Shown in pieces: positions 1 through 64,000 of a stretch of DNA of 64,000 nt. The stretch is from Clostridia bacterium (lineage in GTDB: Bacteria; Bacillota; Clostridia; UBA1212; DUPL01). The notes under the pieces are model-generated. The model was not told where the DNA came from. It saw only the letters and a list, made by a program, of their open reading frames with translations, and did not search any database. Numbering within the stretch: the stretch's first letter is position 1; every line of letters starts with the position of its first letter. The DNA lies in the NCBI GenBank assembly GCA_050951325.1, contig JBMNIW010000008.1:96266-160265 (forward strand), in the 5' to 3' direction. The position numbers were made by a program, and so were the translations under genes.

Positions 1-1
1 C

Positions 2-1543
2 GACAGAATAAGACACATCATAACTGCACATGAACAAGGAGCAGCCCATGCTGCGGATGGTTATGCCCGAGTCACCGGTAAAGTTGGTGTATGCATTGCA
101 ACATCCGGTCCTGGCGCAACAAACCTTGTAACGGGAATAGCCAATGCGTATCTTGACTCAACTCCCCTGGTAGCTATAACAGGAAACGTTCCTCTTTCAC
201 TACTTGGGAGAGACAGCTTCCAGGAGGTAGACATTGCAGGCATCACAATGCCCATAACAAAACACAACTACATCGTCAAAGACGTAAGGGATTTGGCAAA
301 CGTCATAAGGGAAGCGTTCAAGATAGCCAAATCAGGCAGACCTGGTCCTGTTTTGATAGATATACCAAGAGACGTTCAAGCAGCCTCCTGTGATTTCGAA
401 AGGGCTGATGTTGTAAACAAATTCCCCTACCCTAAGACAAACAAACAGTCTGTGGAAGAAGCGGTGGAACTTATCAATAGCAGCAAAAGACCATATATCT
501 ACAGTGGCGGAGGCGTTGTACTCGCAGATGCAGGAGAAACGGTTCTTGAGCTGGCAAAGAAGATAGACGCACCTATTGGCTGCAGCATGATGGGGCTATC
601 CGCAATATCAGCTGACTACAAGGGAATGCTTGGCATGACGGGGATGCACGGTACTTACCACGCATCAAGAGCGAAGCAGGAAGCTGACCTCATAATCGCT
701 GTTGGTGTAAGATTCAGCGACAGAGCGACAGGAAACATATCCAAGTATTCAAAGAATGCGAAGATAATCCACATTGATGTTGACAGCGCAGAGATAGACA
801 AGAACGTAACAACTTACCTGGGTATACTTGGCAACCTAAATGATGTGGTGAAAGCAATAACCGATAAAGTGGAGCAAAGACAGAATCCGGAGTGGTTTGC
901 TGAGATTGAAAAAATGAAAGAGCATGCCAAAACGCCCGACGACTACAAAACTAAACTGGTGCCTAGAACAATAATAGAAAAGGTTCAGGAATACACAACC
1001 CCTGATACCGTTGTAGCAACCGACGTTGGACAGCACCAGATGTGGACTGCACAGTACTACAAATTCAGAAATCCACGCACGTTTGCAACCTCAGGCGGAC
1101 TTGGAACCATGGGATTCGGAATGGGAGCTGCAATAGGCAGCTGCATAGGAAGAGGCGAAAAGAAAACAGTTCTATTCACCGGTGACGGAAGCTTTGGCAT
1201 GAACCTTAACGAACTTGCCACGGCAACGAGCTACAACCTCCCCCTTGTAATAGTGGTTATGAACAACAAGGTACTGGGAATGGTTAGACAATGGCAGAGT
1301 CTGTTCTATGGAAAAAGATATTCCAACACCACACTGAACAGAAAGACCGACTTTGTCAAACTGGCAGAAGCCTTCGGCGCAACCGGCTTACGTGCAACCA
1401 CTGTGGAAGAACTGGACAAAGCCCTTGAGACAGCCTTTGAGATAGATACACCTGTGCTTATCGATTGTCACATTGAAATGGACGAAATGGTACTGCCCAT
1501 GATACCACCAGGTGGATCAATAGACGACATAATTATTAAGTGA
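2..1543 (+). CDS. ilvB: acetolactate synthase large subunit, 5'-truncated by window edge
   Basis: Open frame from window edge; translation (…GAAHAADGYARVTGKVGVCIATSGPGATNLVTGIANAYLDS…DGSFGMN…) is the TPP-enzyme acetohydroxyacid synthase catalytic subunit; followed by ilvN. Confidence 0.9.
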   Translation, partial: DRIRHIITAHEQGAAHAADGYARVTGKVGVCIATSGPGATNLVTGIANAYLDSTPLVAITGNVPLSLLGRDSFQEVDIAGITMPITKHNYIVKDVRDLANVIREAFKIAKSGRPGPVLIDIPRDVQAASCDFERADVVNKFPYPKTNKQSVEEAVELINSSKRPYIYSGGGVVLADAGETVLELAKKIDAPIGCSMMGLSAISADYKGMLGMTGMHGTYHASRAKQEADLIIAVGVRFSDRATGNISKYSKNAKIIHIDVDSAEIDKNVTTYLGILGNLNDVVKAITDKVEQRQNPEWFAEIEKMKEHAKTPDDYKTKLVPRTIIEKVQEYTTPDTVVATDVGQHQMWTAQYYKFRNPRTFATSGGLGTMGFGMGAAIGSCIGRGEKKTVLFTGDGSFGMNLNELATATSYNLPLVIVVMNNKVLGMVRQWQSLFYGKRYSNTTLNRKTDFVKLAEAFGATGLRATTVEELDKALETAFEIDTPVLIDCHIEMDEMVLPMIPPGGSIDDIIIK

Positions 1544-1557
1544 ATGGAGTGAAATTC

Positions 1558-2076
1558 ATGAAAAAAGACCAGTTTATACTCAGCGCTATTGTAAACAACC
1601 ATTTTGGTGTATTGACAAGGGTTTCCGGTCTCTTTGCCCGCAGAGGCTACAACATAGACAGCTTGAACGTAGGAGTTACTGAAAACCCTAAATATTCAAG
1701 AATGACCATAATTGTTACAGGCGACGAATACGTCAAGGAGCAGATAGTAAGGCAGCTGGCAAAGCTCCATGATGTAAAGAAGGTACAGATAATGCCTGAT
1801 GACAATACTGTTAAAAGAGAACACCTGCTGATAAAAATAAAGGCGAGCAGTGAAAGAAGAGCGGAAATAAACACTGCGGTAAGTATTTTCAGAGGCCAGG
1901 TGGTAGACTTTCACACAGACTCAATGACAGTTGAGATGACAGGTGAACCCTCCAAGGTTGACGCATTCATCAACTATTGTGAGGATTTCGGGATTTTGGA
2001 ATTATGCCGCTCAGGTGCCCTTGCTGTAATACGAGGCGAGGAAAGTTTGAGCATAGATGAAGAGGACAATGAATAA
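1558..2076 (+). CDS. ilvN: acetolactate synthase small (regulatory, ACT-domain) subunit
   Basis: MKKDQFILSAIVNNHFGVLTRVSGLFARRGYNIDSL… typical IlvN/IlvH; ATG at 1558 has GGAG 8 nt upstream (alternative GTG at 1540 overlapping ilvB stop). Confidence 0.85.
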   Translation: MKKDQFILSAIVNNHFGVLTRVSGLFARRGYNIDSLNVGVTENPKYSRMTIIVTGDEYVKEQIVRQLAKLHDVKKVQIMPDDNTVKREHLLIKIKASSERRAEINTAVSIFRGQVVDFHTDSMTVEMTGEPSKVDAFINYCEDFGILELCRSGALAVIRGEESLSIDEEDNE

Positions 2077-2101
2077 ACAATAATAAATATGGAAGGGGTA
2101 A

Positions 2102-3097
<996 letters not shown>

Positions 3098-3109
3098 GGG
3101 GAAATAAAA

Positions 3110-4762
3110 ATGAGAAGCGATAATATAACCAAAGGAGTAGAAAAAGCACCTCAACGTGCCCTACTCAAGGCTATGGGTTATACCGACAGCCAACTAAAAA
3201 AACCATATATAGGAATAGTTAATTCTTTCAATGAAACAGTTCCTGGACACATACATCTTCCCCAGATAGCACGTGCAGTTAAGGACGGCGTGCTGTCTGC
3301 GGGAGGCACCCCCTCCGAGTTCAATGTTATTGCGGTATGTGATGGCCTTGCCATGGGACACGAAGGTATGAAATATTCCCTTTGCTCAAGGGAACTGATT
3401 GCAGACAGCATCGAATGCATGGTAAATGCCCACTGCTACGATGCACTGGTCTTCATTCCAAACTGTGACAAGATAGTCCCCGGCATGATGATGGCAGCCG
3501 CAAGACTCAACATTCCCTCAATCTTCGTATCAGGAGGACCAATGCTTTCACTGGATGGCTATGACCTTAACAGCTCGTTCGAGGCAGTGGGTGCGTATAT
3601 GAACAAATCAATTACTGAACAGGAACTCATAGATATTGAGAACAAGAGCTGTCCCGGATGCGGATCCTGCTCCGGAATGTTTACAGCAAACTCAATGAAC
3701 TGCCTGTCAGAGGCATTGGGAATGGCTCTCTCAGGTAATGGAACAATTCCTGCAGTTTATTCAGAAAGATTGAGACTTGCAAAGAAAGCCGGAGAACAGA
3801 TTATGGAGATGTTTGAAAAAGATATAAAGCCAAGAGACATCCTCACAAAGGACGCCTTACACAACGCACTAAGGCTGGATATGGCTTTAGGATGTTCGAC
3901 AAACTCCGTGCTTCACCTGCTTGCAATAGCAAACGAAGCTGGAGTTGAACTAAATCTCAACATGATAAACGAAATAAGCGCATCAACTCCAAATCTGTGC
4001 AAACTGGCACCGGCAGGTCCTCACCACATGCAGGATTTATACAATGCAGGCGGCGTATACAGAGTGCTGACAGAACTGAGAAAAGCCAATCTGTTAAAAG
4101 AAAACGCTCTTACCGTTACAGGAAAGACAATGGGTGAAAATCTGGACAATGAAGTATATAGAGTATCTGACAACACAGTCATAAGACCTATTGACAATCC
4201 CCACTCCAAAACGGGCGGCATTGCAGTTCTCTTTGGCAATCTTGCACCTAATGGTGCGGTGGTAAAAAGAAGTGCCGTAGCAGAAGAAATGCTAACCCAC
4301 AGAGGAAAAGCAAAAGTGTTTGACAGTGAGGAAGAAGCAATCCAGGCAATATTTGCAGGCCAGATCAACAAGGGCGATGTCGTTGTAATTAGATATGAAG
4401 GCCCTGCAGGCGGTCCCGGTATGAGGGAAATGCTCTCCCCTACTTCAGCAATCGCAGGAATGGGGCTTGACAAGGATGTTGCTTTGATTACTGACGGACG
4501 CTTCTCCGGTGCAACAAGAGGTGCGGCGATAGGACATATCTCTCCAGAAGCAGCCAGCGGAGGACCTATTGCATATGTAAAAGAAGGCGACACAATCGTT
4601 ATTGACATACCCAATTACAGACTTGATTTGGATGTAAGTGAAGAAGAAATGGAAAAACGCAAAAAAGAGATGCAAGTTAAGAAGAAGACTGATTTGACAG
4701 GATATCTGGCAAGGTATGCAAGAAGCGTGTCATCTGCCGACAAAGGAGCAATAGTAACATAA
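3110..4762 (+). CDS. ilvD: dihydroxy-acid dehydratase
   Basis: 550 aa; ILVD/EDD family motifs ([45 protein letters not shown]). Confidence 0.95.
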
Positions 4763-4777
4763 AAGGAGGGTATTAGA

Positions 4778-6283
4778 GTGGATAGGCGCATAAAAATATT
4801 TGATACAACCTTGAGAGACGGCGAACAGGCACCAGGGTGCAGTATGAACCTTAGTGAGAAAATAGAGATAGCACGGCAACTTGAACTCCTTGGTGTTGAC
4901 GTAATAGAAGCTGGCTTTGCCATTGCTTCACCCGGCGACTTCGAGTCGGTTCAAACAATTGCAAAAACTCTTAAAAACTGCACTGTTGCCAGTCTGGCAA
5001 GATGCACATATAAAGATATTGAAACTGCATACAACGCAGTAAAGGAGGCACAGAGCCCCAGGATACATACCTTCCTGGCCACCTCCCCCATTCATATGAA
5101 GTATAAGCTGAAAATGAGTCCAGACGAGGTTTTAGAAAGAATCGATGACTGCGTGAGATATGCAAAAGACTTTTGCTCTGACGTGGAGTTCTCTGCAGAA
5201 GATGCCACAAGAAGCGAAAAAGAGTTTCTTGCAAAAGCAATCCATACTGCCATCAAAGCTGGTGCAACTGTTGTAAACATTCCTGACACAACAGGATATA
5301 CGACTCCATTCGAAATGTATGAGCTGATACATTACCTTATGGAAAACGTGCCTGGCATTGAAAACGTGGATGTTTCGCTGCACTGCCACAACGACCTTGG
5401 CATGGCTGTATCCAACAGCATTGCAGGTATAAAGGCAGGAGCAACCCAGGTTGAATGTACAATAAACGGCCTTGGCGAGCGTGCAGGCAATGCGGCTCTT
5501 GAGGAGATTGTAATGGCCATCAAGACAAGAAAAGACTCGCTAGGATGCTATACCAATATAAATACAAAACAGATAAACAGAACCAGCAAACTTGTCTACA
5601 ACATAATTGGTCAAAGCGTGCCTCTCAACAAGCCAATTGTCGGGCAGAACGCCTTCAGCCACGAATCCGGCATACACCAGCATGGAGTGCTTGCTGAGAA
5701 ATCCACTTATGAAATAATGAACCCAGAGGATGTGGGCATCACCCAGTCCAAGCTGGTTTTAGGAAAACACTCCGGAAGGCATGCTGTGGAGGACCGCTTG
5801 AAGCAGATGGGCTACAATCTCACCCAGGAAGAGCTCAATGAGTACTTTGAAAGGTTTAAGAAACTGTGCGATAAAAAGAAATACATTACCGACAGGGATC
5901 TTGAAGCTTTGATATACAACAAGGTGCGTACGGACGAAACAATTCAGCTCGAATACTTCGATGTCCACACCAACAACCAGTTCTCAACCTGCTTCATAAG
6001 ACTAAAGAAGGAAGGCATCGTGTACGAGGAAGTGTCAATTGGAGACGGTCCCATCAATGCGGCATACAACGCAATTGATAAGATAACTGGCAAGATATGC
6101 GACTCATTGGAGAACTACTCCATTCATTCCGTCTCCGATGGAAAAGACGCCCTTGGCGAGGTTACAGTAAAACTAAGAATGAAGGATCATGTGGTAACCG
6201 GAAGAGGTTTGTCAACAGACATTATTGAATCCAGTATTCTTGCTTACTTAAACGGAGTAAACAAACTATACGACTTGAAATAG
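4778..6283 (+). CDS. leuA: 2-isopropylmalate synthase
   Basis: 501 aa; FDTTLRDGEQAPG DRE-TIM HMGL-like N-terminus plus C-terminal LeuA regulatory domain; GTG start with AAAGGAGGG RBS. Confidence 0.85.
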   Translation: MDRRIKIFDTTLRDGEQAPGCSMNLSEKIEIARQLELLGVDVIEAGFAIASPGDFESVQTIAKTLKNCTVASLARCTYKDIETAYNAVKEAQSPRIHTFLATSPIHMKYKLKMSPDEVLERIDDCVRYAKDFCSDVEFSAEDATRSEKEFLAKAIHTAIKAGATVVNIPDTTGYTTPFEMYELIHYLMENVPGIENVDVSLHCHNDLGMAVSNSIAGIKAGATQVECTINGLGERAGNAALEEIVMAIKTRKDSLGCYTNINTKQINRTSKLVYNIIGQSVPLNKPIVGQNAFSHESGIHQHGVLAEKSTYEIMNPEDVGITQSKLVLGKHSGRHAVEDRLKQMGYNLTQEELNEYFERFKKLCDKKKYITDRDLEALIYNKVRTDETIQLEYFDVHTNNQFSTCFIRLKKEGIVYEEVSIGDGPINAAYNAIDKITGKICDSLENYSIHSVSDGKDALGEVTVKLRMKDHVVTGRGLSTDIIESSILAYLNGVNKLYDLK

Positions 6284-6293
6284 AGGTAGCTAT

Positions 6294-7913
6294 ATGGATA
6301 AAGTGTATGTGGAAATACTTGACTCAACGCTGCGTGACGGCGCACAGGGAGAAGGAATTTCCTTTTCAGTAAGTGACAAACTGAATATTGTGAAGGCATT
6401 GGACGCCTACGGTGTGGATTACATCGAAGCAGGCAATCCAGGTTCTAATCCAAAGGATTTGGAGTTCTTTGATAAAGTCTCCAAACTAAACCTCAAGAAC
6501 TCCAAACTCTGTGCCTTTGGAGCAACCAGACGCAAAGGAATAAGACCAGAGGAGGACGTAAACATCCAGTCCCTCCTCAAAGCGAACACTCCCGTGGTTG
6601 TAATCTTCGGCAAGTCTTGGGACCTGCATGTAGAAGAAATATTAAAAGCAACCCTTGAGGAAAACCTGGAGATTGTCAAGGATACTGTCGAATATTTGAA
6701 GTCAAAGGGCAAGGAAGTTTTCTTTGATGCAGAACACTTCTTTGACGGATACAGAGCAAACCCAGACTATGCCTTGGCTGTTCTAAAAGCGGCCTTGGAT
6801 GGAGGTGCGGACCTCCTCTGCCTTTGTGATACAAACGGCGGCTGCATGCCCGACTATGTTTATGGTGTCACAAAGAAAGTGAAGGAAACCTTTAAAAATG
6901 CACGTATTGGAATCCACTGCCACAACGACGCAGGTTGTGCCACTGCCAACACAATGCTGGCAGTAAAAGCAGGTGCAACCCATGTCCAAGGCACCTTTAT
7001 TGGGTTTGGTGAAAGATGTGGCAACGCAGACCTAAGCATAATCATACCAAACCTGAAATTAAAATATAACTATGAGTGCAGTGGAAAGCTTGACATGCTT
7101 TACACCATCTCAAGAAGCATAGCTGAAATATCAAACGTGCAAATAGACAGCAACAGGCCTTTCATTGGCTCAAGCGCATTTGCACACAAGGCAGGTATGC
7201 ACATAGACGGGGTATTGAAAATGCCCATGTCTTTTGAGCATATAGATCCACAAGCTGTAGGGAACAAAAGAAAGTTCCTGGCCTCCGAGGTCTCGGGAAG
7301 AGGAGCTATAATTGAAAAGGTTAAAAGCATCTGTCCACACCTGACAAAAGATTGTCCTGAGACCTCCCTTATACTAGAAAAACTGAAAGAGATGGAGCAC
7401 TTTGGCTATCAGTTTGAAGCAGCTGACGCCAGCTTCGAGCTTATGGTAAAGAGGCTTTTAGGTAGTCACAAGTCCCACTTTACCCTTGACTTCTATAAAA
7501 CCATTGGAGAGTTCCCTGCTCCAAATGGCGAAATGCAGTCCTCTGCAACCATAAGGGTAACCGTGGACGGCCAGGAGGAAATGACAGCCTCTATGGGCAA
7601 AGGTCCGGTTCATGCCCTGGATCAGGCTTTAAGAAAAGCCTTGAGTGTATTCTTCCCCGTCATAAAGACTATAAGACTTACAGACTACAAAGTGCGTGTA
7701 CTGGATCAGGAAATGGCCACTGCGGCAAAAGTACGCGTTTTGATTGAGAGCACCGACAACAAACAGACATGGACCTGTGTTGGTGTATCAAATGACATAA
7801 TAGAGGCAAGCTTGATTGCCCTGATAGACTCAATAGAATACAAATTATCATTATGTGAAGAGGAGGAAATAAAGAATGTCTGCAATGACGATGACTCAGA
7901 AAATATTGGCTAA
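6294..7913 (+). CDS. cimA: (R)-citramalate synthase (IPMS/homocitrate synthase family paralog)
   Basis: 539 aa; [17 protein letters not shown]… NPGSNPKD pattern typical of CimA-type paralogs in ilv-leu operons of anaerobes; substrate assignment is by family resemblance only. Confidence 0.65.
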
Positions 7914-9144
7914 ACATGCAAATCTTGATTCAGTGACTGCAGGACAGCTTGTGCTTGTGGACGTGGATATGGTATTGGGAAATGACATTACATCTCCCGT
8001 TGCTATAAATGAATTCAACAAATTGAACCTGGACAAGGTTTTTGACAAGGAAAAAGTAGCGCTTGTTATGGACCACTTTACACCAAACAAGGATATAAAG
8101 GCGGCCGAACAGTGCAGGCAATGCCGTGAGTTTGCCATGGAAATGAACATCACCAATTACTTCGAAGGTGGTAATGTAGGTGTTGAACATGCCCTATTGC
8201 CTGAAAAAGGACTTGTTACCGCCGGTGACTTGGTAATAGGTGCGGACTCCCATACATGTACCTATGGAGCCCTTGGAGCCTTTGCTACTGGTGTAGGTTC
8301 AACTGATATGGCATGTGGCATGGCAACAGGCAAAGCCTGGTTCAAGGTTCCTTCTGCCATCAAGTTTGTACTGACAGGCAAACCAAGCAAGTACTTGATG
8401 GGCAAAGACATAATTCTTCACATAATTGGAATGATTGGTGTTGACGGTGCTTTGTACAGATCCATGGAATTTACAGGCGACGGTCTTAAGTATCTTTCAA
8501 TGAGCGAAAGACTGAGCATGGCAAACATGGCAATTGAAGCTGGTGCAAAGAACGGCATTTTCGAAGTGGACGAAACAACCCTTGAATTCCTCAAGGAAGT
8601 TGGAGCAAAAGAACCAGATGTATACAAGGCAGACGAAGATGCAGAATATGACGAGGTATATACAATAGATCTTTCAAAACTGGGACCTGTTGTGGCCTTC
8701 CCTCACCTGCCAGAAAACACAAAGACATTTGATCAGTTTGATGACATCAAGATTGATCAGGTTGTAATCGGCTCCTGCACAAATGGAAGACTTGAAGACT
8801 TGAAAGTTGCAGCAGAAGTATTAAAGGGAAGAAACGTTGCGAGTCACGTAAGAGCAATCATAATACCAGCAACACCAAAGATCTATCTCGAAGCCCTTGA
8901 AAAGGGTTACCTGAAGATATTCATGGATGCAGGATGCGTGGTCTCCGCTCCAACCTGCGGACCATGTCTTGGTGGACACATGGGAATCCTTGCAAAAGGA
9001 GAAAGAGCGGTTGCTACAACCAACAGGAACTTCGTAGGTAGAATGGGTCATGTTGAATCCGAAGTATATCTTGCAAGCCCTTATGTGGCTGCTGCCAGTG
9101 CTATCACAGGCAAGATATCTCATCCAAGAGAAGTAATGGAATAG
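7876..9144 (+). CDS. leuC: 3-isopropylmalate dehydratase large subunit
   Basis: 422 aa aconitase-family; cluster-ligand Cys motifs ([16 protein letters not shown]); overlaps cimA 3' end; strong RBS GAGGAGGAAA. Confidence 0.9.
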
Positions 9145-9160
9145 GAAGGAGAGACGAACA

Positions 9161-9658
9161 ATGAATGCTTACGGTAAAGTTATAAAATACGGCGACAATG
9201 TGGATACCGACGTCATTATCCCTGCAAGATACCTTAACACTACTGACAAAAAGGAACTTGCCTCCCACTGCATGGAAGACATTGATCCTGATTTCAAGAA
9301 CAAGGTAGAACCAGGAGACATAATTGTTGCAGGAAGAAACTTTGGATGCGGTTCTTCAAGAGAACATGCCCCAATTGTAATAAAAGAAAGTGGCATTTCA
9401 CTGGTAATTGCAAAAAGCTTTGCCCGCATTTTCTACAGAAATGCAATAAATATCGGGCTTGCAATTATTGAATGTCCGGAATGCATTGATGAAATGGACG
9501 AAGGTGACAAGGTACGTGTCGATTTTGACAAAGGTGAAATCGTCAACGAAACCAAGAACAAAACTTATAAAGCATCTCCCTTCCCTCCTTTTATCCAGAC
9601 CATTATACAAAATGGCGGACTAATAAACTCAATTAAGAACAATGCCTTTGGAGGTTAA
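9161..9658 (+). CDS. leuD: 3-isopropylmalate dehydratase small subunit
   Basis: 165 aa aconitase swivel domain ([14 protein letters not shown]). Confidence 0.9.
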
Positions 9659-9659
9659 C

Positions 9660-10709
9660 ATGGACTTTAGAATTGCATTGATAAAAGGTGACGGCATAGG
9701 TCCTGAAATTGTGGACAGTGCCACCAAAGTACTCGACAAAATCGGCGAAAAGTTTAATCATAAATTCAACTACGTTGATCTTATTGCAGGAGGAGTTGCC
9801 ATAGATAAATATGGCCACCCTCTTCCTGAGGAAACTGTAAAAGAGTGCCTGAAAAGCGACAGCGTTATTCTAGGAGCTGTAGGTGGCCCTAAATGGGACA
9901 ACCTCCCAGGTGAATTAAGACCGGAAAGAGCTCTTCTGGGAGTAAGGAAAGCTTTAAACCTCTACTCCAACCTAAGACCAGCAAAGCTCTACAAGGCTCT
10001 TCAACAGTACTGCCCTCTTAGAACCGCATCAAGCTTTGACATACTAATTGTCAGAGAACTTACAGGCGGCATCTATTTTGGTGAAAGAGGAAGAAGAAAT
10101 ACCGAAAATGGAGTTGAAGCCTACGACACTGAGAGTTACAGTGTAATGGAGATTGAGAGAATAGGAAGAGTTGCTTTTGAAGCTGCAAGAAAAAGAAACA
10201 GAAAACTTACAAGCATAGACAAGGCCAATGTGCTTGAAAGCTCCAGACTTTGGAGAGAAACAATGCACAAACTTAAAGAGGAATACAAGGATGTTGAATA
10301 CAGCGATATGCTGGTAGACAACGCAGCAATGCAGCTTATTCGCGACCCATCCCAGTTTGATGTAATAGTTACCTCCAATATGTTTGGAGACATTCTATCC
10401 GATGAAGCTTCACAGCTTACAGGCTCAATTGGAATGCTTCCATCAGCATCTCTTGGAGAGGGAACACTAGGCCTGTATGAGCCAATACACGGTTCTGCTC
10501 CAGACATTGCAGGCACAAAGAAGGCAAATCCAATTGCCACAATTCTTTCAGCCAGCATGATGCTTAGATACTCTTTCAACCTTATCGAGGAAGCAGACGC
10601 CATAGACAATGCGGTGGAAAAAGCCCTTGATATAGGCTACACCACCAGCGACATAGGCGGCAATCTGAATACAGATGAGGTAACTCAAAAAATAATTGAA
10701 CTTATATAA
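9660..10709 (+). CDS. leuB: 3-isopropylmalate dehydrogenase
   Basis: [14 protein letters not shown]… isocitrate/isopropylmalate dehydrogenase family; ATG at 9660 preceded by GGAGG (longer ORF from 9642 overlaps leuD). Confidence 0.9.
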
Positions 10710-10712
10710 CCC

Positions 10713-10742
10713 AAAAGACCGGAACCCATCCGGTCTTTTTTA
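10713..10742 (+). terminator. rho-independent terminator of ilv-leu operon
   Basis: AAGACCGG-aacccat-CCGGTCTT hairpin followed by TTTTT. Confidence 0.75.
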
Positions 10743-10902
10743 GTATGTTGAATCTGCCATTGTTGTCGGACACTATTTCCCGTTCATATTATCTAAGCCA
10801 CCTCTTTATAAAATTGTATTTCTTCCCATTTCAAACATAGTCCAAAGTCAACCAATATAAAAAAGCACGGTCACTTCAACCATGCTGTTTTCTTTCCTTT
10901 TA

Positions 10903-11292
10903 TTAGTTTTTATGTTTATCCAGAAAATCCTTTATCTTCTGTATTGCTTCCCTGCTTATAACGTGTTCTATGGCGCAAGCATCTTCATTTGCTGTTTCAT
11001 CATCAACACCAAGGACATCCGTAAAAAGCTTCTTAATTACTTCATGCCTACTGGTTAAAAGCTTTGCTGTTTCAATACCGTTCTCTGTAAGGAAAACATC
11101 CTGATATTTTTCACTCTTTACATAACCTGCATTGACAAGAACACTAATTGCATTGTTTACGCTTGCTTTTGACACATTTAACTTTGCCGCGATATCGCTT
11201 AAACGAACTCCTGAGTGCTCATCATTGTTGTTGACAGCAATTTCGTATATGGTTTCAAGGTAATTTTGCATTGCAATAGTAAGCTTTTCCAT
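10903..11292 (-). CDS. DtxR/MntR-family metal-dependent transcriptional regulator (short form, no SH3 domain)
   Basis: 129 aa; winged-HTH (RLSDIAAKLNVSKASVNNAISVL) plus dimerisation helix with His/Glu positions (TSRHEV…, AIEHVIS) aligning with MntR metal ligands. Confidence 0.7.
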   Translation of the reverse strand: MEKLTIAMQNYLETIYEIAVNNNDEHSGVRLSDIAAKLNVSKASVNNAISVLVNAGYVKSEKYQDVFLTENGIETAKLLTSRHEVIKKLFTDVLGVDDETANEDACAIEHVISREAIQKIKDFLDKHKN

Positions 11293-11300
11293 TTCTCCTC

Positions 11301-12203
11301 CTAATGAAATACAAGTTTTCCAACCACATGAGAAACAGGAATAAGGCCTTCATGTCTTGAATCGCGACTTACATTCCTGTTGTCCCCCATTACGTAAATA
11401 TAACCTTCCTCGACTGTAACTGTTACACCATTAGGGTATGTAAACACATCCTGGGTGTAGATATAGTCTTCCTTGAGTTTTTGTCCGTTTCTGTAAATCG
11501 CGTTGTCCTTGAACTCAATAACGTCCCCTTCTACACCAATTACCCTCTTTATCCAAAACACATCGACTTCGTATTCAAACAAATCTTTTGTAAGCAAGTT
11601 GTATTTTAGAGTCTCCGCAACGGATTTCACAAAAGTTCTTTCTTCTTTAATATTACTGTCTATTACAACAATATCGCCAAATTTAACATCGCCAAAAACG
11701 TAAGGAAGTCTTGATATATATACTGTTTCATTATCAACTAAAGTGGGAACCATTGAATCTCCGGAAACCTTGCTGGGTCTTAGAACATACATATTGATTA
11801 AAAGTGCCAGAACAAAAGCGAACGTTATGGTAAATATCCAACTAAATATTTTTCTTGTAACCTTCTTGATTATAACTGAGCCGTTGTTGAAACTGTCCTT
11901 TTCCTCAATTTCGACAACTTCAATGTCGTTATCGTCGTCTTCATCATTACTGATATCATCATAGTTATCTTCATTTACATCTTCTACAATGTATTCTTCC
12001 GGGTTGGAATCGAAAATCGGGGGAAAACTCATTTCCTTGTTTTCAGTAAATCCAAACTCTAGTAGTTCAATCGCCGATATTCTATTAGGCTCTTTCTGCT
12101 CACCAAATCTGAGCGACTCAAATTCAATATCATCCGTCGCCTTGCTGCGCAGATATTCATTCTTGTCATACACTGCCTTCAATTTGAATCTCATGCAATA
12201 CAC
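11301..12203 (-). CDS. lepB: signal peptidase I (S26) with long acidic N-terminal extension
   Basis: Catalytic Ser box SGDSMVPTL, box E GDNRNVSRDSR, single TM before catalytic domain; N-terminal 70-130 aa D/E-rich (start uncertain: GTG 12203, ATG 12194 or ATG 12032). Confidence 0.75.
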   Translation of the reverse strand: MYCMRFKLKAVYDKNEYLRSKATDDIEFESLRFGEQKEPNRISAIELLEFGFTENKEMSFPPIFDSNPEEYIVEDVNEDNYDDISNDEDDDNDIEVVEIEEKDSFNNGSVIIKKVTRKIFSWIFTITFAFVLALLINMYVLRPSKVSGDSMVPTLVDNETVYISRLPYVFGDVKFGDIVVIDSNIKEERTFVKSVAETLKYNLLTKDLFEYEVDVFWIKRVIGVEGDVIEFKDNAIYRNGQKLKEDYIYTQDVFTYPNGVTVTVEEGYIYVMGDNRNVSRDSRHEGLIPVSHVVGKLVFH

Positions 12204-12275
12204 CCAGCTTTAAAAAATGCCCTACACTTACCACAAGGCAGCATACGGCTAATCCTTTAATAAATATAAACGAGG

Positions 12276-12351
12276 TGGTGGGTTGTAAGGAACTCGAATC
12301 CCTGACCCCATGCACGTCAAGCATGTGCTCTACCAGCTGAGCTAACAACCC
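12276..12351 (-). tRNA. tRNA-Val (anticodon GAC)
   Basis: Reverse complement folds as cloverleaf: GGGTTGT acceptor, GCTCAGCTGGTAGAGC D-arm, anticodon loop TTGACGT, GGTTCGAGTCC-like T-arm (GGGATTCGAGTTCC), 3' CCA encoded. Confidence 0.85.
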
Positions 12352-12431
12352 ATGTACCTCGTACCGTTAAAGTATATACCTAAACTTATACCTTGTCAAT
12401 AATCAGATATTAAGAAATAAATAATATTTTC

Positions 12432-12980
12432 CTATAAGTATTCAGATATAACATGTGCTACCTGTTTTGCACAGACCTCTACACCTTCTTGCGTCAAGTG
12501 AAGCAGGTCATCACCAACATACAAATCCAGATTCTTTTTGACAAGGCTGTTGAGATCATTTATTGGTACACTTTCTTCTCTCATCAGTTTCTCAATTGCC
12601 TTGTTGTACTTGTCTATCCTGTCGTTGTTGTTACACAAAAAACCTTCCCTTACAGGCGTGGTGTTTGCAAATATAACAACTGGGCATTTCTTTCTAATCT
12701 CATTAAGAATAAGTCTCATATCTCTAAGATACTCATCAAGATTTGTAAAAATCGGAATATCTTCACTGATAGTATATGTATCCCAAATACCATTATTCCA
12801 GTGAACAATGTCCGGAGCACCAAAAAGAGACAAATATAAATTTATGTTCCACAAAGTATACTTTGCGAACCTTCCATTCTCCTCAGGACCAAACACCTCC
12901 GCTTTCCCTTCCATTAGCTCCTTCACCCTGCTCTGATAGCTTAACCTAATCGAGTCTCCAAGTAACAATACCTTTTTCAT
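12432..12980 (-). CDS. SGNH/GDSL-family hydrolase
   Basis: MKKVLLLGDSI… GDS(L) block I at N-terminus; ~180 aa. Confidence 0.6.
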   Translation of the reverse strand: MKKVLLLGDSIRLSYQSRVKELMEGKAEVFGPEENGRFAKYTLWNINLYLSLFGAPDIVHWNNGIWDTYTISEDIPIFTNLDEYLRDMRLILNEIRKKCPVVIFANTTPVREGFLCNNNDRIDKYNKAIEKLMREESVPINDLNSLVKKNLDLYVGDDLLHLTQEGVEVCAKQVAHVISEYL

Positions 12981-13112
12981 CCAACCGGTCCCCTTTTTTT
13001 CTTTAATATACAATATTGTAAGCCAAAATTCAATATTATCTTGACAAAATAATGTTTTTAACTACTATTTATATGATAATATATATAAAAAAATAGGATG
13101 GAGCTGTGATTT

Positions 13113-14201
13113 ATGCGTTGTCCAAATTGTGGCAAAAAGTTAGATAAAAAAGTTGATATTAAGAAGTGCAGCTATTGCGGCACAAAAATGAAGTGGAAAG
13201 AACCTTGGGATTTAACAACCATAATACTCTTATGTATTACCATTGTCCTGTTTGTCGTATTTCTTTATGTTGTATACGACAGATTCCTTGAAGATAAAAT
13301 AAAGGACAAATATGACAAGGACCCAATTGTAAAGACTACACCTTCATATAGCGATGACAATTTCGATACAGGAAACACCATGGGCAATCTGCAAAACGGA
13401 GGACTTGTTGCAGAAACCGATGACTATGTATATTATCTTGCAATAAACAAGAAGAAAAACATGACATTCATGAGAAGATCCAAAACAGACGAAACAGATG
13501 TGAAGAAAATAGCTGAAGGTAATATTAGATACATCAGCGTTATGAAGGATGCTATATACTTCACTGACAAAGAAAATCACTTAAGCACGATTGCACTGTC
13601 AGGCAGCAAAAAAGACCTTGTTCAGAAAGTGGCTATTGAAACCACATACAATTATACATTGGCAGTTGGTGACTGGATATACTATTGTGACGAACAATTC
13701 AAACTACATAGAATCCGTCCAAACGGCAGCAAGAACACAGCCCTCTCCGAAGGCAAGTTCAAGAGAATCCAGGCAGCCGAAGATATGATCTATGGCCTAA
13801 ATGAGAGCGGTAACATTGTATACATCAAAGGCAATGGTGATAACGAAACAGTCACGGATGTAAAAGCCAACGAGTTTGTAGTATATAACAAGGATTGGAT
13901 ATACTTTCTTGATGACGATGCCATTTACATGGCCAGCACTGAAGACTTCAGCACAGAAAAAGTAAAAGAGATAAAAGCATCCTGCCTAAACATCTTTGAA
14001 GACAAAATCTACTACTTTGACAAGGATGCAGGAAAAGTCTTCTCCATGGATATCGATGGAGAGAATGTGGAAGAGATTGTGGAATTCAATACCAGTGCAA
14101 TATTTGTAACAAAGAGTTCCCTCTTCCTAAAGAGTGCGGAGGATGATCTCATCTACGAATACAAGTTCGGAGAAGATGATGAACCTAAACTTGTGGCATA
14201 A
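13113..14201 (+). CDS. membrane-anchored repeat protein: N-terminal zinc ribbon (CPNCG…CSYCG), one TM, extracellular DUF5050-like beta-propeller repeats
   Basis: Repeated D(W/Y)(I/V)YY… blocks (DYVYYLAINKK, DWIYYCDEQFKLHRIRPNGS, DWIYFLDDDAIYMA, DKIYYFDKDAGKVF) recalling DUF5050/YWTD-like repeats. Confidence 0.5.
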   Translation: MRCPNCGKKLDKKVDIKKCSYCGTKMKWKEPWDLTTIILLCITIVLFVVFLYVVYDRFLEDKIKDKYDKDPIVKTTPSYSDDNFDTGNTMGNLQNGGLVAETDDYVYYLAINKKKNMTFMRRSKTDETDVKKIAEGNIRYISVMKDAIYFTDKENHLSTIALSGSKKDLVQKVAIETTYNYTLAVGDWIYYCDEQFKLHRIRPNGSKNTALSEGKFKRIQAAEDMIYGLNESGNIVYIKGNGDNETVTDVKANEFVVYNKDWIYFLDDDAIYMASTEDFSTEKVKEIKASCLNIFEDKIYYFDKDAGKVFSMDIDGENVEEIVEFNTSAIFVTKSSLFLKSAEDDLIYEYKFGEDDEPKLVA

Positions 14202-14207
14202 CAATCA

Positions 14208-14231
14208 GGGGCTTTACAGCCCCTTTTGTTA
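14208..14231. terminator. bidirectional intrinsic terminator between convergent genes
   Basis: AGGGGCT-ttac-AGCCCCT followed by TTTTGTT. Confidence 0.55.
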
Positions 14232-14944
14232 ATTTATAGAATAATCAAAGTATTGGTCCTGAATAATCAGCTTCTCTTCATCAAAACATATGGCACAGGA
14301 ATACCTTCCAATAATCCTACCCGTATATCCATCAATTCGCATTTCAGCATTAATTAACAATTTACCATTGGAAAATTCAAAAGTTTCAACCTTGAATGGT
14401 TGGGAAAGATATAATTCATAAAGGTTTCCATCCGCATCATGGTAAAAACTTAGGTCTTCAATTACGACATACTGCCTCCATCCGGTTTTGTGTTTTCCAA
14501 AGACAACTGAGGAAAAAACTCTTGATTTGGTATTTGCTTCATCCCATTATCAGTAACTTTAAAGAACAAAAACTTATACGTTGGATTAAAATCCAATCCT
14601 TCGTTTGATGCCAATACACTCTTTGTAAGCTCCAAACTGGTTAAAACAACCTCACCTATACTGTTGCGCTGAAGCACATATTTATCCCCTCCCAAAACAA
14701 GTTCCCAAAAAATATAAGTAGTAGATTCAGGAGAAGGAGTAGGCTCGCTGGTTGGGACAAGCGTAGGCGGAAGAGTTATAATCCTTTCAGTAGCCGCTGC
14801 ACTTACAGTTGATTTCGGAGATTGGGTTGCATTAAGATCTTCGTTCTGTTTGCTCTTGATGAAGTGATTTACAAATAATACAAGACATAGAATTGTAAAC
14901 AAGCTTATGTATAAAACTGTTTTTAGTTTTCTGTTTGTTGTCAT
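14230..14944 (-). pseudogene. surface/membrane protein gene interrupted by a frameshift (or sequencing error) near 14462-14490
   Basis: 160-aa ORF (TM + Pro/Thr linker + domain) stops at 14462; an 85-codon open frame in +1 phase (…KTGWRQYVVIEDLSFYHDADGNLYELYL…QYFDYSIN*) continues to 14230 right before the terminator. Confidence 0.45.
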
Positions 14945-15120
14945 TTGTAGGTCCTTTCTAGATTTTATTTCATGATTAGAATGTCATTAGTAGTTGAAAC
15001 ACCTCCGTTTGCCTGGTGCTTCAGCAGTTGTGCCAGATATAGTTTATCTGAACAGTTTTGTATATGATTCATTGTTTTTTGAAAATTTTATTTCGTTGTG
15101 TAGACAAGCTAAATTTACTC

Positions 15121-15543
15121 CTATATATTTTCGTGTTTTAAATAACAATACAAAAACCCGCAAAGTACAAGTCTTAATACCAATGCCAATACATGCGGTA
15201 CAATAAACACGTCATTTGCAAAAAGACCAATAAAAAATACTATACCAGCTGCAAAATCAACTGCCGTAAGAACAAAAAAACCCTTGTAACGCTTTTTTAT
15301 AACCGTTCTAAAGTATATGACAAACAAGGAAATAAGAAAGGTAATGAAATATAAAAAGGACATAATTTGTAATACTTCATTATCTACAGCCAGCAATGCC
15401 AGAAAAGAATTCAAAAGAGAGTATGAACCCATGAAAAAGGCCAACTCAAAAGGCAAACTCAGCAAAAAGAACGAAAGTATTGACAATAACAGATACACAT
15501 GCGGAAGAAGTTTTACTATTGCACTAGTCCATTTTTTCTTCAC
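15121..15543 (-). CDS. hypothetical small integral membrane protein (4 predicted TM)
   Basis: 140 aa, hydrophobic segments; GTG start with AAGGAGGG RBS. Confidence 0.4.
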   Translation of the reverse strand: MKKKWTSAIVKLLPHVYLLLSILSFFLLSLPFELAFFMGSYSLLNSFLALLAVDNEVLQIMSFLYFITFLISLFVIYFRTVIKKRYKGFFVLTAVDFAAGIVFFIGLFANDVFIVPHVLALVLRLVLCGFLYCYLKHENI

Positions 15544-15645
15544 TTGAAACCCTCCTTGTAACTGTAAACCTTATCCAGATTTTAGTTTCATACTTCACTT
15601 TTGTCAATATAAAAACTGCCTGAACAAAATCCAAGCATCTTAAAA

Positions 15646-16908
15646 TCATTCCATTCCAACAATCCTTATATTGAGGGTTCCTATTGCAGTATCAATCTCG
15701 TCTACCAAAACAATCCACTTGTCACTTACATACATAAGATTATTGTCAACTGATACTCCTTCAATCAAAAAGAAATCCATTGTTGTTAAATCCACCATGA
15801 ACAAGCCTCTCCAGCCGTTCAGATCAAAAACAAATACTTTGTCCGAGCAAAAGGCAGGCTCCCCTTTATAGGATTCCAGTTCGGACATTCGAACAGAATA
15901 TGCATAACCCAGTATACTCAAGTCCATTTTTGATAATGCTTTGTACGTATGACTTGCAAAATACAATGTATTGTCATATATCCCAATACCACTAAAACTG
16001 TTAAGACTTACATCTATATTCTGCTGTTTTTTTGTATCCATGTTGTATACCTTAATGGAAGTCTTGTTCACATTCAGGAATACCAGGTAGTTTTCACTCA
16101 TGTAAAAAGGTTCAGGAATATATGGTATACCTACATTCAAGGAACCGTGAACCGGTATCTCATAAACCATGGATTTATCACCTGTTATCATGTTTATCAG
16201 GTAATAGCGGATATAGGATATTGAGCCTGCTAATGCTTCTGCATATACAACGCAGTCTTCTGTAACCATGTATACATCAATCAGATTATCCATATCAATC
16301 GGCAGTATTTTTTCATTATCCCAGAAATAGGAGTTGCAGTAGTACCTGTCCCCTGACTTGTATACAACGTGTTTCTTCCCTGTTTTTAGATTTTCCACAC
16401 CCGATGATATCCTTGTCAAGCTGCCTGACTTTTTGTCAACATTGTACAGACTGTATAACATGCTTGATTCATCATGCACAGATAAATAAATATCGTCACT
16501 TGCTATTACGAAATCCAACTGCTTTTTGCTTGCTATCTTTTCAGACAGCTGTAGCTTTATGCTGCTGGTCCTGGCATTCAATATTTTGTAAGGTACCGGA
16601 GTTGGGCTTGATGTAGGCTCAGGAGTAAAGGTGGGACTCATGTATGTTGCGGTTGCATATACTGTAGTTACAGGTTCCTCGGTAGGTGTATTGATCAGCA
16701 CAGGATCTTTGTTGTAGTCATTTGCTACATAGTTTAGTAGGATCACTGCAGCCACCAGCAGCCAGCAGGCAGCTGCAATCGTTCCTAAAATTTCAGCACC
16801 TTTAACCTTTTTCAAAGATTTTCTGGACTCAAGCTTCTTTACTCTTTCAATAAGCTGATTGTCCGCCTTTATTTTTCTTATCGTATCCTTTATATCCTTT
16901 CCAGTCAT
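15646..16908 (-). CDS. membrane-anchored DUF5050-like repeat protein (cytoplasmic N-term ~45 aa, 1 TM, Thr/Pro linker, extracellular repeat domain); third gene of ECF sigma operon
   Basis: TM AILGTIAAACWLLVAAVILL, linker TPTEEPVTTVYATATYMSPTFTPEPTSSPTP, repeats DIYLSVHDESSMLYSLYN / DVYMVTEDCVVYAE / NTLYFASHTYKAL / NLMYVSDKWIVLVD similar in style to 13113-14201 protein; 4-nt overlap with upstream gene. Confidence 0.5.
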   Translation of the reverse strand: MTGKDIKDTIRKIKADNQLIERVKKLESRKSLKKVKGAEILGTIAAACWLLVAAVILLNYVANDYNKDPVLINTPTEEPVTTVYATATYMSPTFTPEPTSSPTPVPYKILNARTSSIKLQLSEKIASKKQLDFVIASDDIYLSVHDESSMLYSLYNVDKKSGSLTRISSGVENLKTGKKHVVYKSGDRYYCNSYFWDNEKILPIDMDNLIDVYMVTEDCVVYAEALAGSISYIRYYLINMITGDKSMVYEIPVHGSLNVGIPYIPEPFYMSENYLVFLNVNKTSIKVYNMDTKKQQNIDVSLNSFSGIGIYDNTLYFASHTYKALSKMDLSILGYAYSVRMSELESYKGEPAFCSDKVFVFDLNGWRGLFMVDLTTMDFFLIEGVSVDNNLMYVSDKWIVLVDEIDTAIGTLNIRIVGME

Positions 16909-18161
16909 GTTTCAGCCCATCTCCTTTTCCTTCTATACAAGGTTAGCGACAACAGGACTAAAGGAACCATAATAACAAAATATGTGTTATCGTTTGTTTG
17001 TGGGTTTTCAAGGAAAGGATTTCTTCCTCCAAACAGGTAATCGTAGTAGTCGCCGCCACTTAATCTCCACCCGTCTTCAGTTTTTACGAACTCTGCCACA
17101 AGATGCACTTTCTCAATATTCTCATACATTGGGTCATGATGGTATTCCAGCACTATCTCTGCCTGTGCCTTTTCCGCATCATTGGATATTATTCGACACA
17201 TTTCCGGGTAAAACTTCAAAGGAATATACTGAGCTCCGATATAGAGGAGGTATACTCTGTCACCTTCTCTAATAAAGCCCTTGTTATTCTCTTTTCCAAG
17301 CACTTCATTTATTTTGTCTTCTGTAAACACCCTTTTCGCCAGGTTTACCCAGTCATCATAGAATTGAAAACCCCTGCAGGGAACTTTTACAAACCCAAAT
17401 TCGCTTTTTATGTCTGCATCTTCACTGCCCAAGCCAGACAAATTGAACAAAAACTCGTTATATGCTCCATTTTGCAAAAAGAAAGACAACTGATACGCAT
17501 TTTGAGCAAGGATCCTAACTTCATCCAGTGTTATTTCATCACCATTTTCTTTGGGCATCACTCCAAAATACTTTGGAACATAATTTACATCGCATACCCT
17601 CACACCTTCTTCAGTCTTCCTAATATATACACCTATATGCCTTACATATATCTCTATATCATTAAAACCATGATCGTAGTAAAGATAAGGAACAATAACG
17701 TACGCTTCTCCATCCTTGTTGTATTCCACTCTAATATTCTCCATCAGCTTTTCGGGCAGAGAATACACATCCTGCTCATCACTTTTACGGTAGTACACCT
17801 CATCTCCCTGAACAACAATCTTTTTATATTTCTCCAATTCCTTGTCAATCAAATTTTGCATTTCTTCGGTATAAAAAGACCTCATCTTTTCTTCAAGTTG
17901 CTCAAGGCTTTTGTAATCCCCTATTCCGGGATAGTATTTATCAGCACCAGAGGTAACAGGTGATGCATTTTCATCAATAATGTTGTCAGTATAAAGGAAA
18001 GTATTAGAAAAAAACTCAAATGACTCTACGATAAGGCTTTCCATTTCGCTTTCACTAATTGCATTGTCATTGGAATAAACACAAACACCAAACACAGTTG
18101 CAATCACACATATCAAGATAAAAATCCTTTTCAATTCACTCACCTCATATGTTTTCCTCAT
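16905..18161 (-). CDS. secreted cell-wall-anchored protein with sortase-B-type sorting signal NPQTN
   Basis: N-terminal signal peptide; C-terminus …ENPQTNDN-TYFVIMVPLVLLSLTLY-RRKRRWAET (motif + hydrophobic span + basic tail); overlaps ECF sigma gene by 17 nt. Confidence 0.55.
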   Translation of the reverse strand: MRKTYEVSELKRIFILICVIATVFGVCVYSNDNAISESEMESLIVESFEFFSNTFLYTDNIIDENASPVTSGADKYYPGIGDYKSLEQLEEKMRSFYTEEMQNLIDKELEKYKKIVVQGDEVYYRKSDEQDVYSLPEKLMENIRVEYNKDGEAYVIVPYLYYDHGFNDIEIYVRHIGVYIRKTEEGVRVCDVNYVPKYFGVMPKENGDEITLDEVRILAQNAYQLSFFLQNGAYNEFLFNLSGLGSEDADIKSEFGFVKVPCRGFQFYDDWVNLAKRVFTEDKINEVLGKENNKGFIREGDRVYLLYIGAQYIPLKFYPEMCRIISNDAEKAQAEIVLEYHHDPMYENIEKVHLVAEFVKTEDGWRLSGGDYYDYLFGGRNPFLENPQTNDNTYFVIMVPLVLLSLTLYRRKRRWAET

Positions 18162-18681
18162 AGACTTTCAGCATCTCTCTTGCTCTTTGCAATCTCTTCT
18201 TTACCGCAGAAGAAGAAATATTCAGTATCTTGGCTATTTCATCCACCTTGTACTCTTCCACGTAATAAAGTAGAATGACGGCTTTGTACTTTTCTGGGAG
18301 TTTGGAAACTGCATCAAATATGGAAAAGTCCTTGTATGTAAAGTCGTATACTCCCAAATCCTCCATACTGACATATTCATGTCTTTTCCTGGCTCTTAGT
18401 TTGTTTTTGCATACGTTGATGCAAACACGAAGAAGCCATGCCTTTTCGTGTTCCTCATCATTGAATTTGGGCTTTTTGTAAAGGTATCTCATAAATGTAT
18501 CCTGCACCGAATCTTCGGCATCCTGCTTGTTGCGCAACATGGACAAGGATAACCTGTAGAGCATATCTCCATATTTTTCGACAGGAATCAATAACTTCCA
18601 ACTCCCTTCAACATATACACACATGAAGCAAGCATTTGGTGACACAATTTTGATTATATTACCAAAAAAACACAATATCAA
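18145..18681 (-). CDS. ECF-type RNA polymerase sigma-70 family factor
   Basis: Region 2 (DAEDSVQDTFMRYL…AWLLRVCINVCKNKLRARKR) and region 4 HTH (VEEYKVDEIAKILNISSSAVKKRLQRAR); true start probably internal (ATG 18621 or TTG 18591 with GAAGGGAG RBS). Confidence 0.8.
   Translation of the reverse strand: MILCFFGNIIKIVSPNACFMCVYVEGSWKLLIPVEKYGDMLYRLSLSMLRNKQDAEDSVQDTFMRYLYKKPKFNDEEHEKAWLLRVCINVCKNKLRARKRHEYVSMEDLGVYDFTYKDFSIFDAVSKLPEKYKAVILLYYVEEYKVDEIAKILNISSSAVKKRLQRAREMLKVYEENI
18653..18681 (-). promoter_or_regulatory. candidate sigma-A-type promoter of ECF sigma operon (TTGATA-17-TATAAT)
   Basis: Reverse complement reads TTGATAttgtgtttttttggtaaTATAAT upstream of the sigma gene. Confidence 0.4.
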
Positions 18682-18740
18682 CTGTTGAAAAAACTACTAT
18701 TGCATTAAATCCAAAACTATAGTAGAATATATTTCAGCTG

Positions 18741-18873
18741 GCCAACCCTTATGGGTGTAGCCGGGTCTTACGCAACGCTAGAACGTGAACCCCGTCAGGT
18801 CCGGAAGGAAGCAGCGGTAAGCGTGACCTATCGTGTGCCGTAAGTTTCCCCGGTTACACCCAGTAGGGTTGGC
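18741..18873 (+). ncRNA. ffs: signal recognition particle RNA (4.5S/scRNA)
   Basis: Contains SRP domain IV consensus GTCAGGTCCGGAAGGAAGCAGC flanked by long terminal helix GCCAACCCTTATGGGTGTA/TACACCCAGTAGGGTTGGC; located immediately upstream of dnaX as in other Firmicutes. Confidence 0.75.
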
Positions 18874-18903
18874 TTTATTCATCACACGAAGGAAGGTAAG
18901 AAA

Positions 18904-20610
18904 ATGGCATATGTTGCTCTTTACAGAAAATGGAGACCCCTCACATTTGACGAGGTAGTGGAACAGGAAAGCATTGTCACAATACTGAAAAACACAGTCA
19001 AAACAGGACGTATCGCCCATGCCTATCTTTTTTGTGGAACACGAGGTACCGGTAAAACCACCCTTGCGAAAATTTTTGCAAGGGCTATAAACTGCCTTTC
19101 ACCAAAAGACGGCAATCCTTGCAACGAATGCGATATATGCAAGGGCATATTGTCAGGACAGATTTTAGATGTATCGGAAATAGACGCAGCTTCAAACAAC
19201 GGCGTTGACAACATAAGGGCAATAATCGATGAAACAAACTACGCTCCTTCCATTTCCAAATACAGAGTATACATCATAGACGAGGTTCATATGCTCTCTA
19301 CAGGAGCTTTTAATGCCCTGCTTAAAACACTGGAAGAGCCGCCAAGTGGTGTAGTTTTCATACTGGCAACCACAGAGCCCCACAAGCTCCCGGTGACAAT
19401 TCTTTCAAGATGTCAAAGATACGACTTTAAACGCATATCAAGACAGGGAATAATGTCCCGTCTTGAAGAAATATGCAAAGATATTGGAGTAAAGTATGAG
19501 ACACAGGCTCTTAACTTCATAGCGCAAAAAGCAGATGGCGCATTAAGAGACGCCATAAGTATTCTTGACCAGACAATAGCAGCAAGCGAAAACAACATAA
19601 CATTAAAAGCAGCAAGGGATTCTTCAGGTTCATTGGATAGAATGTTCATAGAACAGTTTGCAGAAAAGCTTCTTCTGCAGGATGGAGGCTCAATATTAAA
19701 ACTTTCAGACAGCATCTTCGCAGATGGAAGAGATCCTTCAAACTTCATATCAGAACTCATGGGTCTTTTCAGAAGTCTTCTCATTGTTCAAAATGTAGAC
19801 AATCCAAAAGAACTGCTTTATGAGGACGACGAGGAGATTGAAAGACTTAAGAAACTCTCCAGCCTTACAAATACAAAGGAAATTGCATACCTTGTAAAAG
19901 AGCTGTCCAAACTTGAAAACAACCTTAAATGGGCAGTGCAAAGAAAAATTGTATTTGAAGCTGGAATGCTTAACCTGTGCGACAGAAGAACAAGCACTGA
20001 AGACGACATGGCAGACAGGATAAGTTTGCTTGAAAGCAAACTGGCCGATTTGGTAGCCAATGGACTAAAATATGCCCAAGTATCCCCTGTAGTGGCAGTG
20101 GAAGAAAAGGTTGAAAAAGTCGAGGAGAAAAAAGAAGAAAATATTGTAGAGCCAAAGGAAGAACCAGTAAAAGAAGAGATTGTTGAAGCTAGGCCCACGA
20201 AAGAGTCAAAAAGCGCAAAACCCATTGACACTCTGGATTGGAATGACTTCTTGCAGAATATTACTGACAAAAACAAATCATCCATATCTGCTTTAATAAG
20301 GGTGAACAGTAAAGGTTTTGTTCTTGAGCCTAATATACTTATAATTGCCTTTTCAAACAAAATGATGATGGACATGGTTGTAAGAAACAATGTGTTTGAC
20401 ATATTGGACGAGTCAGCGTCAATGGCCTTTGGAAAACCCATGAAAGTAAAGCTTTTAATGGAGGACGAACTGGAAGCTTTCAGCGCAAGTTCAGCTGTAG
20501 AAGAAAATGAGCAGGAAAATAAGGAAAAGGACGACAACTTTGAAAATGCACTCAATCTACTCAGTCAACTGGCTGAGGATGAAGGGTTTGAAGTATTCAA
20601 TATTGAGTAA
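18904..20610 (+). CDS. dnaX: DNA polymerase III subunits gamma/tau
   Basis: Walker A GTRGTGKTT, zinc module CxxC…C, AAA+ clamp-loader boxes (SRCQRYDF). Confidence 0.9.
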   Translation: MAYVALYRKWRPLTFDEVVEQESIVTILKNTVKTGRIAHAYLFCGTRGTGKTTLAKIFARAINCLSPKDGNPCNECDICKGILSGQILDVSEIDAASNNGVDNIRAIIDETNYAPSISKYRVYIIDEVHMLSTGAFNALLKTLEEPPSGVVFILATTEPHKLPVTILSRCQRYDFKRISRQGIMSRLEEICKDIGVKYETQALNFIAQKADGALRDAISILDQTIAASENNITLKAARDSSGSLDRMFIEQFAEKLLLQDGGSILKLSDSIFADGRDPSNFISELMGLFRSLLIVQNVDNPKELLYEDDEEIERLKKLSSLTNTKEIAYLVKELSKLENNLKWAVQRKIVFEAGMLNLCDRRTSTEDDMADRISLLESKLADLVANGLKYAQVSPVVAVEEKVEKVEEKKEENIVEPKEEPVKEEIVEARPTKESKSAKPIDTLDWNDFLQNITDKNKSSISALIRVNSKGFVLEPNILIIAFSNKMMMDMVVRNNVFDILDESASMAFGKPMKVKLLMEDELEAFSASSAVEENEQENKEKDDNFENALNLLSQLAEDEGFEVFNIE

Positions 20611-20622
20611 AGGAGTATTGCC

Positions 20623-22245
20623 ATGTTTGATATTTTCCCCATCAGCTCTTTAGAAAGAGTATTTATGGATCTTCCCTTTGAAGCAAAGCCATTACACAAG
20701 GCAACAATGCTGAAAAACGAATACTATTCTTTTCAGTTTGCCTACAAGCTAAGTCATATGGCACCGGCAACCAATATACCAGTGCAGCTTGAGGTGACCC
20801 ATGATTTTGGAGATTCATTAATTGTAAAGTTTGTGGATTACGTGCCCTGCGATTTGGCTATCTATGATAACGCCACCGAACCGCTGGAACACCCTTGGCC
20901 TGGTCTTTTTCCAGACATATTAAGGCCGATGCCAAAACAATTGTGGGCGTTCAAAAAGAACTACAGAAGCGTATGGATTACAATCAACGGAAAGAATATT
21001 GAAAGTGGTACCTACACCATAACAGCTACTATAAGCAGTGGGGATACCAAAAAGAGCACTTCCTTTGAATTAACGGTTCTGGACAAGGAACTTCCCAGGT
21101 ACGACTTCAAGTGCACAAACTGGTTTTATACGGATTGTCTGTGCAACTACTACAACATCGAGTTCAATTCTGAAGAATACTGGAGGATAACGGAGGAATT
21201 TGCAAAGGAAGCTGCAAGACATGGCGTCAATATGCTCCTTACCCCCATATTCACTCCCCCGCTGGATACCAGAGTGGGTGGTGAAAGAAGAACCATCCAG
21301 CTTGTGGATGTATACAAAAATGGAGACAACTACACCTTCAACTTTGACAAGCTGGCAAGATGGGTGAACATGTGCAAAAGGGCAAATATCGAATATTATG
21401 AAATATCTCACCTTTTCACCCAATGGGGCTGCAAACACGCTCCTAAAATAATGGGATATGATAATGGAGAGTACAAAAAACTATTTGGCTGGGAGACGGA
21501 TGCCCACGGCAGTGAATACAGAAGCTTTTTGTCACAACTTATTCCTGAACTTGTGAAGGTATTAAAAAAACTAGGCATAGCGGACAAATGTTACTTCCAT
21601 GTATCCGACGAGCCGAATCTTTCCATGCTGGAAGACTATAAAAGCAGTGCCATGTTCTTGAAAGAGCAGCTAAAAGGCTTCAAGATGTTTGATGCTCTCA
21701 GTTCCATCGAATTCTATAAAGAAGGACTTGTTACCTGCCCTATTCCGTCATTGGATCATTTGGGGCCGTTTCTTGAAGAAGACATTGAAGAACTCTGGAC
21801 CTATTACTGCTGCGGACAGGTTACCGTGTCAAACAGGTTTCTCGCCTTCCCTTCATCAAGGAACAGATTGCTTGGATTGATACTGTTCAAGTATGACATT
21901 AAGGGGTTTTTGCAGTGGGGACTAAACTTCTACAACTCCTGGCTGTCAATTGAGGAAATCAACCCCTTTACAAACAGCACCGGAGGAGGATGGGTTCCAG
22001 GAGGAGACACTTTCGTTCTCTATCCAAATGATGATGGCAAACCATTGTCATCTATCAGGTTTGAAGTCTTTAGAGAAGCCCTCCAGGATATGCGTGCACT
22101 AAAGGCTTTGTCTGAAAAAAAAGGCAAGGACAAAGTCTTGGAAATAATAAACAATAGTATAAAAGGTAAATTATCGTACAAGACTACGGATATAAAAGCA
22201 GAAGATTTGATTGGAATAAGAGAAAGAGTAAATATGGAGTTGTAA
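20623..22245 (+). CDS. hypothetical protein, possibly DUF4091/glycoside-hydrolase-like
   Basis: 540 aa soluble protein; no cofactor motifs recognised; family guess from overall composition only. Confidence 0.35.
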   Translation: MFDIFPISSLERVFMDLPFEAKPLHKATMLKNEYYSFQFAYKLSHMAPATNIPVQLEVTHDFGDSLIVKFVDYVPCDLAIYDNATEPLEHPWPGLFPDILRPMPKQLWAFKKNYRSVWITINGKNIESGTYTITATISSGDTKKSTSFELTVLDKELPRYDFKCTNWFYTDCLCNYYNIEFNSEEYWRITEEFAKEAARHGVNMLLTPIFTPPLDTRVGGERRTIQLVDVYKNGDNYTFNFDKLARWVNMCKRANIEYYEISHLFTQWGCKHAPKIMGYDNGEYKKLFGWETDAHGSEYRSFLSQLIPELVKVLKKLGIADKCYFHVSDEPNLSMLEDYKSSAMFLKEQLKGFKMFDALSSIEFYKEGLVTCPIPSLDHLGPFLEEDIEELWTYYCCGQVTVSNRFLAFPSSRNRLLGLILFKYDIKGFLQWGLNFYNSWLSIEEINPFTNSTGGGWVPGGDTFVLYPNDDGKPLSSIRFEVFREALQDMRALKALSEKKGKDKVLEIINNSIKGKLSYKTTDIKAEDLIGIRERVNMEL

Positions 22246-23963
22246 TGAGAAGGATATTTTCATTTTTGAAACCGTACAAAAAACAGCTTGTAGTTGGTCC
22301 TTCATTCAAGCTATTGGAAGCAATTCTTGAACTTTTGATTCCAACCCTTATGGTTAGTATTGTAGATATAGGAGTTCAAAACAAGGACACAAGCTACATA
22401 TTGAAAATGGGAGGCCTCATGCTGGGAATTGCAGCAGTAGGCCTTTTAAGTGCGCTCATTTGTCAGTATTCCGCTTCCATAGCCTCCCAGGGCTTTGGAA
22501 CGGATGTAAGAAATGCCCTGTTCAAACATATCATGTCCCTTTCATCCAAGGAACTTGATGAAATTGGGACAACAGGATACACAACAAGACTGACAAACGA
22601 CATTAACACTTTGCAGCTTGCAGTAGCAATGCTGATAAGGCTGGTAATTAGAGCGCCCTTCATATCACTAGGAAGCATTGTCATGGCATTGTACATAAAT
22701 GCCAGACTCTCAATCATTATAATTCTTACCCTGCCCATACTTGTAACTATTGTCTACTTCATTATGAAAAAGACAATACCCCTGTACAAAAAGGTGATGG
22801 CGACGCTTGATTCACTGACACTAGTAGTCAAGGAAAACCTGCAAGGTGTAAGAGTGATAAGGGCTTTTGCAAGAAGGGACAGGGAGAAAAAACGCTTTGA
22901 CAACCTTAACACGGATTTTGCAAACATGTCGGTCAAGGCAGGAAGAATCTCTACCCTTTTAAATCCTGCCACCACCCTGATTATGAATATTGCAATAATA
23001 CTTATCCTCTATTTCTCCGGCATCAGCATAAAACTGGGGAACATGACTCAGGGTGAAATAATTGCATTCATCAACTACATCTCTTACATGGTAACAGCTC
23101 TTTTGGTTACTGCAAACCTTGTCATCCTCTTTACAAGAGCTTACACATCAGCTCAGAGGGTAAGTGAGGTGTTCGAGCAAAGCTCTTCAATAACCGATGG
23201 AGGAACCAAGGAAATTGACAAGGATGCAGAATATGCAGTGGAGTTCGATGATGTATTCTTCGCCTACAATGAAGGATTTTATGTCCTTACAGACATATCC
23301 TTCAAACTAAAACGAGGAGAAAGCCTTGGCATTATTGGCGGTACGGGAAGCGGAAAAACCACCCTCATAAACCTAATGATGCGCATGTACGATGCGGATA
23401 AAGGAAGCATAAGAATATTAGGTAAAGACATTAAAAGCTATAATATTGATGCACTTAGAAAGTCGGTTGCGCTTGTTGCCCAAAAATCCGTCATATTCAG
23501 CGGAACCATAGAGGAGAATATACGCCAGGGAAACATGGATGCAACCATGGAGGATATACATGAAGCTGCAAAAAATGCTGAAGCTCTTGAGTTCATTATG
23601 AAGAAAGACGACAAGTTCAGCCATGAGATTGAAAGAGGCGGAACCAACCTGTCAGGTGGCCAGAAACAAAGACTCAGTATTGCAAGAGCTCTGGCCAGAA
23701 AGCCAGAAATATTGATTCTGGATGACAGTTTGAGTGCTCTTGACTATTTGACGGATTCAAGAGTCAGAGAGAATCTTTCAAAATATGACATGACCAAGAT
23801 AATCGTTTCACAGAGAATAAACAGTGTCAAAAATTGCAACAACATTCTGGTGCTTGAAAAAGGCAGGGTCATTGGTTTTGGAGAGCATTCAACCCTGATG
23901 GAGGAATGTGAGGTTTATCAGGAGCTTTGCAGAACGCAACTGGGTGGTGATATGGATGATTAA
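22245..23963 (+). CDS. ABC transporter permease/ATPase (type I exporter half-transporter)
   Basis: 6-TM domain then NBD with Walker A GGTGSGKTT, signature LSGGQKQRLSIARAL, Walker B ILILDD. Confidence 0.85.
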   Translation: MRRIFSFLKPYKKQLVVGPSFKLLEAILELLIPTLMVSIVDIGVQNKDTSYILKMGGLMLGIAAVGLLSALICQYSASIASQGFGTDVRNALFKHIMSLSSKELDEIGTTGYTTRLTNDINTLQLAVAMLIRLVIRAPFISLGSIVMALYINARLSIIIILTLPILVTIVYFIMKKTIPLYKKVMATLDSLTLVVKENLQGVRVIRAFARRDREKKRFDNLNTDFANMSVKAGRISTLLNPATTLIMNIAIILILYFSGISIKLGNMTQGEIIAFINYISYMVTALLVTANLVILFTRAYTSAQRVSEVFEQSSSITDGGTKEIDKDAEYAVEFDDVFFAYNEGFYVLTDISFKLKRGESLGIIGGTGSGKTTLINLMMRMYDADKGSIRILGKDIKSYNIDALRKSVALVAQKSVIFSGTIEENIRQGNMDATMEDIHEAAKNAEALEFIMKKDDKFSHEIERGGTNLSGGQKQRLSIARALARKPEILILDDSLSALDYLTDSRVRENLSKYDMTKIIVSQRINSVKNCNNILVLEKGRVIGFGEHSTLMEECEVYQELCRTQLGGDMDD

Positions 23964-25674
23964 AAGAGTATGGAATTACTTGTCAAGATACAAAGGAATG
24001 CTTTTCCTTACCTTTGCATGCTCGCTTCTAGGCAGTATTCTTGCCCTTATTGCACCAAGGATCATAGGAAAAGCCATCGACTCTGTAGCCGGAGAACAAA
24101 GAATAAACCTGGATGCGCTTGGTAAGCACATAGGCACCCTCCTCCTACTCTATTTATCCTCCTTCATACTAAATCGTTATGCTCCCTTGCTTGCAAACAA
24201 GGTGGCAAACTTCACGGCAAGAGATATTCGCAAGGATGCTTTTGAAAAGCTCCATAACCTGCCGGTAAAATACTTTGACACGCACAAGCATGGAGATATA
24301 ATCAGCATTTTGTCAGTGGACATTGAAAATATGACAGAAGGACTATTGGGTCTTTTAACGCAAATGCTTACAGGCATAATTACCGTCATCGGGACTTTGG
24401 TATTTTTAGCAATAATGAGCCCTTTTGTAGCCTTTGCAGTACTTTTGATTACTCCACTTTCCATAATAATTGCCAAGTTCATAACCTCCAGATCCTCTGA
24501 AATGTTCAAACAGCAGCAGAATATTATAGGAGAACTGGGAGGTCTTGCTGAAGAATCCATAAGCGGCATGTCTGTAATCAAGACTTACCTATTGGAAGAC
24601 ACCCAATATGAGAGGTTTAAAGAAATAAACGCAAGACTATACAAGGCAGGACAAAAGGCTCAGTTTTACTCCTCCCTTGTTAACCCAACCACCAGGTTTG
24701 TAAACCACATCTCATATATTGCTGTTGGGGTTTCTGGCGGATGGCTTGCAATCAACGGTGTCATAAGTGTTGGTCAAATTGCTGCAATGCTCAGCTATGC
24801 AACACAGTTTGCAAAACCAATAAATGAGATAACAGGGGTGACCACCCAAATGCAGAACGCAATAGCTTCCCTGAGGCGTGTGTTCACGTTGATAGATGCC
24901 GAGCCTGAAAAAGAGGATGTAAGCAATATGCTTGAAGTAAAAGATGGAACGGTTTCCTTTGAGAAGGTTTCCTTCTCCTATGATTCCAGTGTTCCCTTGA
25001 TTAAGGATTTAAGCATTGATGTCTCAAAAAACAATGTCATAGCAATAGTTGGACCTACAGGTGCAGGCAAAAGCACTCTGGTTAATCTATTAATGCGTTT
25101 TTACGATATAGATGATGGAAGAATAACCATTGACGATACGGACATTTTCGATGTAACAAGAGACAGCCTGAGAAAGTCCTTTGCCATGGTTATGCAGGAT
25201 GTCTGGATTTTCAAAGGCACGGTCTTTGATAACATTGCCTTCGGAAAATCTGACGCTACAATGGAAGAAGTGGTGGAAGCAGCTAAAAATGCCCACATTC
25301 ATTCTTTCATTGAAACACTACCTAAAGGTTATGACACCGTGATTACGCAGGAAGATTTGTCCGTTGGACAGCTTCAGCTCCTTACCATAGCACGTGCAAT
25401 GCTTGTGAATCCGCCAATGCTTATTCTAGATGAAGCGACAAGCAGCGTCGACACAAGAACCGAGCAGTACATTACACGCACTTTTAACAGAATGATGCAA
25501 GGTAGAACATCTTTTGTAATTGCCCACCGGCTTTCAACCATAAAGGATGCGGACATAATTTTGGTAATGAAGGACGGAAGCATTGTTGAAAAAGGAAATC
25601 ATGTTGAATTAATGAAGATGAAAGGCATGTACTATGACCTGTACAAAAAATCTTTGACAAATATATCGAACTAG
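23956..25674 (+). CDS. ABC transporter permease/ATPase (heterodimer partner)
   Basis: Walker A GPTGAGKST, signature LSVGQLQLLTIARAM, Walker B ILDEATS; start ATG 23956 overlaps previous stop (ATGA). Confidence 0.85.
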   Translation: MIKRVWNYLSRYKGMLFLTFACSLLGSILALIAPRIIGKAIDSVAGEQRINLDALGKHIGTLLLLYLSSFILNRYAPLLANKVANFTARDIRKDAFEKLHNLPVKYFDTHKHGDIISILSVDIENMTEGLLGLLTQMLTGIITVIGTLVFLAIMSPFVAFAVLLITPLSIIIAKFITSRSSEMFKQQQNIIGELGGLAEESISGMSVIKTYLLEDTQYERFKEINARLYKAGQKAQFYSSLVNPTTRFVNHISYIAVGVSGGWLAINGVISVGQIAAMLSYATQFAKPINEITGVTTQMQNAIASLRRVFTLIDAEPEKEDVSNMLEVKDGTVSFEKVSFSYDSSVPLIKDLSIDVSKNNVIAIVGPTGAGKSTLVNLLMRFYDIDDGRITIDDTDIFDVTRDSLRKSFAMVMQDVWIFKGTVFDNIAFGKSDATMEEVVEAAKNAHIHSFIETLPKGYDTVITQEDLSVGQLQLLTIARAMLVNPPMLILDEATSSVDTRTEQYITRTFNRMMQGRTSFVIAHRLSTIKDADIILVMKDGSIVEKGNHVELMKMKGMYYDLYKKSLTNISN

Positions 25675-25717
25675 TTAATAATATTAATATAACGAGGGTC
25701 ATGAAAGGTGGAGAACA

Positions 25718-26662
25718 ATGAAGAAATTTTTATTCGAACCGTTAAGAACAGTTAGACGCAGCTTGATACTTGATACTGATATCGGACCGGATTGTGATGA
25801 TGTGGGAGCATTGGCTGTCATGTACTATCTTGCTAAGAGACATAACACAAAAGTGCTTGGTGTAATGTCCTGTTCATCCAGCGAATACGCTCCTGGATGT
25901 ATTGATGCTATCAACTCTTACTGCGGTTTTCCCGATATCCCCATTGGAACATACAAAAAACCCGGATTGTTCGAAGATTACACAAAGTATAACAAATTCA
26001 TCGCAGAGAATTTCTCAGAAGCGTATAAAAACGGGACCCTTCAAGTCGAAGATGCGGTTCAACTGTACAGAAGATTGCTCGCCAACAGTCCAAACAACAG
26101 CGTGATTATAGTTACAATAGGAACACTTAACAATATCGCAGAACTGATGGACAGCCCTCCTGATGCAATAAGTCCGTTTAGCGGCATTGAACTTATTCAA
26201 AACAAAGTATACAGCATGGTATCCATGGCAGGTAAATATCCAAACGGACCTGAGTTTAATATTGTACAGCATCCTGAAAGTGCAAAAAGGGTTTTTGAAA
26301 ACTTCCCCGTTCCTGTAGTATACTCAGACTTTGATTTGGGATACACGGTCAAGACAGGATTCAAGAACATAGATGAGGACAAATACAAGGACAACCCTAT
26401 TTATCTATCGTACAAGCTGTACACTGATGAAACCCTTGAAAACTCAAGTTATGATCTGACCGCAGTTCATTTTGCCTTCGAAGGTGAAGGAGACTACTAC
26501 AATCTGTCAGGACCGGTCAGATTGACTGTCGATCTGGAAGCAAGCGGTTCCAACACCTTTGAAGAGGATGGAATCGAGGATTCCAACCAGTATCTGATGC
26601 GTAAAAAGCGTACGGATATTGAACTATCCCACTATTTGAACAACATACTTCTTTCCTTCTAG
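25718..26662 (+). CDS. nucleoside hydrolase-like protein (IU-NH fold)
   Basis: N-terminal LILDTDIGPDCDDVGALAV resembles the DxDxxxDD calcium/ribose-binding fingerprint of inosine-uridine nucleoside hydrolases. Confidence 0.5.
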   Translation: MKKFLFEPLRTVRRSLILDTDIGPDCDDVGALAVMYYLAKRHNTKVLGVMSCSSSEYAPGCIDAINSYCGFPDIPIGTYKKPGLFEDYTKYNKFIAENFSEAYKNGTLQVEDAVQLYRRLLANSPNNSVIIVTIGTLNNIAELMDSPPDAISPFSGIELIQNKVYSMVSMAGKYPNGPEFNIVQHPESAKRVFENFPVPVVYSDFDLGYTVKTGFKNIDEDKYKDNPIYLSYKLYTDETLENSSYDLTAVHFAFEGEGDYYNLSGPVRLTVDLEASGSNTFEEDGIEDSNQYLMRKKRTDIELSHYLNNILLSF

Positions 26663-26735
26663 AATTCCTAAATAGAACCTCCTTTGATTTTTTGGCATAG
26701 AATAAAGTAATGCCTCAAGAATTAAAGGGGGTTCT

Positions 26736-28034
26736 ATGATTATACTCAGACAAGGCCAAAGAGGTCCGCAAGTTGAAATGCTGCAACTTGCACTAAACCG
26801 CGCGGGGTTCAACGCAGGACCCATAGATGGTGTATTCGGACCGAACACTCTGAATGCAGTCTTGCGTTTTCAATCAAGCCGTTCCCTTACCCAAGATGGC
26901 ATAGTAGGACCAGCCACTTGGAACGCCCTACGACCCTATCTTGTAGGTTACACAACCTATAGAATAAGAGCTGGAGACACTCTATTTCGAATTTCCACCA
27001 GCAGAAACATTCCCCTTCAAACAATACTGATTGCTAATCCCAATGTCAGTCCCGCAAACCTGATAGTAGGATCTGAACTCATACTCCCCTTCCCCTTTGA
27101 CATAGTCGCTGATAACGTCACCCTAACATACGAACTGATGGAGCTGTACATAGAAGGAATTGTAACAAGGTATCCATTTGTAAGGAGCGGAATTCTTTCA
27201 ACAAGCTCCTCAGGTACAAGGAATATATATAACCTTGTAATTGGTACTGGCAGCAATCAGGTAATGTACAATGCCACTCACCATGCAAACGAGTGGATTA
27301 CTTCCCTTCTTCTCATGAAATTTATTGAACAATACGCAAAAGCCTATGCCCATGGCTACAACATTGCAGCAGGCACTCCTGCTGAAACACCGGCTGATTT
27401 ATTGTACGACTATTCTACAATTCATTTTGTACCCATGGTGAATCCGGATGGTGCGGATTTGGTCACAGGAGGAATCCTTCCAAACACCGAACTTTACAAT
27501 ATTGCACGAAGCATTAGTCAAAACTATCCCAACATCCCATTCCCATCAGGATGGAAAGCCAACATCTATGGAGTCGACCCAAATCTTCAATATCCTGCAG
27601 GATGGACTGAAGCCAGAAGAATAAAGTTTGCACAAGGATTTACCTCTCCTGCCCCCAGAGACTTTGTAGGCTACGGGCCGTTAACAATAAACGAAAGCAT
27701 TGCAATGGCAAACTACACAAGTGCAAACGATTTCAGGCTGACTCTTTCCTACCACACCCAAGGCAGGGTTATTTTCTGGAAGTACCTTGACTACAATCCT
27801 CCAAATTCTGAGCAAATTGGCAGACTCTTTGCAAATTTAAGTGGTTACGCTCTTGAAATAACTCCTTATGAGTCAGGGCATGCAGGCTACAAGGACTGGT
27901 TCATACAAGATTTTAACAGACCCTCCTATACTATTGAAGCAGGTCTGGGAACAAGTCCCCTTCCTCTAAGTCAATTCCCAACAATCTACAACGAAAACAG
28001 AGGCATACTTGTAATGGCAGCCTTGGTTACATAA
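26736..28034 (+). CDS. cell-wall peptidase: PG-binding domain + LysM + M14 zinc carboxypeptidase (gamma-D-Glu-meso-DAP endopeptidase-like)
   Basis: PG_binding_1-like GQRGPQVEMLQLALNRAGF…DGVFGPNTLNAV; LysM YRIRAGDTLFRIS…; M14 motifs HANEW, later His/Glu zinc ligands. Confidence 0.75.
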   Translation: MIILRQGQRGPQVEMLQLALNRAGFNAGPIDGVFGPNTLNAVLRFQSSRSLTQDGIVGPATWNALRPYLVGYTTYRIRAGDTLFRISTSRNIPLQTILIANPNVSPANLIVGSELILPFPFDIVADNVTLTYELMELYIEGIVTRYPFVRSGILSTSSSGTRNIYNLVIGTGSNQVMYNATHHANEWITSLLLMKFIEQYAKAYAHGYNIAAGTPAETPADLLYDYSTIHFVPMVNPDGADLVTGGILPNTELYNIARSISQNYPNIPFPSGWKANIYGVDPNLQYPAGWTEARRIKFAQGFTSPAPRDFVGYGPLTINESIAMANYTSANDFRLTLSYHTQGRVIFWKYLDYNPPNSEQIGRLFANLSGYALEITPYESGHAGYKDWFIQDFNRPSYTIEAGLGTSPLPLSQFPTIYNENRGILVMAALVT

Positions 28035-28043
28035 TGTAATAAA

Positions 28044-28071
28044 GGAGCCCGTTTCACAGGCTCCTTTGTTT
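28044..28071 (+). terminator. intrinsic terminator
   Basis: GGAGCC-cgtttcaca-GGCTCC then TTTGTTT. Confidence 0.65.
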
Positions 28072-28206
28072 CGTCCCTTAAAAGACGATATGACTTCTCT
28101 TCCAACCTGACAACAGTTTCCCAAACCGTTTCATTTTCCTCCAGTAGTGCCACCGCCGAAGCGCAAACATGTTGTCATGCATGGGCTGCACTCTCATGAA
28201 ATACAC

Positions 28207-28235
28207 TTGATATTTGCAGTTTGATTTGTTATATT
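28207..28235 (+). promoter_or_regulatory. candidate sigma-A promoter (TTGATA-17-TATATT) for GNAT/DUF4180 genes
   Basis: Hexamers with 17-nt spacer ~50 nt upstream of ATG 28285. Confidence 0.4.
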
Positions 28236-28284
28236 AGAACCCATTCATATAATGAAGATGTGCAATAATATAAGGTGATGAGTT

Positions 28285-28845
28285 ATGGATTATGCAAGCA
28301 TTTTGGAGGAAAACTCCATACTGGAGTCAGACAGGCTTATACTAAGACCATTTACAATTCAAGATGTACCTGATGTATATCTTTTTGCAAGAGACGAGGT
28401 TGTGACAAGATACCTGACCTGGCCTCCTCATAAAGACATGTCAGTAACAGAAAAGATGGTCAGGGAAATATACATGAGCAGAAGCGGCATATATGCAATT
28501 GTACTTAAATCAGAGAACAAGTGCATTGGATGCATTGATATACGTCTGGTTCCTGAACACGAAAAAGCAACTTTTGGATATTGTCTCAACAGAGACTACT
28601 GGAATAGAGGTTGCGCAACAGAAGCGCTGGCACTTATACTCGAACTTGCTTTTGCAAAATTAAAATTGAATCGTGTAGAATCCACACACTATGCAGGAAA
28701 TGAAACTTCCGGACGTGTTATGCAAAAATGTGGTATGATATATGAAGGAACAGGTGTTAAAGAGGTTAAAATAAAGGGTGTTTTTCATGATGTAGTTCAT
28801 TATGCAATTTTAAAAGATGATTGGATAAGAAGCAAAAATAGATAA
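28285..28845 (+). CDS. GNAT-family N-acetyltransferase (RimJ/RimL-like)
   Basis: 186 aa; acetyl-CoA binding motif region and C-terminal GNETSGRVMQKCGMIYEG typical of RimJ-like GNATs. Confidence 0.75.
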   Translation: MDYASILEENSILESDRLILRPFTIQDVPDVYLFARDEVVTRYLTWPPHKDMSVTEKMVREIYMSRSGIYAIVLKSENKCIGCIDIRLVPEHEKATFGYCLNRDYWNRGCATEALALILELAFAKLKLNRVESTHYAGNETSGRVMQKCGMIYEGTGVKEVKIKGVFHDVVHYAILKDDWIRSKNR

Positions 28846-28879
28846 TTTTATTGACTTTTTCAGCTATGGAGGTAAACTA

Positions 28880-29245
28880 ATGAAAACAGAAGTAATTAAC
28901 AAAAATAATGTAGATATTGCAGTTATAAATAGCGAGGATATACTAATCAAGGATTTGCAATCCGCCCTTGACCTTATAGCCACCGTAGGGTTTGAAACAG
29001 GCTGCTCAAGGATAGTTATAAACAAGTCTACCATATGTGAAGAATTCTTTGATTTAAAAACAAGACTTGCTGGCGAAGTATTACAAAAATTCATAAATTA
29101 CAATATAAAACTAGCAATTGTTGGCGACTTTTCTGTATACTCAAGCAAAAGCCTAAGAGACTTCATCTACGAGAGCAATAAAGGCAAAGACATATTCTTC
29201 TTGCCTACCGAACATGAAGCTGTGGACAAGCTAAGTCAAATTTAA
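28880..29245 (+). CDS. DUF4180-family small protein
   Basis: 121 aa; MKTEVINKNNVDIAVINSEDILIKDLQSALDLIATV… matches my memory of DUF4180 proteins that accompany GNAT genes. Confidence 0.45.
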   Translation: MKTEVINKNNVDIAVINSEDILIKDLQSALDLIATVGFETGCSRIVINKSTICEEFFDLKTRLAGEVLQKFINYNIKLAIVGDFSVYSSKSLRDFIYESNKGKDIFFLPTEHEAVDKLSQI

Positions 29246-29276
29246 AGGTATGTCCAAGGAAAGCAGTAGAATGGAA

Positions 29277-29774
29277 TCAAAGTTTTTTTCCCAGAATGAC
29301 CAGGTCTCTTCTAACTCCATCAAGAATGGCTATACCAGGCAGAAAACCCCACCTATCAAAACCCAGTCTGGTAAACAGCCGAATGCTCTGTTCGTTGTGT
29401 CCGAAGATAAATCCAAGAACAGTATCTATTCCGAGTCCTGGGCACTCATCCAAAACTTTTTGCAATACCTTTTTACCTATTCCCTGCCCTCTGAAGTTTT
29501 CATGAAGATAAATGCTAATCTCAGCAGTTGCGTTGTATGCCGGCCTTCCATAAAAGGGTTGAAGACTTACCCATCCGCACATTTCACCATCAATCTCAAC
29601 AACCCACAGCGGTCTTTTTTCAGAATTATGTGCATAAAACCAGTCAAGTTTATCTTCGACTGTCACAAATTCAGTATCAGCAGTTACCATTCTGCCTGGA
29701 ATGGTTGAGTTGTATATATCGACTATGTCAGGCAAATCTTCAATTTTTGCTTGCCTTAATGTCATGACTTGCAA
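29277..29774 (-). CDS. GNAT-family N-acyltransferase (phosphinothricin/YncA-like)
   Basis: 165 aa; RGQGIGKKVL motif (Q/RxxGxG/A acetyl-CoA pyrophosphate loop). Confidence 0.75.
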   Translation of the reverse strand: MQVMTLRQAKIEDLPDIVDIYNSTIPGRMVTADTEFVTVEDKLDWFYAHNSEKRPLWVVEIDGEMCGWVSLQPFYGRPAYNATAEISIYLHENFRGQGIGKKVLQKVLDECPGLGIDTVLGFIFGHNEQSIRLFTRLGFDRWGFLPGIAILDGVRRDLVILGKKL

Positions 29775-29796
29775 TTCTCCTTTCAGATAAAACCAC

Positions 29797-31437
29797 TTAC
29801 ATGTTCAAAGGCGGCTTTACCCATGGATTGGTATTTTCAGTTGCGTAATACATATCGGATAATTCTTTCAACGCCTCCTGGATACGCTGAGATTTTTTTG
29901 GTATAAAGTCATTATGTAAAAGCTCATGATCAATAACCGCACGAAGGTATATAAGCCGCCATTTAAACGACGACCCGATCTCTTCAGTCAGCAATTCATT
30001 CCAGTTTGTTATTATTTCATATACATACTCTATACTGCCAGTATCAGCTATATCATAATGCATGACCTTTCCGTCACTGTAGCTCTGGCGGTAAAGAAAG
30101 TCTTCAGTCCGAATAATCGCATCCACCAATAACTCATCCTCACACAAAAACTCATGTTTAACATATCCTCTTACAGCATCCACTGCATTATCATATAGCC
30201 CGCTATATAACGACAAAATAACCCACTTGTTCAAGTCCTCAAAGATGCCTTCTGAATAAGGGAAACCGCCGTGAAACATTCCTTTGGTCCCCTCGTAGGT
30301 TTGCTGAAGAAACCTGGTTAATGGATTTGCTCCAAAACCTCCCCAGGGAGAACATAAATGCATGCTTATTTCAGGAAAATCAATGAATTTTACTTTTTCA
30401 AGAATTCCCGAGTTCCTAACACATTCAGGAACATCACCATAGTGGAAAAAGGACATGATATATGAAACAGAATCCAACTCATTCCTTGCAAGCAGATTGC
30501 AAAGCTCTTCCCATTCACCGTCTAAAAAATGGTCAAAAAGCCAAGTTGACAGAATAATTTCCGTCTGCGGCATAATTTCCTTAACCAGACTGCAAAAATG
30601 AGGATATATTTTCAAAAAGCCGTTAACACCCCAGGGCTCACAGTCTTTACAGGTACAACCTCCCTGATCATAAGGCCAGTATACAATGTATGACAGCTGA
30701 ATATCTGAAAAAACTTCAAGAACCTGCCTTCTGCTTCTCAAGATTTCGTCAACACCACCCTTTTTGGAAGGACATATCTCAACATTGTAGTGACCGCAGA
30801 GCTCCTGTTTGTATCTGCCCTGAACATGCCAGTTGGCACGAAGGTGTTCAGGGGAAGACGCAAAAGCTTCATTGGCTATCATGAGCATTGCCGCCTTAAT
30901 TCCAATCCTTTGTGCATAGTGCAATATTTCTTTAAGCCTGTTAATCATTTCCACAGACTCTGGCTGCTCAATCGAATTATAATGGTGCATGTCATACCAG
31001 ACAAGCAAAGTGTTGCAGCCCCTAAAAGCAAGTTCCTCAATTATATCATATATTTTTTCTATAGGTGCCTTGTGATAAAAGTTTTCAAAATGAGTTGCAA
31101 AATACATTCCACGAACAGAACTACTGGGAGTAAAATCAATTTGACCGACGAATGGAGAAAAGTCGCCCAAACCACTAAACTTGCTTTCCAAAAAGAAACG
31201 GGAAACTGCTGCATGGACTGTACAATCATTGGCTGCTTTTATCTCTGCATGCGTGTTGTATGAGTTAATAACATACCTGTCATCCTTTAAATCGGCATTG
31301 ACACAAACCTTAATTGCATATCCCTCTTCTTCAGAAAGAATGCACCTGCGTTCCGTCAAGAACCTTCGTACCGCTCTTGATAGGATACAAAAGCTTAATT
31401 CGTTCATATTTTCATTAATCAATCTTAATTTACACAT
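29797..31437 (-). CDS. hypothetical Cys-rich soluble enzyme (possibly glycoside-hydrolase-like)
   Basis: 546 aa; conserved-looking cluster GGCTCKDCEPWG and CPSKKGG; no family assigned. Confidence 0.35.
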   Translation of the reverse strand: MCKLRLINENMNELSFCILSRAVRRFLTERRCILSEEEGYAIKVCVNADLKDDRYVINSYNTHAEIKAANDCTVHAAVSRFFLESKFSGLGDFSPFVGQIDFTPSSSVRGMYFATHFENFYHKAPIEKIYDIIEELAFRGCNTLLVWYDMHHYNSIEQPESVEMINRLKEILHYAQRIGIKAAMLMIANEAFASSPEHLRANWHVQGRYKQELCGHYNVEICPSKKGGVDEILRSRRQVLEVFSDIQLSYIVYWPYDQGGCTCKDCEPWGVNGFLKIYPHFCSLVKEIMPQTEIILSTWLFDHFLDGEWEELCNLLARNELDSVSYIMSFFHYGDVPECVRNSGILEKVKFIDFPEISMHLCSPWGGFGANPLTRFLQQTYEGTKGMFHGGFPYSEGIFEDLNKWVILSLYSGLYDNAVDAVRGYVKHEFLCEDELLVDAIIRTEDFLYRQSYSDGKVMHYDIADTGSIEYVYEIITNWNELLTEEIGSSFKWRLIYLRAVIDHELLHNDFIPKKSQRIQEALKELSDMYYATENTNPWVKPPLNM

Positions 31438-31620
31438 TCCTCTCCTTGTACCCCGGTAAATTCTTGTATTTTAAAACATTATATCAATCGCAACCCAAAT
31501 TAACAACAATATCAAAACTAGCATAAAGCAAAACCCACCCCCATGTGGGAGGGTAGGTTTTTAGGGATTGATTTAAATAATTGGATAAATAACATATCCA
31601 TGAGCCTGTTTTAGATTTTC

Positions 31621-32106
31621 TTACTCATAATCCTTGTAAAACAAAGCTCTTATGTATCCTCTGTCTTCGCTGGTTGAATGGATGTAAAACCCGCAGCCAT
31701 AATAGAATCTGACCAAGGCGGTATACTTGGAAGCTGCATGCAGCATTGCCCTTTTTACTCCCTTTGACATGAGGAGTTTGTCCACCAGATTCATAAAAGA
31801 CTTGCCTATACCAATATTCTGGTACCCTCTGCAAACACCAAACCTGCTAATATATGCAGTCCTCTTCTCTTTATTAATATCCACCCGGATGCTGCCAACC
31901 GGAACTCCATCCACAAAGCAGATATAGACATACTTGTTGACAATATCGTTGTATATGTCTTCATACGTCTCTTCCAACGCTTCCATGCTTCCCTCAAGAT
32001 TTGTGTCAAGCTTGTACTTTTCAAAAGCATCAATCATTACAGACCTGATTGCATTTACATCTTCCTCTGTTGGTTTTGCCCTTCTAATTATTAACGAGTA
32101 ATCCAT
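31621..32106 (-). CDS. GNAT-family acetyltransferase translationally coupled to argF
   Basis: 161 aa; RGYQNIGIGKSF acetyl-CoA loop; start overlaps argF stop by 23 nt. Confidence 0.7.
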   Translation of the reverse strand: MDYSLIIRRAKPTEEDVNAIRSVMIDAFEKYKLDTNLEGSMEALEETYEDIYNDIVNKYVYICFVDGVPVGSIRVDINKEKRTAYISRFGVCRGYQNIGIGKSFMNLVDKLLMSKGVKRAMLHAASKYTALVRFYYGCGFYIHSTSEDRGYIRALFYKDYE

Positions 32107-33022
32107 TTCCCATCAACCTAACCATTACAGCTTTTTGTACATGCAGCCTGTTTTCAGCCTCATCAAATACTACAGACTGTTCTCCATCAATGACATCGGA
32201 AGTAACCTCGCTACCCCGGTATGCAGGCAGGCAGTGCATGAAGATCGCATCCTTCTTGCTGTATGAAAAAAGTTCATTGTTTACCTGGTAAGGCATGAAA
32301 ATCCTCTTTCTCTCTTCTTTTTCATCCTCCTGCCCCATGCTTGCCCATGTGTCAGTGTAAACCACATCAGCATCCCTGACAGCCTCAATTGCATCATTGG
32401 TGATGGTGATTACGGAACCGGATTTCTTTGCAATCTCAACAGCCTCATCGATAAATTTCTGTCCGCACTCATAACCTTTGGGTGTTGCCACAGCTATGTT
32501 CATTCCAGTTATGGCACAGCCATGCAAAAGAGAATGAGCCATGTTGTTTCCATCTCCAACGTATGCAAACTTCAGACCTTTTAAAGTTCCTTTTATCTCG
32601 TAGATTGTTTGCAGATCCGCAAGAACCTGGCAGGGATGTTCGTCATCAGTAAGCCCATTAATAACTGGGATGGAGCCAAACCTTGCCAGTTCTTCCACAT
32701 CTGACTGTTTGAATGTCCTGATCATAATACCATCAAGATATCTTGAAAGAACTTTTGCAGTATCTTCAATGGTTTCTCCCCTGCCTATCTGGATGTCGTT
32801 CTGACTTAAAAACAAAGCATACCCACCGAGCTGATACATTCCAACCTCAAAGGAAACCCTTGTTCTTGTAGAAGACTTTGAAAAAATCATTCCCAAAGTC
32901 TTTCCCTTTAGGTAGTGGTGGGTCCTGCCTTCCTTGTTATCCTTCTTCAACTTTATTGCCAAATCAATAATATCCAGTATCTCTTCCTGAGTTAAATCCT
33001 TCAAACTAAGCAAATGTTTCAT
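32084..33022 (-). CDS. argF: ornithine carbamoyltransferase
   Basis: STRTRVSFE carbamoyl-phosphate motif, HCLP, ~312 aa; ATG 33022 with GAAGGTG RBS. Confidence 0.9.
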   Translation of the reverse strand: MKHLLSLKDLTQEEILDIIDLAIKLKKDNKEGRTHHYLKGKTLGMIFSKSSTRTRVSFEVGMYQLGGYALFLSQNDIQIGRGETIEDTAKVLSRYLDGIMIRTFKQSDVEELARFGSIPVINGLTDDEHPCQVLADLQTIYEIKGTLKGLKFAYVGDGNNMAHSLLHGCAITGMNIAVATPKGYECGQKFIDEAVEIAKKSGSVITITNDAIEAVRDADVVYTDTWASMGQEDEKEERKRIFMPYQVNNELFSYSKKDAIFMHCLPAYRGSEVTSDVIDGEQSVVFDEAENRLHVQKAVMVRLMGNGLLVNN

Positions 33023-33041
33023 AGCGCACCTTCTTTGCAAA

Positions 33042-34226
33042 TTAATTCAGAACATTGTAAAGCGTATCCACAAAACCATCCACATCACTTTCAGTGATAA
33101 TAAGTGGAGGAAGGATTCTTAATGCATTTGCGCCTACACTTCCTATCAAGTAACCCTTCTCAAACATTTTGTTCTTTACATCGGCAGCAATAGGTTCCTT
33201 GAACTCTATAGCAAACATAAGACCAACATTTCGGATTTCCGAAATACAGTCAAGATTCAATCCTTCAATTTTATCTCTAAGGTATTTGCCCATTTCTTCA
33301 GCCTTCCTGGGCATGTCTTCTTCAATTATTGTACTTAACGAGGCCAACGCCGCAGCACAGGCAAGAGGATTTCCTCCAAAAGTGGTTCCATGATCTCCAG
33401 GCTGAAAACCTTTTGCAGCTTCTTCTTTTGCGCAAATAGCACCAATTGGAAAACCATTACCCAACGCTTTTGCAAGAGTAAATATATCGGGTTCAATACC
33501 TACTGTTTCATATGCAAACAGTTTGCCTGTTCTACCTATACCGGTTTGAACTTCGTCAATTATCAAGAAGATTCCGTGTTTGTCGCAAAGCTCTCTTGCA
33601 AATTGTGCATATTCTTTTGTAATGGGATGAACACCACTTTCTCCCTGAACAACTTCCAGCAAAATTGCGCAGGTATTTTCATTCACAGCATTCTCCAATG
33701 CTTCCATATCATTAATTGGTACATGTTTGAAACCTGGAGTAAGGGGTGTGTAAGGTTCTTTGTATTTGTCCTGACCGGTTGCTGTTGCAGTGGTCAATGT
33801 ACGGCCGTGAAATGACTTGTCAAGGCAGACAAACTCATACTTTTGCGGCATTCCTTTTTTCTTAAAGTATGCTCTTGCCAGCTTTATTGCACCTTCATTG
33901 GCTTCTGCTCCCGAGTTGGTAAAAAACACTCTGTCACACACTGAGTTTTTGCATATCATTTGAGCCAAAAGAGCCTGATTTTTAATGTAATAGAGGTTTG
34001 AACAGTGCATGAGTTTTTTCACCTGTTCACATACTGCATTTACTACCTTGGGATGACAGTGTCCAAGAGAGTTTACTGCAATGCCGGAAAAAAAGTCCAC
34101 ATATTTTTTACCAGAAACATCATAGAGGTATATTCCTTCTCCCCTCTCAAAGCACACTTTCGTCCTGCCACCAAATGTGTTCATATAATATTTTTTGTCA
34201 AGTTCAATAATATTCTCAAGAGTCAT
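33042..34226 (-). CDS. argD: acetylornithine aminotransferase (class III PLP)
   Basis: 394 aa; PLP-lysine region LIIDEVQTGIGRTGK…. Confidence 0.9.
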   Translation of the reverse strand: MTLENIIELDKKYYMNTFGGRTKVCFERGEGIYLYDVSGKKYVDFFSGIAVNSLGHCHPKVVNAVCEQVKKLMHCSNLYYIKNQALLAQMICKNSVCDRVFFTNSGAEANEGAIKLARAYFKKKGMPQKYEFVCLDKSFHGRTLTTATATGQDKYKEPYTPLTPGFKHVPINDMEALENAVNENTCAILLEVVQGESGVHPITKEYAQFARELCDKHGIFLIIDEVQTGIGRTGKLFAYETVGIEPDIFTLAKALGNGFPIGAICAKEEAAKGFQPGDHGTTFGGNPLACAAALASLSTIIEEDMPRKAEEMGKYLRDKIEGLNLDCISEIRNVGLMFAIEFKEPIAADVKNKMFEKGYLIGSVGANALRILPPLIITESDVDGFVDTLYNVLN

Positions 34227-34237
34227 GAAACCACCTT

Positions 34238-35140
34238 CTATTCATTAATAATCATTGTTCCGATACCCTTGTGGGTGAATATCTCAAGCAAGAGGCAGTG
34301 AGGTATTCTTCCATCAATGATATGTGTTGCCAAAACTCCGTTTCTGATGGCTTCAACACAACCCAGTACCTTTGGAATCATTCCGCTGGTTATAATTCCT
34401 TCATCTATAAGTTGATACACTTCTTCAACAGTCAAAAACTCCAGAAGCTCATTTGTCCTGCTGTTTATTACACCTTCCGTATCGGTAAGAAGAATGAGTT
34501 TCTCAGCCTTCATGGCAATTGCCACCTCACTGGCTACAGTATCCGCATTGATATTGTAGCTGTGACCGTCAGGTCCTATCCCAATAGGAGCAATGACAGG
34601 AATGTATTCATCAGACGCAAGAAGTTCAATCATTTCAGTGTTTACCTTGGTTATCTCGCCAACGTAACCAATGTCTGTTTGTACGCCGTTTACAGTCTCA
34701 AAGTGTTTTCTGCATTCTATCAAACGACCGTCAAGGCCACTCAAACCTGCAGCCTTTCCACCCTTTTCATTAATGTTTTTGACAATCTCCTTGTTGGTCT
34801 TGCCCACCAGCACCATTTGTGCCACATCCATTGTAAAGCTGTCAGTGACACGCAAACCGTTTACAAACTCGCTCTTTACATCAAACTTCTTCAAGGTGCT
34901 GCTTATGTCAGGACCTCCACCATGAACAATAATTGGTTTCATGCCAATATACTTTAGAAGAACTATATCCTGCATTACAAGATTCTTAAGTTCCTCGTTG
35001 ACCATGGCATTGCCACCGTATTTTACAACCACGGACTTGCCATAAAACTTCTGTATGTATGGCAGTGCTTCAACAAGTACTTCCGCTTTTTTTATAAACT
35101 CATCATATTTTACTGTATTTGGTTCACTCAATTTAAACAC
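34238..35140 (-). CDS. argB: acetylglutamate kinase
   Basis: 300 aa amino-acid kinase family (VVKYGGNAM…HGGGP). Confidence 0.9.
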
Positions 35141-35146
35141 TCCTTA

Positions 35147-36097
35147 TCACAGACACTTATACGCCGGCTCAATACCATTAAATCTTGGCAAACCAAGCAT
35201 TAAATTCATGTTTTCTACCGCCTGGGATGCGGCACCTTTACCCAAGTTATCAACCAGAGAGTTGATATATGCATGACCGTCATCCACTCTAACCTTTACA
35301 ACAAGTCTGTTGGTGTTATTGATATCCTTTGTGCCATACGACTTTTCAGCCGTATCTCTAACTACAAACACCAAATCCTCTTCTTCATACGCACTCCTTA
35401 TTCTATCTTCAAGAACCTTTACTGCTTCTTCTTCTGACAATGAAGCAAGGTCATCATTCAATCTCACTCTAATATTGGTGTTAATACCTCTAAAAACGCT
35501 TCTAAGTACAATTGGTGTGAAATTTACAGAAACTCCAGAATATCGTCGCATCTCAGGGACATGCTTGTGTCTTCGTCCAAAGGAGTAAGTAATATCATTA
35601 GATTCGTCCTCAACAGTTCGTCTTGCACCTGAGTTTCCTGATGTTGAAACAACAGTTGCCTCTCCAACTATTAGGTCCTGTATTGGGTGTAATGGAAGAA
35701 TTACGCTGGTTGGATAACAACCCGGGTTTGCAACCAGATTAGCATCCTTTATTCTCTCTTTGAATAGAGCAGGCATTCCATAAACAGCCTCTTCCAACAA
35801 CTCAGGTTTCGCATGCTCCATGCCATACCACTTTTCAAACTCCTCTACACTAAGTCTGAAAGCACCACTCATATCAATAACCCTGAGTCCCAAACTTCTC
35901 ATTTCCTCAGCATTCATCATGCTTTCCTTGTCTCTGGTTGCCAGGAATACGACGTCGCAGTCTTTTGCATTTCCAATTCTTTCGCTGGAATTCATTCTGA
36001 ATGCGATTTTTAACTCCTTGTTGTTCTCCTGTTCAATTATCCTCGTCAATTCCTGACCGACCATTCCTGTAAATCCTACAATTCCAACGTAATACAT
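35147..36097 (-). CDS. argC: N-acetyl-gamma-glutamyl-phosphate reductase
   Basis: 316 aa; NAD-binding GFTGMVGQEL and catalytic Cys in LVANPGCYPT. Confidence 0.85.
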   Translation of the reverse strand: MYYVGIVGFTGMVGQELTRIIEQENNKELKIAFRMNSSERIGNAKDCDVVFLATRDKESMMNAEEMRSLGLRVIDMSGAFRLSVEEFEKWYGMEHAKPELLEEAVYGMPALFKERIKDANLVANPGCYPTSVILPLHPIQDLIVGEATVVSTSGNSGARRTVEDESNDITYSFGRRHKHVPEMRRYSGVSVNFTPIVLRSVFRGINTNIRVRLNDDLASLSEEEAVKVLEDRIRSAYEEEDLVFVVRDTAEKSYGTKDINNTNRLVVKVRVDDGHAYINSLVDNLGKGAASQAVENMNLMLGLPRFNGIEPAYKCL

Positions 36098-36279
36098 AGA
36101 AATCCTCCAATAAAAAATATAACTAACCCAAGTTTTACTTTACTTAGGTGAATTATCATATTATTATACATATGTCAGTTACAATATGCAACAAATACAA
36201 GAAAAGAAAAAGTATACAGTTCTGTAAACTTTCTGAGAATAAATAACAAATGGCTCAAGCATCCGTATATAAGAAAAGA

Positions 36280-36969
36280 TCAGCCCTTTTTCAAAAACTC
36301 TTCTTTCATTCCATCCATTCTTTTCTTAACAAAAACCATTGCCAAAACACATATTAGAATCGAGATCAAGGAAAGAACCAAAAATGAAGTAAATACCATC
36401 ATACTGCTTTTACTTAATGCAATAAAAGCAATAATCATAAAAAGCAATACAACATCAAAGCATACGGCTATACTTGAACATCTAAAATCTGTATAGCACC
36501 TCATAAAATCATGCACATTCTGTGCAACCTCGTACCTTTCGATGTTCATAAGACTTGGAAACTGAAGGCTTGGTTTTACCCATGCTTTCTGCTTTTTGTC
36601 ATACTCAGCCTTCTGGTACACAAAGCCAATCTCCGTATCCCCATCTAAATCCACAGCTATTTTCTGAGAAACAAGGTACGGATTTAGTTTCTTCAGCAGT
36701 TTCGCATCTCCAAAGGAAGAAAAAATTTTTATTAACCCAATAACAGGAAGAAGCAGTATATTCAATATCTTCTTAAACTTTGTCAATTCTTCCTCCTTGG
36801 GAATCTGAACAATCTCCAGTTCAAAGGTGCCCTTTTTTTCAAACTTGAAAGACGCCTTTGGATTATTCTCTGTAACAACCTTGGTTTTACCCATAAAATT
36901 CACATTGAATCCAACCGGTGCTGCACCATCATATTTCATTACTACATCAAGTACCACGACAATTACCAC
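36280..36969 (-). CDS. hypothetical membrane protein (soluble N-domain, 2 C-terminal TM)
   Basis: 229 aa; last gene of AmmeMemoRadiSam-containing operon. Confidence 0.35.
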   Translation of the reverse strand: MVIVVVLDVVMKYDGAAPVGFNVNFMGKTKVVTENNPKASFKFEKKGTFELEIVQIPKEEELTKFKKILNILLLPVIGLIKIFSSFGDAKLLKKLNPYLVSQKIAVDLDGDTEIGFVYQKAEYDKKQKAWVKPSLQFPSLMNIERYEVAQNVHDFMRCYTDFRCSSIAVCFDVVLLFMIIAFIALSKSSMMVFTSFLVLSLISILICVLAMVFVKKRMDGMKEEFLKKG

Positions 36970-36991
36970 CTTTCCTGGATTTGCTAATCTT

Positions 36992-38305
36992 TTATGTCAC
37001 ATAATGTTTATTGAATATTGCCCTCATCTCATCAACTTTTCCTGCTGCTATGATATAGCTGTATTCAAAAGGTTCAAAAGATTTAAGCTCAAAGGTTCTC
37101 AAGGGAGCAACATAGCTGGTTGATGGAGCGTAAGAGCTCTTGCTCCTGTCCGCCATATAAATGCCTGCAAGCAATATTTCCGTATCGGCAGCATAAAGAC
37201 CTATACCGTAGTGATCTTTATCAACCCATGCACACCATACTTCTGTATTACCTTCCTTGACTCTGAAATATGCATCCTTGTTGTTAGCCCAGAAAGGTAG
37301 ATTTTCTTTGTATGTCAGCGCATCGTTTGTCCAAGGATTGTTTCCATTGTAAAAGACAAAGGTGTCAAGATAACTGATTACATAGAACGCAGGCATTTCC
37401 TGATGTCTTGGCTTTGCCTTGTATCCTGAGAAGTCAACAAACCTGTTGGATACCTTTATACATTCTTTTTCAATGGAATACTCATTTTCCATATAACATA
37501 TTGTATACTCTGCCTGCTTTGCCCAGTCCCTGGGTCTGCATTTTATGTATATTCTGTCTTCTTCAATCTTGAAATCAACTATCTTGCTCTCATTGCCATA
37601 CATGTCTCCTCCCTGAACCGGATTGTATGGCCAGCGCGCTCCATTGTACGTTCCTGGTTCATATGGTTTTTCTCCTGTTCCGTAATATGCCTGCTGAACC
37701 AGCCTGCCTGTGTCATGCCTGTTTAGAAGATTCGTTATTGACTCATCCTTGTTCTTTTTGTCTTCAATATAATTAAGACTTCCACCCCAAAGCAAATCAA
37801 CACCAACCTTGTAGCGACTGTTCTCAATAAATACGGTGGTTTTAGGTACCTTTACCTTTAATATTTCGACATTCTTCAACTTAAACTCGCAAGATACGTC
37901 CTTTAAGACTGTCAAAGTTATCTTTTTTATACTCTTAGCCGTTTTCCCCGCAAAGAATCCGTCAATCAAGGATGAGAAAGCCATATCCTTGCCAGGTTCA
38001 AGAAAAAAAACTTCTTCGTATTCCTTATTCAACATATACGTTACTTTTCCTTTTATGTACCCTGTGGAATCGTAATATATACTGAACTTGTTAAACTCCA
38101 TTTCCTTGTCAAGCAGAATCTCAAAATTATCTTTAATTGTGTATACACCATCTTTATAAGTCACGTAATTTCTAAACTGCATAACTTTGACCATACTCCT
38201 CCCCAATACATCCTTGTCACCCATATCACAAAAAACCAAAACAAAACACAATGGTATCAACATTAGGCTCAGATATCTCAATCTCCACACTCCCAAACTC
38301 AACAA
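36992..38305 (-). CDS. hypothetical secreted/envelope protein
   Basis: 437 aa; N-terminal hydrophobic signal-like segment; start overlaps radical SAM gene stop by 7 nt (coupled). Confidence 0.35.
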   Translation of the reverse strand: MLSLGVWRLRYLSLMLIPLCFVLVFCDMGDKDVLGRSMVKVMQFRNYVTYKDGVYTIKDNFEILLDKEMEFNKFSIYYDSTGYIKGKVTYMLNKEYEEVFFLEPGKDMAFSSLIDGFFAGKTAKSIKKITLTVLKDVSCEFKLKNVEILKVKVPKTTVFIENSRYKVGVDLLWGGSLNYIEDKKNKDESITNLLNRHDTGRLVQQAYYGTGEKPYEPGTYNGARWPYNPVQGGDMYGNESKIVDFKIEEDRIYIKCRPRDWAKQAEYTICYMENEYSIEKECIKVSNRFVDFSGYKAKPRHQEMPAFYVISYLDTFVFYNGNNPWTNDALTYKENLPFWANNKDAYFRVKEGNTEVWCAWVDKDHYGIGLYAADTEILLAGIYMADRSKSSYAPSTSYVAPLRTFELKSFEPFEYSYIIAAGKVDEMRAIFNKHYVT

Positions 38306-39129
38306 TTCCCCTCATAAACGTAATTCAAATGCTTCCTTGCCAGTTTTGCAAGCTTGTACACGTCTTCAACAGGAGTAGGATTCTTGTCAAGAAGCTGATA
38401 CCTGGGAAAGAATCTTGATACGTGAAGAGGAATATTTTTATCAATTTCACTCAACCAGGAAGCAAGCTCTTCCATTTCCTCCTCACTGTCATTCTCCCCC
38501 GGTATTATCAAAGTCGTAACTTCCACATGAGAATATTGGGCTGCAATCTTTATGGTGTTCTTGACAGTTTCCAAATCTCCTTTGACTTTCCTATAGAATT
38601 CATTAGAAAAAGCCTTCAGGTCAATGTTGAAAGCATCGATGTATTCAATAATGTCCAGCAAAGGCTCTTCATTGATATATCCATTCGTTACAACACAGTT
38701 GTAAAGACCTTTATCTTTTACAAGTCTTGCACAGTCCCTTACATACTCATATCCCACCAAAGGTTCGTTGTAGGTAAATGCAATACCGATATTGCCCATG
38801 GCAACTGTATCAACCGCATAGGATAAGAGACTTTCAGGCTCAATGTATTCAAACCTGGCAAGCTCCTTATCACTCATGGATATGGAGTGATTCTGACAGT
38901 GACTACACCTTAGATTACAGCCAAAACTGCCTACTGACAATATCTTTGCTCCGGGATGAAACTGGTACAAAGGTTTTTTCTCTATAGGGTCTAAAGCAAG
39001 TGATGTGACACAGCCATAGTTGATGCTGGTTACCACACCATCCACATTGCCTCTTGCATTACAAAACCCAATCCCGCCTTCCTTTATGGTGCACTGTCTT
39101 GGACATATGTTACAAGTCGCCAACCTCAT
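38299..39129 (-). CDS. AmmeMemoRadiSam system radical SAM enzyme (PFL-activase-like)
   Basis: CNLRCSHC (CX3CX2C) SAM-cluster motif, DPIEKKPLYQFHPG block, 276 aa; overlaps upstream fused A/B gene. Confidence 0.7.
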   Translation of the reverse strand: MRLATCNICPRQCTIKEGGIGFCNARGNVDGVVTSINYGCVTSLALDPIEKKPLYQFHPGAKILSVGSFGCNLRCSHCQNHSISMSDKELARFEYIEPESLLSYAVDTVAMGNIGIAFTYNEPLVGYEYVRDCARLVKDKGLYNCVVTNGYINEEPLLDIIEYIDAFNIDLKAFSNEFYRKVKGDLETVKNTIKIAAQYSHVEVTTLIIPGENDSEEEMEELASWLSEIDKNIPLHVSRFFPRYQLLDKNPTPVEDVYKLAKLARKHLNYVYEGNC

Positions 39130-40507
39130 GCCTTACAACCTCAAACCTTTCTATTGTGTAGTCCTCATGGGAACCAATACCTGCTTTTCCAAGCGCAATT
39201 TCAAGCTGCTCCTCCACAGTGTCAACTCCGTCGAGATTTGGAAGCAACAGTCCCCTTCTGTATCCCTTTGTAACTATAACGCCATACTTATTAGGGTCCA
39301 GTTCAAGTTTGGATTGAACCTTCTCCACTTTTCCAAGAACATCAACACTGTAAGTTATATATGGGAGCTCCTCTTCAGTAACAGGGTCAAACCTTGGATC
39401 TTTAGAACATGCACTTATCGCATTCCTAATAATCTCCTCAGCGATATTTCTACACACAGGTTCAATAGTACCAATACATCCTCTCAGCTTCCCATTGATT
39501 TTAAGGGTGACAAAAGTCCCTGCTCTTCTTTCAAGAAGTTCTTTACTCAAATCATCAGGCATTTCCAAAACCTTTTTGGTTCTTGTGTAAAGCTCTATTG
39601 ATTTTCTAGCTAAAGATATATACGCGTCCTCTTTGCCCCTTGCTTTTTTCATTTTCTCTTCCATCTCATCCAGTGCTCTTTTGGCAAAATCACGCACATC
39701 ATCACTGCCTGCAGCCTCGTAAGCACAGACTGCATAACCAACACCAAAAGGTCCTTCGTACGACATAAAAGCAGGCTTTACGTTCCTTTTATCGAAGCAA
39801 CCTGCCAGGATGTTAAAGGACTGCAGACCGCACTGGGCAGCTCTTTCACATCTTTCTTCGTTTATGGTAAGGAGCTTAAGAAAATCAGCTTTCCTCATCG
39901 CATCAGTGATGTCCTTGTCAAATTTGGGACCTTCCTCGTCATAGCCATATGGACCGGATGCCACAAGTTTATGTGACAAATCACCACTGGCAACAAAAAC
40001 GCAATTTCTTCCCAGCTTTGAAACTGCTCTATTTATGCTTTTCCCAAGGTTGTAATGGGTTATTGAAGACAAACCGGATATGGAGATCCTGACAAGCTTG
40101 TAATTGGTATAGTGTTTGTTTATGAAATACAAAGGAACCATTGCACCGTGGTCAAGCTCTTTGTTCCTTTCACCCAACGTACCTGCAGGGATGTCCTCTT
40201 CAAAGGCAAAATCTGAAATTGCCTTTACAAGCTCCTCATCATACTCAACTTTGAAGAAAACATCTCTTACACCAAAATTTGAAAAACTCCCCGCCGCACT
40301 CTTTCCCGGAGAAATGTGAATATAGTCGGAGTAAACCGTTGAATGAGGTGTTGAAATGATTATGGTTTCAGGCTGGATTTCTTTTATCATCCTTGCCACA
40401 CTCATGAATGCATCAATCGTATTCTGAATTTCCCTTTCTCTTCCCTTCCCTACCTCATGTATTGCAATTGGTGGATGGGGTACAATAAAACCGTAGTTTA
40501 TAGCCAT
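39110..40507 (-). CDS. fusion protein: LigB/Memo-like (AmmeMemoRadiSam protein B) N-domain + AMMECR1 (protein A) C-domain
   Basis: N-term GFIVPHPP… extradiol-dioxygenase class III/Memo fold; C-term LRGCIGTIEP AMMECR1 signature. Confidence 0.7.
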   Translation of the reverse strand: MAINYGFIVPHPPIAIHEVGKGREREIQNTIDAFMSVARMIKEIQPETIIISTPHSTVYSDYIHISPGKSAAGSFSNFGVRDVFFKVEYDEELVKAISDFAFEEDIPAGTLGERNKELDHGAMVPLYFINKHYTNYKLVRISISGLSSITHYNLGKSINRAVSKLGRNCVFVASGDLSHKLVASGPYGYDEEGPKFDKDITDAMRKADFLKLLTINEERCERAAQCGLQSFNILAGCFDKRNVKPAFMSYEGPFGVGYAVCAYEAAGSDDVRDFAKRALDEMEEKMKKARGKEDAYISLARKSIELYTRTKKVLEMPDDLSKELLERRAGTFVTLKINGKLRGCIGTIEPVCRNIAEEIIRNAISACSKDPRFDPVTEEELPYITYSVDVLGKVEKVQSKLELDPNKYGVIVTKGYRRGLLLPNLDGVDTVEEQLEIALGKAGIGSHEDYTIERFEVVRHEVGDL

Positions 40508-40535
40508 AAACTCACCTCTTTACCTTACTACCCCT

Positions 40536-40565
40536 ATTATATCCTACGGTCCATAAAAATACAAA
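40536..40565 (-). promoter_or_regulatory. candidate promoter (TTGTAT-18-TATAAT) of AmmeMemoRadiSam operon
   Basis: Hexamers on minus strand 25-55 nt upstream of ATG 40507. Confidence 0.35.
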
Positions 40566-40596
40566 ACATATAATAAGGGAGCGACAAAGCCGCTCC
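40561..40596 (-). terminator. intrinsic terminator of DUF2935-like gene
   Basis: GGAGCG-gctttgt-CGCTCC hairpin then U-rich on minus strand. Confidence 0.5.
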
Positions 40597-40605
40597 TTGT
40601 AACCT

Positions 40606-41523
40606 TTAACTGTTGAATGCACCCAATATGAACAGGTAATGATTTGCCTCTCTCAAAATATGATCTGCCAAAAGCGGCATTATCATCGACCTCAGCTTGC
40701 AGTCCAGGACAAGGTTCGTAGCAGTATTCTTGAACTGCTTAACCTTCTTCGTTGCATCAAGGCTCTCTTTAGTAAACGAATTGATATTAGGCCTTGATTC
40801 CTTGCATACTTTTTTATTCAGATTGTCAAACAATTTAGCCAGATTTCTTGCGTCGCATATAAGGGGTTCTTCGGTAGGATCAAGAAGACCAGCAACAAAC
40901 TCCATATGCTCTTCCATTCTTTCATTCCAAAAGATTTCTTGTCCCAACAAATCGCGAAAATGCATGCCTCTAAGAAGCGTATCAAGTCTCTTTGCAAAAA
41001 GCCTTGCCTCTTTGGTTATGTGGTCGATTAACAGCGGATATGTAGCCATGAACATGCTGCAGTCAAGCACTCTGTTTAGAAGCATCTCCTTGAACTCAAT
41101 GAACTCAAGAGTAAGTTTATACGCCCTCTTGTTCAAACTGGTCACTGCCTGCTCTGACAAGGGTCTCCTCCTGTCATTAGGGCTTAAGGACAATTCCTTT
41201 CTTGTGATACTCATGTTGAAGGGGATGCATGTGAAACAACTTGAAACCTCTTCAGCTTCCATGGTATGACATGTAACAAACTGTTCCGACTTGACAGCTT
41301 TTCTGCTAACCCTGCCCGGTGCCATATCGGCAGCTTCCGACAAAAGACTTTCATAAGATTCTCTGAAATATTTTGCTTTATCTATACACCTATCTTCCTT
41401 TTGCATAAAAGCAATCTCCAGGAAGAATGCATGTTCTTTCATGATACGTAAAAAGAACAAATTAGTGTCAAGCGAAATCGTAATATATTCACTCAACGAA
41501 AGCATAGAATCCTCCTTTTTCAA
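40606..41523 (-). CDS. DUF2935-like helical protein with three H-x3-E repeats
   Basis: 305 aa; repeats LRIMKEHAFFL / LIDHITKEARLF / LADHILREANHYLF. Confidence 0.4.
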   Translation of the reverse strand: MKKEDSMLSLSEYITISLDTNLFFLRIMKEHAFFLEIAFMQKEDRCIDKAKYFRESYESLLSEAADMAPGRVSRKAVKSEQFVTCHTMEAEEVSSCFTCIPFNMSITRKELSLSPNDRRRPLSEQAVTSLNKRAYKLTLEFIEFKEMLLNRVLDCSMFMATYPLLIDHITKEARLFAKRLDTLLRGMHFRDLLGQEIFWNERMEEHMEFVAGLLDPTEEPLICDARNLAKLFDNLNKKVCKESRPNINSFTKESLDATKKVKQFKNTATNLVLDCKLRSMIMPLLADHILREANHYLFILGAFNS

Positions 41524-41646
41524 TTATTCGCATAGAAAAATATGCTACTACAATATATTCAAAGGAGAAATCATTTGTTAAAAACAGTTGAACGATGAAG
41601 AGATTTGTGATATAATGACGATAAATTAGAAACAGGAGGGAAAATC

Positions 41647-42138
41647 ATGAAAAAAGCATTTTTCTTCATCGTATTAACAATACTAACACTAAGTATGGTT
41701 GCGGTATACGCAAGCAATATTCAGATTACATTGGACAAACAGGAATATGTTGTTGGGGAAACTGTAACAATTACCTACTCAGATGCTGATGGCGATGCCG
41801 AGGCATGGTTTGCCATATACCCACAAGGAGAAGAGCCTTACCAGTCATATCCGGGAACGGAAAAAGTATGGGCTTACGCAAACAGTAATTCTGAACAAGC
41901 TGGTTCAGAACCTGTTACAGAAGGAACTGTAACCCTGAGCACTGAAGGACTTGCTCCAGGCGAATACAGATGCTCATACTTTGTTGACATTGGTTACAAT
42001 GTTGGTGCTACCGTCACTCTAAAGATAGTTGAGGAAAGCACAAACCCGGAAACATCGGACGCCATTGCGTACATACCTTTTATGATTGGAGCAATCTTGT
42101 CACTCATGGTCTTGAAGCGTAAAGCTGTAAACATATAA
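41647..42138 (+). CDS. small secreted protein with C-terminal sortase-type sorting signal (NPETSD + TM + KRK)
   Basis: Signal peptide MKKAFFFIVLTILTLSMVAVYA; C-term NPETSDAIAYIPFMIGAILSLMVLKRKAVNI. Confidence 0.45.
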   Translation: MKKAFFFIVLTILTLSMVAVYASNIQITLDKQEYVVGETVTITYSDADGDAEAWFAIYPQGEEPYQSYPGTEKVWAYANSNSEQAGSEPVTEGTVTLSTEGLAPGEYRCSYFVDIGYNVGATVTLKIVEESTNPETSDAIAYIPFMIGAILSLMVLKRKAVNI

Positions 42139-42183
42139 GCAAAGAGGAAAGGACATATCAAAACACAAATATGTCCTTTTTCC

Positions 42184-43347
42184 TCACCCAATTATTCCAT
42201 ATCTCTCTTTCAGTTTCAGAATCCGGTATACGCTTTCATTTACTCTTTCCTCACTTACTTCACCTCTATTAAACGCATCGAGTAGTGAATTGTAGGCAGC
42301 TTTTCCCTTTTCAATATTCTGAGCACAAAGAATAATATCGCATCCTGCATTAAAGGCCATGACGCTTGCCTGTCCTATTGAATACTCATCACTGATGGCA
42401 TTCATGCCCAAATCATCGGTAATCACAACACCTTTGTAATTCATTTCGTTTCTTAGAAGGTCTGTGACAAGTTTTTTTGACAGTGTACTTGGAAGGGAAT
42501 CTACTTCCTTGACAACAATATGCCCTGTCATTATCATCTCCACATTATTTTTAATAGCTTCCATAAATGGAACAAGCTCAAACCCATAAAGATCATTTAA
42601 ACTCTTCTTCACCACAGGAAGCCCATAATGCGAATCCACACTGGTATCTCCATGGCCAGGAAAATGTTTTGCTGTAGGAATAATTTTATTGTCTCTCAAC
42701 CCTTTTAATACTTCCACTGCCATTTTGCTTACCGTTTCCGGATCCTTTCCATAGGCTCTGTCTGCTATTACGGTATTGTCCGGATTTGAAAAGATATCGC
42801 AAACCGGTGCAAAATTCAGATTGAATCCCATGTCCTTTAATGCAGTGGCGGTTCTTGTACCATAATCGTAGGCGTACTTTGGATCATTCTTCTTCCCTAC
42901 ATCAAGCGCTGATTCAAAGGAGCCGTATTCCTTCGGAAGTCTTGTCACTCTGCCACCTTCTTGATCAACGGAAATGAAAAGAGGAATATTAAAACTGCCT
43001 TGAAGTCTTGCAATATCACCCTTTGTCTCTGACACCGACTTAATGTTCCTGCCAAAAAGAATTACTCCACCAAAACTAATATCGGAATTTATGACCTCAT
43101 CCACACTGCCATACCCGGTTATGACAAGCTGGCCAATCTTCTGCTCTATAGTCATTTTTTCAACCATCTCTATAATCCTGTCCTTCACGGGTTCTTCTGT
43201 CGGAGTTGGCGAAGGAGTACTGGTAGGTTCTGAGGAAGGTGTTGAGATTATAGCTTCAGTGTTTTCCACATCTTCTTCTGAATTAATCATACATGATGAA
43301 AGACTCAATATGAGCACTATCGGGATTATAACTTTAAGAACTTTCAA
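42184..43347 (-). CDS. nagZ: beta-N-acetylhexosaminidase, GH3 family lipoprotein (NagZ/YbbD-like)
   Basis: KHFPGHGDTSVDSH GH3 hallmark, lipobox LSLSSC; likely TTG start ~43347 because an extended -10 TGGTATAAT lies at the upstream ATG 43398. Confidence 0.8.
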   Translation of the reverse strand: MKVLKVIIPIVLILSLSSCMINSEEDVENTEAIISTPSSEPTSTPSPTPTEEPVKDRIIEMVEKMTIEQKIGQLVITGYGSVDEVINSDISFGGVILFGRNIKSVSETKGDIARLQGSFNIPLFISVDQEGGRVTRLPKEYGSFESALDVGKKNDPKYAYDYGTRTATALKDMGFNLNFAPVCDIFSNPDNTVIADRAYGKDPETVSKMAVEVLKGLRDNKIIPTAKHFPGHGDTSVDSHYGLPVVKKSLNDLYGFELVPFMEAIKNNVEMIMTGHIVVKEVDSLPSTLSKKLVTDLLRNEMNYKGVVITDDLGMNAISDEYSIGQASVMAFNAGCDIILCAQNIEKGKAAYNSLLDAFNRGEVSEERVNESVYRILKLKERYGIIG

Positions 43348-43484
43348 AAAATCACCTTCAATTTTTCTTTTAATTATACCATGATAAATTATAACCATTC
43401 TTTACATTGATTTATTTACTTACTGATATATAATTACTATACAGCCTAACATTGGCGAGTTCCGAAGGAAGGGAGCTGATAAAA

Positions 43485-43514
43485 GTGATTAAGTTGAGGT
43501 GGTCTTTGTTCTAG
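43485..43514 (+). other. candidate 9-codon leader ORF (V/MIKLRWSLF) with strong RBS, upstream of terminator hairpin
   Basis: GAAGGAAGGGAG 9 nt before GTG; stop TAG; 30 nt upstream of hairpin 43547-43576. Confidence 0.25.
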
Positions 43515-43546
43515 ACCTTAAACGGAACAAAGAATAAAGGTGAAAT

Positions 43547-43576
43547 CCGGGCGGTGAAAATACCGCCTGGGTTTTG
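43547..43576 (+). terminator. intrinsic terminator/attenuator in leader of small HTH gene
   Basis: CCGGGCGGT-gaaaat-ACCGCCTGG then GTTTTG. Confidence 0.45.
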
Positions 43577-43665
43577 CCGTATTTAAAAACATAGAAAGGG
43601 GGTAATCAGAATGGATATTGGCTTTTACAAACCTGTACAAGTTTTTGTAAAGGAGGAATATTTAA

Positions 43666-43932
43666 TTGGCTTACAAGAATGCGAAAGATTATCTCCCGAA
43701 GGAGCTCCTTTCTGAAGTTCAAAAACACATTCAAGGAGTGCTAGTATACATTCCTACTGACGATTCTGCTAAAAAAGGTTGGGGAAAACTCTCGGGAACA
43801 AGAAAAGAACTTGATAAAAGAAATGCATCAATACGAGAAGACTACAAACAAGGTCTTACAGTTGATGAAATAGCGGACAAATATTATTTATCCGTCGACA
43901 GCATAAGAAAAATTGTATATGGAAAAAAGTGA
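43666..43932 (+). CDS. small DNA-binding protein with sigma-70 region-4-like HTH
   Basis: 88 aa; C-terminal LTVDEIADKYYLSVDSIRKIV HTH; TTG start after AAGGAGG. Confidence 0.45.
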   Translation: MAYKNAKDYLPKELLSEVQKHIQGVLVYIPTDDSAKKGWGKLSGTRKELDKRNASIREDYKQGLTVDEIADKYYLSVDSIRKIVYGKK

Positions 43933-43958
43933 AGCTCTCCGACACTGGAGAGCTCCTT

Positions 43959-44435
43959 TTATAACCTGTATTCCATTTTGTAGCACTGTATTTCCATGCC
44001 CTGTTTTTTGTAAAACTCTATTGCCCTATCATTGAAACTCCATACGTTGAGCTCAATGTTGTAACATCCACACTCTCGTGCAAATTCTACACTGTGGGCA
44101 AAGAGCTTATTGCCGATTCCAGTATTTCTGAAATTTTCATCGATACACAAATCGTCAATATACAGTGTTTTAAAGTTTCTAAAAAGGGATGCCGTTCTCT
44201 GGTCAATGATATAGCTGAACAGGTATCCAAGGACATAGTCATTCTCGTCCACTGCAACGAATACCGCCCTGTCCTCTTCATAAAGGATGTCTCTAACCTC
44301 GTGAGCAGAATACTTCTTTCGACCTTCTCTGAAAAGATCTGGCCTTCCTTTATGATGTTCATTGGCAATAACTTTGAGTAATGCAACTATCCTGTCTATA
44401 TCCTTCTCTTCTGCCCTTCTAACGCTAATCTCCAT
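43959..44435 (-). CDS. GNAT-family acetyltransferase
   Basis: 158 aa; FRNTGIGNKLF acetyl-CoA loop. Confidence 0.7.
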   Translation of the reverse strand: MEISVRRAEEKDIDRIVALLKVIANEHHKGRPDLFREGRKKYSAHEVRDILYEEDRAVFVAVDENDYVLGYLFSYIIDQRTASLFRNFKTLYIDDLCIDENFRNTGIGNKLFAHSVEFARECGCYNIELNVWSFNDRAIEFYKKQGMEIQCYKMEYRL

Positions 44436-44456
44436 AACGCAACCCTCAAATCCACA

Positions 44457-46040
44457 TTATTTCAATACTTCAAAAGCAACGGCAGGATTGTCAGTACCGG
44501 ACACCAAAGTTATCTGGGACGGATCCTCAATTCTAAGGTCATATCCGTAGCGGACGCCTTCAATGTTGTCACCATTGATTATAACCTTGTTGCCTTCAAT
44601 CCCGGCATCTATTTTATCCCATTTTCCATTAATCAATACTTCAAAGCCATTCAGCTTGTCACCATTTACCTTCAAGCCGCCGCCTGCATACATGAACTCA
44701 ATTACAACCTTGTCACTTTCAAAACGGACATCCTTTGGAACAGGACATGCAGCGTTCTCCATATCTCCAATACCATACACAAGAGCTGCTGCTATGTTTG
44801 CAAGCCTGTCGCATATCGGCTTTTTGTAGATAGGATGAGCACCGTCGCTGTCTCCTTCCTGCCAACCGCAGTCCAAAGACGGAACTATCTCATAGTTGTA
44901 CATAATGTCATCAATCCTAACTTTAGCCTGAGCATTCCTCAAATCATTTATTTGATCCCATATTCCTGTTAGCGGTATGTTGCCAGCATAATAACCGTAT
45001 GAGGAGAGCTGCACATTCAGAAAGTAAAAATGTTCTCCAAACCTGTCTCTCAAATCCTGCACATAAGTGTTCAGTGCTTCAGGATACTCCTTGTAGCTGA
45101 CGGTATCAGATTCTCCCTGATAGAAAAGCATTCCCTTTATGCCAAAATCAATAAACGGATGCATGAATGCATTGTATATTCCTGAATCCTTTACAACCAG
45201 CGTGTTAATTGGCAACTGTTTGTTCTTCATGCCTGCAGGGAATTTGTCTACAACCTCTTTCGGTGCAAGATGTGCAAGAGAAGCACCACCACAAGCAACA
45301 TTAACAATTCCTATTGGCACATCCGGATTTAATTCAAGCATCTTGGCTGCAAAGAAATACCCCATCATCGGAGAACTTGTAACAACAGTCCTATCAGCTT
45401 TTTTCCATTTGTACCTTTTTAAAGGATTCTCCTGTGGCTCTTCTAATAATTGGGGAGAGCCAACAAGATCCCAGTTCATTTGAGTGAAATACCTAAGTGG
45501 CATGTCTCTTGATACTTTTTTAAGTTCTTCCGTATAGTGCTTCTGTGCCTCCGGGAAGAACACCAGGTCTGCGTTACTCTGACCATTGATGTACCAGACA
45601 TCACCTATTAAAACATCCTCAAAAATCACATCTGTACCCGGTTCACCCACCACTTTAAGCGAGTGCCCCAGTTCCTTGCTTGCAGGAAGTGTTCCCTGCA
45701 TTACAACTTTCCATTTACCATTTTCAATAACGCCGGAGCCCTTCAAATCCTTAAGGAAAGCATTAACTATGTTTCCATTCTCACTTTCAGGAGCAGTTCC
45801 ATATATAACAATCTCCTGGTCCCTTTGGATTACCATGTTGTCACTGAAAACACCACTGACTGAAAACTCCTTTGCATTACCCTCCTGGAACTCATAGGGT
45901 TCATGAGTAGGATATGGCGTAATGGTTGGTGGAGCTTCTGTACTCTTGTCAGGTTCACCTTCCTCCTTTGAACAAGCTGTAAACACTACAGCCAGCACGA
46001 CAAAAGTAAAAAGCACCATAATTCTGACAAACTTTTTCAT
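44457..46040 (-). CDS. lipoprotein carbohydrate esterase, sialate O-acetylesterase-like (SASA/DUF303 domain)
   Basis: Lipobox VFTAC; VFSDNMVIQRD and INGQSNADL (GQSN catalytic Ser block) motifs. Confidence 0.6.
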   Translation of the reverse strand: MKKFVRIMVLFTFVVLAVVFTACSKEEGEPDKSTEAPPTITPYPTHEPYEFQEGNAKEFSVSGVFSDNMVIQRDQEIVIYGTAPESENGNIVNAFLKDLKGSGVIENGKWKVVMQGTLPASKELGHSLKVVGEPGTDVIFEDVLIGDVWYINGQSNADLVFFPEAQKHYTEELKKVSRDMPLRYFTQMNWDLVGSPQLLEEPQENPLKRYKWKKADRTVVTSSPMMGYFFAAKMLELNPDVPIGIVNVACGGASLAHLAPKEVVDKFPAGMKNKQLPINTLVVKDSGIYNAFMHPFIDFGIKGMLFYQGESDTVSYKEYPEALNTYVQDLRDRFGEHFYFLNVQLSSYGYYAGNIPLTGIWDQINDLRNAQAKVRIDDIMYNYEIVPSLDCGWQEGDSDGAHPIYKKPICDRLANIAAALVYGIGDMENAACPVPKDVRFESDKVVIEFMYAGGGLKVNGDKLNGFEVLINGKWDKIDAGIEGNKVIINGDNIEGVRYGYDLRIEDPSQITLVSGTDNPAVAFEVLK

Positions 46041-46973
46041 AAAACACCTCTTTTAATATTTTTTAAAAAAGAATCAACATCCAGTCTGTCTGGCATTGAT
46101 TCCGATGCACCAAGTTTTGTAACCGACAAGGCAGCGACTGCATTTGCAAATCTTGGCAGCCTCAACAATACCCTTGCCTTCTGCCAACGCAACACAAAAT
46201 CCTCCATTAAACGCATCTCCCGCTCCGGTTGTGTCCACTGCGTTAACCGTATATGCAGGAATAATACAAGCAGCATCCCTTGTTTTAACAAACGCTCCCG
46301 CCTTGCCCAAAGTGATAATTACATTCCCAACACCTTTGGCAATAAACAAATCTGCCATTTTCTCAATGTTTTGAATGGAGTCAGCCTTTAATCCCGAATA
46401 GAACTCCGCTTCTGTTTCATTCGGAGTAAAGTAGTCTATTAACTTAAATATATCGTCATCCAACTCTTTAACAGGAGCAGGATTCAAAACTACTGGTTTA
46501 TTGTACTTTTTGGCAAGCTTGATTGAAGCTATGACTGATTCCATGCTTGCTTCCAATTGCAGAAGAACAATATCACAAGTCTTAAAGTCATTTTCCGCTT
46601 TATACACATCCTCTTCAGTAATGTGGTTGTTGGCCCCTGGCGTTACCAATATTCTGTTTTCAGCACTACTTTTATGTATTTGAATAATTGCAACACCCGT
46701 CTGGTTTTCCTCATCAACAAACACGTACTTGTCAGACATGTTTTCATTCTTGTAATGGTTTAAAGCCACATTACGCAAATAGTCGTTGCCTGTCTTTGTA
46801 ATCAGGACAACCTCCGCACCCAAACGCTTGCATGCAGTTGCCTGGTTTGAACCTTTTCCACCGGGCCCTATTTTCACAGTCTCCCCTATAACAGTTTCCC
46901 CATCTCTAGGAAAACGTGATGTTATGGCTGCAATATCTGTGATATATGAGCCTGTAACAACAATTTTAGCCAT
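46037..46973 (-). pseudogene. rbsK: ribokinase with internal frameshift (~46150-46160)
   Basis: N-terminal 270 aa in one frame (GGKGSNQA, DTTGAGDAFNGG); conserved C-terminus ANAVAALSVTKLGASESMPDRLDVDSFL continues in another frame (ORF 46037-46291); single extra base relative to expected …AAKFANAVAA…. Confidence 0.65.
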
Positions 46974-46977
46974 GGTA

Positions 46978-47625
46978 TCACCGTCCGTTATTCACTATTT
47001 CAACACCGCTTGATGTACCTATCCTGTCACTGCCAGCCTCAATCAATTTTATGGCATCCTCATACGTCCTTATTCCACCCGACGCCTTTATCTTGACACC
47101 GGGCACAATATTTTTCTTCATAATATCAATATCCTCTACCAGAGCTTTTCCCTGTGTCATCCCCGTACAGGTCTTTACAAAATGTGCACCTGCCTGCGAA
47201 GCAAGCCTGCATGCACGCATCTTTTCTTCATCGGTCAAAAGCCCTGTCTCAATTATCACTTTAACAGTCCTGTCTTTTGCTGCTTCTACAACCTGACGAA
47301 TATCTTGCATGACATGATCATCTTTTCCACTCTTCAGCATACCCACATTGATTACCATGTCAAACTCATCACAGCCCATTTTCAAGGTTTCCTCTGTTTC
47401 AAAAACCTTGGTTGAAGTTGTTGTTGCTCCCAAAGGAAACCCTATTACAGTACACACCTTTACATCTGTACCACTCAAAAGCCTTTTGCATAGAGAAACA
47501 TAATACGGGTTTACACAAACAGAATAAAATCCGTATTTCCTTGCCTCCTCACAAAGCCTTTCAATATCACCAACTGTGGCAGTTGACTTCAAATTCGTGT
47601 GGTCAATATATTTGGCAATATCCAT
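46978..47625 (-). CDS. deoC: deoxyribose-phosphate aldolase
   Basis: 215 aa; Schiff-base lysine region VKASGGIRT. Confidence 0.9.
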   Translation of the reverse strand: MDIAKYIDHTNLKSTATVGDIERLCEEARKYGFYSVCVNPYYVSLCKRLLSGTDVKVCTVIGFPLGATTTSTKVFETEETLKMGCDEFDMVINVGMLKSGKDDHVMQDIRQVVEAAKDRTVKVIIETGLLTDEEKMRACRLASQAGAHFVKTCTGMTQGKALVEDIDIMKKNIVPGVKIKASGGIRTYEDAIKLIEAGSDRIGTSSGVEIVNNGR

Positions 47626-47639
47626 CTGCTCTATCCTTT

Positions 47640-48614
47640 CTATAATATCATGCTTAAAATCTCTTCTCTTGAAAGTGTTGAAATCAAGGAAATTGGCACA
47701 TCGATTATGGTATGGCAGCCAATACTTCCTTGTTGTGACAATTTATAAGCAGCTCTTGCATATGCAACCAGAATAGCAGAGGTGAATTCTGGGTTTGACT
47801 CAAGTTTAATGGAAAACTCAATAATATGTTGATTATCTTCCGAAGTCTTGCCACTGGTTATGACAAAACCACCATGAGGAAGCTTTGCATGGTTTTCCAG
47901 AAGCTCTTCTTTGGAAACATACTCTACAAAGGTATCGTAATCAGCAAAATATCCAGGCATGTTTACAATTTCTTTTTTGATTTTCTCCTTGTCAGCTTCT
48001 TCCTTTACCACCACATAACAATGCCTTTCATGCATTTCCCTTTTTGTAAAGTCGGGAGTTTCTCCGTTTCTTACACGATTAACAACATCTTCTACAGGAA
48101 TAGTATATTGTCTTGCATCCAAAACACCATCTACTCTTCTAACTGCATCAGAATGACCCTGACTCACTCCAGGTCCGTAAAATGTATACCCTTTTCCGTT
48201 AGGCAGAATACTCAAACCGAGCAGTCTGTTTAAAGAGAAAATACCCGGGTCCCATCCAACAGAAATTATTGAAACTGTATTGTTTTCCTTTGCTACCTTG
48301 TCCACATTATTAAAATGTTCAGGTATTTTAGAATGATTGTCATAGCTGTCGACTGTATTGAAATATTTAGTGAAATATGGAGTTTGCTCAGGCAGGTCCG
48401 TGGCACTACCTCCACAGAGCACCATAACATCTATCATGTCTTTATACTCAATAACATCGTCAGGATGCAAAACCCTGACGTTTGACATAGTCTTGATATT
48501 TTTTCTTCTTGAAACGATGCAAACCAGCTCCATATCAGGACTGTTTAAAACATGCATCTCACTTGCCTTTCCCAAATTTCCGTATCCTACTATTCCTACT
48601 CTGATTTTACTCAT
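47640..48614 (-). CDS. ddh: meso-diaminopimelate D-dehydrogenase
   Basis: 324 aa; near-collinear with Corynebacterium Ddh (RVGIVGYGNLG…CGGSATD…VGWDPGIFS…GPGVSQGHSDA…HGGFVIT). Confidence 0.85.
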   Translation of the reverse strand: MSKIRVGIVGYGNLGKASEMHVLNSPDMELVCIVSRRKNIKTMSNVRVLHPDDVIEYKDMIDVMVLCGGSATDLPEQTPYFTKYFNTVDSYDNHSKIPEHFNNVDKVAKENNTVSIISVGWDPGIFSLNRLLGLSILPNGKGYTFYGPGVSQGHSDAVRRVDGVLDARQYTIPVEDVVNRVRNGETPDFTKREMHERHCYVVVKEEADKEKIKKEIVNMPGYFADYDTFVEYVSKEELLENHAKLPHGGFVITSGKTSEDNQHIIEFSIKLESNPEFTSAILVAYARAAYKLSQQGSIGCHTIIDVPISLISTLSREEILSMIL

Positions 48615-48667
48615 ATTTTTCCTCCAATATTAGACTACTGACTAATTATAGCATAAAAACTCAAATC

Positions 48668-49285
48668 TTACTTGCTTTTTCTATCGGTTTTGTCAATATA
48701 TATTCCAAAGATAAAAGCAGCTATTGCAAAACCAAAAAACCAACCACCAAGAACATCAAAGGCATAATGTACTCCCAGATATATTCTGGTTATACCTATA
48801 GAGATAAACATTATTACACATAAAGCAGAAATAGTCACCTTCAAATATTTATTCTTCAAGTGCCTGTAAGCCAAGAAAGCAAACATTGTGTAAAGTGTCG
48901 CACTTACCATTGAATGTCCGCTAGGAAAACTATATCCAGTTTCATTAACAAGCCTCAGTACATCCGGTCTTTCCCTCATAAAAACAACTTTTAGCAAGTT
49001 ATTGATGACGGTGGATGCAATAACTGCAGATATAACAGGAAGTGCTATTGTTTTCCTGGAAGCAGGAATAATAATCAAAGCCAGACATATCAGAACAACA
49101 GATATCGTGTCACCTCTTCTGGTTATGAAAGTTGCCACTTTGTTCATCGCAGGCGACATGTGCCTTGACACAATTTCATATGCCCAATTCTCAAAAGTCT
49201 CATTCAATCCCGCCAGCAGAAGTATCGTTACTATAGCAAACATTGTTAAAGGAATGACCCAAATCAATATTTTCTTCTTATTCAT
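48668..49285 (-). CDS. PAP2-family membrane phosphatase (undecaprenyl-PP/phosphatidate phosphatase-like)
   Basis: KxxxxxxRP, PSGHS and SRxxxxxHxxxD-type blocks (FPSGHSMVSAT…GVHYAFD). Confidence 0.75.
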   Translation of the reverse strand: MNKKKILIWVIPLTMFAIVTILLLAGLNETFENWAYEIVSRHMSPAMNKVATFITRRGDTISVVLICLALIIIPASRKTIALPVISAVIASTVINNLLKVVFMRERPDVLRLVNETGYSFPSGHSMVSATLYTMFAFLAYRHLKNKYLKVTISALCVIMFISIGITRIYLGVHYAFDVLGGWFFGFAIAAFIFGIYIDKTDRKSK

Positions 49286-50154
49286 GCCTTCTCCTTTTCA
49301 ATATGTAATTTCAAGTATTCCTTGAGTTTTGGCATGGCTTCCCTTGCCACATCCATACCCTGATTGTACAAACTATTTATAACATCAAGGTTCCGTTCAG
49401 TTCGTTTACAACCACTGACATCTTTAGGACCAATAACAAAAACCCTTCCTTCTTCTTCAAGTTCCCAGACTCTTTTCAATTTTTCGTTATACACCCTGGT
49501 GCGGTCTAGTAGAGCTTTTGAAAACTCTGGGTACTTTCTATAAAGCTTTGCACAAAGTTTAAGCGCCTTTTCCTCTTCCTTTACATATCCTTTTTCTCTA
49601 GTAAGCACAACGATCACCTTGTCGCAATCATTTCTTAAAGCCTCATCCACCGCAATAGGATCACATATGCCTCCATCCATATACTTCATTCCATCAATCT
49701 CAATTAAAGGAAACATAATAGGAAGAGCACAACTTGCCACCAAATGCACAAAACTTTTATCATCCCGGGGCATCTTCAAATATTCCGCCTGGCCAGTTTT
49801 CACATTGGTTACAACACTTACCACATCACCTTCAAATTTTTCAAACTCTTTAAAATCAAAAGGTATGTGCTTGTTGGGTATTTCCTCGTATACAAATTTG
49901 ATGTTGTAATAGCTTTTGTTATTGGGATTTACAAGATGCTTGAAACCCATGTATCTTTTATCGTTTAAAAACCTTGTAGCTATTTCAAGATTTCTTCCCT
50001 TTTGTCTTGACACGTATGACACACCATTAGCTATGCCCGCAGAGGTGCCTATTACATAATCTGCATATGTACCTTCTTCAAGAAAACAATCAAGAACGCC
50101 GCATGTAAAATACGTTCTACTGCCTCCACCTTCCAGAACAAGTCCCAGTTTCAT
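49282..50154 (-). CDS. patatin-like phospholipase
   Basis: GGGSRTYF oxyanion loop, GTSAG (GxSxG) nucleophile elbow. Confidence 0.8.
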   Translation of the reverse strand: MKLGLVLEGGGSRTYFTCGVLDCFLEEGTYADYVIGTSAGIANGVSYVSRQKGRNLEIATRFLNDKRYMGFKHLVNPNNKSYYNIKFVYEEIPNKHIPFDFKEFEKFEGDVVSVVTNVKTGQAEYLKMPRDDKSFVHLVASCALPIMFPLIEIDGMKYMDGGICDPIAVDEALRNDCDKVIVVLTREKGYVKEEEKALKLCAKLYRKYPEFSKALLDRTRVYNEKLKRVWELEEEGRVFVIGPKDVSGCKRTERNLDVINSLYNQGMDVAREAMPKLKEYLKLHIEKEKA

Positions 50155-50379
50155 AAAAACCCCCTTTTCTTAATTCATCAAATATTTTATTCCTTAACTC
50201 AATTCTTGTCAAAATAAAGAACTGCCTTCACTTTGGAAGACAGTCTGCTAATGTAAAGGGTGTTTTATATGTGTGTAGCTATATAATTACACTTGTCGGT
50301 TGGATGTCAGACTCGCTAGGAGGTTTTGTCAGTGTTAGCAAAGACATTTAGTTATATAGCTACAGTTGTTCTCAAGTTT

Positions 50380-50415
50380 GTAATTTTAAAGGGCTGCAAT
50401 TGTCCATTACAGCCC
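50380..50415 (-). terminator. intrinsic terminator of cassette copy 1
   Basis: GGGCTGCAAT-tgtcc-ATTACAGCCC then U-rich on minus strand. Confidence 0.5.
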
Positions 50416-50432
50416 TTGATGGCTTTTATTAA

Positions 50433-51329
50433 CTAGAATGAGTATACTTTGCGTTTTACAACAACCGCGCATGCCATAGCAGCGAGGATTGCAACCATAA
50501 CTATTGCACTATCACCTGTTGGTGGGTTTTCTGTACCTGGCTCTTCTGTTTCTGGCTCAGGTTCTGTCAATGCAGCGTTCAAGTTGTTAAGATGTGTTCC
50601 AAGATCTTCTTCGGATGTGTTCAAGATGAAAGCCTTGAGGTCATCGCCTACTGCATTCATAACAGCATCACATTTAGCCTGGTCATAAATGGTTACATCT
50701 TCAGCTTTGGCTTCGTAATACTTGTTTACGAAGTTCAATGCATTTTGTCCAGCACCCTGAAGCACGTTGATCCACATTCTGTAACCAGCACCCAGGTTGG
50801 AAGATTCGCCTGCTGCGGCTTTTTCTTCGTTGTACTCAGCAAAAGTCTTGTCATACAGGTGAGCTTCGATATTTCTTCCTTCAATAACTTCCGTGTATGG
50901 AACCAAACGAGGCTCTACTCCAGCTTCTATTTTGCATGTGACAAAATATGTACCTGCTGGATATACATTGTCAAACTCAAATACAACATTGGGGCTCCAG
51001 TCAGTTGATGTAAATTCTTTCTGCTCCAGAAGCTCCTTGTCTTCACGGCTAGTATTCCATTTGTAGAGGCTCATTTTGAATTGATGTCCTGCAATTACGG
51101 TTTGAACCTGTACACCTACGAAAAGTTCGCCTTCCAATATATCAAACTTCATACCAGCGTAGTTGCCCCATCCCATATGCAAATAAGTTGAACCATTAAA
51201 ACCTGGTGCAACATCACCTTTAACCAGTTCAATGGCTTTTTCTTCTACAGCTGCGTTTGAGAACACAGTCATCATTGACATTAACAGTGTTAATACTACA
51301 ATGAATATCAAGCCTTTTTTCATTTTCAT
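50433..51329 (-). CDS. secreted wall-anchored protein A1 (sortase-type signal NPPTGDS + TM + KRK)
   Basis: Signal peptide, ~260-aa domain, C-term NPPTGDSAIVMVAILAAMACAVVVKRKVYSF; paralog of 52370-53245. Confidence 0.45.
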   Translation of the reverse strand: MKMKKGLIFIVVLTLLMSMMTVFSNAAVEEKAIELVKGDVAPGFNGSTYLHMGWGNYAGMKFDILEGELFVGVQVQTVIAGHQFKMSLYKWNTSREDKELLEQKEFTSTDWSPNVVFEFDNVYPAGTYFVTCKIEAGVEPRLVPYTEVIEGRNIEAHLYDKTFAEYNEEKAAAGESSNLGAGYRMWINVLQGAGQNALNFVNKYYEAKAEDVTIYDQAKCDAVMNAVGDDLKAFILNTSEEDLGTHLNNLNAALTEPEPETEEPGTENPPTGDSAIVMVAILAAMACAVVVKRKVYSF

Positions 51330-51504
51330 AATACTACCTCCTGTATTTTACTTAAAAGCTAATGATTGTTTCATCACTTTCGTTGGATAACTACATATAT
51401 ATTCTATCTTAGTAGAATTCAAATACAATTGCTTATTTACAGTTCTAAATTGATTGTTTTACAGATTATACACAAATTAAATACTGGAATAAATTTTTTG
51501 GCAC

Positions 51505-51537
51505 AAAAAACAGCCAATGTCGACATGACACTGGCTG
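51505..51537 (-). terminator. intrinsic terminator (copy 1 of duplicated terminator)
   Basis: CAGCCAATGTC-gacat-GACACTGGCTG with U-run on minus strand; near-identical element at 54550-54583. Confidence 0.6.
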
Positions 51538-51557
51538 AACAAATTGCTTTCTAGTTT

Positions 51558-52247
51558 TTATCTTCTATTGGGTGGCTGATAGTTCTCAGCATCCTCCATT
51601 GTTTTAAAGAAGCCCATAAAATCGATTGTTATAGTAGAGTCTATTGGAGGATTCCATAAAATGTCCGCTCGGAATTCGGTTATAGTTTGCTTGTCAGGCT
51701 TTAATTCTGAAAAATCGAGATATACTTCCTGCCAATCCTCACCTGAGTCAACATTAAATTTAACATGCTGTCCAGCTCCGGTTATAGCTTCTCCGTCACA
51801 TGCAACGTAGAACTCACCATCAGAAATCCCAGCCGTATGCTTGAATATCATCTTGAATATTGGATACTCATGTATATCCAATGCACCGTCCGGCATGGGT
51901 AAGTTGAAAATAGGATCGTGAAAATCAACAACAGTCAGATGCAGGCCTTCTTCAGTAAACTCAGCTTCTGCATATGTTGGATTAATATCGTTCCCTTCAA
52001 ACATAGTATCAATTATATTCTCACCTTCAAGAGCAAAACGATACAATACAGCATCCACACCCTCATCCGGATCCGGAGTTGGTTCTGGTGTTGGAGTTGG
52101 TGTTGCTGTTGGTTCAGGTGTATCCGTCGGTGCAGGTGTATCTGTTGGCTCTGGAGTCTTGTCCGTACCACCGCCACCTTTACATCCTATGAAAGATACA
52201 ACCATCAAAGCAATAAGTAGCAGTAACAACAGTTTCTTGATTTTCAT
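51558..52247 (-). CDS. lipoprotein B1 with Pro/Thr-rich linker (TPEPTDTPAPTDTPEPTATPTPTPEPTPDPDEG) and ~170-aa C-terminal domain
   Basis: Lipobox SFIGC; paralog of 54599-55276. Confidence 0.45.
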   Translation of the reverse strand: MKIKKLLLLLLIALMVVSFIGCKGGGGTDKTPEPTDTPAPTDTPEPTATPTPTPEPTPDPDEGVDAVLYRFALEGENIIDTMFEGNDINPTYAEAEFTEEGLHLTVVDFHDPIFNLPMPDGALDIHEYPIFKMIFKHTAGISDGEFYVACDGEAITGAGQHVKFNVDSGEDWQEVYLDFSELKPDKQTITEFRADILWNPPIDSTITIDFMGFFKTMEDAENYQPPNRR

Positions 52248-52369
52248 GTTTATTCCTCCAAATTAAAATAATTTGTAATATTATAAATAATTGTAAAACT
52301 TAGTCAAGTTTGTTTGCAATTTATACAAAAAATATTAGCTGCCTCTTCATGGCAGCTAATATTTTTTCA

Positions 52370-53245
52370 TCATTTCTTTGCAATTCTAACCATCTTCTTG
52401 TTCAGCAAGACAGCTGTTAATACAACAAGCAAGATTAAATACAAGCAGCCTGTATCGCCCGTAGGTGGGTTCACGTCATCCTGCAAAGCAGCGGTAAGAT
52501 TGTCAAGCTGAGTCTTAATTTCTGCATTGGATGCATTCAAAAGAAAAGTCTTCAAATCATCTCCTACCGCATTCATCACCGCATCATATTTGGCCTGGTC
52601 GCTTACTGTTACTCCTTCAGCCTTTGCCTCGTGATACTTCTTTACAAAAGCCTGAGCATCCGCTGTAGCTCCAGTAAGAAGTTTGATTGACATATCAAAA
52701 CCTTCACCAAAATCCTTGCCGCTTGTAGCACTCATATCGTCAAAAGTCTGGTCATACTGATACGCTTTTATATTCCTTCCTTCAACAACCTTTTTGTAAA
52801 CATACAAATAAAGTTCAGTACCGTTATCCGCAAATGTTTCTATTTCAAGGTAGTACTTACCGGCAGGATATACGGTATCAAAATCATATACGACCTGCTG
52901 CCAGTCCAATGACGTAAGCGTCTTTGACTCGAGCAGTTCCTTATTGTCAGTACTTCCATTCCATCTATACAAATTTGCCTTGATGGGCTTTCCTGCAACA
53001 ATAGTCCTAAAAGTCACACCACAAAGCAATTCATCATTATTAACTTCAAAAGTCATACCTGGATAGTTGGCCCAGAGAAGTACAAGAAGTCCTCCGCCGG
53101 TATGGCCTTCAGCCACCGCATCACCTTCGACAACCACCAGGCGCACTGTATCTTCCTGCATTTGTGCATTGACTCCCAGCAACATAAAAGACATCAGAAT
53201 TGACAATGCAACAATAAATATAGTTAATCTATGCCCTAGTTTCAT
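52370..53245 (-). CDS. secreted wall-anchored protein A2 (NPPTGDT + TM + KK)
   Basis: Signal peptide; domain collinear with A1 (…LYRWNGS…VYPAGKYYLEIE…DQAKYDAVMNAVGDDLKTF…). Confidence 0.45.
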   Translation of the reverse strand: MKLGHRLTIFIVALSILMSFMLLGVNAQMQEDTVRLVVVEGDAVAEGHTGGGLLVLLWANYPGMTFEVNNDELLCGVTFRTIVAGKPIKANLYRWNGSTDNKELLESKTLTSLDWQQVVYDFDTVYPAGKYYLEIETFADNGTELYLYVYKKVVEGRNIKAYQYDQTFDDMSATSGKDFGEGFDMSIKLLTGATADAQAFVKKYHEAKAEGVTVSDQAKYDAVMNAVGDDLKTFLLNASNAEIKTQLDNLTAALQDDVNPPTGDTGCLYLILLVVLTAVLLNKKMVRIAKK

Positions 53246-53325
53246 TACATACCTCCATAATTTTATTACAGTATTATTATCTCAACAATTACGTTATAAA
53301 TAATGGAAGTATATTGAATTATCAG

Positions 53326-53898
53326 TCAATTAGTCATATCATATAAAATTGGAATGCTTTTTTCATTAACAAGATACGTGTAAAATCTGTCATCAAACCA
53401 GAGTGGTGCCGTATCCTTGCTGAAAATCAGCGGCATTCTGTTATGTATAAAGGCAATATTTTCAGCCCGATCCCGGGTAATCATGGTTACCTCATCCTTT
53501 TCCATTCTTTTAAATCCAGCTATGAACAATATGCCCTCTTCACTGAACAATCTGTACTTTTCAGATCTTTTGTCAGGCAGTTTTCTCCACTCATAGTAGG
53601 ATTTCGCTGGAATGAGACACCTATCCCCTTTTATATGTGGCGCAAAGAATCTGCTGGTTAAAACAGTTTCGCTTCTTGCATTGAATATGACCTTTTTTTC
53701 GTCATCCCACTTTTGAAATCCCCACTGCATCAGCTTCAAATGCTTCTCCTTCGTAATAACCGGTATTTTGGAAGAAGGATAAGCATCCCTTCCCAGAACA
53801 GTCATATCCTCCTTCGATAATAGAACAGACACGTCCTGTATTATCTCTCTTATCTCCTCTATTTCGTCCTCCGTAAATATTGTGAATCTTCCACACAT
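53326..53898 (-). CDS. SOS-response-associated peptidase (SRAP/YedK/HMCES family), abasic-site DNA-protein crosslinking
   Basis: Starts MCGRF (Cys2 nucleophile), 190 aa. Confidence 0.8.
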   Translation of the reverse strand: MCGRFTIFTEDEIEEIREIIQDVSVLLSKEDMTVLGRDAYPSSKIPVITKEKHLKLMQWGFQKWDDEKKVIFNARSETVLTSRFFAPHIKGDRCLIPAKSYYEWRKLPDKRSEKYRLFSEEGILFIAGFKRMEKDEVTMITRDRAENIAFIHNRMPLIFSKDTAPLWFDDRFYTYLVNEKSIPILYDMTN

Positions 53899-53901
53899 AC
53901 C

Positions 53902-54525
53902 CTACACTCCTGACATTTTTAAAAAGTTTTTCATATTCGTTTTCTCAGCTTCCAAATCTGAACCTTTTCTTCCAAGTCTATCACAAAAACCCAACAAAGC
54001 AACATCAAAAACATCCACATCCCTTTTCATACCCTCCATATCTTTGAAGGGTAGATCCTTGAGAACATAGAGAATATGCATATGGTATTTTACCAACAAG
54101 GCCACATTGCCAATAAAGGCAAGGTCGTCCGTAAAACATGACAAAAACTCTTTTGCCAGCCTTTCACCTGCCACATCGTGGCCATAGGCGGTTATTCTTC
54201 CCTTTCTTACCTTTGTTGTCACCGCCTTGCCAACATCATGCAAAAGAGACGCCCACATGAATACTCTTTCATCCGAGCTTCTATCCCTAACTTTTGCAGC
54301 TTCATCAACAACCATCATTGTATGGTTCCACACATTGCCTTCTGCATGATATTTTGGGGACTGCCCAACTTCCTTAAGTCTCTTAATCAAAACAAAAGGG
54401 TGTTTGGAAAACTCTTCCTCAAAACAAATCTCATTAAGATATATTGAAGGCTTTTCATCAGTCAATAGATGTTCCTCAATAGACAAATATAACTTAAACA
54501 CGTTCCACCTTTTTTCTGATATCAT
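53902..54525 (-). CDS. HD-domain phosphohydrolase
   Basis: H…HD motif (…WNHTMMVV…ASLLHDVGK…), 207 aa; 4-nt gap to SRAP gene. Confidence 0.7.
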   Translation of the reverse strand: MISEKRWNVFKLYLSIEEHLLTDEKPSIYLNEICFEEEFSKHPFVLIKRLKEVGQSPKYHAEGNVWNHTMMVVDEAAKVRDRSSDERVFMWASLLHDVGKAVTTKVRKGRITAYGHDVAGERLAKEFLSCFTDDLAFIGNVALLVKYHMHILYVLKDLPFKDMEGMKRDVDVFDVALLGFCDRLGRKGSDLEAEKTNMKNFLKMSGV

Positions 54526-54549
54526 TTCTCACAAGCCTTAAAAATATGC

Positions 54550-54583
54550 AAAAAATCAGCCAATGTCATTAGGACACTGGCCG
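54550..54583 (-). terminator. intrinsic terminator (copy 2)
   Basis: CAGCCAATGTC-attag-GACACTGGCCG with U-run on minus strand. Confidence 0.55.
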
Positions 54584-54598
54584 ATAGAAAAGTTAATA

Positions 54599-55276
54599 TT
54601 ATCTTCTGTTTGGCGGTATGTAGTTTTCAGCATCTTCCATTGTCTTGAAAAACCCAAAGAAGTCAATAACTATCTCTGAATCAACAGGAGGATTGCCCAA
54701 GATATCAGCACGGAACGTAGTAATGGTCTGTGCTTCTGGCTTTTTCTCAGACCAGTCAATATATATCTCTTGCCAGTCTTCGCCTTTATCTACTGTGTAT
54801 GTGTAGTTCTGCTGAACGCCTGTTATGGCTTCACCATCAAACCCTACATAGAACTCACCCGTGGTGACTCCAGCATTATGCTTGAGCAACATTTTGAATA
54901 TTGGATACTCAGTAATATCTATCGCTCCATCGGGCAATGGTATAGTGAAGTATGGGTCGCTTTGGTTAAGAACAATTATTGTCAACCCTTCATCCGTGTA
55001 ATCAAGATCCGCATTCATGACACCTTGCACCATTCCATACCTGAAAAACGCCTCTTCACCTTCAAGAGCAAAACGATAGAGGATCGCATCAAGACCTTCA
55101 TCCGGATCCGGCGTTGGTTCCGGGGTCGGAGTTGGTGTGGGTGTGGGTTCTGGCGTATCCGTTGGGACTGGAGTTGCAGTAGGTTCGGGAGTCTCCTCCT
55201 CTCCTCCCTTGCATCCGATGAAAGATACTACCATAAGGCAAACTAGAAGCAAAAGCGAAAATTTCCTAACTCTCAT
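54599..55276 (-). CDS. lipoprotein B2 (paralog of B1)
   Basis: MRVRKFSLLLLVCLMVVSFIGC lipobox, same TPEPT linker and C-terminal domain (…FFGFFKTMEDAENYIPPNRR); ATG 55276 with GGAGGA RBS. Confidence 0.45.
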   Translation of the reverse strand: MRVRKFSLLLLVCLMVVSFIGCKGGEEETPEPTATPVPTDTPEPTPTPTPTPEPTPDPDEGLDAILYRFALEGEEAFFRYGMVQGVMNADLDYTDEGLTIIVLNQSDPYFTIPLPDGAIDITEYPIFKMLLKHNAGVTTGEFYVGFDGEAITGVQQNYTYTVDKGEDWQEIYIDWSEKKPEAQTITTFRADILGNPPVDSEIVIDFFGFFKTMEDAENYIPPNRR

Positions 55277-55486
55277 ATTCTTTCCTCCAATCATTATTAT
55301 CTTAACAGTATTTTAAAATATTAGCAAAATATAGTCAATACTTTTGTTGTTCGAAACATAAAATAGACTTATATTATTAATAATAAATACATTAATAACA
55401 TGTATAATATAATTTGGTGGTCTGTTGACCATTTTTCATATAAATGCTAAGATTAAATGTCATGAAATTTTGTTTGGGAGGGTAAC

Positions 55487-55840
55487 ATGGCGGAACATTT
55501 ACAGTTTTCAGTGATTGGATTTGTGATAGTAATTCTCATAATGGCTGCAATATCATTAATCTTGATGTTGATACCCATAATATTTGGTAAATCAAATAAA
55601 AAGGTTAAAGAGAAAAAAGTAAAGATAGAGAAAGCAAAGGTCGATGAAGTAAAAATACAGGAAACAACACCTGTACAAACATCATTGGTCGAAGATGACA
55701 ATTCAGAATTGATAGCAGTAATAACTGCTGCAATAAGCGCATTTGCTTCAAAAGATCATAAAACCCTTAGGGTTGTATCTTTCAGAAGAGTTGGAGACAA
55801 TTCGCCTGCATGGAGCATGGCTTCCAGAGTAAACAACTGA
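55487..55840 (+). CDS. oadG: Na+-translocating decarboxylase gamma subunit (OadG family)
   Basis: 117 aa; single N-terminal TM, Lys-rich linker, Ala-rich C-terminus typical of OadG. Confidence 0.6.
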   Translation: MAEHLQFSVIGFVIVILIMAAISLILMLIPIIFGKSNKKVKEKKVKIEKAKVDEVKIQETTPVQTSLVEDDNSELIAVITAAISAFASKDHKTLRVVSFRRVGDNSPAWSMASRVNN

Positions 55841-55853
55841 TTTTTGGAGGTAT

Positions 55854-57044
55854 TTGATGAGATTTTTTGAGATTATAATTGGAATATTTGAAGAGTCGGG
55901 TTTTGCTAACATTATTGACAACTTCGTGTGGGATGGAGCAAAAACACTCACTATGATAATTCTTGCCTTTGTACTCATATACCTGGCAATCGCAAAGGAA
56001 TTCGAACCTCTATTGCTTCTTCCAATAGCCTTTGGAATGCTGATAGCAAACCTTCCTCTTGCAAATCTTGCAAGCAAGTATACGCAAGAGGCTCTGGAAC
56101 AGCTTGAAGCAACAGGAGGAGCAAAAGGCTTAATATATTACCTGTACCAAGGTGTCGAACTGGGTATTTATCCACCCCTTATCTTCCTTGGCATAGGTGC
56201 AATGACTGACTTTGGCCCGCTTCTTTCAAACCCCAAGTCGCTGCTGATGGGAGCAGGAGCACAACTGGGTATTTTCCTCACATTTTTTGGAGCATGCGCA
56301 ATTCCCTTTTTCTCACCCCAGGACGCAGGCGCAATAGCAATAATTGGCGGAGCGGATGGTCCGACTGCTATCTATACTGCCAGCATACTCTCGCCTGACT
56401 TATTACCCGCAATTGCAATTGCAGCATACTCATACATGGCATTGGTGCCTGTTATTCAACCACCCATTATGAAAGCCCTGACAACCAAAGAGGAAAGAAT
56501 GGTTGTTATGAAGCAGTCAAGAGAAGTTTCAAAGAGAGAGAAGATAATTTTCCCAATTCTCGTAACTGTTCTTGTATCACTGCTTCTGCCTTCAGCTGCA
56601 ACCCTTGTGGGAATGCTTATGTTTGGCAACCTCGTTAAAGAAAGCGGCGTTGCAGACAGACTTGCAAAAGCCATGTCCAACGAGCTTATGAATATAGTTA
56701 CAATTATGCTTGGCATATCCGTTGGCGCAACTGCCACTGCTGACAGATTTTTAAATCCACAAACTTTGGGAATTCTGGGTCTTGGTATTCTAGCTTTCTC
56801 ATGTGGAACAGCTGGTGGAGTTCTAATTGGAAAGCTGATGTATAAAGCAACTGGCGGAAAAGTAAATCCACTTATTGGTGCTGCTGGAGTATCCGCAGTT
56901 CCAATGGCAGCAAGAGTCGCACATGACGTTGGAAGAAAAGAAAATCCCGACAACTATCTGCTAATGCATGCTATGGGACCAAACGTAGCAGGCGTTATAG
57001 GTTCCACAATAGCTGCAGGTTTACTGATAAATGTTTTAGGCTAA
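55854..57044 (+). CDS. oadB: Na+-translocating decarboxylase beta subunit (OadB/MmdB/GcdB family)
   Basis: 396 aa polytopic membrane protein, collinear with decarboxylase beta subunits. Confidence 0.85.
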   Translation: MMRFFEIIIGIFEESGFANIIDNFVWDGAKTLTMIILAFVLIYLAIAKEFEPLLLLPIAFGMLIANLPLANLASKYTQEALEQLEATGGAKGLIYYLYQGVELGIYPPLIFLGIGAMTDFGPLLSNPKSLLMGAGAQLGIFLTFFGACAIPFFSPQDAGAIAIIGGADGPTAIYTASILSPDLLPAIAIAAYSYMALVPVIQPPIMKALTTKEERMVVMKQSREVSKREKIIFPILVTVLVSLLLPSAATLVGMLMFGNLVKESGVADRLAKAMSNELMNIVTIMLGISVGATATADRFLNPQTLGILGLGILAFSCGTAGGVLIGKLMYKATGGKVNPLIGAAGVSAVPMAARVAHDVGRKENPDNYLLMHAMGPNVAGVIGSTIAAGLLINVLG

Positions 57045-57072
57045 TTATGCCTACATAAAACTTGCATTTCCA

Positions 57073-57104
57073 GACCACACGGCAACTGTCCGTGTGGTCT
57101 TTTA
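57073..57104 (+). terminator. intrinsic terminator after oadB
   Basis: AGACCACACG-gcaactgt-CGTGTGGTCT then TTT. Confidence 0.7.
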
Positions 57105-57470
57105 ACATCAATTATAGAGATTTATTTCTAAGTTTTTCATTCCTTTAAGCCCATGCTCTTTACTTGGCTACGTCAAGTACTTCTTTTCTGTTTATTGACA
57201 AACAAGCATTTTGCAAGTCTCGTCAATAATTGTAATGTAGTACCAAAGCTACTCCAATACGCCGTATTTTTTTGTTGCCTTTTGAATATACATTTTCAAA
57301 AGGAATAAAGGCAGGTACATATTATGGATAATGAATTGATAATCTCATATCTTGATGATTTGGAAAACTATATAAGTCTTCTATCCTGTGTAAAATGCAA
57401 CAATACAAGACTTGTTGTAATCGAAACATTGAAAGAAAAGATAAAACTCTTAAAGAAGGAACTAATAACA

Positions 57471-57498
57471 GAAAAATCGTGACCCATAGAGGGTCACG
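57471..57498 (-). terminator. intrinsic terminator after rubrerythrin gene
   Basis: CGTGACCC-ataga-GGGTCACG with U-run on minus strand. Confidence 0.55.
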
Positions 57499-57509
57499 AT
57501 ATACACATA

Positions 57510-58052
57510 TTAACCGAAGTATCTCTTTAGCAGGCCTTCGAAGGCTTTGCCATGTCTTGCTTCATCTCTTGCCATTTCATGAACTGTATCATGGATGGCA
57601 TCCAAGTTCAACTCTTTTGCACGCTTTGCGAGATCGGCCTTTCCTGCGGTTGCGCCATTTTCAGCTTCAACACGCATCTCCAAGTTCTTCTTTGTAGAGT
57701 CGGTTACAACTTCTCCAAGCAATTCTGCAAACTTCGCAGCATGCTCAGCTTCCTCATAAGCTGCCTTCTCGTAATAAAGACCAATCTCTGGATAACCTTC
57801 CCTGTGAGCAACTCTTGCCATTGCAAGATACATGCCCACCTCAGTGCACTCTCCCATAAAGTTTGCTCTTAAGTCTTCAATTATGTCCTCTCTTACACCC
57901 TGTGCAATACCAATAACATGCTCTGCAGCCCATGTCCTTTCACCAGACTGCTCCGTGAATCTTGATGCAGGCGCCTTGCACTGTGGGCAAGCATCCGGTG
58001 CGCTTTCTCCTTCATAAACATAACCACAAACTTGACAAACAAACTTTTTCAT
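57510..58052 (-). CDS. reverse rubrerythrin (N-terminal rubredoxin-like Cys4 domain + ferritin-like diiron domain)
   Basis: [23 protein letters not shown] then EXXH diiron helices; ATG 58052 with GGAAGGAG RBS. Confidence 0.85.
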
Positions 58053-58207
58053 AATATCAATCTCCTTCCAAAATTTTAAATATTCCAAATTTTAAAAGGA
58101 TAACGCAATGTCAACAACACAAATGAACTTTGAACATGGGAGGAATTTTCCCGCCACTCAATATTGCTACGTAAATTATTCAGTCCCCTGCCCCAAAGAA
58201 TATTGGA

Positions 58208-58366
58208 TTACTCCTCCATCTCCTCGAACATATCCTTGCCTACGCCACAGTCAGGACAAACCCAATCCTCAGGCAAATCTTCAAACTTTGTACCAGCTGG
58301 AAATTCGCCTTCTCCTTCTGCTTCATCGTATACGTAACCGCATACAGTGCACAAATACTTTTTCAT
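58208..58366 (-). CDS. rubredoxin (52 aa; absent from ORF track because <60 aa)
   Basis: [52 protein letters not shown] — two CxxCG knuckles. Confidence 0.8.
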
Positions 58367-58393
58367 TCTTTTTTCCTCCTTTACGTTTATTCC

Positions 58394-58810
58394 CTACATG
58401 ACCTTGGAACTATTGCAGTCCCTGCACAGACCCTTAAAATATATATTCTTGTCATCAATGCGGAATCCCTTCAATTCCTTTATGTCATCCACATCGAAAC
58501 GGTACTCGAAGTCAAAGACCTTCCCGCATTCAATACATTTAAAGTGTCCATGGTCCTGTAAGTTATACTCGTATCTTATCTCATTCTCCTCAATTGTCAA
58601 CTCTCTAAGCACACCTTTTTCCACAAATGTGTTCAGTGTCTTGTATACGGTTGACTTTGATAAGGAAGGCATTTCATCCTTCAGATCGTTTAGTATCATG
58701 TCGGCAGTCGGATGAACGCGATTCTTCTCGAGGTAATCCAATATTCTCAGCCTTTGGTGTGATACTTTTATTCCTTTCTGTTCCATAAGTTCTGCATGTT
58801 GTTTTGACAT
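58394..58810 (-). CDS. perR: Fur-family peroxide-responsive repressor (PerR-like)
   Basis: 138 aa; HTH, HGHF…CxxCG…C…C motifs; first gene of perR-rubredoxin-rubrerythrin operon. Confidence 0.75.
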   Translation of the reverse strand: MSKQHAELMEQKGIKVSHQRLRILDYLEKNRVHPTADMILNDLKDEMPSLSKSTVYKTLNTFVEKGVLRELTIEENEIRYEYNLQDHGHFKCIECGKVFDFEYRFDVDDIKELKGFRIDDKNIYFKGLCRDCNSSKVM

Positions 58811-58839
58811 TTTGTATCCCTTCTAACACTTTGTATCAA

Positions 58840-58856
58840 GTCGAACTGAGTTCGAC
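58840..58856 (-). promoter_or_regulatory. perfect palindrome GTCGAAC-TGA-GTTCGAC between promoter and RBS of perR (candidate operator)
   Basis: 7-3-7 inverted repeat directly downstream of -10. Confidence 0.35.
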
Positions 58857-58862
58857 ATAGAT

Positions 58863-58890
58863 ATAATATCATAGTAAAAATATTTGTCAA
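58863..58890 (-). promoter_or_regulatory. candidate sigma-A promoter of perR operon (TTGACA-16-TATTAT)
   Basis: Consensus -35 and near-consensus -10 on minus strand. Confidence 0.5.
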
Positions 58891-58904
58891 CCCCTTTTAA
58901 AGAA

Positions 58905-58942
58905 AAAAATGCAAAAAAATTTGGAGACTTAAAAAGTCTCCC
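58905..58942 (-). terminator. intrinsic terminator after GRE-activase gene
   Basis: GGAGACT-taaaaa-AGTCTCC then U-run on minus strand. Confidence 0.5.
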
Positions 58943-58951
58943 TAAAATCCT

Positions 58952-59839
58952 CTAAATTAAACGTGCTCCCAAATTCTCAAGATACCTTTTAGCCTCCAAG
59001 AGATCCTCCTGGTCAGGAACCCACTCTTTTCTACCATTATCCGCATAACCCAACTGTTCACTCTTTGATCCTCCGTAAGTATGATACGGTATCAGCTCAA
59101 CCCCCCTTGCATTCCCAAGGCATCCATAAACTTCGGCAATGAACTCATAGTTGACCTTGTCCATATTGACCCCCTTGACCATAATACATCTTAGTACTGT
59201 CTCTACCTTGTAACTGTCTAGTAGCCAAAGGTTTTTCAATATCCTCTCATAGCCAACACCGGTGTTTTCCTTGTGCCTGTCTTCATTCCCATCCTTCAAG
59301 TCAAACAAGACCAAATCCGCCACCCTTGCAAGTGATGGAACAATATCAGAATCAAAATATCCGCTTGTTTCAACACATGTTGTTATACCGGCCCGTTTTG
59401 CCTTGGAAAGCAGTTCAATAGAAAACTCCTCATTCACTAGCGGTTCGCCACCCGACAGAGTTATGCCACCCATGTCACCGAAAAAATCCCTGTCCTTCAA
59501 AACCTCACCCAACACATCGTCAACAGTCATATCAGTTGCCACCTGTTCAATGGCCTTCGCAGGACAGACCTTCGCACACGAAAGACAAAGCACGCACTTG
59601 TCCCTATGATAATTATGCTCCATGCCATCAAACACATGAGCACTTTTTTCACATATTTTTTCACACATACGACAATGAATGCAGAAATTCTTCACATACA
59701 ATATTTCATTATTCGGCTTAATGCATTCAGGATTGTGGCACCATACGCAGTTCAAAGGACATCCCTTTAAAAATACTGTAGTTCTTACTCCATCGCCATC
59801 ATGAATTGAAAACCTTTGTATGTTCGTAATCAAAGCCAT
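58952..59839 (-). CDS. glycyl-radical-enzyme activating enzyme (radical SAM, with two extra ferredoxin-like Cys clusters)
   Basis: IQRFSIHDGDGVRTTVFLKGCPLNCVWCHN (CX3CX2C) plus CIHCRMCEKIC and CVLCLSCAKVCP clusters; ATG 59839 two nt after GRE stop. Confidence 0.85.
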   Translation of the reverse strand: MALITNIQRFSIHDGDGVRTTVFLKGCPLNCVWCHNPECIKPNNEILYVKNFCIHCRMCEKICEKSAHVFDGMEHNYHRDKCVLCLSCAKVCPAKAIEQVATDMTVDDVLGEVLKDRDFFGDMGGITLSGGEPLVNEEFSIELLSKAKRAGITTCVETSGYFDSDIVPSLARVADLVLFDLKDGNEDRHKENTGVGYERILKNLWLLDSYKVETVLRCIMVKGVNMDKVNYEFIAEVYGCLGNARGVELIPYHTYGGSKSEQLGYADNGRKEWVPDQEDLLEAKRYLENLGARLI

Positions 59840-59841
59840 TT

Positions 59842-61944
59842 CTATACTCCCAGGGTTGTTCTTTCTATTATCATATTCTGCCACTCTTTATTAAGCGTAA
59901 CAAACCTTGCGTTCCATCCTGACACCCTTACAGAAAGGGTCTTGTATTCTTTGGGATTTTCCTGTGCTCTCTTCAGCACATTTGCATCAACCACATCAAT
60001 CTGCATAAAGAATCCTCCCAACTTTACAAACCCTTTAATGAGGGAAACAAGAGCATTGGTTCCGTTCTCCCCCTTTACCGTTGCAGGATACAACTTTATA
60101 TCCAGCGCAGATCCACAGGCCTGCTTTACATGATCTATCTTGCAATAGGACTTTATCGTAGCGGTTGCTCCTAACTCATCCGTACCAGGAGTTGGTGACG
60201 CATTTCCTGAAAGAATATCTCCCTTTCGATACCCAAAAGGAACAGCCGCCCTGAATGGAGCCCATTCAATCTGCCTTCCAAAGGTGCTGATTCCTGCAGG
60301 GAACAGGATATCCACCTTCTTTTCCACCGCATTTACAATATCAGCAAAGTCATCCAGTACTTTGACAGTATAGTAATCCCCATTATCGTCATCATTGCCA
60401 TAGTAGACATATTTGTTAAGAGCAATCTGACGAATAACCTCGTACCCTTCCCAATTCGCCTTAAGTGCCTTCATAAGGTCGTCGAAGGAAATAATCTTGT
60501 CATCAAATACCAATCTTTTAATGGCATATAAACTGTTTCCAACATCGGGGGCTCCTCCAATATGTGGAGATACGACTGTGTATCTTGGACCGCCTTCGTA
60601 ATATGAAGAAGCCTTTTCAATACAGTCTTTTGTAAACAGCGAAGTTACGGAACAAGGAATAACTTCTTTGTACTCATATCCCTTCTCCGTATTCATAAAC
60701 CTTCCCATTACCACATTCTCGTAAATTGCATTTACATCCTGCCTGAGATTCTCTATGAAACAGTTGTATAAATCTTCAAAACTGTCAAAGGTCTTGTACT
60801 CTCCATTCAAATTTAGTGTTTTTGTCAGAAGTATCTGCAAGGCATCAAAGGGCACATAGCAAAAGTACGTCTCACCTGGGATTTGTACTTCCCAGCATCC
60901 ATCGTTAGCAAACTTTCTTGCCTCTTTTGGGTCATATCCCAATTTTTCAAGAGCATTTAATATTAAGGGCTCATTGTATACCGCAACAATACCGCCACCA
61001 TGACGAATTACTTCCGCCACTCTTTTAAGAAGCCTTTCATCCGTATTTTCATTAACCCTGACCGTTATGGGAAAATCACTTATCCCAAGCTCCTCTACAA
61101 TATCAAGAACAAGATATGTAACTTCATTCGCAACCTCTTTATTATCCTCATCCACTCCTGCAAGAATAATGTTCTGGTAATGCTGGGCATCTCCCGAACC
61201 CAATGGTGTTTCTCCTCTAATCCATTCACACCCTTTTATGAAAAAGGAAGCAAGTATTTCTCTGGCTTCATCAAGAGTTAAAACACCTTGATCAAGATCC
61301 TTTTTTAGATAAGGACCCAATATTTTATCTATTCTTCCAATACCAGGCCAGTCTCCGCAAAGGCGCATGAAAGCAAAGGTAAACCACAAACTTTGAACAG
61401 CTTCCTTGAAATTCTCCGCTTTTTTGAAAGGCATATCGCCCATTTCAATAACCTCTGAATACCGCTTGTGCCATATTCTCATTGATTCAATTACATTCAA
61501 AAGACTCTTGAGAAACCGAATCTGTCTTGCCGTTAAGCTCTCATTCTCGAGTTTCTTATGTATCCTTTCTTCATAGGAATCAATGCCTTCGTAAACCACC
61601 CTGTCAAAACCGGAAGTCAGATGGCTTACACTATGAAAGATCGGAGAACCTTTGTAGGTTGCAGGTATGCAGTGATTAATTGACAGCCCCAGGGATGCGC
61701 TTCCGTGTACAAGTTCGTACTCACATACCCTTATTGGTGCTTTTTCTGCAATTTCCCTTATTGCAATATCATACTTGTCTATATCAGACAAGTTCTCAAA
61801 CCCCTCTATATGATCAAGGGCAACCGCTGTATTTTTCATGGCATCGTCGCCATATTTGCCATTCATGGATTCATATGCAAATAATCTGGTTGCTTCACTA
61901 AGTCTTATAGGTCTTTCCTCATCCGCTGCAGTATAGAATATCAT
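59842..61944 (-). CDS. glycyl radical enzyme, compact (~700 aa) eliminase-type (single active-site Cys in GCWE loop; not a PFL)
   Basis: C-terminal glycyl radical motif SVRVSGWNARF; Cys loop FANDGCWEV (C-x-E); no Cys-Cys pair. Confidence 0.85.
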   Translation of the reverse strand: MIFYTAADEERPIRLSEATRLFAYESMNGKYGDDAMKNTAVALDHIEGFENLSDIDKYDIAIREIAEKAPIRVCEYELVHGSASLGLSINHCIPATYKGSPIFHSVSHLTSGFDRVVYEGIDSYEERIHKKLENESLTARQIRFLKSLLNVIESMRIWHKRYSEVIEMGDMPFKKAENFKEAVQSLWFTFAFMRLCGDWPGIGRIDKILGPYLKKDLDQGVLTLDEAREILASFFIKGCEWIRGETPLGSGDAQHYQNIILAGVDEDNKEVANEVTYLVLDIVEELGISDFPITVRVNENTDERLLKRVAEVIRHGGGIVAVYNEPLILNALEKLGYDPKEARKFANDGCWEVQIPGETYFCYVPFDALQILLTKTLNLNGEYKTFDSFEDLYNCFIENLRQDVNAIYENVVMGRFMNTEKGYEYKEVIPCSVTSLFTKDCIEKASSYYEGGPRYTVVSPHIGGAPDVGNSLYAIKRLVFDDKIISFDDLMKALKANWEGYEVIRQIALNKYVYYGNDDDNGDYYTVKVLDDFADIVNAVEKKVDILFPAGISTFGRQIEWAPFRAAVPFGYRKGDILSGNASPTPGTDELGATATIKSYCKIDHVKQACGSALDIKLYPATVKGENGTNALVSLIKGFVKLGGFFMQIDVVDANVLKRAQENPKEYKTLSVRVSGWNARFVTLNKEWQNMIIERTTLGV

Positions 61945-62092
61945 AAATACCACCTTTTAAATCTTCCACTATATATTATCACAGAAAAGTGACATTGTCA
62001 CAGAACTTTTTTTGATATGTACATATAATAGCTGTGGAACTGCTCTTTTCATATTTATATATGTATCCTCCATTAATAGATCATATATATTG

Positions 62093-62128
62093 CTGCCTGC
62101 CTAACGAAAAAGGCAGGCAGTTGCCATG
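62093..62128. promoter_or_regulatory. perfect 9-bp inverted repeat CTGCCTGCC-N10-GGCAGGCAG in divergent promoter region
   Basis: Lies between GRE operon start (61944, minus) and cdr start (62179, plus); not followed by U-run. Confidence 0.3.
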
Positions 62129-62178
62129 AAAATAATGATGGGGGTATAATATAGAAAAAGAAGGATGGAGGATTGTTT

Positions 62179-63861
62179 ATGAAGGTATTGATAGTTGGCG
62201 GTGTTGCAGGAGGAGCCTCCTGTGCGGCAAGGTTAAGAAGACTTGATGAGAGTGCCGAGATAATCATGTTCGAACGCGGCGAATACATTTCCTATGCAAA
62301 CTGTGGTCTTCCCTATTACATTGGAGAGAAAATAAAAAGGAAATCCGACCTTACACTGCAGACACCCGAGAGTTTCAAAAGAAGATTCAATGTGGATGTA
62401 AGGATTTTAAATGAAGTTGTATCAATCAACAGAGAAGATAAAAAGGTGGTTGTAAAGGATATAAGAACCAACGAAATGTATGAGGAATCCTATGACAAGC
62501 TGGTACTTTCCATGGGTGCAAAACCCTTCAAACCACCCATAAAAGGTATTGATTTGCCCAATTGCTTTACACTAAGGACTGTTCCCGACACCTTTAGAAT
62601 AAAAGAATATATCCAGAATAATAACCCAAAATCCGCTGTTGTTGTAGGCGGCGGATACATTGGCATTGAGATGGCGGAGAATTTAAAGGAAGCTGGTCTT
62701 GATGTCATTCTTATCGAACTTTCCGACCATTTGCTACCCCCTCTGGACTTTGACATGGCCTGCGATGTACACAAATATGTAAGGCAAAATGGAATCAACC
62801 TCATGCTGAACAACGGTGTCAGGGAAATAGAAGAAATTGAAGACGGTCTTCTTGTTAAACTTGACAAGTGCAAAATCCAAACTGACATGGTTATACTTTG
62901 CGTAGGAGTAAGACCCGAGTCGGATATAGCAAAGGAAGCAAATCTGCAAATCAATGAAAGAGGTTCAATTATTGTAAACGACAACATGCTGACAAGCGAT
63001 CCGGACATATATGCTGTAGGAGATGCGGTGGTTGTTACAAACTTCATCACCAAAAAAGACGCCTTTATTCCTTTGGCTAGTCCTGCAAACAAGCAAGGCA
63101 GGATTGCAGCAAATAACATTTGCGGGCATAACAGCAGATACGAAGGAACATTAGGTTCCAGCATAGTCAAACTTTTTGACATGACAATTGCCACCACAGG
63201 AGCGAATGAAAGCGAGGCAAAAGCAAGCAGCCTGAATTACGATAAGGTTTTTTTGTATTCAAATTCTCATGCAAGCTACTATCCTGGTGCAACACCCATG
63301 TCTATTAAAGTTCTGTTTGACAAGGATACAGGAAAAATACTAGGTGCACAGATAGTTGGTTTTGATGGAGTGGACAAGAGATGTGACGTTCTTGCAACAG
63401 CAATTAGATTCGGCGCAACATACAAGGATTTGACCAACCTCGAACTGTGCTACGCTCCCCCTTTTGGTTCAGCAAAAGACCCTGTCAACTTTGCAGGTTA
63501 TGTAATCGAAAACATACAGAACGGTCTTGTGAAGAACTTCCACTGGCATGATGTAGACAAACTGCCCAGGGACGGGAGTGTTACACTGCTTGATGTAAGG
63601 ACCAAAAGAGAATTTGAGTATGGAAGAATTGATGGATTTGTCAATATTGAGCTTGACAGTCTGAGAGAAAACATTGACAAACTTGACAAATCAAAACCTA
63701 TATATGTACACTGCCACAGCGGACTTAGAAGCTATATTGCATGCAGAATACTTGCTGAAAACGGCTTTGAAGCCTATAACCTCAGCGGAGGCTACAGGCT
63801 CTATCAGACTGTAATGTATGAAAAACAGCTGCCTGACTTTCCTTGCTATCCTAAAGATTAG
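62179..63861 (+). CDS. CoA-disulfide reductase/NADH oxidase-family flavoprotein with C-terminal rhodanese domain (persulfide-reductase-like)
   Basis: FAD fold VLIVGGVAGGASCAARL, redox Cys in SYANCGLPYYIG, rhodanese active-site loop HCHSGLRS. Confidence 0.8.
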   Translation: MKVLIVGGVAGGASCAARLRRLDESAEIIMFERGEYISYANCGLPYYIGEKIKRKSDLTLQTPESFKRRFNVDVRILNEVVSINREDKKVVVKDIRTNEMYEESYDKLVLSMGAKPFKPPIKGIDLPNCFTLRTVPDTFRIKEYIQNNNPKSAVVVGGGYIGIEMAENLKEAGLDVILIELSDHLLPPLDFDMACDVHKYVRQNGINLMLNNGVREIEEIEDGLLVKLDKCKIQTDMVILCVGVRPESDIAKEANLQINERGSIIVNDNMLTSDPDIYAVGDAVVVTNFITKKDAFIPLASPANKQGRIAANNICGHNSRYEGTLGSSIVKLFDMTIATTGANESEAKASSLNYDKVFLYSNSHASYYPGATPMSIKVLFDKDTGKILGAQIVGFDGVDKRCDVLATAIRFGATYKDLTNLELCYAPPFGSAKDPVNFAGYVIENIQNGLVKNFHWHDVDKLPRDGSVTLLDVRTKREFEYGRIDGFVNIELDSLRENIDKLDKSKPIYVHCHSGLRSYIACRILAENGFEAYNLSGGYRLYQTVMYEKQLPDFPCYPKD

Positions 63862-64000
63862 ACAGGTCTGTATGCAAACAAAAAGTCCACCACCGGCTCT
63901 GAAAAAGGTTGAATGCTTTGGATGCGGTGGTCGGAACCGCAATCATATCTGAAATGGTTTGTGGAAGACACCTTGCCGCCATATATGAAGGTGTGGTCTG

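Follow-up and report, generated by a model that had tools for sequence, protein, structure and literature searches.

In the Firmicutes systems SigW-RsiW, SigV-RsiV and SigP-RsiP, a group 4 sigma factor is paired with a single-pass, N-in membrane protein whose extracytoplasmic domain is large. The cytoplasmic part of these canonical anti-sigma factors comprises about 60–90 amino acids, and the ZAS domain, with its H-x3-C-x2-C motif, is an N-terminal helical domain of the same size. Class II short anti-sigma domains, as in CnrY-CnrH and NepR, are very short, consist of helices only and contain no zinc; CnrY reportedly uses two helices over about 45 residues. ECF sigma operons can also encode an envelope-exposed accessory, as in sigE-cseA-cseB-cseC of Streptomyces coelicolor and FecI-FecR-FecA, in which the lipoprotein CseA (at +1) and the outer-membrane transducer FecA modulate or feed the membrane sensor. 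Across ECF groups, anti-sigma factors are specific to their group, usually span the membrane with one helix and for the most part lack a Pfam match, and they are typically encoded at +1 relative to the sigma factor (PMC7826278).

The locus described here lies in a 64,000-nucleotide window (the whole stretch of DNA analysed) from an uncultured digester Clostridium. It consists of three consecutive ORFs on the minus strand, 18145–18681, 16905–18161 and 15646–16908 (genes 1, 2 and 3), as an earlier note made from the DNA alone had reported, and reading of the ORFs confirms this arrangement. The genes are real, closely packed and under purifying selection. As in the Firmicutes pairs, a group 4 sigma factor is encoded with an N-in, single-pass protein that has a large extracytoplasmic domain, and as in the sigE-cse and Fec operons an envelope-exposed candidate accessory is present. 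The candidate anti-sigma factor is found at +2 rather than +1, with a sortase substrate inserted between it and the sigma factor. The accessory is predicted to be anchored to peptidoglycan by a sortase, unlike those of sigE-cse and Fec, the membrane component does not resemble FecR and is not a histidine kinase, and no homology to either system was detected. The features are as follows.

18653–18681, minus strand: sigma-70-type promoter of the operon (-35 TTGATA, 17-nt spacer, -10 TATAAT)
18145–18591, minus strand: gene 1, ECF sigma factor of 148 aa (TTG start with GGGAG ribosome-binding site; Pfam, TIGR02937)
16905–18161, minus strand: gene 2, secreted orphan protein (409 aa if translated from TTG 18134, the likelier start; 418 aa from ATG 18161)
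18072–18161, minus strand: gene 2 signal peptide, (MRKTYEVSEL)KR-IFILICVIATVFGVCVYS followed by NDN, with hydrophobic residues 6–32
16908–17006, minus strand: gene 2 C-terminal cell-wall sorting signal (NPQTN-D, a 17-residue hydrophobic stretch, RRKRRWAET)
15646–16908, minus strand: gene 3, single-pass type II membrane protein of 420 aa, candidate anti-sigma factor/sensor (ORF; no family match)
16798–16908, minus strand: gene 3 cytoplasmic N-terminus, residues 1–37 (predicted helix 3–26, then a basic linker)
16723–16797, minus strand: gene 3 transmembrane segment, residues 38–62, with an invariant AAACW
16588–16722, minus strand: gene 3 extracellular Pro/Thr/Ser-rich linker, residues 63–107, starting with a conserved DPV..T.T
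15649–16587, minus strand: gene 3 extracellular all-beta domain, residues 108–420, modelled as a beta-propeller of about seven blades
15617–15637, minus strand: weak hairpin resembling a terminator, immediately past gene 3 (stem of 9 pairs, of which 3 are G-C, then GTTTTTATAT)

Gene 1 is a bona fide minimal ECF (group 4) sigma factor, and the identity given to it in the earlier note is upheld: the protein is small, contains sigma-2 and sigma-4 domains only (Pfam Sigma70_r2, E = 3e-13; Sigma70_r4_2, E = 1.5e-18) and scores 85.2 bits against TIGR02937 (sigma70-ECF), above the cutoff of 42.9. Among solved structures, B. subtilis SigW (5wuq, E = 1.4e-18) is the closest relative, and CnrH (4cxf) is also detectable as a relative (E = 3e-6). 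SigW, SigV or SigM equivalog status is not indicated, as gene 1 falls below every NCBIfam equivalog cutoff (93.9 bits versus 209 for SigW; 87.4 versus 190 for SigV). The start that had been proposed at 18681 is incorrect. The TTG at this position is the -35 hexamer (TTGATA), and codons 1–30 of the long ORF have a dN/dS of 1.19, compared with 0.20 for the remainder; these extra 30 codons are promoter and leader. The true start, TTG 18591, is set by the upstream GGGAG, by dN/dS and by PGAP calls of 148 aa in two MAGs. No second sigma factor was found among the scanned ORFs of at least 130 aa, which cover most of the window.

The operon promoter matches 11 of 12 consensus positions, is joint best in a 5-kb scan and is kept as TTGAAA...TATAAT in the 83% relative (L003). 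Promoter-like sites across the region are at chance level (15 found, 16.4 expected); the promoter was accordingly assigned from how well it matches, where it lies and the non-coding dN/dS of the stretch. An ECF-type autoregulatory promoter (AAC...CGT) was not seen by eye upstream of the sigma gene, a region that is comparable in one relative only, at 94% identity. The near-consensus sigma-70-type promoter and the lack of a visible ECF-type motif suggest that the sigma factor is probably made constitutively and in need of post-translational control. No terminator was found inside the operon; past the hairpin that follows gene 3 are a promoter-like TTGACA-17-TAAAAT and a strong Shine-Dalgarno sequence for the next gene (15121–15543). 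The 4-nt overlap of genes 2 and 3 (ATGA) described in the earlier note is present in the sequence and couples gene 3 translationally to gene 2 within the sigma operon. The overlap also described between genes 1 and 2 depends on the start of gene 2, amounting to 17 nt if ATG 18161 is used but disappearing with TTG 18134, which lies 10 nt past the sigma stop, is preceded by a GAGGTGA Shine-Dalgarno sequence and is the start chosen by NCBI annotators (409 aa). The 286-aa ORF antisense to gene 2 (17103–17963) was rejected as a shadow ORF, being only 177 aa long in L001.

Gene 2 has a signal-peptide-like N-terminus, with a V-Y-S site ahead of residue 31 identified by reading the sequence, and a C-terminus that reads ...ENPQTND-NTYFVIMVPLVLLSLTLY-RRKRRWAET, with NPQTN at 16992–17006; signal peptide, motif, hydrophobic stretch and positive tail are the features of a sortase substrate. 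The predicted sorting signal fits the sortase B (class B) motif in its N-terminal Asn and its acidic P2′ residue, and Asp at P2′ is needed by the B. anthracis SrtB (PMC11987632). The N, P, T and P2′ Asp are invariant in three lineages (NPQTND, NPKTND and NPQTLD; relatives about 43% identical), of which NPQTLD deviates at P1′. Three further secreted proteins in the window terminate in the same arrangement of NPxTxD, hydrophobic stretch and basic tail, so that the sortase-B-type signal first noted on gene 2 is both conserved across lineages and found on other proteins of the organism. The class B motif with P2′ Asp and the tripartite architecture are shared with IsdC, the single known SrtB substrate in S. 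aureus and B. anthracis; gene 2 differs in having no NEAT domain or haem-uptake context, its distant relatives have N or L at P1′ in place of G or N, and several unrelated candidate substrates occur here. A search for srtB, which the earlier note had suggested, found no sortase within the 64-kb window, with no TLxTC ORF and no Sortase Pfam match among the scanned ORFs of at least 130 aa. That four window proteins carry the tripartite signal speaks for a dedicated sortase gene in another part of the 2.5-Mb genome.

The body of gene 2 has no Pfam or NCBIfam match, even at E up to 10, and no similarity to IseA or any other family was found by sequence or profile. As the structural model has a pLDDT of 39, its fold matches (IseA/NTF2-like) are unreliable. 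An NTF2-like element, if real, would be located on a separate wall-anchored protein and not on the anti-sigma factor as in SigI-RsgI of Clostridium thermocellum, a system from which this locus also differs in that its sigma factor is ECF and not SigI. A tandem duplication within gene 2 is weakly suggested (BLASTP E = 0.013, hhalign E = 0.29).

Gene 3 is N-in and single-pass. The earlier note's description of a short cytoplasmic N-terminus and an extracellular repeat domain agrees with this topology, but the N-terminus is about 37 residues long, not about 45. It contains 13 Lys/Arg and 5 Asp/Glu, and it is the best-conserved part of the protein, at 97% identity compared with 80% for the ectodomain in a close relative and 46% compared with 36% in distant ones; dN/dS is 0.28 overall, 0.12 for the N-terminus and 0.30 for the ectodomain. 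Residues G3, I6, K7, K12, I13, K14, D16, E21, K24, L26 and E27 are invariant. The predicted helix is present in the structural model; its amphipathicity is not significant by a helical-moment test (p ~0.2). The alanine run of AAACW in the transmembrane segment recalls the alanine-rich tag that is reportedly exposed on RsiW after site-2 cleavage. P, T and S account for 22 of the 45 linker residues, and D68, P69 and V70 are invariant. The ectodomain was modelled as a propeller of about seven blades at low confidence (pLDDT 56 for the model), and the protein has no Pfam or NCBIfam match, even at E up to 10.

The assignment of gene 3 to DUF5050 that the earlier note proposed has to be withdrawn. 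Neither gene 3 nor its 38% homologue P0032 matches PF16472, BLASTP returns nothing, and hhalign against an alignment of a DUF5050 neighbour gives 1% probability, over the transmembrane region only; the solved DUF5050 relative 3s25 fits the gene 3 model no better than unrelated propellers do. The true DUF5050 protein is the product of that neighbouring gene (13113–14201), 1.4 kb away, and the distant contig L004 likewise has an adjacent DUF5050 gene. The DUF5050 (LRP1-like beta-propeller) proteins of Clostridia do resemble gene 3 in being single-pass, and have a propeller ectodomain of about seven blades like the one modelled for gene 3; both the neighbour and gene 3 have a juxtamembrane DP[VI]..T motif. 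They differ at the N-terminus, which in gene 3 is a helix and not a zinc ribbon.

No recognisable anti-sigma factor accompanies the sigma gene, in agreement with the earlier note. None of the real genes in the window contains the H-x3-C-x2-C motif, and the scanned ORFs of at least 130 aa, which represent most of the window, yielded no known anti-sigma domain of Pfam or NCBIfam, zinc-finger or otherwise. As the lack of a Pfam-recognisable anti-sigma factor is the rule for ECF groups, this absence is less remarkable than had been implied. Genes 2 and 3 have no match to zf-HC2 or RskA (ZAS, class I anti-sigma). For gene 3, whether used in full or as residues 1–69, there is no match to PF13786 (DUF4179) or PF12791 (RsgI_N) at E up to 10, and its N-terminus yields chance matches only against PDB (with a four-sequence profile) and Pfam (E up to 10). 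The similarity to anti-sigma domains that the earlier note had proposed to look for in this segment was thus not found in Pfam, NCBIfam or PDB. The segment resembles class II domains in being very short, helical and without zinc; it departs from CnrY in its single predicted helix of about 24 residues and in its lack of sequence similarity, and the ectodomain of gene 3 is modelled as a large propeller where CnrY has a short periplasmic tail. To our knowledge, no anti-sigma domain with a characterised structure is as short as this cytoplasmic segment of about 37 aa and one predicted helix.

Three other candidates were rejected: gene 2, which has at most 12 cytoplasmic residues at its N-terminus and a tail of only 5–9 residues; a 140-aa polytopic protein (15121–15543) with no cytoplasmic domain and its own promoter-like site; and a 160-aa single-pass protein (14462–14944), also without a cytoplasmic domain. 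In L004, the interval separating the gene 3 homologue from the DUF5050 gene contains a counterpart of neither of the latter two. Within the operon, only gene 3 has a cytoplasmic segment of more than about 12 residues. It remains the best candidate, as first proposed, being N-in and single-pass, with the helix its most conserved part, and coupled to gene 2.

The three-gene unit was sought in relatives. The full order of sigma gene, gene 2 and gene 3 is kept in a GTDB representative MAG at 83% identity. The gene 2–gene 3 pair recurs in two distant contigs with proteins about 40% identical, each gene 2 bearing a sorting signal, and these contigs end too soon to reveal any sigma gene ahead. Identity of genes 2 and 3 to relatives is 38–43% where that of the DUF5050 neighbour is 69%. 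A word-indexed search with genes 2 and 3 found only themselves and one 83% relative, and HMMER, run exhaustively against 1.84 billion representatives, gave seven matches to gene 3, the best full-length one at 38% identity; one of the seven, P0038 (E = 6.6e-4), was set aside as a borderline match to repeats. No match came from metagenome scans that used P0032 and P0034 as queries. The module occurs only in a few uncultured digester Clostridia and is a lineage-restricted variation on a familiar signalling theme.

These observations can be accommodated by a three-gene envelope-signalling module in which an ECF sigma factor and two extracytoplasmic proteins would be expressed from a housekeeping-type promoter. 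The short, basic, conserved cytoplasmic helix of gene 3 would keep the sigma factor inactive at the membrane, acting as a minimal anti-sigma domain unlike all known classes, and its propeller, spaced off the membrane by the Pro/Thr linker, would sense an extracellular or wall-associated cue. Upon stimulation, gene 3 would presumably be lost by regulated proteolysis, or would change conformation, and the sigma factor would be freed. Gene 2 would be exported, joined to peptidoglycan by a class-B-type sortase via NPQTN-D, and would cooperate with the propeller on the outer side of the membrane, in ligand capture or in modulation of the sensor. That gene 3 is a non-canonical short anti-sigma factor and sensor, and gene 2 its wall-anchored accessory, is a proposal made from sequence that we regard as evenly balanced; the identities and packing of the genes, the topology features, the sorting signal, the patterns of conservation and the conserved gene 2–gene 3 pair are what the sequences show, whereas sigma binding, the signal, proteolysis and physical contact between proteins 2 and 3 are what we infer within it. 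A bolder version, which we consider doubtful, would be a monoderm counterpart of cell-surface signalling, with wall-anchored gene 2 as the primary sensor that acts on the membrane propeller and frees the sigma factor via an anti-sigma element of about 25–37 residues. The relay could proceed by contact between the ectodomains of genes 2 and 3, or the sorting-signal peptide left in the membrane by the sortase, in which P, L, L and T are invariant, could meet AAACW of the gene 3 transmembrane helix.

A simpler account, to which we give a real if minor chance, is that genes 2 and 3 are a mere surface-protein pair riding on the sigma transcript or belonging to its regulon, with the gene 3 N-terminus a topogenic, positive-inside anchor and the sigma factor controlled elsewhere or not at all, like B. 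subtilis SigZ. It is consistent with an N-terminus of only about 37 aa that matches no anti-sigma domain and a helix without significant amphipathicity, with the occurrence of the pair without a visible sigma gene on the short contigs L004, L005 and L006 and the 230-nt spacer that separates genes 2 and 3 in L005, and with the rapid evolution of both proteins (dN/dS ~0.3, compared with 0.08 for dnaX), as is seen for surface proteins. A mere anchor, however, would not be expected to hold 11 invariant residues, charged ones included (K7, K12, K14, D16, E21, K24, E27), where the rest has diverged to 36%; the sigma promoter is of constitutive type with no other regulator in the window, and the full three-gene order is kept where contigs are long enough.

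The remaining readings concern the function of gene 2. By analogy with the sensing of lysozyme by RsiV/sigma-V, the operon could be a unit for control of wall hydrolases, in which gene 2, as an IseA-like protein anchored in the wall, would inhibit or bind NlpC/P60-type endopeptidases and gene 3 would sense wall damage or hydrolase activity, to which the ECF sigma factor would respond. ECF sigma factors commonly answer envelope stress, and in one distant lineage a hydrolase gene (3xLysM, PG_binding_1, NlpC/P60) lies directly downstream of the gene 3 homologue. We find this quite improbable: the hydrolase neighbour occurs in that lineage only and is absent beside the operon in the window and in L004, and the IseA likeness comes from the unreliable gene 2 model, with no sequence or profile similarity behind it. 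Very unlikely, in our judgement, is that gene 2 escapes sortase processing and stays anchored by its C-terminal helix, with the basic cytoplasmic tail contacting the sigma factor alone or with gene 3. The window holds no sortase gene and the RRKRRW tail is conserved in close relatives, but this tail is only nine residues long and in distant relatives is reduced to KRKLV or RRKLI, the positions that never vary belong to the sortase motif (N, P, T and P2′ D) and not to the tail, and the tripartite signal is common to four window proteins.

Full-text literature searches for a combination of ECF and sortase, or for propeller anti-sigma factors, returned nothing relevant. The practical weight of the module is limited, as it belongs to a few uncultured digester Clostridia and unrecognisable anti-sigma factors are already the norm for ECF groups. 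If gene 3 inhibits the sigma factor, its anti-sigma element would be very small, a single helix of about 25 residues with no zinc, and if the sorting-signal peptide does meet the gene 3 transmembrane helix, the ECF system would monitor sortase processing itself. The proposed module, if correct, would be the first ECF module found with a sortase-anchored wall protein as a conserved operon partner of the sensor, and would widen the catalogue of Gram-positive couplings between events in the thick wall and transcription.

The operon comprises three minus-strand genes lying head to tail, which encode an ECF sigma factor (gene 1), a secreted, wall-sorted protein (gene 2) and a single-pass membrane protein (gene 3). 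On its 3′ side lie two small membrane-protein genes, followed by an opposite-strand gene heading towards the operon. The ORF listing and the surrounding features are as follows:

20623–22245, plus strand, GH123 glycoside hydrolase gene adjoining dnaX
18904–20610, plus strand, dnaX, upstream of the operon and in the opposite direction
18759–18858, plus strand, small SRP RNA gene (74 bits), just upstream of dnaX and pointing away from the operon
18145–18681, minus strand, gene 1 ORF
16905–18161, minus strand, gene 2 ORF
15646–16908, minus strand, gene 3 ORF
15121–15543, minus strand, orphan polytopic membrane protein of 140 aa following the operon, conserved in the close-relative loci L001 and L003
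14462–14944, minus strand, orphan single-pass membrane protein of 160 aa with a Pro/Thr linker, following the operon
13113–14201, plus strand, genuine DUF5050 protein (PF16472, E 1e-31), carrying a zinc ribbon at its N terminus and a single transmembrane helix

Genes 1, 2 and 3 are real genes under purifying selection. Compared with the same locus in L003 (GTDB representative MAG Clostridiaceae bacterium AS15tlH2ME_177, gene 3 83% identical), their dN/dS values are 0.20, 0.30 and 0.28, respectively, so that they are more loosely constrained than the flanking dnaX (0.08) and GH123 gene (0.12). A long antisense ORF within gene 2 is a shadow ORF and not a real gene.

The gene 1 product matches Sigma70_r2 and Sigma70_r4_2 in Pfam and passes the general ECF model TIGR02937 (85 bits against a cutoff of 43) and none of the NCBIfam equivalog models; its nearest relative of solved structure is Bacillus subtilis SigW. 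The earlier note, whose observation of this operon is largely correct, requires three corrections, one of which is the sigma start at 18681. This TTG falls in the −35 hexamer of a promoter, TTGATA-17-TATAAT, that matches the consensus at 11 of 12 positions, and codons 1–30 of the long ORF evolve neutrally (dN/dS of 1.19). The supported start is the TTG at 18591, behind GGGAG, which yields a 148-aa protein in agreement with the sigma factor called by PGAP in two MAGs. As the scan overall yields no more promoter-like sites than chance would give (15 versus 16.4 expected), the promoter call is based on match quality and position. The promoter lies 78 nt from the start of the SRP RNA, with both promoters in one 168-bp intergenic region. 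No ECF-type autoregulatory promoter is seen by eye for gene 1, which appears to be constitutively transcribed, and no other regulator of the sigma factor is found nearby.

The gene 2 product begins with a signal peptide and has no sequence match in Pfam, NCBIfam or the PDB; among 5.8 billion clustered proteins, its own 90% cluster is the sole match. The overlap with the sigma gene described previously, the second point to be corrected, holds only if ATG 18161 is used (17 nt), but the better start from the sequence is probably TTG 18134, which follows GAGGTGA, is the choice of the NCBI annotators (409 aa) and leaves a 10-nt gap after the sigma stop. The reported NPQTN sorting signal is borne out: the C terminus is tripartite, ENPQTND-NTYFVIMVPLVLLSLTLY-RRKRRWAET, and relatives of ~43% identity retain the hydrophobic stretch, the basic tail and invariant N, P, T and following D residues (NPKTND, NPQTLD). 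This conservation, together with the presence of similar signals in other proteins of the window, makes the signal credible. Three secreted orphans without a Pfam match carry a sortase-B-like NPxTxD-type tail as in gene 2 (NPETSD or NPPTGD, then a hydrophobic stretch and a basic tail):

41647–42138, plus strand, secreted orphan
50433–51329, minus strand, secreted orphan
52370–53245, minus strand, secreted orphan

The latter two are paralogues of each other, and near each is a Pro/Thr-rich lipoprotein (51558–52247 and 54599–55294), the two lipoproteins also being paralogous. With its N-terminal Asn and acidic P2′ residue, the gene 2 motif is assigned by sequence to the class B sortase class; an Asp at P2′ is required by B. 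anthracis SrtB (PMC11987632). A search for a sortase gene, by TLxTC motif and by Pfam among the scanned ORFs of 130 aa or more, returned none in the 64-kb window of this 2.5-Mb genome.

The start codon of gene 3 overlaps the stop codon of gene 2 (ATGA), as previously described, and its Shine-Dalgarno sequence sits within the RRKRR codons of gene 2. The protein, encoded on the minus strand, is organized as follows:

N-terminal ~37 residues, cytoplasmic, basic (13 K/R), one predicted helix at residues 3–26
Residues 38–62, transmembrane helix with an invariant AAACW
After residue 62, acidic juxtamembrane stretch, short and containing an invariant DPV
Up to residue 107, Pro/Thr/Ser linker, from sequence
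After the linker, all-beta domain, from the model

The N terminus is thus short and followed by a single membrane pass, as proposed, although ~37 and not ~45 residues long. Identity in the cytoplasmic helix exceeds that in the ectodomain both in the close relative (97% vs 80%) and in distant ones (46% vs 36%); dN/dS within gene 3 is 0.12 for this helix versus 0.30, and eleven of its residues, mostly charged, are invariant.

The third correction concerns the DUF5050-like label, which does not apply to gene 3. Pfam gives no match, BLASTP and hhalign against the DUF5050 neighbour return nothing outside the transmembrane region, and 3s25, the PDB relative of the neighbour, stands at rank 42 in the Foldseek list. 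The label was probably carried over from the gene at 13113–14201. These two single-pass proteins, both taken as propellers and otherwise unrelated, have in common a juxtamembrane [N/K]DP[V/I]..T(P) where the membrane helix ends (16678–16710, gene 3 residues 67–77; 13314–13346, DUF5050 protein residues 68–78), whose D, P and V are invariant across four gene 3 lineages; the motif may be a processing site or may be due to chance.

Searched exhaustively with HMMER, 1.84 billion representatives yield only seven matches to gene 3. Informative among them are P0032, a full-length match with 38% identity, and P0034/P0035, which are two pieces from a single further lineage. Their contigs carry a gene 2 homologue just before the gene 3 homologue, and its C terminus consists of NPQTLD or NPKTND, hydrophobic residues and a basic tail. 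On one distant contig (L004) the gene 3 homologue is followed by an opposite-strand DUF5050 gene; there the genes corresponding to 15121–15543 and 14462–14944 are both absent from the interval and identity to the window is 69% for the DUF5050 protein and 38% for gene 3. On another, L006, the gene directly downstream is a wall hydrolase, in this one distant lineage:

L006 1284–2747 (Logan SRR31481453), plus strand, peptidoglycan hydrolase with 3xLysM, PG_binding_1 and NlpC/P60

IseA is an inhibitor of NlpC/P60-type endopeptidases, and the best match of a low-confidence gene 2 model is IseA, which makes this neighbour worthy of note. The distant contigs all end short of where a sigma gene could appear; accordingly, the three-gene unit is shown only for close relatives, and the gene 2–gene 3 pair is what is seen conserved at ~40% identity in distant lineages. 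The orphan status of the operon proteins is attributable to fast evolution.

Elsewhere in the window are the following:

1–10709, plus strand, ilv/leu biosynthesis operon, housekeeping context
11301–12203, minus strand, signal peptidase I gene (longest ORF, GTG start)
12279–12351, minus strand, tRNA gene flanked by those for the signal peptidase and an SGNH hydrolase
26736–28034, plus strand, wall peptidase with PG_binding_1, LysM and M14, housekeeping context
29797–31437, minus strand, ORF of 546 aa, no Pfam match at E 1e-5 or better
36280–36969, minus strand, ORF of 229 aa, likewise without a match at that threshold
36992–38305, minus strand, ORF of 437 aa, likewise

The signal peptidase has a ~120-residue acidic-rich N-terminal extension before its S26 domain, which may be partly a product of the ORF call. 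In Bacilli, site-1 cleavage of RsiV and RsiP is carried out by signal peptidases.

Whether gene 3 encodes the anti-sigma factor is evenly balanced. In favor of this assignment, gene 3 alone among the operon proteins has a cytoplasmic segment of any length, its layout is the standard N-in single-pass one, constraint within the protein is strongest on the cytoplasmic helix, the AAACW of its transmembrane helix is kept invariant, and the sigma factor is apparently constitutive with no other regulator close by. Against it, the N terminus shows no similarity to known anti-sigma domains, the comparison that had been proposed as a check; to our knowledge, anti-sigma domains of known structure all exceed 37 residues and one helix; and a position at +2 is atypical for an anti-sigma factor. 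Genes 2 and 3 could instead be a plain surface-protein pair, a doubtful reading that is consistent with their pairing on the distant contigs and leaves the constraint on the cytoplasmic helix to be accommodated. A version of the module that controls wall hydrolases in the manner of IseA is improbable, the downstream hydrolase being found on L006 and a DUF5050 gene on L004. In an ECF reclassification, most putative anti-sigma factors lack a Pfam match, are specific to their group and possess a single transmembrane helix (PMC7826278), so that a missing recognizable domain carries little weight against gene 3 as an anti-sigma candidate and is also not very remarkable. The interpretation offered in the earlier note is plausible but unproven.

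In comparison with known systems, the module would work like a transmembrane sigma/anti-sigma switch of the SigW/RsiW or RsgI type. It belongs, however, to no defined anti-sigma family, as gene 3 failed all tests for membership in ZAS, DUF4179 and RsgI_N, and full-text searches turned up neither an ECF operon with a sortase-anchored partner nor a propeller anti-sigma factor. Extra envelope proteins occur in other systems, namely CseA, encoded with sigE in Streptomyces, and FecA, the transducer of cell-surface signalling in Gram-negative bacteria, and these are the nearest functional analogies to gene 2 as an additional envelope protein. The operon itself is confined to a small number of uncultured Clostridia from digesters.

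Follow-up and report, generated by a model that had tools for sequence, protein, structure and literature searches.

The 64-kb window, as we call the whole stretch of DNA under study, carries argC, argB, argD and argF in an operon together with a gene for a GNAT acetyltransferase on the same strand (Table 1), an arrangement put forward in the original prediction and confirmed here by ORFs and HMM scores. The ArgC translation contains the GCYPT active-site motif and Pfam semialdehyde dehydrogenase domains, whilst gene callers place the starts of argB and argF at 35131 and 33022, respectively. The GNAT was also correctly predicted to begin within the last 23 nt of argF, its ATG lying at 32106 and the end of argF at 32084. 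This start is backed by an N-terminal alignment of 20 homologues, and both the start and the overlap recur in independent gene calls on metagenome contigs with an identical gene. Such an overlap is consistent with translational coupling, so that in this species the GNAT would be made together with ArgF. Downstream of the GNAT gene a strong terminator-like hairpin is predicted, from the sequence, to close the arg operon. No argG, argH, argR or carAB was found within the 64-kb window. Overall, the operon would appear to resemble the canonical Firmicute argC-argJ-argB-argD-(carAB)-argF order minus argJ, with a GNAT gene added after argF.

Table 1. Features of the arginine operon and its flanking signals (positions within the window)
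Feature	Coordinates	Strand	Size and evidence
Promoter-like hexamer pairs upstream of argC	36155..36239	(-)	Consensus matches only
argC	35147..36097	(-)	316 aa; TIGR01850, 219 bits (slightly below cutoff of 233.6); PF01118 and PF22698 matches
argB, N-acetylglutamate kinase (NAGK), predicted arginine-sensitive hexameric type	34238..35140	(-)	TIGR00761, 257 bits
argD, acetylornithine aminotransferase	33042..34226	(-)	TIGR00707, 500 bits; PF00202, 406 bits
argF, ornithine carbamoyltransferase (OTC)	32084..33040	(-)	NF001986, 474 bits (cutoff 306); TIGR00658, 461 bits (cutoff 281)
Overlap of argF 3' end and GNAT 5' end, 23 nt, different frames	32084..32106	(-)	Coordinates, sequence
Single-domain GNAT acetyltransferase, candidate N-acetylglutamate synthase (NAGS)	31621..32106	(-)	161 aa; PF00583, 48.8 bits (cutoff 20.7)
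Intrinsic terminator-like hairpin, 13-bp stem then T-run, 3' of GNAT	31530..31561	(-)	Sequence

The reported absence of argJ from the operon was borne out by tblastn searches, for which the queries were an ArgJ probe validated with Pfam plus five authentic ArgJ sequences. These found no ArgJ in the operon or the 64-kb window and recovered their positive controls at 430–830 bits; nor was an ArgE-like M20 peptidase found within the window. Furthermore, argJ lay within 10 kb of the GNAT in none of 80 loci, and no ArgJ/PF01960-like sequence was detected by tblastn in 1.74 Mb comprising the GNAT loci and the window. Control operons with argJ were detected by the same searches, and all of these are without the GNAT. 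No deacetylase gene recurred near the GNAT-bearing arg clusters in the 10 kb inspected on each side, a range outside which any unlinked ArgJ or ArgE would lie.

Judged by its model scores (Table 1) and the SMG and HCLP motifs in its translation, ArgF is a canonical ornithine carbamoyltransferase and not an acetyl- or succinyl-ornithine type. An assignment as acetylornithine carbamoyltransferase was considered and rejected, the score against NF003384 (AOTC) being 191 bits with a cutoff of 288. As a canonical OTC needs free ornithine, ArgJ or ArgE must be encoded elsewhere. A GNAT is unable to replace the deacetylating step of ArgJ. In Acetivibrio clariflavus, the one cultured member of a GNAT-bearing genus covered by a curated mcSEED table, the table records an ArgJ, albeit an unlinked one (PMC9026213 Table S2). 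We consider that argJ is probably located elsewhere in GNAT-bearing genomes, and infer the same for the genome from which the window derives. As such, the lack of argJ cannot be read to mean that the GNAT replaces ArgJ whole. In that scheme a non-orthologous GNAT-fold substitute would perform both ArgJ activities, the start from acetyl-CoA and the transfer from N-acetylornithine to glutamate (for example via bound CoA), and neither ArgJ nor ArgE would be needed. The missing argJ and the want of a recurring deacetylase in every GNAT-bearing arg cluster examined would fit, as would the fact that the GNAT is often found together with argD and argF, whose products act on either side of the missing step. 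Nevertheless, we regard this scheme as extremely unlikely in view of the unlinked ArgJ of A. clariflavus, and an unlinked ArgJ or ArgE would in any case have escaped an inspection of 10 kb on each side. Amide-to-thioester transfer is, moreover, energetically unfavourable, and we know of no GNAT that carries it out.

For ArgB, the best PDB matches were 2bty (315 bits), 2jj4 (312 bits) and 2buf (302 bits), with alignments that begin at residues 10–19 and take in the N-terminal extension helix (EALPYI...), whereas Escherichia coli NAGK (1gs5) scored 94 bits and aligned only from residue 37. By these comparisons ArgB is closest to the NAGKs of T. maritima, P. aeruginosa and cyanobacteria, not to that of E. 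coli, which places it among the arginine-sensitive hexameric NAGKs that acetyl-cycle organisms typically have; inhibition by arginine is accordingly a property that we would predict for it.

In order to place the GNAT gene in a wider context, we searched for its relatives. A first search returned 574 homologues at E ≤ 0.001, the best 120 of which are 58–98 % identical, and a scan of GTDB species genomes identified at least 486 relatives, including that of Clostridium thermocellum. The lineages represented are Acetivibrio, Ruminiclostridium, Pseudobacteroides and Oscillospiraceae-type, and the public names of family members are all generic (GNAT, RimI-like, YhbS). The arrangement seen in the window is not a chance one, because argF lies directly upstream of the GNAT in 76 of 79 species loci (median gap 30 nt). 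The conserved core of these loci comprises argC, argB, argD, carA, carB, argF and the GNAT, and no further family recurred in them; the order in C. thermocellum is argC-argB-pilZ-argD-carA-carB-argF-GNAT. Distant relatives, at about 30–55 % identity, are likewise linked to arg genes, in other arrangements: argC-argB-GNAT with abutting start and stop (loci L092–L095), argC-argB-argD-GNAT (locus L105), argD-argF-GNAT, argG-argH...argD-argF-GNAT, argD-carAB-argF-GNAT and argF-GNAT alone. Linkage in such varied architectures disfavours simple hitch-hiking with argF. An unrelated housekeeping role, with the gene carried beside argF by inherited gene order, is the least probable of all the readings considered, for whilst adjacency may persist through inertia inside one clade, the arg linkage is here kept from 98 % to about 31 % identity and in five architectures, some without argF. 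Additionally, neighbouring genes abut or are apparently coupled in translation, and the operons are preceded by operators of ArgR type: of 53 relatives, 46 have ARG boxes ahead of argC (0.17 expected). In the argC leader of the window itself the ARG-box scan found no recognisable ARG box, the best site having at least four mismatches. The GNAT is thus a member of a distinct, unnamed and tightly conserved clostridial family devoted to the synthesis of arginine, and the synteny of this family with arg clusters makes a role in arginine synthesis very well supported.

The AF2 model of the protein (pLDDT 89.7) has the GNAT alpha/beta fold and retrieved 787 PDB GNAT matches at E ≤ 1e-3 with Foldseek; by its Pfam score, too, the protein falls within the GNAT superfamily (Table 1). 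The acetyl-CoA pyrophosphate loop (Q/R-x-x-G-x-G/A) is intact as Q96-N-I-G-I-G101, with G99 and G101 invariant, and a 21-sequence family sample has 46 invariant columns. Retained to about 30 % identity are R74, R88, R153 and K158, as well as Y31, E46, Y135 and Y151, basic and aromatic residues amongst them that would suit an acidic amino-acid acceptor. The likeness to mycobacterial short NAGS enzymes that had been drawn for this protein proved to be one of kind only, as it was unmatched by the NAGS models NF005921, NF005840, TIGR01890 and NF003641 even at E ≤ 10; against NF005840, with a cutoff of 154, the orthologue from C. thermocellum scored 22 bits. Assignment to three known families was rejected: to S-NAGS (Rv2747-like) for want of an NF005921 or NF005840 match; to classical ArgA, since the protein is a single domain with no amino-acid-kinase domain and unmatched by TIGR01890 and NF003641 (which do match ArgB, through the kinase domain only); and to the ArgJ family, whose hallmark is a PF01960 domain bearing an autoproteolytic ATML site, there being no PF01960 match.

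The structures nearest to the GNAT are generic GNATs, PaiA and ArsN/PAT-type enzymes, with no NAGS among its nearest PDB sequences or folds. This bears on the suggestion that the enzyme acetylates another pathway-linked small molecule in salvage, overflow or protection, for which ornithine, citrulline/arginine, glutamate-5-semialdehyde or a toxic glutamate/ornithine analogue that poisons the pathway would be candidate acceptors. The ArsN, PAT/BAR and tabtoxin-resistance enzymes among the nearest folds acetylate amino-acid antimetabolites, the polyamine acetyltransferases PaiA and SpeG are also found there, the weak top NCBIfam match is to streptothricin acetyltransferase (39 bits), and argF is the most constant neighbour, even as a bare argF-GNAT pair. 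These fold matches are, however, GNAT-generic at 13–22 % identity, some clades have the GNAT after argB or argD with argF not nearby, and the known pathway needs no such reaction but does need NAGS; we therefore regard another acceptor as unlikely. A regulatory function, in which the GNAT would acetylate lysines or N termini of proteins and so control an enzyme of the arginine pathway (OTC or NAGK, for example), would agree with the 'RimI-like' label given by annotation pipelines, with the occurrence of Naa50 and HP0935, the latter a protein acetyltransferase, among sequence and fold neighbours, and with tight coupling of the gene to argF. Such a function nevertheless seems very unlikely, as the RimI model scored 17 bits against a cutoff of 86 and a small acidic molecule would be a fitting ligand for the conserved pocket residues; to our knowledge, a dedicated, operon-encoded protein acetyltransferase has no precedent in arginine synthesis.

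The reading that we favour, with somewhat better than even confidence, is that of an arginine-dedicated GNAT family, most likely a NAGS, the deacetylation of N-acetylornithine being left to an enzyme whose gene lies elsewhere. Within the arginine pathway acetyl-CoA is required at the NAGS step alone, and NAGS is the most economical and best single guess for the activity, with glutamate as the presumptive acceptor. As relatives occur in the arg operons of hundreds of Clostridia species, the GNAT most likely makes N-acetylglutamate, and it is likely to represent a new sequence class of small NAGS. It would N-acetylate L-glutamate with acetyl-CoA (EC 2.3.1.1), and the product would feed the co-transcribed ArgB, ArgC and ArgD. 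Deacetylation of N-acetylornithine would most probably fall to an unlinked ArgJ with ornithine acetyltransferase activity, in which case the GNAT would perform the priming step with acetyl-CoA; the other option is a linear pathway completed by an ArgE-type deacetylase. Precedents exist for small NAGS enzymes of GNAT type encoded within or close to arg clusters, namely ArgO, S-NAGS, C-NAGS, ArgA2 and ArgA4 (PMC4490483, PMC3827942, PMC9026213). Several observations count against a NAGS: we found no specific sequence or fold similarity to characterised NAGS; an unlinked ArgJ, if bifunctional, would render a separate NAGS redundant; and the mcSEED table assigns no NAGS-like 'ArgA4' role to the gene adjoining argF in A. 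clariflavus, for which the ArgA4 column is empty (PMC9026213). To these may be added that the constant partner of the GNAT in most clades is argF (OTC, a late step), not argB or argC, and the argC leader of the window described above. With an unlinked ArgJ in A. clariflavus and an arginine-sensitive ArgB, a priming (anaplerotic) NAGS is more likely than a sole replacement for ArgJ. Thus, of the original proposal that the GNAT supplies the first step, the tie to arginine (76 of 79 loci) and NAGS as best guess are retained.

Evolution has solved the first step of arginine synthesis anew on several occasions (ArgA, ArgJ, S-NAGS, ArgO, C-NAGS, ArgA2), and metabolic reconstructions repeatedly list its gene as 'missing'. 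Several hundred Clostridia species, both cellulolytic ones and those of guts or digesters, carry the generically named family described here, and C. thermocellum, a model for biofuel work, is among them. Should the family prove to be a NAGS, it would contribute one more independent sequence class of this enzyme, give auxotrophy predictions and genome-scale models of these Clostridia a gene for the first step, and offer a handle to engineer nitrogen and amino-acid flux. The prediction is directly testable, and genetics exist for C. thermocellum.

Amongst known systems, classical ArgA (AAK and NAT domains) and bifunctional ArgJ share with the GNAT the proposed product, N-acetylglutamate. The GNAT has no amino-acid-kinase domain and hence no classical arginine site, and the ArgJ family has an unrelated fold. 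O-NAGS/ArgO of Campylobacter jejuni (argCOBD) is a small single-domain GNAT (146 aa versus 161 aa here), likewise encoded in an arg cluster without argJ; one clade of our family has the same gene content, argC-argB-argD-GNAT. ArgO, which we compared by description only, is only broadly related to GNATs and unlike the NAT domain of classical NAGS, and glutamate-binding residues are not conserved even between known NAGS classes (PMC4490483). It differs in host phylum and in lying between argC and argB, whereas the present family follows argF, argB or argD; ArgO is a NAGS in the literature (PMC4490483, PMC3827942), whilst that role is predicted here. ArgA2 of Bacteroidetes (BT3761), a predicted N-succinylglutamate synthase, and the SEED/mcSEED 'ArgA4' of Clostridia (e.g. 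Ruminococcus bromii argC-argJ-argB-ArgA4-argD-argF) are, like the window GNAT, GNAT-type genes in arg operons with a first-step role predicted from context (PMC9026213). Compared by description only, ArgA2 pairs with a succinyl-specific carbamoyltransferase (ArgF3), unlike the canonical OTC predicted here, and ArgA4 co-occurs with argJ in cis, which our family never does in the loci examined. Finally, S-NAGS (Mycobacterium tuberculosis Rv2747 type) and ArgH-fused H-NAGS are single GNAT domains of 150–180 aa that serve as the NAGS where ArgJ only recycles the acetyl group (PMC3827942). The window GNAT likely shares an S-NAGS-like physiological role, with the genomic layout reversed: an S-NAGS gene mostly lies apart from the arg operon, whereas in our case the operon includes the GNAT and ArgJ would be the one encoded apart from it.

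Using ORF calling and family models, we found five ORFs running in the same direction on the minus strand of the window, from 36097 to 31621, with gaps of 1–11 nt between genes within the unit. Four of them specify ArgC, ArgB, ArgD and ArgF, and the last a GNAT-type acetyltransferase; the interval between argC and argB is too small for argJ. The 3′ end of argF overlaps the start of the GNAT gene by 23 nt, the ATG being at 32106. Every aligned homologue opens with the same motif, M-[DN]-[YF]-S-F-I-I-R, which confirms the start, as do gene calls made independently for metagenome contigs bearing the identical protein. As a hairpin with a T-run comes after it, GNAT is the final gene of the unit. 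Together, the family models, the coordinates and a probe for ArgJ bear out the original prediction of an argC-argB-argD-argF-GNAT operon that lacks argJ and in which GNAT begins within the last 23 nt of argF. The location of each feature is presented in the table.

Features of the arginine operon and of other genes in the window
Feature	Position	Strand	Evidence or remark
argC	35147-36097	-	TIGR01850 219 bits (cutoff 233.6); both semialdehyde-dehydrogenase Pfam domains; GCYPT catalytic motif
argB	34238-35140	-	TIGR00761 257 bits
argD	33042-34226	-	TIGR00707 500 bits
argF	32084-33040	-	ornithine carbamoyltransferase (OTC) models 474 and 461 bits, above cutoffs
GNAT, 161 aa, single domain	31621-32106	-	PF00583 48.8 bits
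Hairpin, 13 bp stem and T-run	31561-31530	-	downstream of GNAT
546 aa protein, flanks arg operon	29797-31437	-	no Pfam or NCBIfam match
GNAT gene	29277-29774	-	ArsN1a (arsinothricin/phosphinothricin N-acetyltransferase) model 120 bits (cutoff 170)
Further GNAT gene	28285-28845	+	
Further GNAT gene	43959-44435	-	
229 aa protein, flanks arg operon	36280-36969	-	no Pfam or NCBIfam match
437 aa protein, flanks arg operon	36992-38305	-	no Pfam or NCBIfam match
AmmeMemoRadiSam system	38299-40507	-	radical SAM enzyme, TIGR04337 263 bits
Branched-chain amino-acid cluster	248-10709	+	acetolactate synthase, ilvC, ilvD, two LeuA/CimA-type synthases, leuC, leuD, leuB
Glycyl-radical enzyme (PFL-like, 703 aa) and radical SAM activase	58952-61953	-	
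Small SRP RNA	18759-18858	+	Rfam, 74 bits
tRNA gene	12279-12351	-	Rfam

Elsewhere in the window, the ArsN1a-like GNAT gene, which also weakly matches the short N-acetylglutamate synthase (NAGS) models NF005921 and NF005840, sits past the operon terminator and the separate 546 aa gene. The radical SAM enzyme adjoins a fused protein with AmmeMemoRadiSam A, LigB/Memo and AMMECR1 parts, and the branched-chain cluster suggests that the organism is broadly prototrophic. The small SRP RNA and the single tRNA gene were the only Rfam matches; no riboswitch or leader RNA was detected by Rfam upstream of argC. ARG-box-like sites (TGMATWWWWATKCA, ≤ 2 mismatches) were found ≤ 250 nt upstream of argC in 46 of 53 relatives, with one or two good boxes per operon, often in tandem with 20 nt spacing, against an expectation of 0.17 per region. 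No ARG box was seen in the argC leader of the window (36098–36300, minus strand), where the best sites have four mismatches; in this species ArgR may no longer control the operon, or a different operator may be used.

A first protein search returned 574 homologues of the window GNAT, and the 120 listed were 58–98 % identical and 148–176 aa long, except for one fragment of 109 aa. Their public names are generic ('GNAT family N-acetyltransferase', 'RimI-like' or 'YhbS'), and 46 columns are invariant among 21 sampled members. When GTDB species were scanned with one genome each, at least 486 relatives came to light, the closest being from the digester MAG JAAYLF01 (98 % identity); the best 80 belong to Acetivibrio, Ruminiclostridium, Pseudobacteroides, Anaerobacterium and many Oscillospiraceae or 'Bacillota' MAGs. 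The C. thermocellum member (61 % identical) ends the operon argC-argB-pilZ-argD-carA-carB-argF-GNAT. Of the 79 loci in which the GNAT ORF is complete, 76 have argF immediately upstream in the same orientation (median gap 30 nt), the exceptions being one 468 nt gap and two contigs that end just upstream of GNAT. ORF clustering of the 80 loci recovered a core of argC (61), argB (63), argD (69), carA (54), carB (58), argF (77) and GNAT (75), together with a PilZ-like gene, and no further recurring family near GNAT. Two typical Firmicute operons retrieved via ArgJ, argC-argJ-argB-argD-argF and argC-argJ-argB-argD-carA-carB, contain no GNAT; the GNAT operons look like the classical argCJBD-carAB-F operon minus argJ, with GNAT added at the end.

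These operons vary in other respects. The ArgC of the window is a short variant (316 aa vs ∼346 aa in C. thermocellum) that aligns poorly over its N-terminal 40 residues and scores below the TIGR01850 cutoff. This type is common only to the nearest relatives (L010–L015, L084 and L089; 369–657 bits), and the remaining GNAT-bearing operons have a standard ArgC scoring 55–130 bits against that of the window. In most related operons carA-carB lie between argD and argF (C. thermocellum locus L001 and L019–L083), whilst the clade of the window (also L010–L013, L084 and L089) has an operon without them. Of 80 related operons, 39 (positions 2241–2903 of L001, and 38 others) carry the PilZ-domain gene (∼223 aa) in the interval from argB to argD, and the window lacks it; PilZ is a c-di-GMP-type receptor domain, here set within an arginine operon.

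To delineate the wider family, 1.84 billion cluster representatives were searched with a profile; membership is graded, with 68 clusters at E ≤ 1 × 10−30, 262 at E ≤ 1 × 10−10 and 2234 at E ≤ 1 × 10−3. No Rosetta-stone fusions were seen among the best 150 representatives listed, all of which are ≤ 224 aa. At 28–41 % identity, residues Y31, E46, R74, R88, G101, Y135, G139, Y151, R153 and K158 of the window protein are kept. Loci of distant relatives were located by a metagenome scan using a single protein query, and in the 14 loci with retrievable context an arg cluster surrounds every one. The arrangements include argC-argB-GNAT in a Firmicute-like organism of 52 % GC, where stop and start abut (L092–L095), argC-argB-argD-GNAT (L105), argD-argF-GNAT (L098, L101 and L104), argG-argH...argD-argF-GNAT (L099), argD-carA-carB-argF-GNAT (L100) and a bare argF-GNAT pair (L103 and L106). 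As the linkage extends down to ∼31 % identity with differing neighbours, it speaks against simple inheritance of gene order, and pure hitch-hiking of GNAT with the arg genes is unlikely. This gene context is strong evidence for a role of the family in arginine biosynthesis.

Encoded alongside GNAT are N-acetylglutamate kinase, the reductase, the transaminase and OTC, as well as carbamoyl-phosphate synthase in many relatives; missing from the arg genes of the operon are the formation of N-acetylglutamate and the deacetylation of N-acetylornithine. The former is the sole acetyl-CoA-dependent reaction of the pathway, and, judged from context, a GNAT whose acetyl-CoA site is intact suits it naturally; the latter does not fit a GNAT. 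Other roles might nevertheless be envisaged. Its substrate might be an antimetabolite or a different compound linked to the pathway, a reading with which argF as a constant partner and the presence of ArsN and PAT among the fold neighbours would agree, although argF does not adjoin GNAT in some clades. GNAT might also acetylate a pathway protein or, most radically, replace both functions of ArgJ.

A synthetic ArgJ consensus (validated at 614 bits on PF01960) and five real ArgJ proteins were used as queries; these detected argJ of the two control operons at 416–826 bits, gave no match in the 64 kb window and found no argJ within 10 kb of GNAT in any of the 80 loci. Among the remaining large ORFs of the window, no M20 deacetylase, argG, argH, argR or carAB was recognized by Pfam or NCBIfam models. 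An acetylornithine carbamoyltransferase would make deacetylation before carbamoylation unnecessary, but this identity was ruled out for ArgF by HMM (191 bits on the N-acetylornithine carbamoyltransferase model, cutoff 288). As a canonical OTC, ArgF needs free ornithine, and an ornithine acetyltransferase or deacetylase must therefore be encoded elsewhere. ArgB possesses an N-terminal helix and most resembles the hexameric kinases of Thermotoga, Synechococcus and Pseudomonas, which are inhibited by arginine (302–315 bits, vs 94 bits for the arginine-insensitive E. coli kinase); kinase-level feedback control is a typical trait of acetyl-recycling organisms.

The window itself was matched only by metagenome contigs of ≤ 35 kb and one fragmented MAG. 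A protein-database search with the ArgJ probe returned thermophilic Firmicutes only, with no Acetivibrio or Ruminiclostridium; a literature search gave nothing usable on argJ, NAGS or the arg genes of C. thermocellum, and Clostridia are not mentioned in Xu et al. (2006). At the genome level, the presence of argJ is taken from a single curated row, that of Acetivibrio (Clostridium) clariflavus DSM 19732 in the mcSEED table of Ashniev et al. (PMC9026213), where ArgJ is peg.1162, far from ArgC (508), ArgB (507), ArgD (505) and ArgF (504), and neither ArgE nor 'ArgA4' is entered. GNAT follows argF in all seven Acetivibrio genomes or MAGs sampled, and from these congeners we infer that A. clariflavus itself carries it. 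This row and the type of ArgB suggest that the acetyl-removing enzyme is an unlinked ArgJ; in the lineage of the window, the pathway may instead be linear, with an ArgE-type enzyme. Judged from gene context, the most likely picture for these Clostridia is that GNAT, co-expressed with the operon, would make the first N-acetylglutamate from acetyl-CoA, and that an unlinked ArgJ would then recycle the acetyl group.

The AlphaFold model of GNAT (pLDDT 89.7) has a standard GNAT fold with an intact acetyl-CoA loop, Q96-N-I-G-I-G101. The nearest solved structures (13–22 % identity) are uncharacterized GNATs, PaiA, ArsN, PAT/BAR, SpeG and similar proteins; no NAGS NAT domain appeared in the top 50 Foldseek PDB matches, a comparison that tells nothing past 'GNAT', and no NAGS in a PDB sequence search. 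Neither the classical ArgA models (TIGR01890 and NF003641) nor the short actinobacterial NAGS models (NF005921 and NF005840) matched at E ≤ 10, and the C. thermocellum orthologue reached 22 bits on NF005840 (cutoff 154). The analogy with the mycobacterial short NAGS is thus one of kind, not of sequence family. With no match to NAGS models or structures, the GNAT family appears distinct from the characterized NAGS classes compared. As the residues that bind glutamate differ even from one recognized NAGS class to another (PMC4490483), the acceptor is not decidable by motif.

A literature search found no paper naming or testing this family, which is widespread, unannotated and includes a C. thermocellum gene; its functional assignment is well supported and conceptually expected. 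Small GNATs acting as NAGS have precedents in ArgO (Campylobacter argCOBD), S-NAGS (Mycobacterium) and C-NAGS (Corynebacterium), and ArgA2 and ArgA4 are predicted for the same step (PMC4490483, PMC3827942, PMC9026213). ArgO is the nearest analogue in kind, GNAT being likewise a small NAGS candidate in an arg cluster without argJ. The SEED 'ArgA4' of Ruminococcus and Lachnospiraceae arg operons occurs together with argJ (PMC9026213), in contrast to the GNAT loci; should GNAT and ArgA4 be one family, SEED would already contain the prediction, but without extending it to A. clariflavus. The division of labour proposed here, a priming GNAT and a recycling ArgJ, would be that of Corynebacterium and Mycobacterium, with the linkage reversed in the GNAT-bearing Clostridia.

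Follow-up and report, generated by a model that had tools for sequence, protein, structure and literature searches.

Class B sortases recognize signals described as “variations of NPXTG or NPQTN” (PMC11987632), and screens for substrates routinely include both NPxTG and NPQTN as alternative motifs (PMC8286594), so that tails of this type are counted here as a known kind. The residue at P4 is the determinant separating Asn-type from Ser/Pro-type class B enzymes (PMC5118464). The SrtB enzymes of B. anthracis and S. aureus serve one or two NEAT/heme uptake proteins whose genes share an operon with srtB (PMC3297441). In C. difficile, SrtB is the single, housekeeping sortase, belongs to class B, and has eight dispersed non-heme substrates (PMC4155245); its cleavage between T and G and the linkage of the product to mDAP were proven by mass spectrometry for CD2831 (PMC4591827). 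For full activity, B. anthracis SrtB depends on the P2′ Asp of DNPKTGDE (PMC11987632), and Asp directly follows the motif in seven of the eight C. difficile SrtB substrates (PMC4155245).

The window, i.e., the whole 64-kb stretch of DNA analyzed here, comes from an uncultured Clostridia bacterium and encodes four secreted proteins with N-P-x-T-type C termini, and a fifth candidate is encoded on another contig. Like C. difficile SrtB substrates, these proteins are dispersed, diverse, non-heme, tripartite, and unlinked to a sortase gene, and in other lineages the NPQTN protein of the window has homologues with PPKTG[DE] or SPATGD, as in C. difficile. Unlike the (S/P)PxTG substrates of that species, the window proteins have Asn rather than Ser or Pro at P4 and Gly, Ser, or Asn (His in a relative) at P1′. 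The N-P-x-T core, Gly or Asn at P1′, and an acidic P2′ are shared with the SrtB-IsdC systems of B. anthracis and S. aureus (NPKTG-DE and NPQTN), but the putative substrates in this genome, in contrast to those of the Isd system, number at least five, lack NEAT domains, and have neither isd genes nor a sortase gene beside them. Overall, the situation looks functionally like that of C. difficile but with Asn of the B. anthracis/S. aureus type at P4. It is an ordinary Gram-positive surface protein feature of known type that is missed by current annotation models.

Four predicted C-terminal sorting signals

The original prediction was that four proteins end in an NPxT-type motif followed by a hydrophobic span and a K/R-rich tail, and both the coordinates (16905-18161, 41647-42138, 50433-51329, and 52370-53245) and the translations of the four open reading frames (ORFs) were confirmed. 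The target of this study (41647-42138, forward strand) is a 163-amino-acid (aa) secreted protein consisting of a signal peptide (aa 1 to 23), an Ig-like β-sandwich (aa 25 to 128), a disordered linker, NPETSD, a transmembrane (TM) span, and a basic tail. Its sorting motif, NPETSD (P4 to P2′), occupies aa 133 to 138 (42043-42060, forward strand, checked by translation) and is followed at 42061-42135 by the hydrophobic span AIAYIPFMIGAILSLMVL, a TM helix in the AF2 model, and the basic tail KRKAVNI.

The remaining three proteins are encoded on the reverse strand. The 418-aa secreted protein at 16905-18161, which has a C-terminal “GWRLSGG” domain, carries NPQTND at aa 386 to 391 (16989-17006), then a 17-aa span and RRKRRWAET. 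The 298-aa secreted protein at 50433-51329, for which the AF2 model, fold search, and translation give a lectin-like jelly-roll, a helical bundle, a linker, and an anchor, carries NPPTGD (50511-50528), an 18-aa TM span, and KRKVYSF. Its 291-aa paralogue at 52370-53245 carries NPPTGD (52454-52471), a 17-aa TM span, and NKKMVRIAKK. All four motifs lie 31 to 33 aa from the C terminus, and the basic tails read KRK, RRKRR, KRK, and KK..K.KK. The hydrophobic span is present in each case, but it comprises 17 to 18 uncharged residues rather than the approximately 20 first estimated.

All four N termini are signal peptide-like as read from the sequence, with a basic n-region, a hydrophobic core, and a small-residue cleavage site, and the AF2 models place an N-terminal helix at the signal peptide position. 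The criteria applied to the tails were those of PMC4155245, namely, an xPxT-type pentapeptide 17 to 45 residues from the C terminus, a hydrophobic span, and at least two basic residues. All four window tails have these properties, along with every sequence-testable feature of the generic definition of a sortase substrate. With respect to class B targets, each has Asn at P4, Pro at P3, and Thr at P1 (NPETS, NPQTN, and NPPTG twice) followed by an acidic P2′, and the Isd-type class B operon context (srtB with NEAT/Isd genes) is absent from their surroundings. In the AF2 models, the motif sits in a low-confidence or disordered linker between the folded domain and the C-terminal TM helix; in the target, pLDDT is >90 at residues 25 to 128, the low-confidence linker covers residues 131 to 144, and the helix covers residues 142 to 161. 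This modeled position is where a sortase would need the motif to be.

A scan for xPxT[GSNA] followed by a hydrophobic span and a basic tail in the 216 window ORFs of ≥60 aa returned no N-P-x-T tail beyond these four. The same scan picked up an antisense ORF with an SPNTS tail, which was set aside as obviously spurious and lacks the Asn. Given the window's own amino acid composition, NP.T[GSN][DE] has a per-position probability of 2.3e-6, and 0.0036 motifs are expected in the C-terminal zones of 60 window proteins versus the four observed; at least one motif in the last 50 residues was obtained in just 0.65% of shuffles. One further NPWTND is internal to a membrane protein without a Pfam match (36992-38305), 115 residues from the C terminus, and is considered a chance match because neither a TM span nor a basic tail follows it in the sorting signal arrangement. 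Judged by their sequences, the four C termini appear to be genuine N-P-x-T-type sorting signals with all three parts.

Protein families and conservation of the motif

The four proteins had been taken to be unrelated. Those encoded at 50433 and 52370 are, in fact, paralogues (47% identity, E = 8e-79), and the window therefore contains three substrate families rather than four. Pfam and NCBIfam give no significant domain for any of the three families. Proteins identical to the target are HHT93447.1 (“Clostridiaceae bacterium”) and MGI6529678.1 (“Clostridia bacterium”), both from metagenome-assembled genomes (MAGs), and the target protein is recorded on 79 contigs, the longest of 2.51 Mb. The window region is also present on a 268-kb ENA contig, a 241-kb JGI contig, and the NCBI MAG GCA_033809705.1. 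Among billions of proteins, the target has 3 matches, the NPPTG family 8, and the NPQTN family 23, and all three substrate families are narrow and lineage specific.

The target has a paralogue in the same genome, MGI6529267.1 (47 to 48% identity), encoded on another contig of the same JGI sample. Its tail (NPPTSD, a TM span, and KRK) makes it a fifth substrate candidate elsewhere in the genome. In an alignment of the two proteins (48% identity), N, P, T, S, and D of the motif are invariant, whereas the sequences of the TM span and of the linker ahead of the motif differ. The paralogue is encoded at 10001-10495 of locus L011 (JGI 3300053716, Ga0534105_00155), where its tail reads NPPTSDS. Its neighbors are proteins of 869, 282, 301, 316, and 269 aa without a Pfam match and an AraC-type regulator, and one member of its cluster is named “DUF2141 domain-containing protein” at NCBI.

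Conservation in the two other families follows the same pattern. Members of the NPQTN family at 40% identity end in NPQTND, NPVTND, or NPETHD, and N385, P386, T388, and D390 are invariant. In the NPPTG family, N267, P268, T270, and G271 are invariant and are followed by D or E at P2′; orthologues that are 75 to 98% identical carry NPPTGE and others NPQTGD. The Asp after the motif was originally described as invariant, which holds for all four window tails but not for these close orthologues with Glu; the position is acidic rather than strictly Asp. Nor is the Asp unusual, as had been suggested, given its presence in seven of eight C. difficile SrtB substrates and its requirement by B. anthracis SrtB (PMC4155245, PMC11987632).

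A “GWR[IML]SGG” C-terminal domain is common to more distant homologues of the NPQTN protein, whose tails are of the types NPDTGD, NPQTSD, NPNTSD, NPSTGD, NPDTSD, PPKTGD/E, SPATGD, APATGD, and GPDTGD. These tails cover the full spread between the “N-type” signals and the “(S/P)-type” signals of C. difficile. P4 is Asn in every tail examined from the organism itself, and P or S is found at P4 just in homologues of other lineages. Two neighboring genes of a relative (L015 2-2433; Logan SRR31093300) encode proteins with NPKTGD and NPVTND tails, and Gly and Asn at P1′ thus coexist side by side. The conservation of the motif, its placement in the AF2 models, and the matches to curated models together say that it is functional.

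Curated models and annotation

The curated hidden Markov models (HMMs) approached by the tails are exclusively NPXTG, srtB_target, LPXTG anchor, and IsdC C-terminus models. NF033846 (“Rumino_NPXTG,” NPXTG-anchored protein) is the top match for the NPPTGD tail and describes the same variant signal, NPxTG followed by a TM span and a basic tail, but the window proteins differ from it in scoring below its cutoff of 23.5 bits. The protein at 50433-51329 reaches 15.9 bits at full length and 21.3 bits as an isolated tail, and the NPQTGD tail of an orthologue reaches 22.2 bits, also below the cutoff. NF033846 has no match to the other three window proteins, and NPxTS and NPxTN tails go undetected. The LPXTG anchor model TIGR01167 gives 15.0 bits for the window's NPQTN tail (cutoff, 15.9 bits) and 19.0 bits for the orthologue's NPQTGD tail, which passes. 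The latter tail scores 17.8 bits against TIGR03063 (srtB_target; cutoff, 18.15 bits), which matches none of the window tails. Several tails align weakly to the IsdC C terminus. These nearest curated HMMs and the assignment of such motifs in the literature (PMC11987632) support the earlier view that the N-P-x-T signals are of class B type.

No window tail is at or above any curated cutoff, and the NPETSD tail of the target matches no sorting signal HMM at all; the proteins are consequently annotated as hypothetical. PGAP-type models thus miss these tails, and wall-anchored proteins of this lineage are labeled “hypothetical protein.” Such tails would be picked up by a somewhat broader model, NPxT[GSN][DE].

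Search for a sortase

The absence of a sortase gene from the window, as originally stated, is borne out: six-frame hmmsearch and phmmer searches of the 64 kb with SrtB and SrtA probes gave only matches with an E value of >0.2. The SrtB probes were the catalytic domains of the C. difficile (5gyj), B. anthracis (1rz2), and S. aureus (1ng5) enzymes from the PDB, and the SrtA probe was the S. aureus enzyme. The precomputed Pfam calls, which cover roughly 1-12,000 and 31,650-64,000 of the window and 10 kb beyond each end, agree and contain no PF04203. Furthermore, six-frame SrtA/SrtB and Pfam searches found no sortase at the locus of the MGI6529267.1 paralogue or in the metagenome loci, of which a scan with the target family had yielded four, none with a sortase. 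Altogether, about 130 kb of the organism's DNA (the window and about 70 kb more), roughly 5% of a genome of ~2.5 Mb, contains no sortase.

A protein search with a SrtB profile built from C. difficile, B. anthracis, and S. aureus gave, among its best 120 matches, only proteins of Bacilli or C. difficile and none from this organism. None of 10 metagenome-derived sortase matches has an accession from the series used for the window-bearing MAGs (MGI652xxxx/HHT9xxxx). A scan of a collection of genome contigs with the NPQTN family returned one marginal fragment and did not recover this species. Beyond the right end of the window, large proteins without a Pfam match look cytoplasmic. As no sortase was found in the DNA examined, we infer the existence and class of the enzyme from its putative substrates.

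Predicted anchoring and alternative explanations

The four C termini are probably cell wall sorting signals for a sortase that is encoded elsewhere in the genome, is of class B type, and has a general, housekeeping role on dispersed non-heme substrates. Asn at P4 and the acidic P2′ would point to a class B-type enzyme of the B. anthracis or C. difficile kind. The precursors would be exported by the Sec pathway via the N-terminal signal peptide and retained in the membrane by the 17- to 18-residue hydrophobic span and the K/R tail. The sortase is predicted to cut after Thr of NPxT|[G/S/N][D/E] and to join the Thr carboxyl to the peptidoglycan stem peptide, probably at mDAP as in C. difficile, so that Ig-like, lectin-like, and “GWRISGG” domains would be displayed on the wall. 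Among the window's gene products is a meso-diaminopimelate dehydrogenase (PF16654, DAPDH_C; 47640-48614), which is consistent with mDAP-type peptidoglycan and with mDAP as the acceptor, as in C. difficile.

Against this explanation stand the lack of a sortase gene in the roughly 130 kb examined and the below-cutoff scores of all window tails. In addition, the occurrence of Ser, Asn, or His at P1′ in a single lineage calls for one enzyme of broad specificity or for more than one enzyme. NPQTN is not cleaved in vitro by C. difficile SrtB, as a comparison with the literature indicates, and the enzyme here would therefore need its own P4 and P1′ tolerance, unless more than one enzyme is involved. 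In Listeria, the motifs of Lmo2185 and Lmo2186 are NAKTN and NPKSS, respectively. Both proteins, which are named in PMC11987632, are SrtB substrates of Listeria monocytogenes. One class B enzyme that accepts varied P1′ and neighboring residues is a precedent for Gly, Ser, and Asn in one genome. The L. monocytogenes system differs in having two substrates only, whose genes both belong to the srtB operon and which are both tied to the uptake of heme or iron.

The tails could also be sortase signals for an enzyme of a class A-, D-, E-, or F-like type that has evolved to prefer Asn at P4. No sortase of this organism was seen in the searches, the LPXTG anchor model TIGR01167 scores tails at 15.0 to 19.0 bits, and homologues from other lineages have N, P, S, A, or G at P4, which implies that P4 specificity drifts easily; these observations would all fit such an enzyme. 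It is nevertheless unlikely, because Asn at P4 with an acidic P2′ is the published signature of class B substrates, the best motif-specific HMM matches are NPXTG, srtB_target, and the IsdC tail, and the sole characterized clostridial housekeeping sortase is of class B.

Plain uncleaved TM anchors, with NPxT[GSN]D as a conserved turn or linker without a processing role, are harder still to reconcile with the data and very unlikely. The same hexapeptide occurs at the same distance from the C terminus in three unrelated families against a chance expectation of 0.004, it is fixed while the adjacent linker and TM sequences diverge, and it matches a known enzyme recognition site residue for residue. 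These points weigh against the uncleaved state more than the lack of a sortase in about 130 kb of the organism's DNA and the lack of any sorting signal HMM match in three of the four window tails speak for it. The substrates of exosortase, archaeosortase, and rhombosortase systems likewise combine a motif, a TM span, and a basic tail in a tripartite arrangement, but reading of the tails by such machinery is scarcely credible, since NCBIfam models of the PEP-CTERM, GlyGly-CTERM, and PGF-CTERM types gave no match at an E value of ≤10, sortase-type models alone matched, and no such enzyme is present in the precomputed Pfam calls for the stretches covered.

Wall anchoring by a class B-type housekeeping sortase, as originally proposed, is thus retained as the probable reading for non-heme proteins, and the passengers indeed lack NEAT domains; the implied novelty is not, as this role has already been shown in C. 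difficile (PMC4155245, PMC4591827). NPxTG/NPQTN anchors, an acidic P2′, and a housekeeping class B sortase in Clostridia are known already, and the general significance is small. The one modest twist is a relaxed P1′ (G, S, or N) beside a fixed acidic P2′. The occurrence of G, S, and N at P1′ provides a small natural data set on class B recognition beyond the pentapeptide, which is relevant to sortase-mediated ligation (PMC11987632). It is conceivable, if doubtful, that the lineage anchors a large, lineage-specific surface proteome via one class B-like sortase of specificity NPxT-x-[D/E], with strict Asn at P4, the acidic P2′ as the primary determinant, and an almost free P1′ (G, S, and N; H in a relative). 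Such an enzyme would represent a distinct specificity subclass that NF033846, TIGR03063, and TIGR01167 fail to call and might be of use as an orthogonal ligation enzyme.

Passenger domains

No NEAT domain is found in the passengers and no isd or heme uptake genes are found nearby; the passengers are non-heme proteins. Foldseek searches with the β-sandwich of the target returned generic relatives only, i.e., macroglobulin MG domains, SKICH, a porphyran-binding CBM, and S-layer Ig domains. The NPPTG paralogues match lectin-like jelly-rolls, including the lectin-like domain of C. difficile Cwp84 and PHR domains, and have a helical bundle in addition. The passenger domains have no significant Pfam or NCBIfam match, and the fold searches gave generic β-sandwich and lectin-like matches only.

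A metagenome-derived protein of >1,200 aa (L019 584-4231) contains at least three tandem copies of the target's β-sandwich (…AWIAIYPKG…, …CWVGVYTLG…, and …AWVGIYEG…). These are followed by many Ig-like repeats and a very basic C terminus without an NPxT signal.

Genomic context

A promoter-like site, TTGAAC-17-TATAAT with an extended −10 TG, is located ~30 nucleotides upstream of the target start codon (41588-41616, forward strand); it matches the consensus, and the count of such sites across the region is not above that in shuffles. A 12-bp hairpin lies between the target and a convergent GH3 gene (42148-42179); the scan assigned it to the reverse strand, and it is a possible terminator. The promoter-like site, together with the hairpin, suggests that the target is its own transcription unit.

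The NPQTN protein gene belongs to an apparent three-gene operon with overlapping stops and starts (15646-18681, reverse strand). Its start overlaps the end of a gene for an extracytoplasmic function (ECF) sigma factor (18145-18681, reverse strand; Sigma70_r2/r4_2, E about 1e-18). The third gene (15646-16908, reverse strand) encodes a 420-aa protein with a cytoplasmic N terminus of ~40 aa, one TM span, and a large extracellular part, which could be an anti-sigma factor. The position of a wall anchor-type protein between a sigma factor and a putative anti-sigma factor is an unusual gene order. No sigma factor homologue was found adjoining the NPQTN protein homologues in L014 or L015, both of which are short contigs. 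Three 88-aa ORFs considered as possible paralogues are unrelated (5 to 7% identity).

The two NPPTG genes form part of a duplicated two-gene module (50433-55294, reverse strand), in which each NPPTG lectin-like protein is paired with a paralogous lipoprotein. The lipoproteins (51558-52247 and 54599-55294, reverse strand) are 65% identical and have the lipobox FIGC, a Pro/Thr-rich linker, and the C terminus MEDAENYxPPNRR. The members of the second pair are separated by SRAP and HD domain genes. The NPPTG protein and the lipoprotein may constitute a surface pair, with one partner anchored in the wall and the other in the membrane.

On the JGI contig (L002 1395-3494 and 18786-19681), a number of genes found whole in other assemblies are each broken into two pieces, including those for an aminotransferase, acetylglutamate kinase, and the NPPTG protein (63 and 235 aa). 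These splits are probably assembly or sequencing frameshifts rather than real pseudogenes. Just upstream of position 1 of the window, beside an ilv/leu operon, a strain difference is apparent between L009 (1-3900) and L010 (1-3500): a type I-C-like cas3-cas5d-csd1 set is intact in the NCBI MAG, and the ENA contig instead has IS91-type and DDE transposase genes beside a Cas3 gene that runs off the end of the locus.

Follow-up and report, generated by a model that had tools for sequence, protein, structure and literature searches.

The operon of the compact glycyl radical enzyme and its products

The window, that is, the whole stretch of 64,000 nucleotides from a Clostridia bacterium that was analyzed, contains the gene for a compact glycyl radical enzyme (GRE), followed on the minus strand by the gene for its radical SAM activase and, on the opposite strand, a divergently transcribed reductase gene. 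The features of the operon are (positions are those of the window):

58923..58941, minus strand: intrinsic terminator-like hairpin with a T-run that ends the GRE-activase operon, found by scan
58952..59839, minus strand: GRE-activating radical SAM enzyme, 295 amino acids (aa), TIGR02494, start ATG 59839 preceded by GGGAG as ribosome-binding site (RBS)
59561..59683, minus strand: two ferredoxin-like CX2CX2CX3C motifs, C53-C63 and C82-C92, of predicted auxiliary [4Fe-4S] clusters
59738..59761, minus strand: radical SAM motif C27-x3-C31-x2-C34, from the translation, with Pfam Radical_SAM and Fer4_12
59842..61944, minus strand: compact GRE of the C-W-E type, 700 aa, from open reading frame (ORF), RBS, Pfam, AF2 model and Foldseek
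59914..59928, minus strand: glycyl radical motif R673-V-S-G676-W677 (RVSGW), read from the sequence
60889..60900, minus strand: Cys loop G349-C350-W351-E352 (GCWE) with the predicted thiyl radical Cys and general-base Glu, aligned with C433-V-E435 of glycerol dehydratase (GD)
61621..61623, minus strand: His108, equivalent of GD His164 in the profile alignment (SVSH vs. GVGH164) and invariant in the family

The longest ORF of the GRE gene covers 59842..61953 on the minus strand. Translation probably begins at ATG 61944, with AAGGTGG 5' of it, and an N-terminal extension is ruled out by a stop codon upstream of the start. The product matched the Pfam domains PFL-like (PF02901, 1.5e-85) and Gly_radical (PF01228, 1.9e-22). 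Its RVSGW sequence represents the C-terminal RVxG[FWY] signature of the GRE superfamily, with Gly676 invariant and Arg673 and Trp677 nearly invariant among the compact relatives. The single catalytic Cys in a C-X-E motif, a feature of the GRE eliminase/isomerase class (PMC13450708), assigns the protein to the PFL2-type 1,2-eliminases and isomerases; the GCWE loop is invariant in the compact family and also common to sister “C-W-E” clades with 737 to 782 aa. The GRE is 87 to 146 aa shorter than GD (787 aa), HypD (789 aa), IslA (830 aa), and CutC, and this compactness is real because the homologues all possess about 700 to 715 aa. An earlier note on this DNA, which had described an eliminase-type GRE of about 700 aa with both motifs that was 80 to 150 aa shorter than the characterized members, is borne out by these data.

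The activase reached 293.6 bits with TIGR02494 (PFLE_PFLC) at a cutoff of 174.35 and remained under every substrate-specific activase equivalog. With this score, a CX3CX2C motif, and a two-cluster insert, the 295-aa product is a GRE-activating enzyme. Pfam Fer4, Fer4_7, and Fer4_21 matched residues 66 to 113 of the long ORF. Two additional Fe-S clusters are usual in activases of eliminase-class GREs, and their presence had been correctly predicted in the earlier note, which had also described an overlap of the activase gene with that of the GRE. This overlap is seen only for the longest ORF, which starts with GTG 59884, and is therefore absent: the TIGR02494 model begins at residue 19 of this ORF, the orthologue was called at 295 aa in the loci L001 and L088, and the likely start ATG 59839 is located 2 nt past the GRE stop codon. 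Both genes form a real two-gene operon. The compact GRE branch belongs to a known family, and the operon encodes an oxygen-sensitive radical enzyme together with its activator.

Delimitation and active site of the compact family

Relatives of this GRE are encoded in at least 471 GTDB species genomes, mostly of gut and digester Clostridia, with more than 120 clusters at 90% identity having members of 700 to 715 aa. About 20 clusters at 50% identity aligned over the full length with 41 to 55% identity and 480 to 860 bits. Beyond these clusters, the scores were at most 310 bits at about 33% identity, and the best stretch usually began only at residue 100 to 260. This drop in score indicates that the family is discrete, and it is also compact, widespread, and uncharacterized. 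In the literature searched, no paper characterizing the clade was found, and a review from 2026 stresses that whole GRE clades are still untested (PMC13450708). The family is also represented among cultured strains, at least by the isolate Fumia xinanensis NSJ-33 (locus L064). Invariant in the family are W199, D252, Q254, T359, F361, Y363, H461, D467, N470, and the stretch S553-T-F-G-R557; Arg557, which should be close to the active-site strand judging from the sequence, could bind an anion such as a carboxylate, phosphate, or sulfonate.

Clustering of the ORFs in 87 loci revealed only the activase and an AraC-family regulator as recurrent partners across about 80 species. The activase gene followed the GRE gene in 54 of the 70 loci with room for a gene and was found by tblastn in 68 loci; a divergent AraC-family gene was located upstream of the GRE gene in 37 of 67 loci. 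None was found in the window; the AraC gene is missing in this lineage, although the family normally travels with one. All remaining neighbors differ between the loci and frequently are housekeeping genes. In a Pfam census of 68 operonic neighbors, each family was represented in at most 4 of the 68, and carbohydrate-related domains (GFO/IDH/MocA, polysaccharide deacetylase, DUF4838, URO-D, ThuA, and GlcNAc 2-epimerase) were weakly overrepresented. Long same-strand “operons” in L021, L027, L048, and L051 were considered as functional context and discarded when their genes proved to be housekeeping genes. The census and these housekeeping “operons” indicate that the genomic context does not reveal the substrate.

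Neither the family of about 700 aa nor its 737- to 782-aa sister clades reached any curated family cutoff. The GRE scored 324 bits with TIGR01774 (PFL2-3) at a cutoff of 678.2, and the family representative P0121 scored 309 bits. The best-scoring NCBIfam equivalog was HypD (NF043068) with 285.8 bits at a cutoff of 1100, followed by PflD (251 bits, cutoff 1109), HpsG (NF048011, 246.8 bits, cutoff 1000), the choline TMA-lyase CutC (TIGR04394, 227.5 bits, cutoff 1050), and HpfG (214 bits, cutoff 1000). The check proposed earlier, placement of the GRE among the functionally assigned clades, thus put it outside all of them, at 214 to 286 bits compared to cutoffs of 1000 to 1109.

The AF2 model (pLDDT 90.6, pTM 0.90) agrees with the PFL-like barrel, in which a finger loop carries the catalytic Cys, and Foldseek returned GRE eliminases with TM scores of 0.83 to 0.85. 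The model was about equally similar to propanediol dehydratase (PD), GD, Archaeoglobus Pfl2, HypD, and CutC, with TMq values of 0.81 to 0.85 and 20 to 24% identity. GD (Clostridium butyricum, 1R8W/1R9D) and PD (Roseburia inulinivorans, 5I2G; 9RCO) share with the compact GRE the ten-stranded barrel (TMq 0.83 to 0.85), the glycyl loop, a C-X-E motif with a single Cys, the His at the position of GD His164, the Y-Q-N strand, and an activase with two auxiliary clusters. They differ by an identity of only 22 to 23%, a C-V-E instead of a C-W-E loop, and the microcompartment and dha or pdu genes that are not near the compact GRE. The compact GRE lacks about 60 residues in front of barrel strand 1 (about 62 compared to GD, corresponding to approximately GD 78 to 154), with smaller deletions elsewhere.

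The roles of the residues were predicted from the sequence alignment to GD and HypD. In the profile alignment with GD, H108 (H164), Y256-Q-N (Y339-Q-N), C350/E352, and G676 are kept. Of the residue set of the glycerol and 1,2-propanediol dehydratases (His164, Ser282, Asp447, Tyr640), only the His is present: Ser282 is replaced by Gly201, Asp447 by Tyr363, and Tyr640 by Ser553, all three being invariant in the compact family. Asp278 of HypD is replaced by Pro200. Among HypD (6VXC), HpyG (8ID1), and HpzG (8IOF), HpyG was the best single-sequence PDB match of the compact GRE (1.8e-74), and the Trp preceding the Asp278 position is shared with HypD, whereas no proC or P5C reductase gene is near the compact GRE. 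With all curated cutoffs missed and the substrate-contact residues of GD/PD and HypD replaced, the substrate is not assignable, as had been claimed before.

These comparisons bear on the question of whether the GRE might be a trimmed orthologue of a known eliminase, a glycerol, 1,2-propanediol, or hydroxyproline dehydratase, acting on the same substrate. The B12-independent GD was the best PDB profile match (3.8e-99), propanediol dehydratases were on top of the Foldseek list, the His, the C-X-E motif, and Y-Q-N are all retained, and an autonomous module lacking a transporter would fit small membrane-permeant diols. An identity of only 22 to 24% at equal distance to all eliminases, the widely missed cutoffs, the replaced contact residues, and microcompartment, 1,3-propanediol dehydrogenase, and P5C reductase genes that are not recurrent nearby nevertheless make such an orthologue unlikely.

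The comparison with PflD, IslA, and CutC used curated HMM scores and extrapolated alignment positions. The GRE isomerases PflD and YbiW (8ID0, 8ID7) gave similar fold scores. They perform a C-O cleavage of anhydro-sugar phosphates by C-X-E chemistry and use a carbohydrate-derived substrate (PMC13450708). The neighborhoods of the compact family lean weakly toward carbohydrate genes as well, but there are no conserved PTS, kinase, or aldolase partners beside the compact GRE.

The reductase neighbor, the intergenic region, and the redox genes

Upstream and downstream of the operon, the following features were assigned:

57510..58052, minus strand: reverse rubrerythrin, 180 aa, Pfam RUBY_RBDX in the N-terminal and Rubrerythrin in the C-terminal part, start read from the sequence
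58207..58365, minus strand: rubredoxin, 52 aa, read from the sequence
58394..58810, minus strand: PerR-like Fur-family regulator, Pfam FUR, NCBIfam PerR models as best matches under their cutoffs
58890-58863: perR promoter TTGACA-16-TATTAT, next after the terminator-like hairpin
61945..62172, no strand: divergent intergenic region with back-to-back predicted promoters, from a promoter scan
62001-61973 and 61995-61968, minus strand: weaker GRE promoter candidates, from the promoter scan
61989..62001, no strand: 13-bp palindrome GTGACAtTGTCAC, covering the predicted GRE −35 site, candidate operator
62065-62073/62165-62173: perfect 9-bp repeat pair, the right arm being the reductase RBS
62093..62120, no strand: perfect 10-bp stem with an 8-nt loop, arms 62093-62102/62111-62120, abutting the reductase −35 site
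62121-62150: predicted near-consensus reductase promoter TTGCCA-18-TATAAT (11/12)
62179..63861, plus strand: CoA-disulfide/persulfide reductase with C-terminal rhodanese domain (CoADR-RHD), from Pfam, NCBIfam, and PDB matches

For the reductase, the most probable start codon is ATG 62179, yielding 560 aa, and not TTG 62173. The protein contains the Pfam domains Pyr_redox_2, Pyr_redox_dim, and Rhodanese, and scored 396 bits with NF010037 (cutoff 394) and 543.6 bits with TIGR03385, slightly under the cutoff of 578.8. It matched the Bacillus anthracis CoADR-RHD (3ICR) over the full length (5e-190) with both Cys residues conserved, the redox Cys (SYANC) at 62302-62304 and the rhodanese Cys (VHCHSGLR) at 63712-63714, and also the Shewanella Npsr (3NTA) and the Enterococcus faecalis CoA-persulfide reductase CoAPR (8A56). 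The gene thus encodes the full-length architecture of these three enzymes, a CoADR-family flavoprotein with a C-terminal rhodanese domain as stated in the earlier note. Compared to them, nothing is unusual: the reductase is an ordinary member of the CoADR-RHD family, monocistronic here and beside genes of the PerR cluster.

Adjacency of CoADR-RHD to the GRE operon occurs in three genomes, with 70 to 83% identity: the window and two close relatives, L001 and L087. A tblastn search with the reductase against 87 loci matched the window and L001 only; the third case is L087, in which a GNAT gene is inserted between the GRE operon and CoADR-RHD. In the other approximately 78 species-level loci, no CoADR-RHD was found at distances of up to 10 kb from the GRE gene. 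PerR and rubrerythrin near the GRE are likewise confined to these three loci, and rubredoxin genes are at the same position in L001 and L087. A neighborhood conserved across the GRE family, which would characterize a functional GRE-reductase pair, was not found. The reductase looks like a lineage-specific neighbor rather than a partner, and the placement of the operon between the reductase gene and the perR-rubredoxin-rubrerythrin operon is lineage specific and uninformative on the substrate.

The intergenic region contains more than the one perfect 9-bp inverted repeat reported previously: this pair exists, but as one of several elements beside the 10-bp stem and the 13-bp palindrome. The stem folds with a free energy of about −21 kcal/mol (z = −4.4) and is kept in L001 with a compensatory G:C to A:T change and a 6-nt loop. 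The palindrome GTGACAtTGTCAC is identical in L001 and occurs as a single copy in the window. Both are absent from the intergenic region of L087. A search for one operator common to the promoters of the GRE, reductase, and perR genes was negative; GTGACAtTGTCAC and GTCGAACnnnGTTCGAC each occur only once in the window. An Rfam scan of 57300-64000 for a riboswitch or leader RNA gave only a subthreshold V_AS7 match inside the reductase coding sequence, and an intergenic ORF of 27 codons on the minus strand has no conserved counterpart in L001. Given the adjacency of CoADR-RHD in three genomes and the two intergenic elements that the window shares with L001, local coregulation of the GRE operon and CoADR-RHD is possible.

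The sulfur-handling neighbor had been taken as a hint of a sulfur-containing substrate or product. In this case, the GRE would be a C-S lyase or another enzyme of sulfur compounds, and the CoA-persulfide reductase/rhodanese would handle the resulting persulfide, sulfite, or thiol. The adjacent and divergent genes, recurrence of the pair in L001 and, with the GNAT insertion, in L087, the intergenic elements shared with L001, and the invariant Arg557 as a candidate anion ligand could be interpreted in this way. The C-S lyases IslA, IseG, and HpsG also have the GRE eliminase fold and the C-X-E loop in common with the compact GRE, but they gave the lowest TM scores among the eliminases (0.77 to 0.79), and no sulfite reductase or taurine genes are near the compact GRE. 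The Arg/Gln/Arg triad for sulfonate binding, which is reported to be specific for the IseG cluster (PMC6453916), maps to the variable residue 104 (His104 here), His108, and Pro549 and is not conserved; this mapping is an ungapped extrapolation from the end points of the alignment and weaker than the test by the HpsG score, which like that of HpfG was far below its cutoff of 1000. Moreover, the reductase in this lineage stands among genes for PerR, rubredoxin, reverse rubrerythrin, and a flavodiiron protein and has its own strong promoter, no homologue accompanies the GRE in the other approximately 78 loci, and L087 does without both palindromes. A C-S lyase or another enzyme of sulfur compounds is consequently quite improbable. 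Since the reductase is lineage specific, part of a redox cluster, and equipped with its own promoter, with no shared operator found, the hint is unsupported, and this nonconserved “sulfur neighbor” should not steer substrate screening.

The PerR/rubredoxin/rubrerythrin/flavodiiron cluster is read as an oxidative-stress island. Alternatively, the GRE operon may belong to this redox-stress response, regulated by PerR or peroxide and repairing or replacing an oxygen-damaged function. In three related genomes, it is flanked by CoADR-RHD and perR-rd-rbr, which, like the loss of the AraC regulator present in other species, would agree with such a role. GREs, however, are destroyed by oxygen, the family has no link to stress genes elsewhere, perR is set apart by a terminator and a promoter of its own, and the perR-promoter palindrome is single in the window, so that a stress function is very unlikely.

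Proposed reaction and its relevance

Despite its public annotation as “pyruvate formate lyase family protein” and the Pfam PFL-like domain, the GRE can hardly be a pyruvate or 2-ketoacid formate-lyase, because it has one catalytic Cys followed by x-Glu instead of the adjacent Cys-Cys pair of PFL, reached only 89.9 bits with TIGR01255 at a cutoff of 994, matched PFL structures only in the C-terminal 190 or so residues, and is accompanied by a three-cluster activase of the PFL2 type.

The data above establish which genes the operon contains, with their motifs, fold, and family. It is likely that the operon is a self-contained unit of a GRE and its radical SAM activase, that the GRE is a C-X-E eliminase with a new specificity, and that the reductase gives no clue to the substrate. 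An autonomous C-X-E eliminase is the best reading of the sequence, and its substrate is probably outside those so far assigned to GREs.

By analogy to the characterized GRE 1,2-eliminases, the radical chemistry would proceed as follows. The activase, with one SAM-binding [4Fe-4S] cluster and two ferredoxin-like clusters, would take a hydrogen from Gly676, leaving a stable glycyl radical. In each turnover, the radical would move from Gly676 to Cys350, and the Cys350 thiyl would take a hydrogen from a substrate carbon that bears a hydroxyl. This hydroxyl may be deprotonated by Glu352 of the C-W-E loop, and the adjacent leaving group may be lost with the help of His108. This group would most probably be a hydroxyl or ether oxygen, resulting in dehydration or C-O cleavage, and the product radical would regain a hydrogen from Cys350. 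The GRE probably cleaves a C-O bond. This is a preference and not a demonstration because most PFL2-type GREs, including isomerases and C-N and C-S lyases, possess His108 and C-X-E. Our guess is that the substrate is small, polar, and hydroxylated (a diol, a polyol, or a molecule derived from a sugar) and needs neither a dedicated transporter nor a downstream enzyme.

More tentatively, and with the odds rather against it, the compact C-W-E GREs of about 700 aa and their 737- to 782-aa sisters may together represent an eliminase scaffold reduced to the minimum, whose chemistry or class of substrates would be new to the superfamily. If so, hundreds of Clostridia from gut and digesters would harbor a new functional class of GREs, which may for example cleave a metabolite abundant in the gut, sugar derived or other, that the AraC regulator inherited with the enzyme would sense.

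To our knowledge, every GRE eliminase assigned to date has exposed an anaerobic pathway of relevance for the host or industry, such as formation of TMA or H2S, hydroxyproline use, or anhydroglycolysis. The compact family is well delimited and common in metagenome-assembled genomes from animal and human gut and in anaerobic digesters, and because regulator, enzyme, and activase come together as a portable module, it lends itself well to the assignment of a function. With the segment of about 60 residues missing, it is also a natural example of dispensable parts of the GRE scaffold.

The glycyl radical enzyme and its activase

The minus-strand open reading frame at 59842..61953 encoded a PFL-like glycyl radical enzyme (GRE; Pfam PFL-like, 1.5e-85; Gly_radical, 1.9e-22). 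An upstream extension of this frame was impossible, and the best start was the ATG at 61944, preceded by AAGGTGG, which results in a protein of 700 aa; the public protein P0001 is also 700 aa long and agrees with this start. The glycyl radical motif RVSGW at residues 673 to 677 and the single-Cys C-x-E loop G-C350-W-E352, both noticed earlier, could be read in the sequence. The compact size of the GRE was also correctly recognized and is not that of a truncated oddity, since the members of its family were 700 to 715 aa long.

The gene directly 3' of the GRE gene encoded a GRE-activating radical SAM enzyme (TIGR02494, 293.6 bits versus a cut-off of 174). It contained a CX3CX2C motif plus two CX2CX2CX3C motifs, in agreement with the two extra Fe-S clusters proposed before. 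An overlap of the activase with the GRE, as also proposed, was true only of the longest open reading frame: the TIGR02494 model began at residue 19 of this frame, the activase started at an ATG with the ribosome-binding site GGGAG 2 nt past the GRE stop, and orthologues were called at 295 aa. Together with the reductase treated below, four of the five descriptive claims of the earlier note were borne out. The operon ended at

58941-58923, minus strand: terminator-like hairpin, after which the strong perR promoter comes next.

The public contig L088, from the same species as the window, was almost identical to it throughout reductase, intergenic region and GRE, with 3 of 2103 nt different. The activase (window 58952-59839 versus L088 5155-6042) was about 15% divergent throughout, with 139 of 888 nt different and 85.8% amino acid identity, and the switch in identity occurred no more than about 50 nt from the GRE stop. 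So abrupt a switch points either to a recombination event where GRE and activase meet or to a metagenome assembly that is chimeric.

Family boundary, fold and active site

Clustering of the family at 90% identity gave over 120 clusters, with 57 to 81% identity to the GRE. A scan in which each species was represented by a single genome gave 471 loci that encode a relative, nearly all in MAGs of Clostridia from the guts of ruminants, birds, rabbits and humans or from anaerobic digesters; a cultured isolate, Fumia xinanensis NSJ-33, was among the carriers. Judged by sequence scores, after 1.84 billion representatives had been searched exhaustively with HMMER, the family is set off by a sharp boundary. 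Inside were about 20 clusters at 50% identity that aligned end to end with 41 to 55% identity and 480 to 860 bits; beyond it, scores did not exceed 310 bits, with identities of about 33%, and the top-scoring stretch usually started at about residue 100 to 260. The cut-offs of the curated models were all far out of reach: PFL2-3 (324 versus 678), HypD, the hydroxyproline dehydratase (286 versus 1100), PflD (251 versus 1109), HpsG (247 versus 1000), CutC (228 versus 1050) and PFL (90 versus 994).

An alignment nested the family in a wider group of GREs of 737 to 782 aa, all uncharacterized (representatives P0150, P0152, P0156, P0159, P0162 to P0164, P0167, P0170 and P0176). Both have D-G-C-W-E, P-G-T-x-F-x-Y and G-T-F-E in common, whereas classical eliminase-like sequences possess C-V-E and R-A-G-Y motifs instead. 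None of the six scanned representatives of the C-W-E sister clades reached any NCBIfam cut-off, and this wider group looks to be an entire branch of the GRE tree still to be explored.

The AlphaFold model of the GRE, built on 41 family members, was of high confidence, with a pLDDT of 90.6 and a pTM of 0.90. Propanediol dehydratase, B12-independent glycerol dehydratase (GD), Archaeoglobus Pfl2, HypD and CutC superimposed on it about equally well (TMq 0.81 to 0.85, 20 to 24% identity), and C-S lyases slightly less so (0.77 to 0.79). By curated scores and structure comparison, the GRE thus did not fall squarely inside a characterized clade. Compared with the C-V-E enzymes, the family was without one large block directly ahead of barrel strand 1 (about 62 residues, about GD 78-154), 9 N-terminal residues and 8 residues after residue 380. 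The large block was mostly absent from the C-W-E sisters too; another 21 residues after residue 246 were additionally absent in the compact family.

Active sites were compared by profile alignment of the GRE to GD (3.8e-99) and HypD. The catalytic apparatus of His108 (GD His164), Tyr256-Gln-Asn (GD Tyr339-Gln-Asn), Cys350/Glu352 and Gly676 was kept, whereas the substrate-holding residues were swapped: Ser282, Asp447 and Tyr640 of GD for Gly201, Tyr363 and Ser553, and Asp278 of HypD for Pro200. A private polar set was kept even in the most divergent family members, consisting of W199, D252, Q254, T359, F361, Y363, H461, D467, N470 and S553-T-F-G-R557. The GRE is a member of an uncharacterized, structurally trimmed clade of GRE eliminases. 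The family is a reasonable but not an exceptional target, because many GRE clades are still without an assigned function.

Gene neighborhood across species and proposed reaction

Open reading frames were called and clustered in 87 GRE loci. The activase was the next gene after the GRE in 54 of the 70 loci with room for it, and tblastn detected it in 68 loci. In 37 of 67 loci the divergent upstream gene encoded an AraC-family regulator of about 270 aa (Pfam HTH_18, HTH_AraC), and these regulators formed one coherent orthologous group; a homologue of this type was not found within the window. No further conserved partner was present among 68 operonic neighbors, each Pfam family occurring at most four times. 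The neighbors had a modest carbohydrate flavor (GFO/IDH/MocA, GH109, GH78, polysaccharide deacetylase, DUF4838, NAGLU, ThuA and GlcNAc 2-epimerase). Several apparent operons with the GRE were rejected as plain housekeeping genes (for example ThrRS, DXS, NAD kinase, MnmA and AsnB). Because only the activase and the AraC regulator recur beside the GRE, the unit is an autonomous regulator-enzyme-activase module, which fits a substrate without a dedicated transporter and a product that can be absorbed by general metabolism.

A DUF4838 gene followed the activase by 9 to 22 nt on the same strand in the close-relative loci L001 (11002-12663) and L087 (4825-6471, also with a weak GH67N match) and was lost from the window. 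In this sub-lineage, the gene may point to a connection with carbohydrates.

A small, polar substrate with a hydroxyl group, cleaved at a C-O bond, is weakly favored in view of the conserved His, the polar residues of the pocket, the AraC regulator and the lack of a transporter in the module; any specific substrate has a low probability. The analysis established gene content, motifs and fold, the limits of the family and the statistics of its context, and the reaction steps are inferred from characterized GRE eliminases (PMC13450708). By this analogy, the activase would generate the radical on Gly676, Cys350 would turn into a thiyl radical and take the hydrogen next to the substrate hydroxyl, and Glu352 would deprotonate the same hydroxyl. 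The vicinal leaving group would then depart with the help of His108, and the hydrogen would be given back from Cys350.

The divergent reductase and its surroundings

The divergent gene at 62179-63861 encoded a CoA-disulfide/persulfide reductase and matched the CoADR-RHD of B. anthracis (5e-190) with both catalytic cysteines conserved, as expected for the CoADR-family flavoprotein with a rhodanese domain that had been described. The reductase had its own near-consensus promoter, TTGCCA-18-TATAAT, and was convergent with its next gene in L001, so that it is monocistronic. A tblastn against 87 loci recovered it near the GRE in two, the window and L001 (GRE 81% identical), and in no others; a further relative, L087 (GRE 72% identical), was the third such locus, with a GNAT gene separating reductase and GRE. 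The residues of the IslA/IseG sulfonate triad corresponded to a variable residue, His108 and Pro549 in an extrapolated, approximate mapping, and this agrees, as do the HpsG/HpfG scores, with a lack of support for a sulfur substrate from the adjacency. We conclude that the adjacency says nothing reliable about such a substrate. The finding of the earlier note was real and the enzyme class right in outline; its sulfur inference failed in the cross-species comparison. The locus is probably an orphan compact eliminase-type GRE operon without a functional tie to the reductase.

The perfect 9-bp inverted repeat reported for the promoter region exists (62065-73/62165-73) but is only one of three elements, the others being

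61989-62001: 13-bp palindrome GTGACAtTGTCAC, overlapping the predicted GRE -35

62093-62120: perfect 10-bp stem, abutting the reductase -35

The palindrome occurred once in the window and in an identical copy in L001, and is a plausible candidate operator for the regulator, whichever it is, that stands in for AraC. The stem had a free energy of about -21 kcal/mol (z = -4.4). In its L001 version, a G:C pair was replaced by A:T, a compensatory change, and the loop had 6 nt instead of 8 nt, which favors a hairpin over a protein site of fixed spacing. The stem would be transcribed by neither gene from the predicted promoters and was without a proper U-tail. The 9-bp pair may be fortuitous because its right arm doubles as the ribosome-binding site of the reductase. 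None of the three elements was found in L087.

The gene order in the window, L001 and L087 was flavodiiron protein (seen in L001 and L088), CoADR-RHD, GRE, activase, DUF4838 (absent in the window), PerR, rubredoxin and reverse rubrerythrin (the L087 contig stops just past rubredoxin). The rubredoxin gene was

58207-58365, minus strand: rubredoxin, 52 aa, between perR and reverse rubrerythrin, below the default ORF-listing length.

PerR, reverse rubrerythrin, rubredoxin and flavodiiron protein are the classic clostridial oxidative-stress gene set, and in the lineage of the window the GRE module is embedded in an apparent redox-stress gene cluster.

The three genes perR-rd-rbr formed one unit, and L001 and L087 have similar ones. 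At 58840-58856, directly past the -10 of the strong promoter of perR, was a perfect 7-3-7 palindrome, GTCGAACtgaGTTCGAC, present as a single copy in the window; its conservation in L001 was only partial. The palindrome may serve as an operator for autoregulation; it was similar to a LexA/Cheo box, with the wrong spacing. A sub-threshold Rfam match to V_AS7, a Vibrio antisense RNA (62198-62366, minus strand; 65 bits versus a gathering score of 90, E = 6e-11), ran antisense to the part of the reductase gene that encodes its FAD-binding N-terminus and most likely reflects the conservation of this coding sequence, not an RNA gene. In L088 (1133-2815), the reductase was called as two open reading frames of 352 and 166 aa despite an alignment to the single intact gene of the window with 2 mismatches and no internal gap. 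Just past rubrerythrin, the gamma and beta subunits of an Na+-translocating (oxaloacetate-type) decarboxylase were encoded at 55487-57044 on the plus strand, unrelated to the GRE operon.
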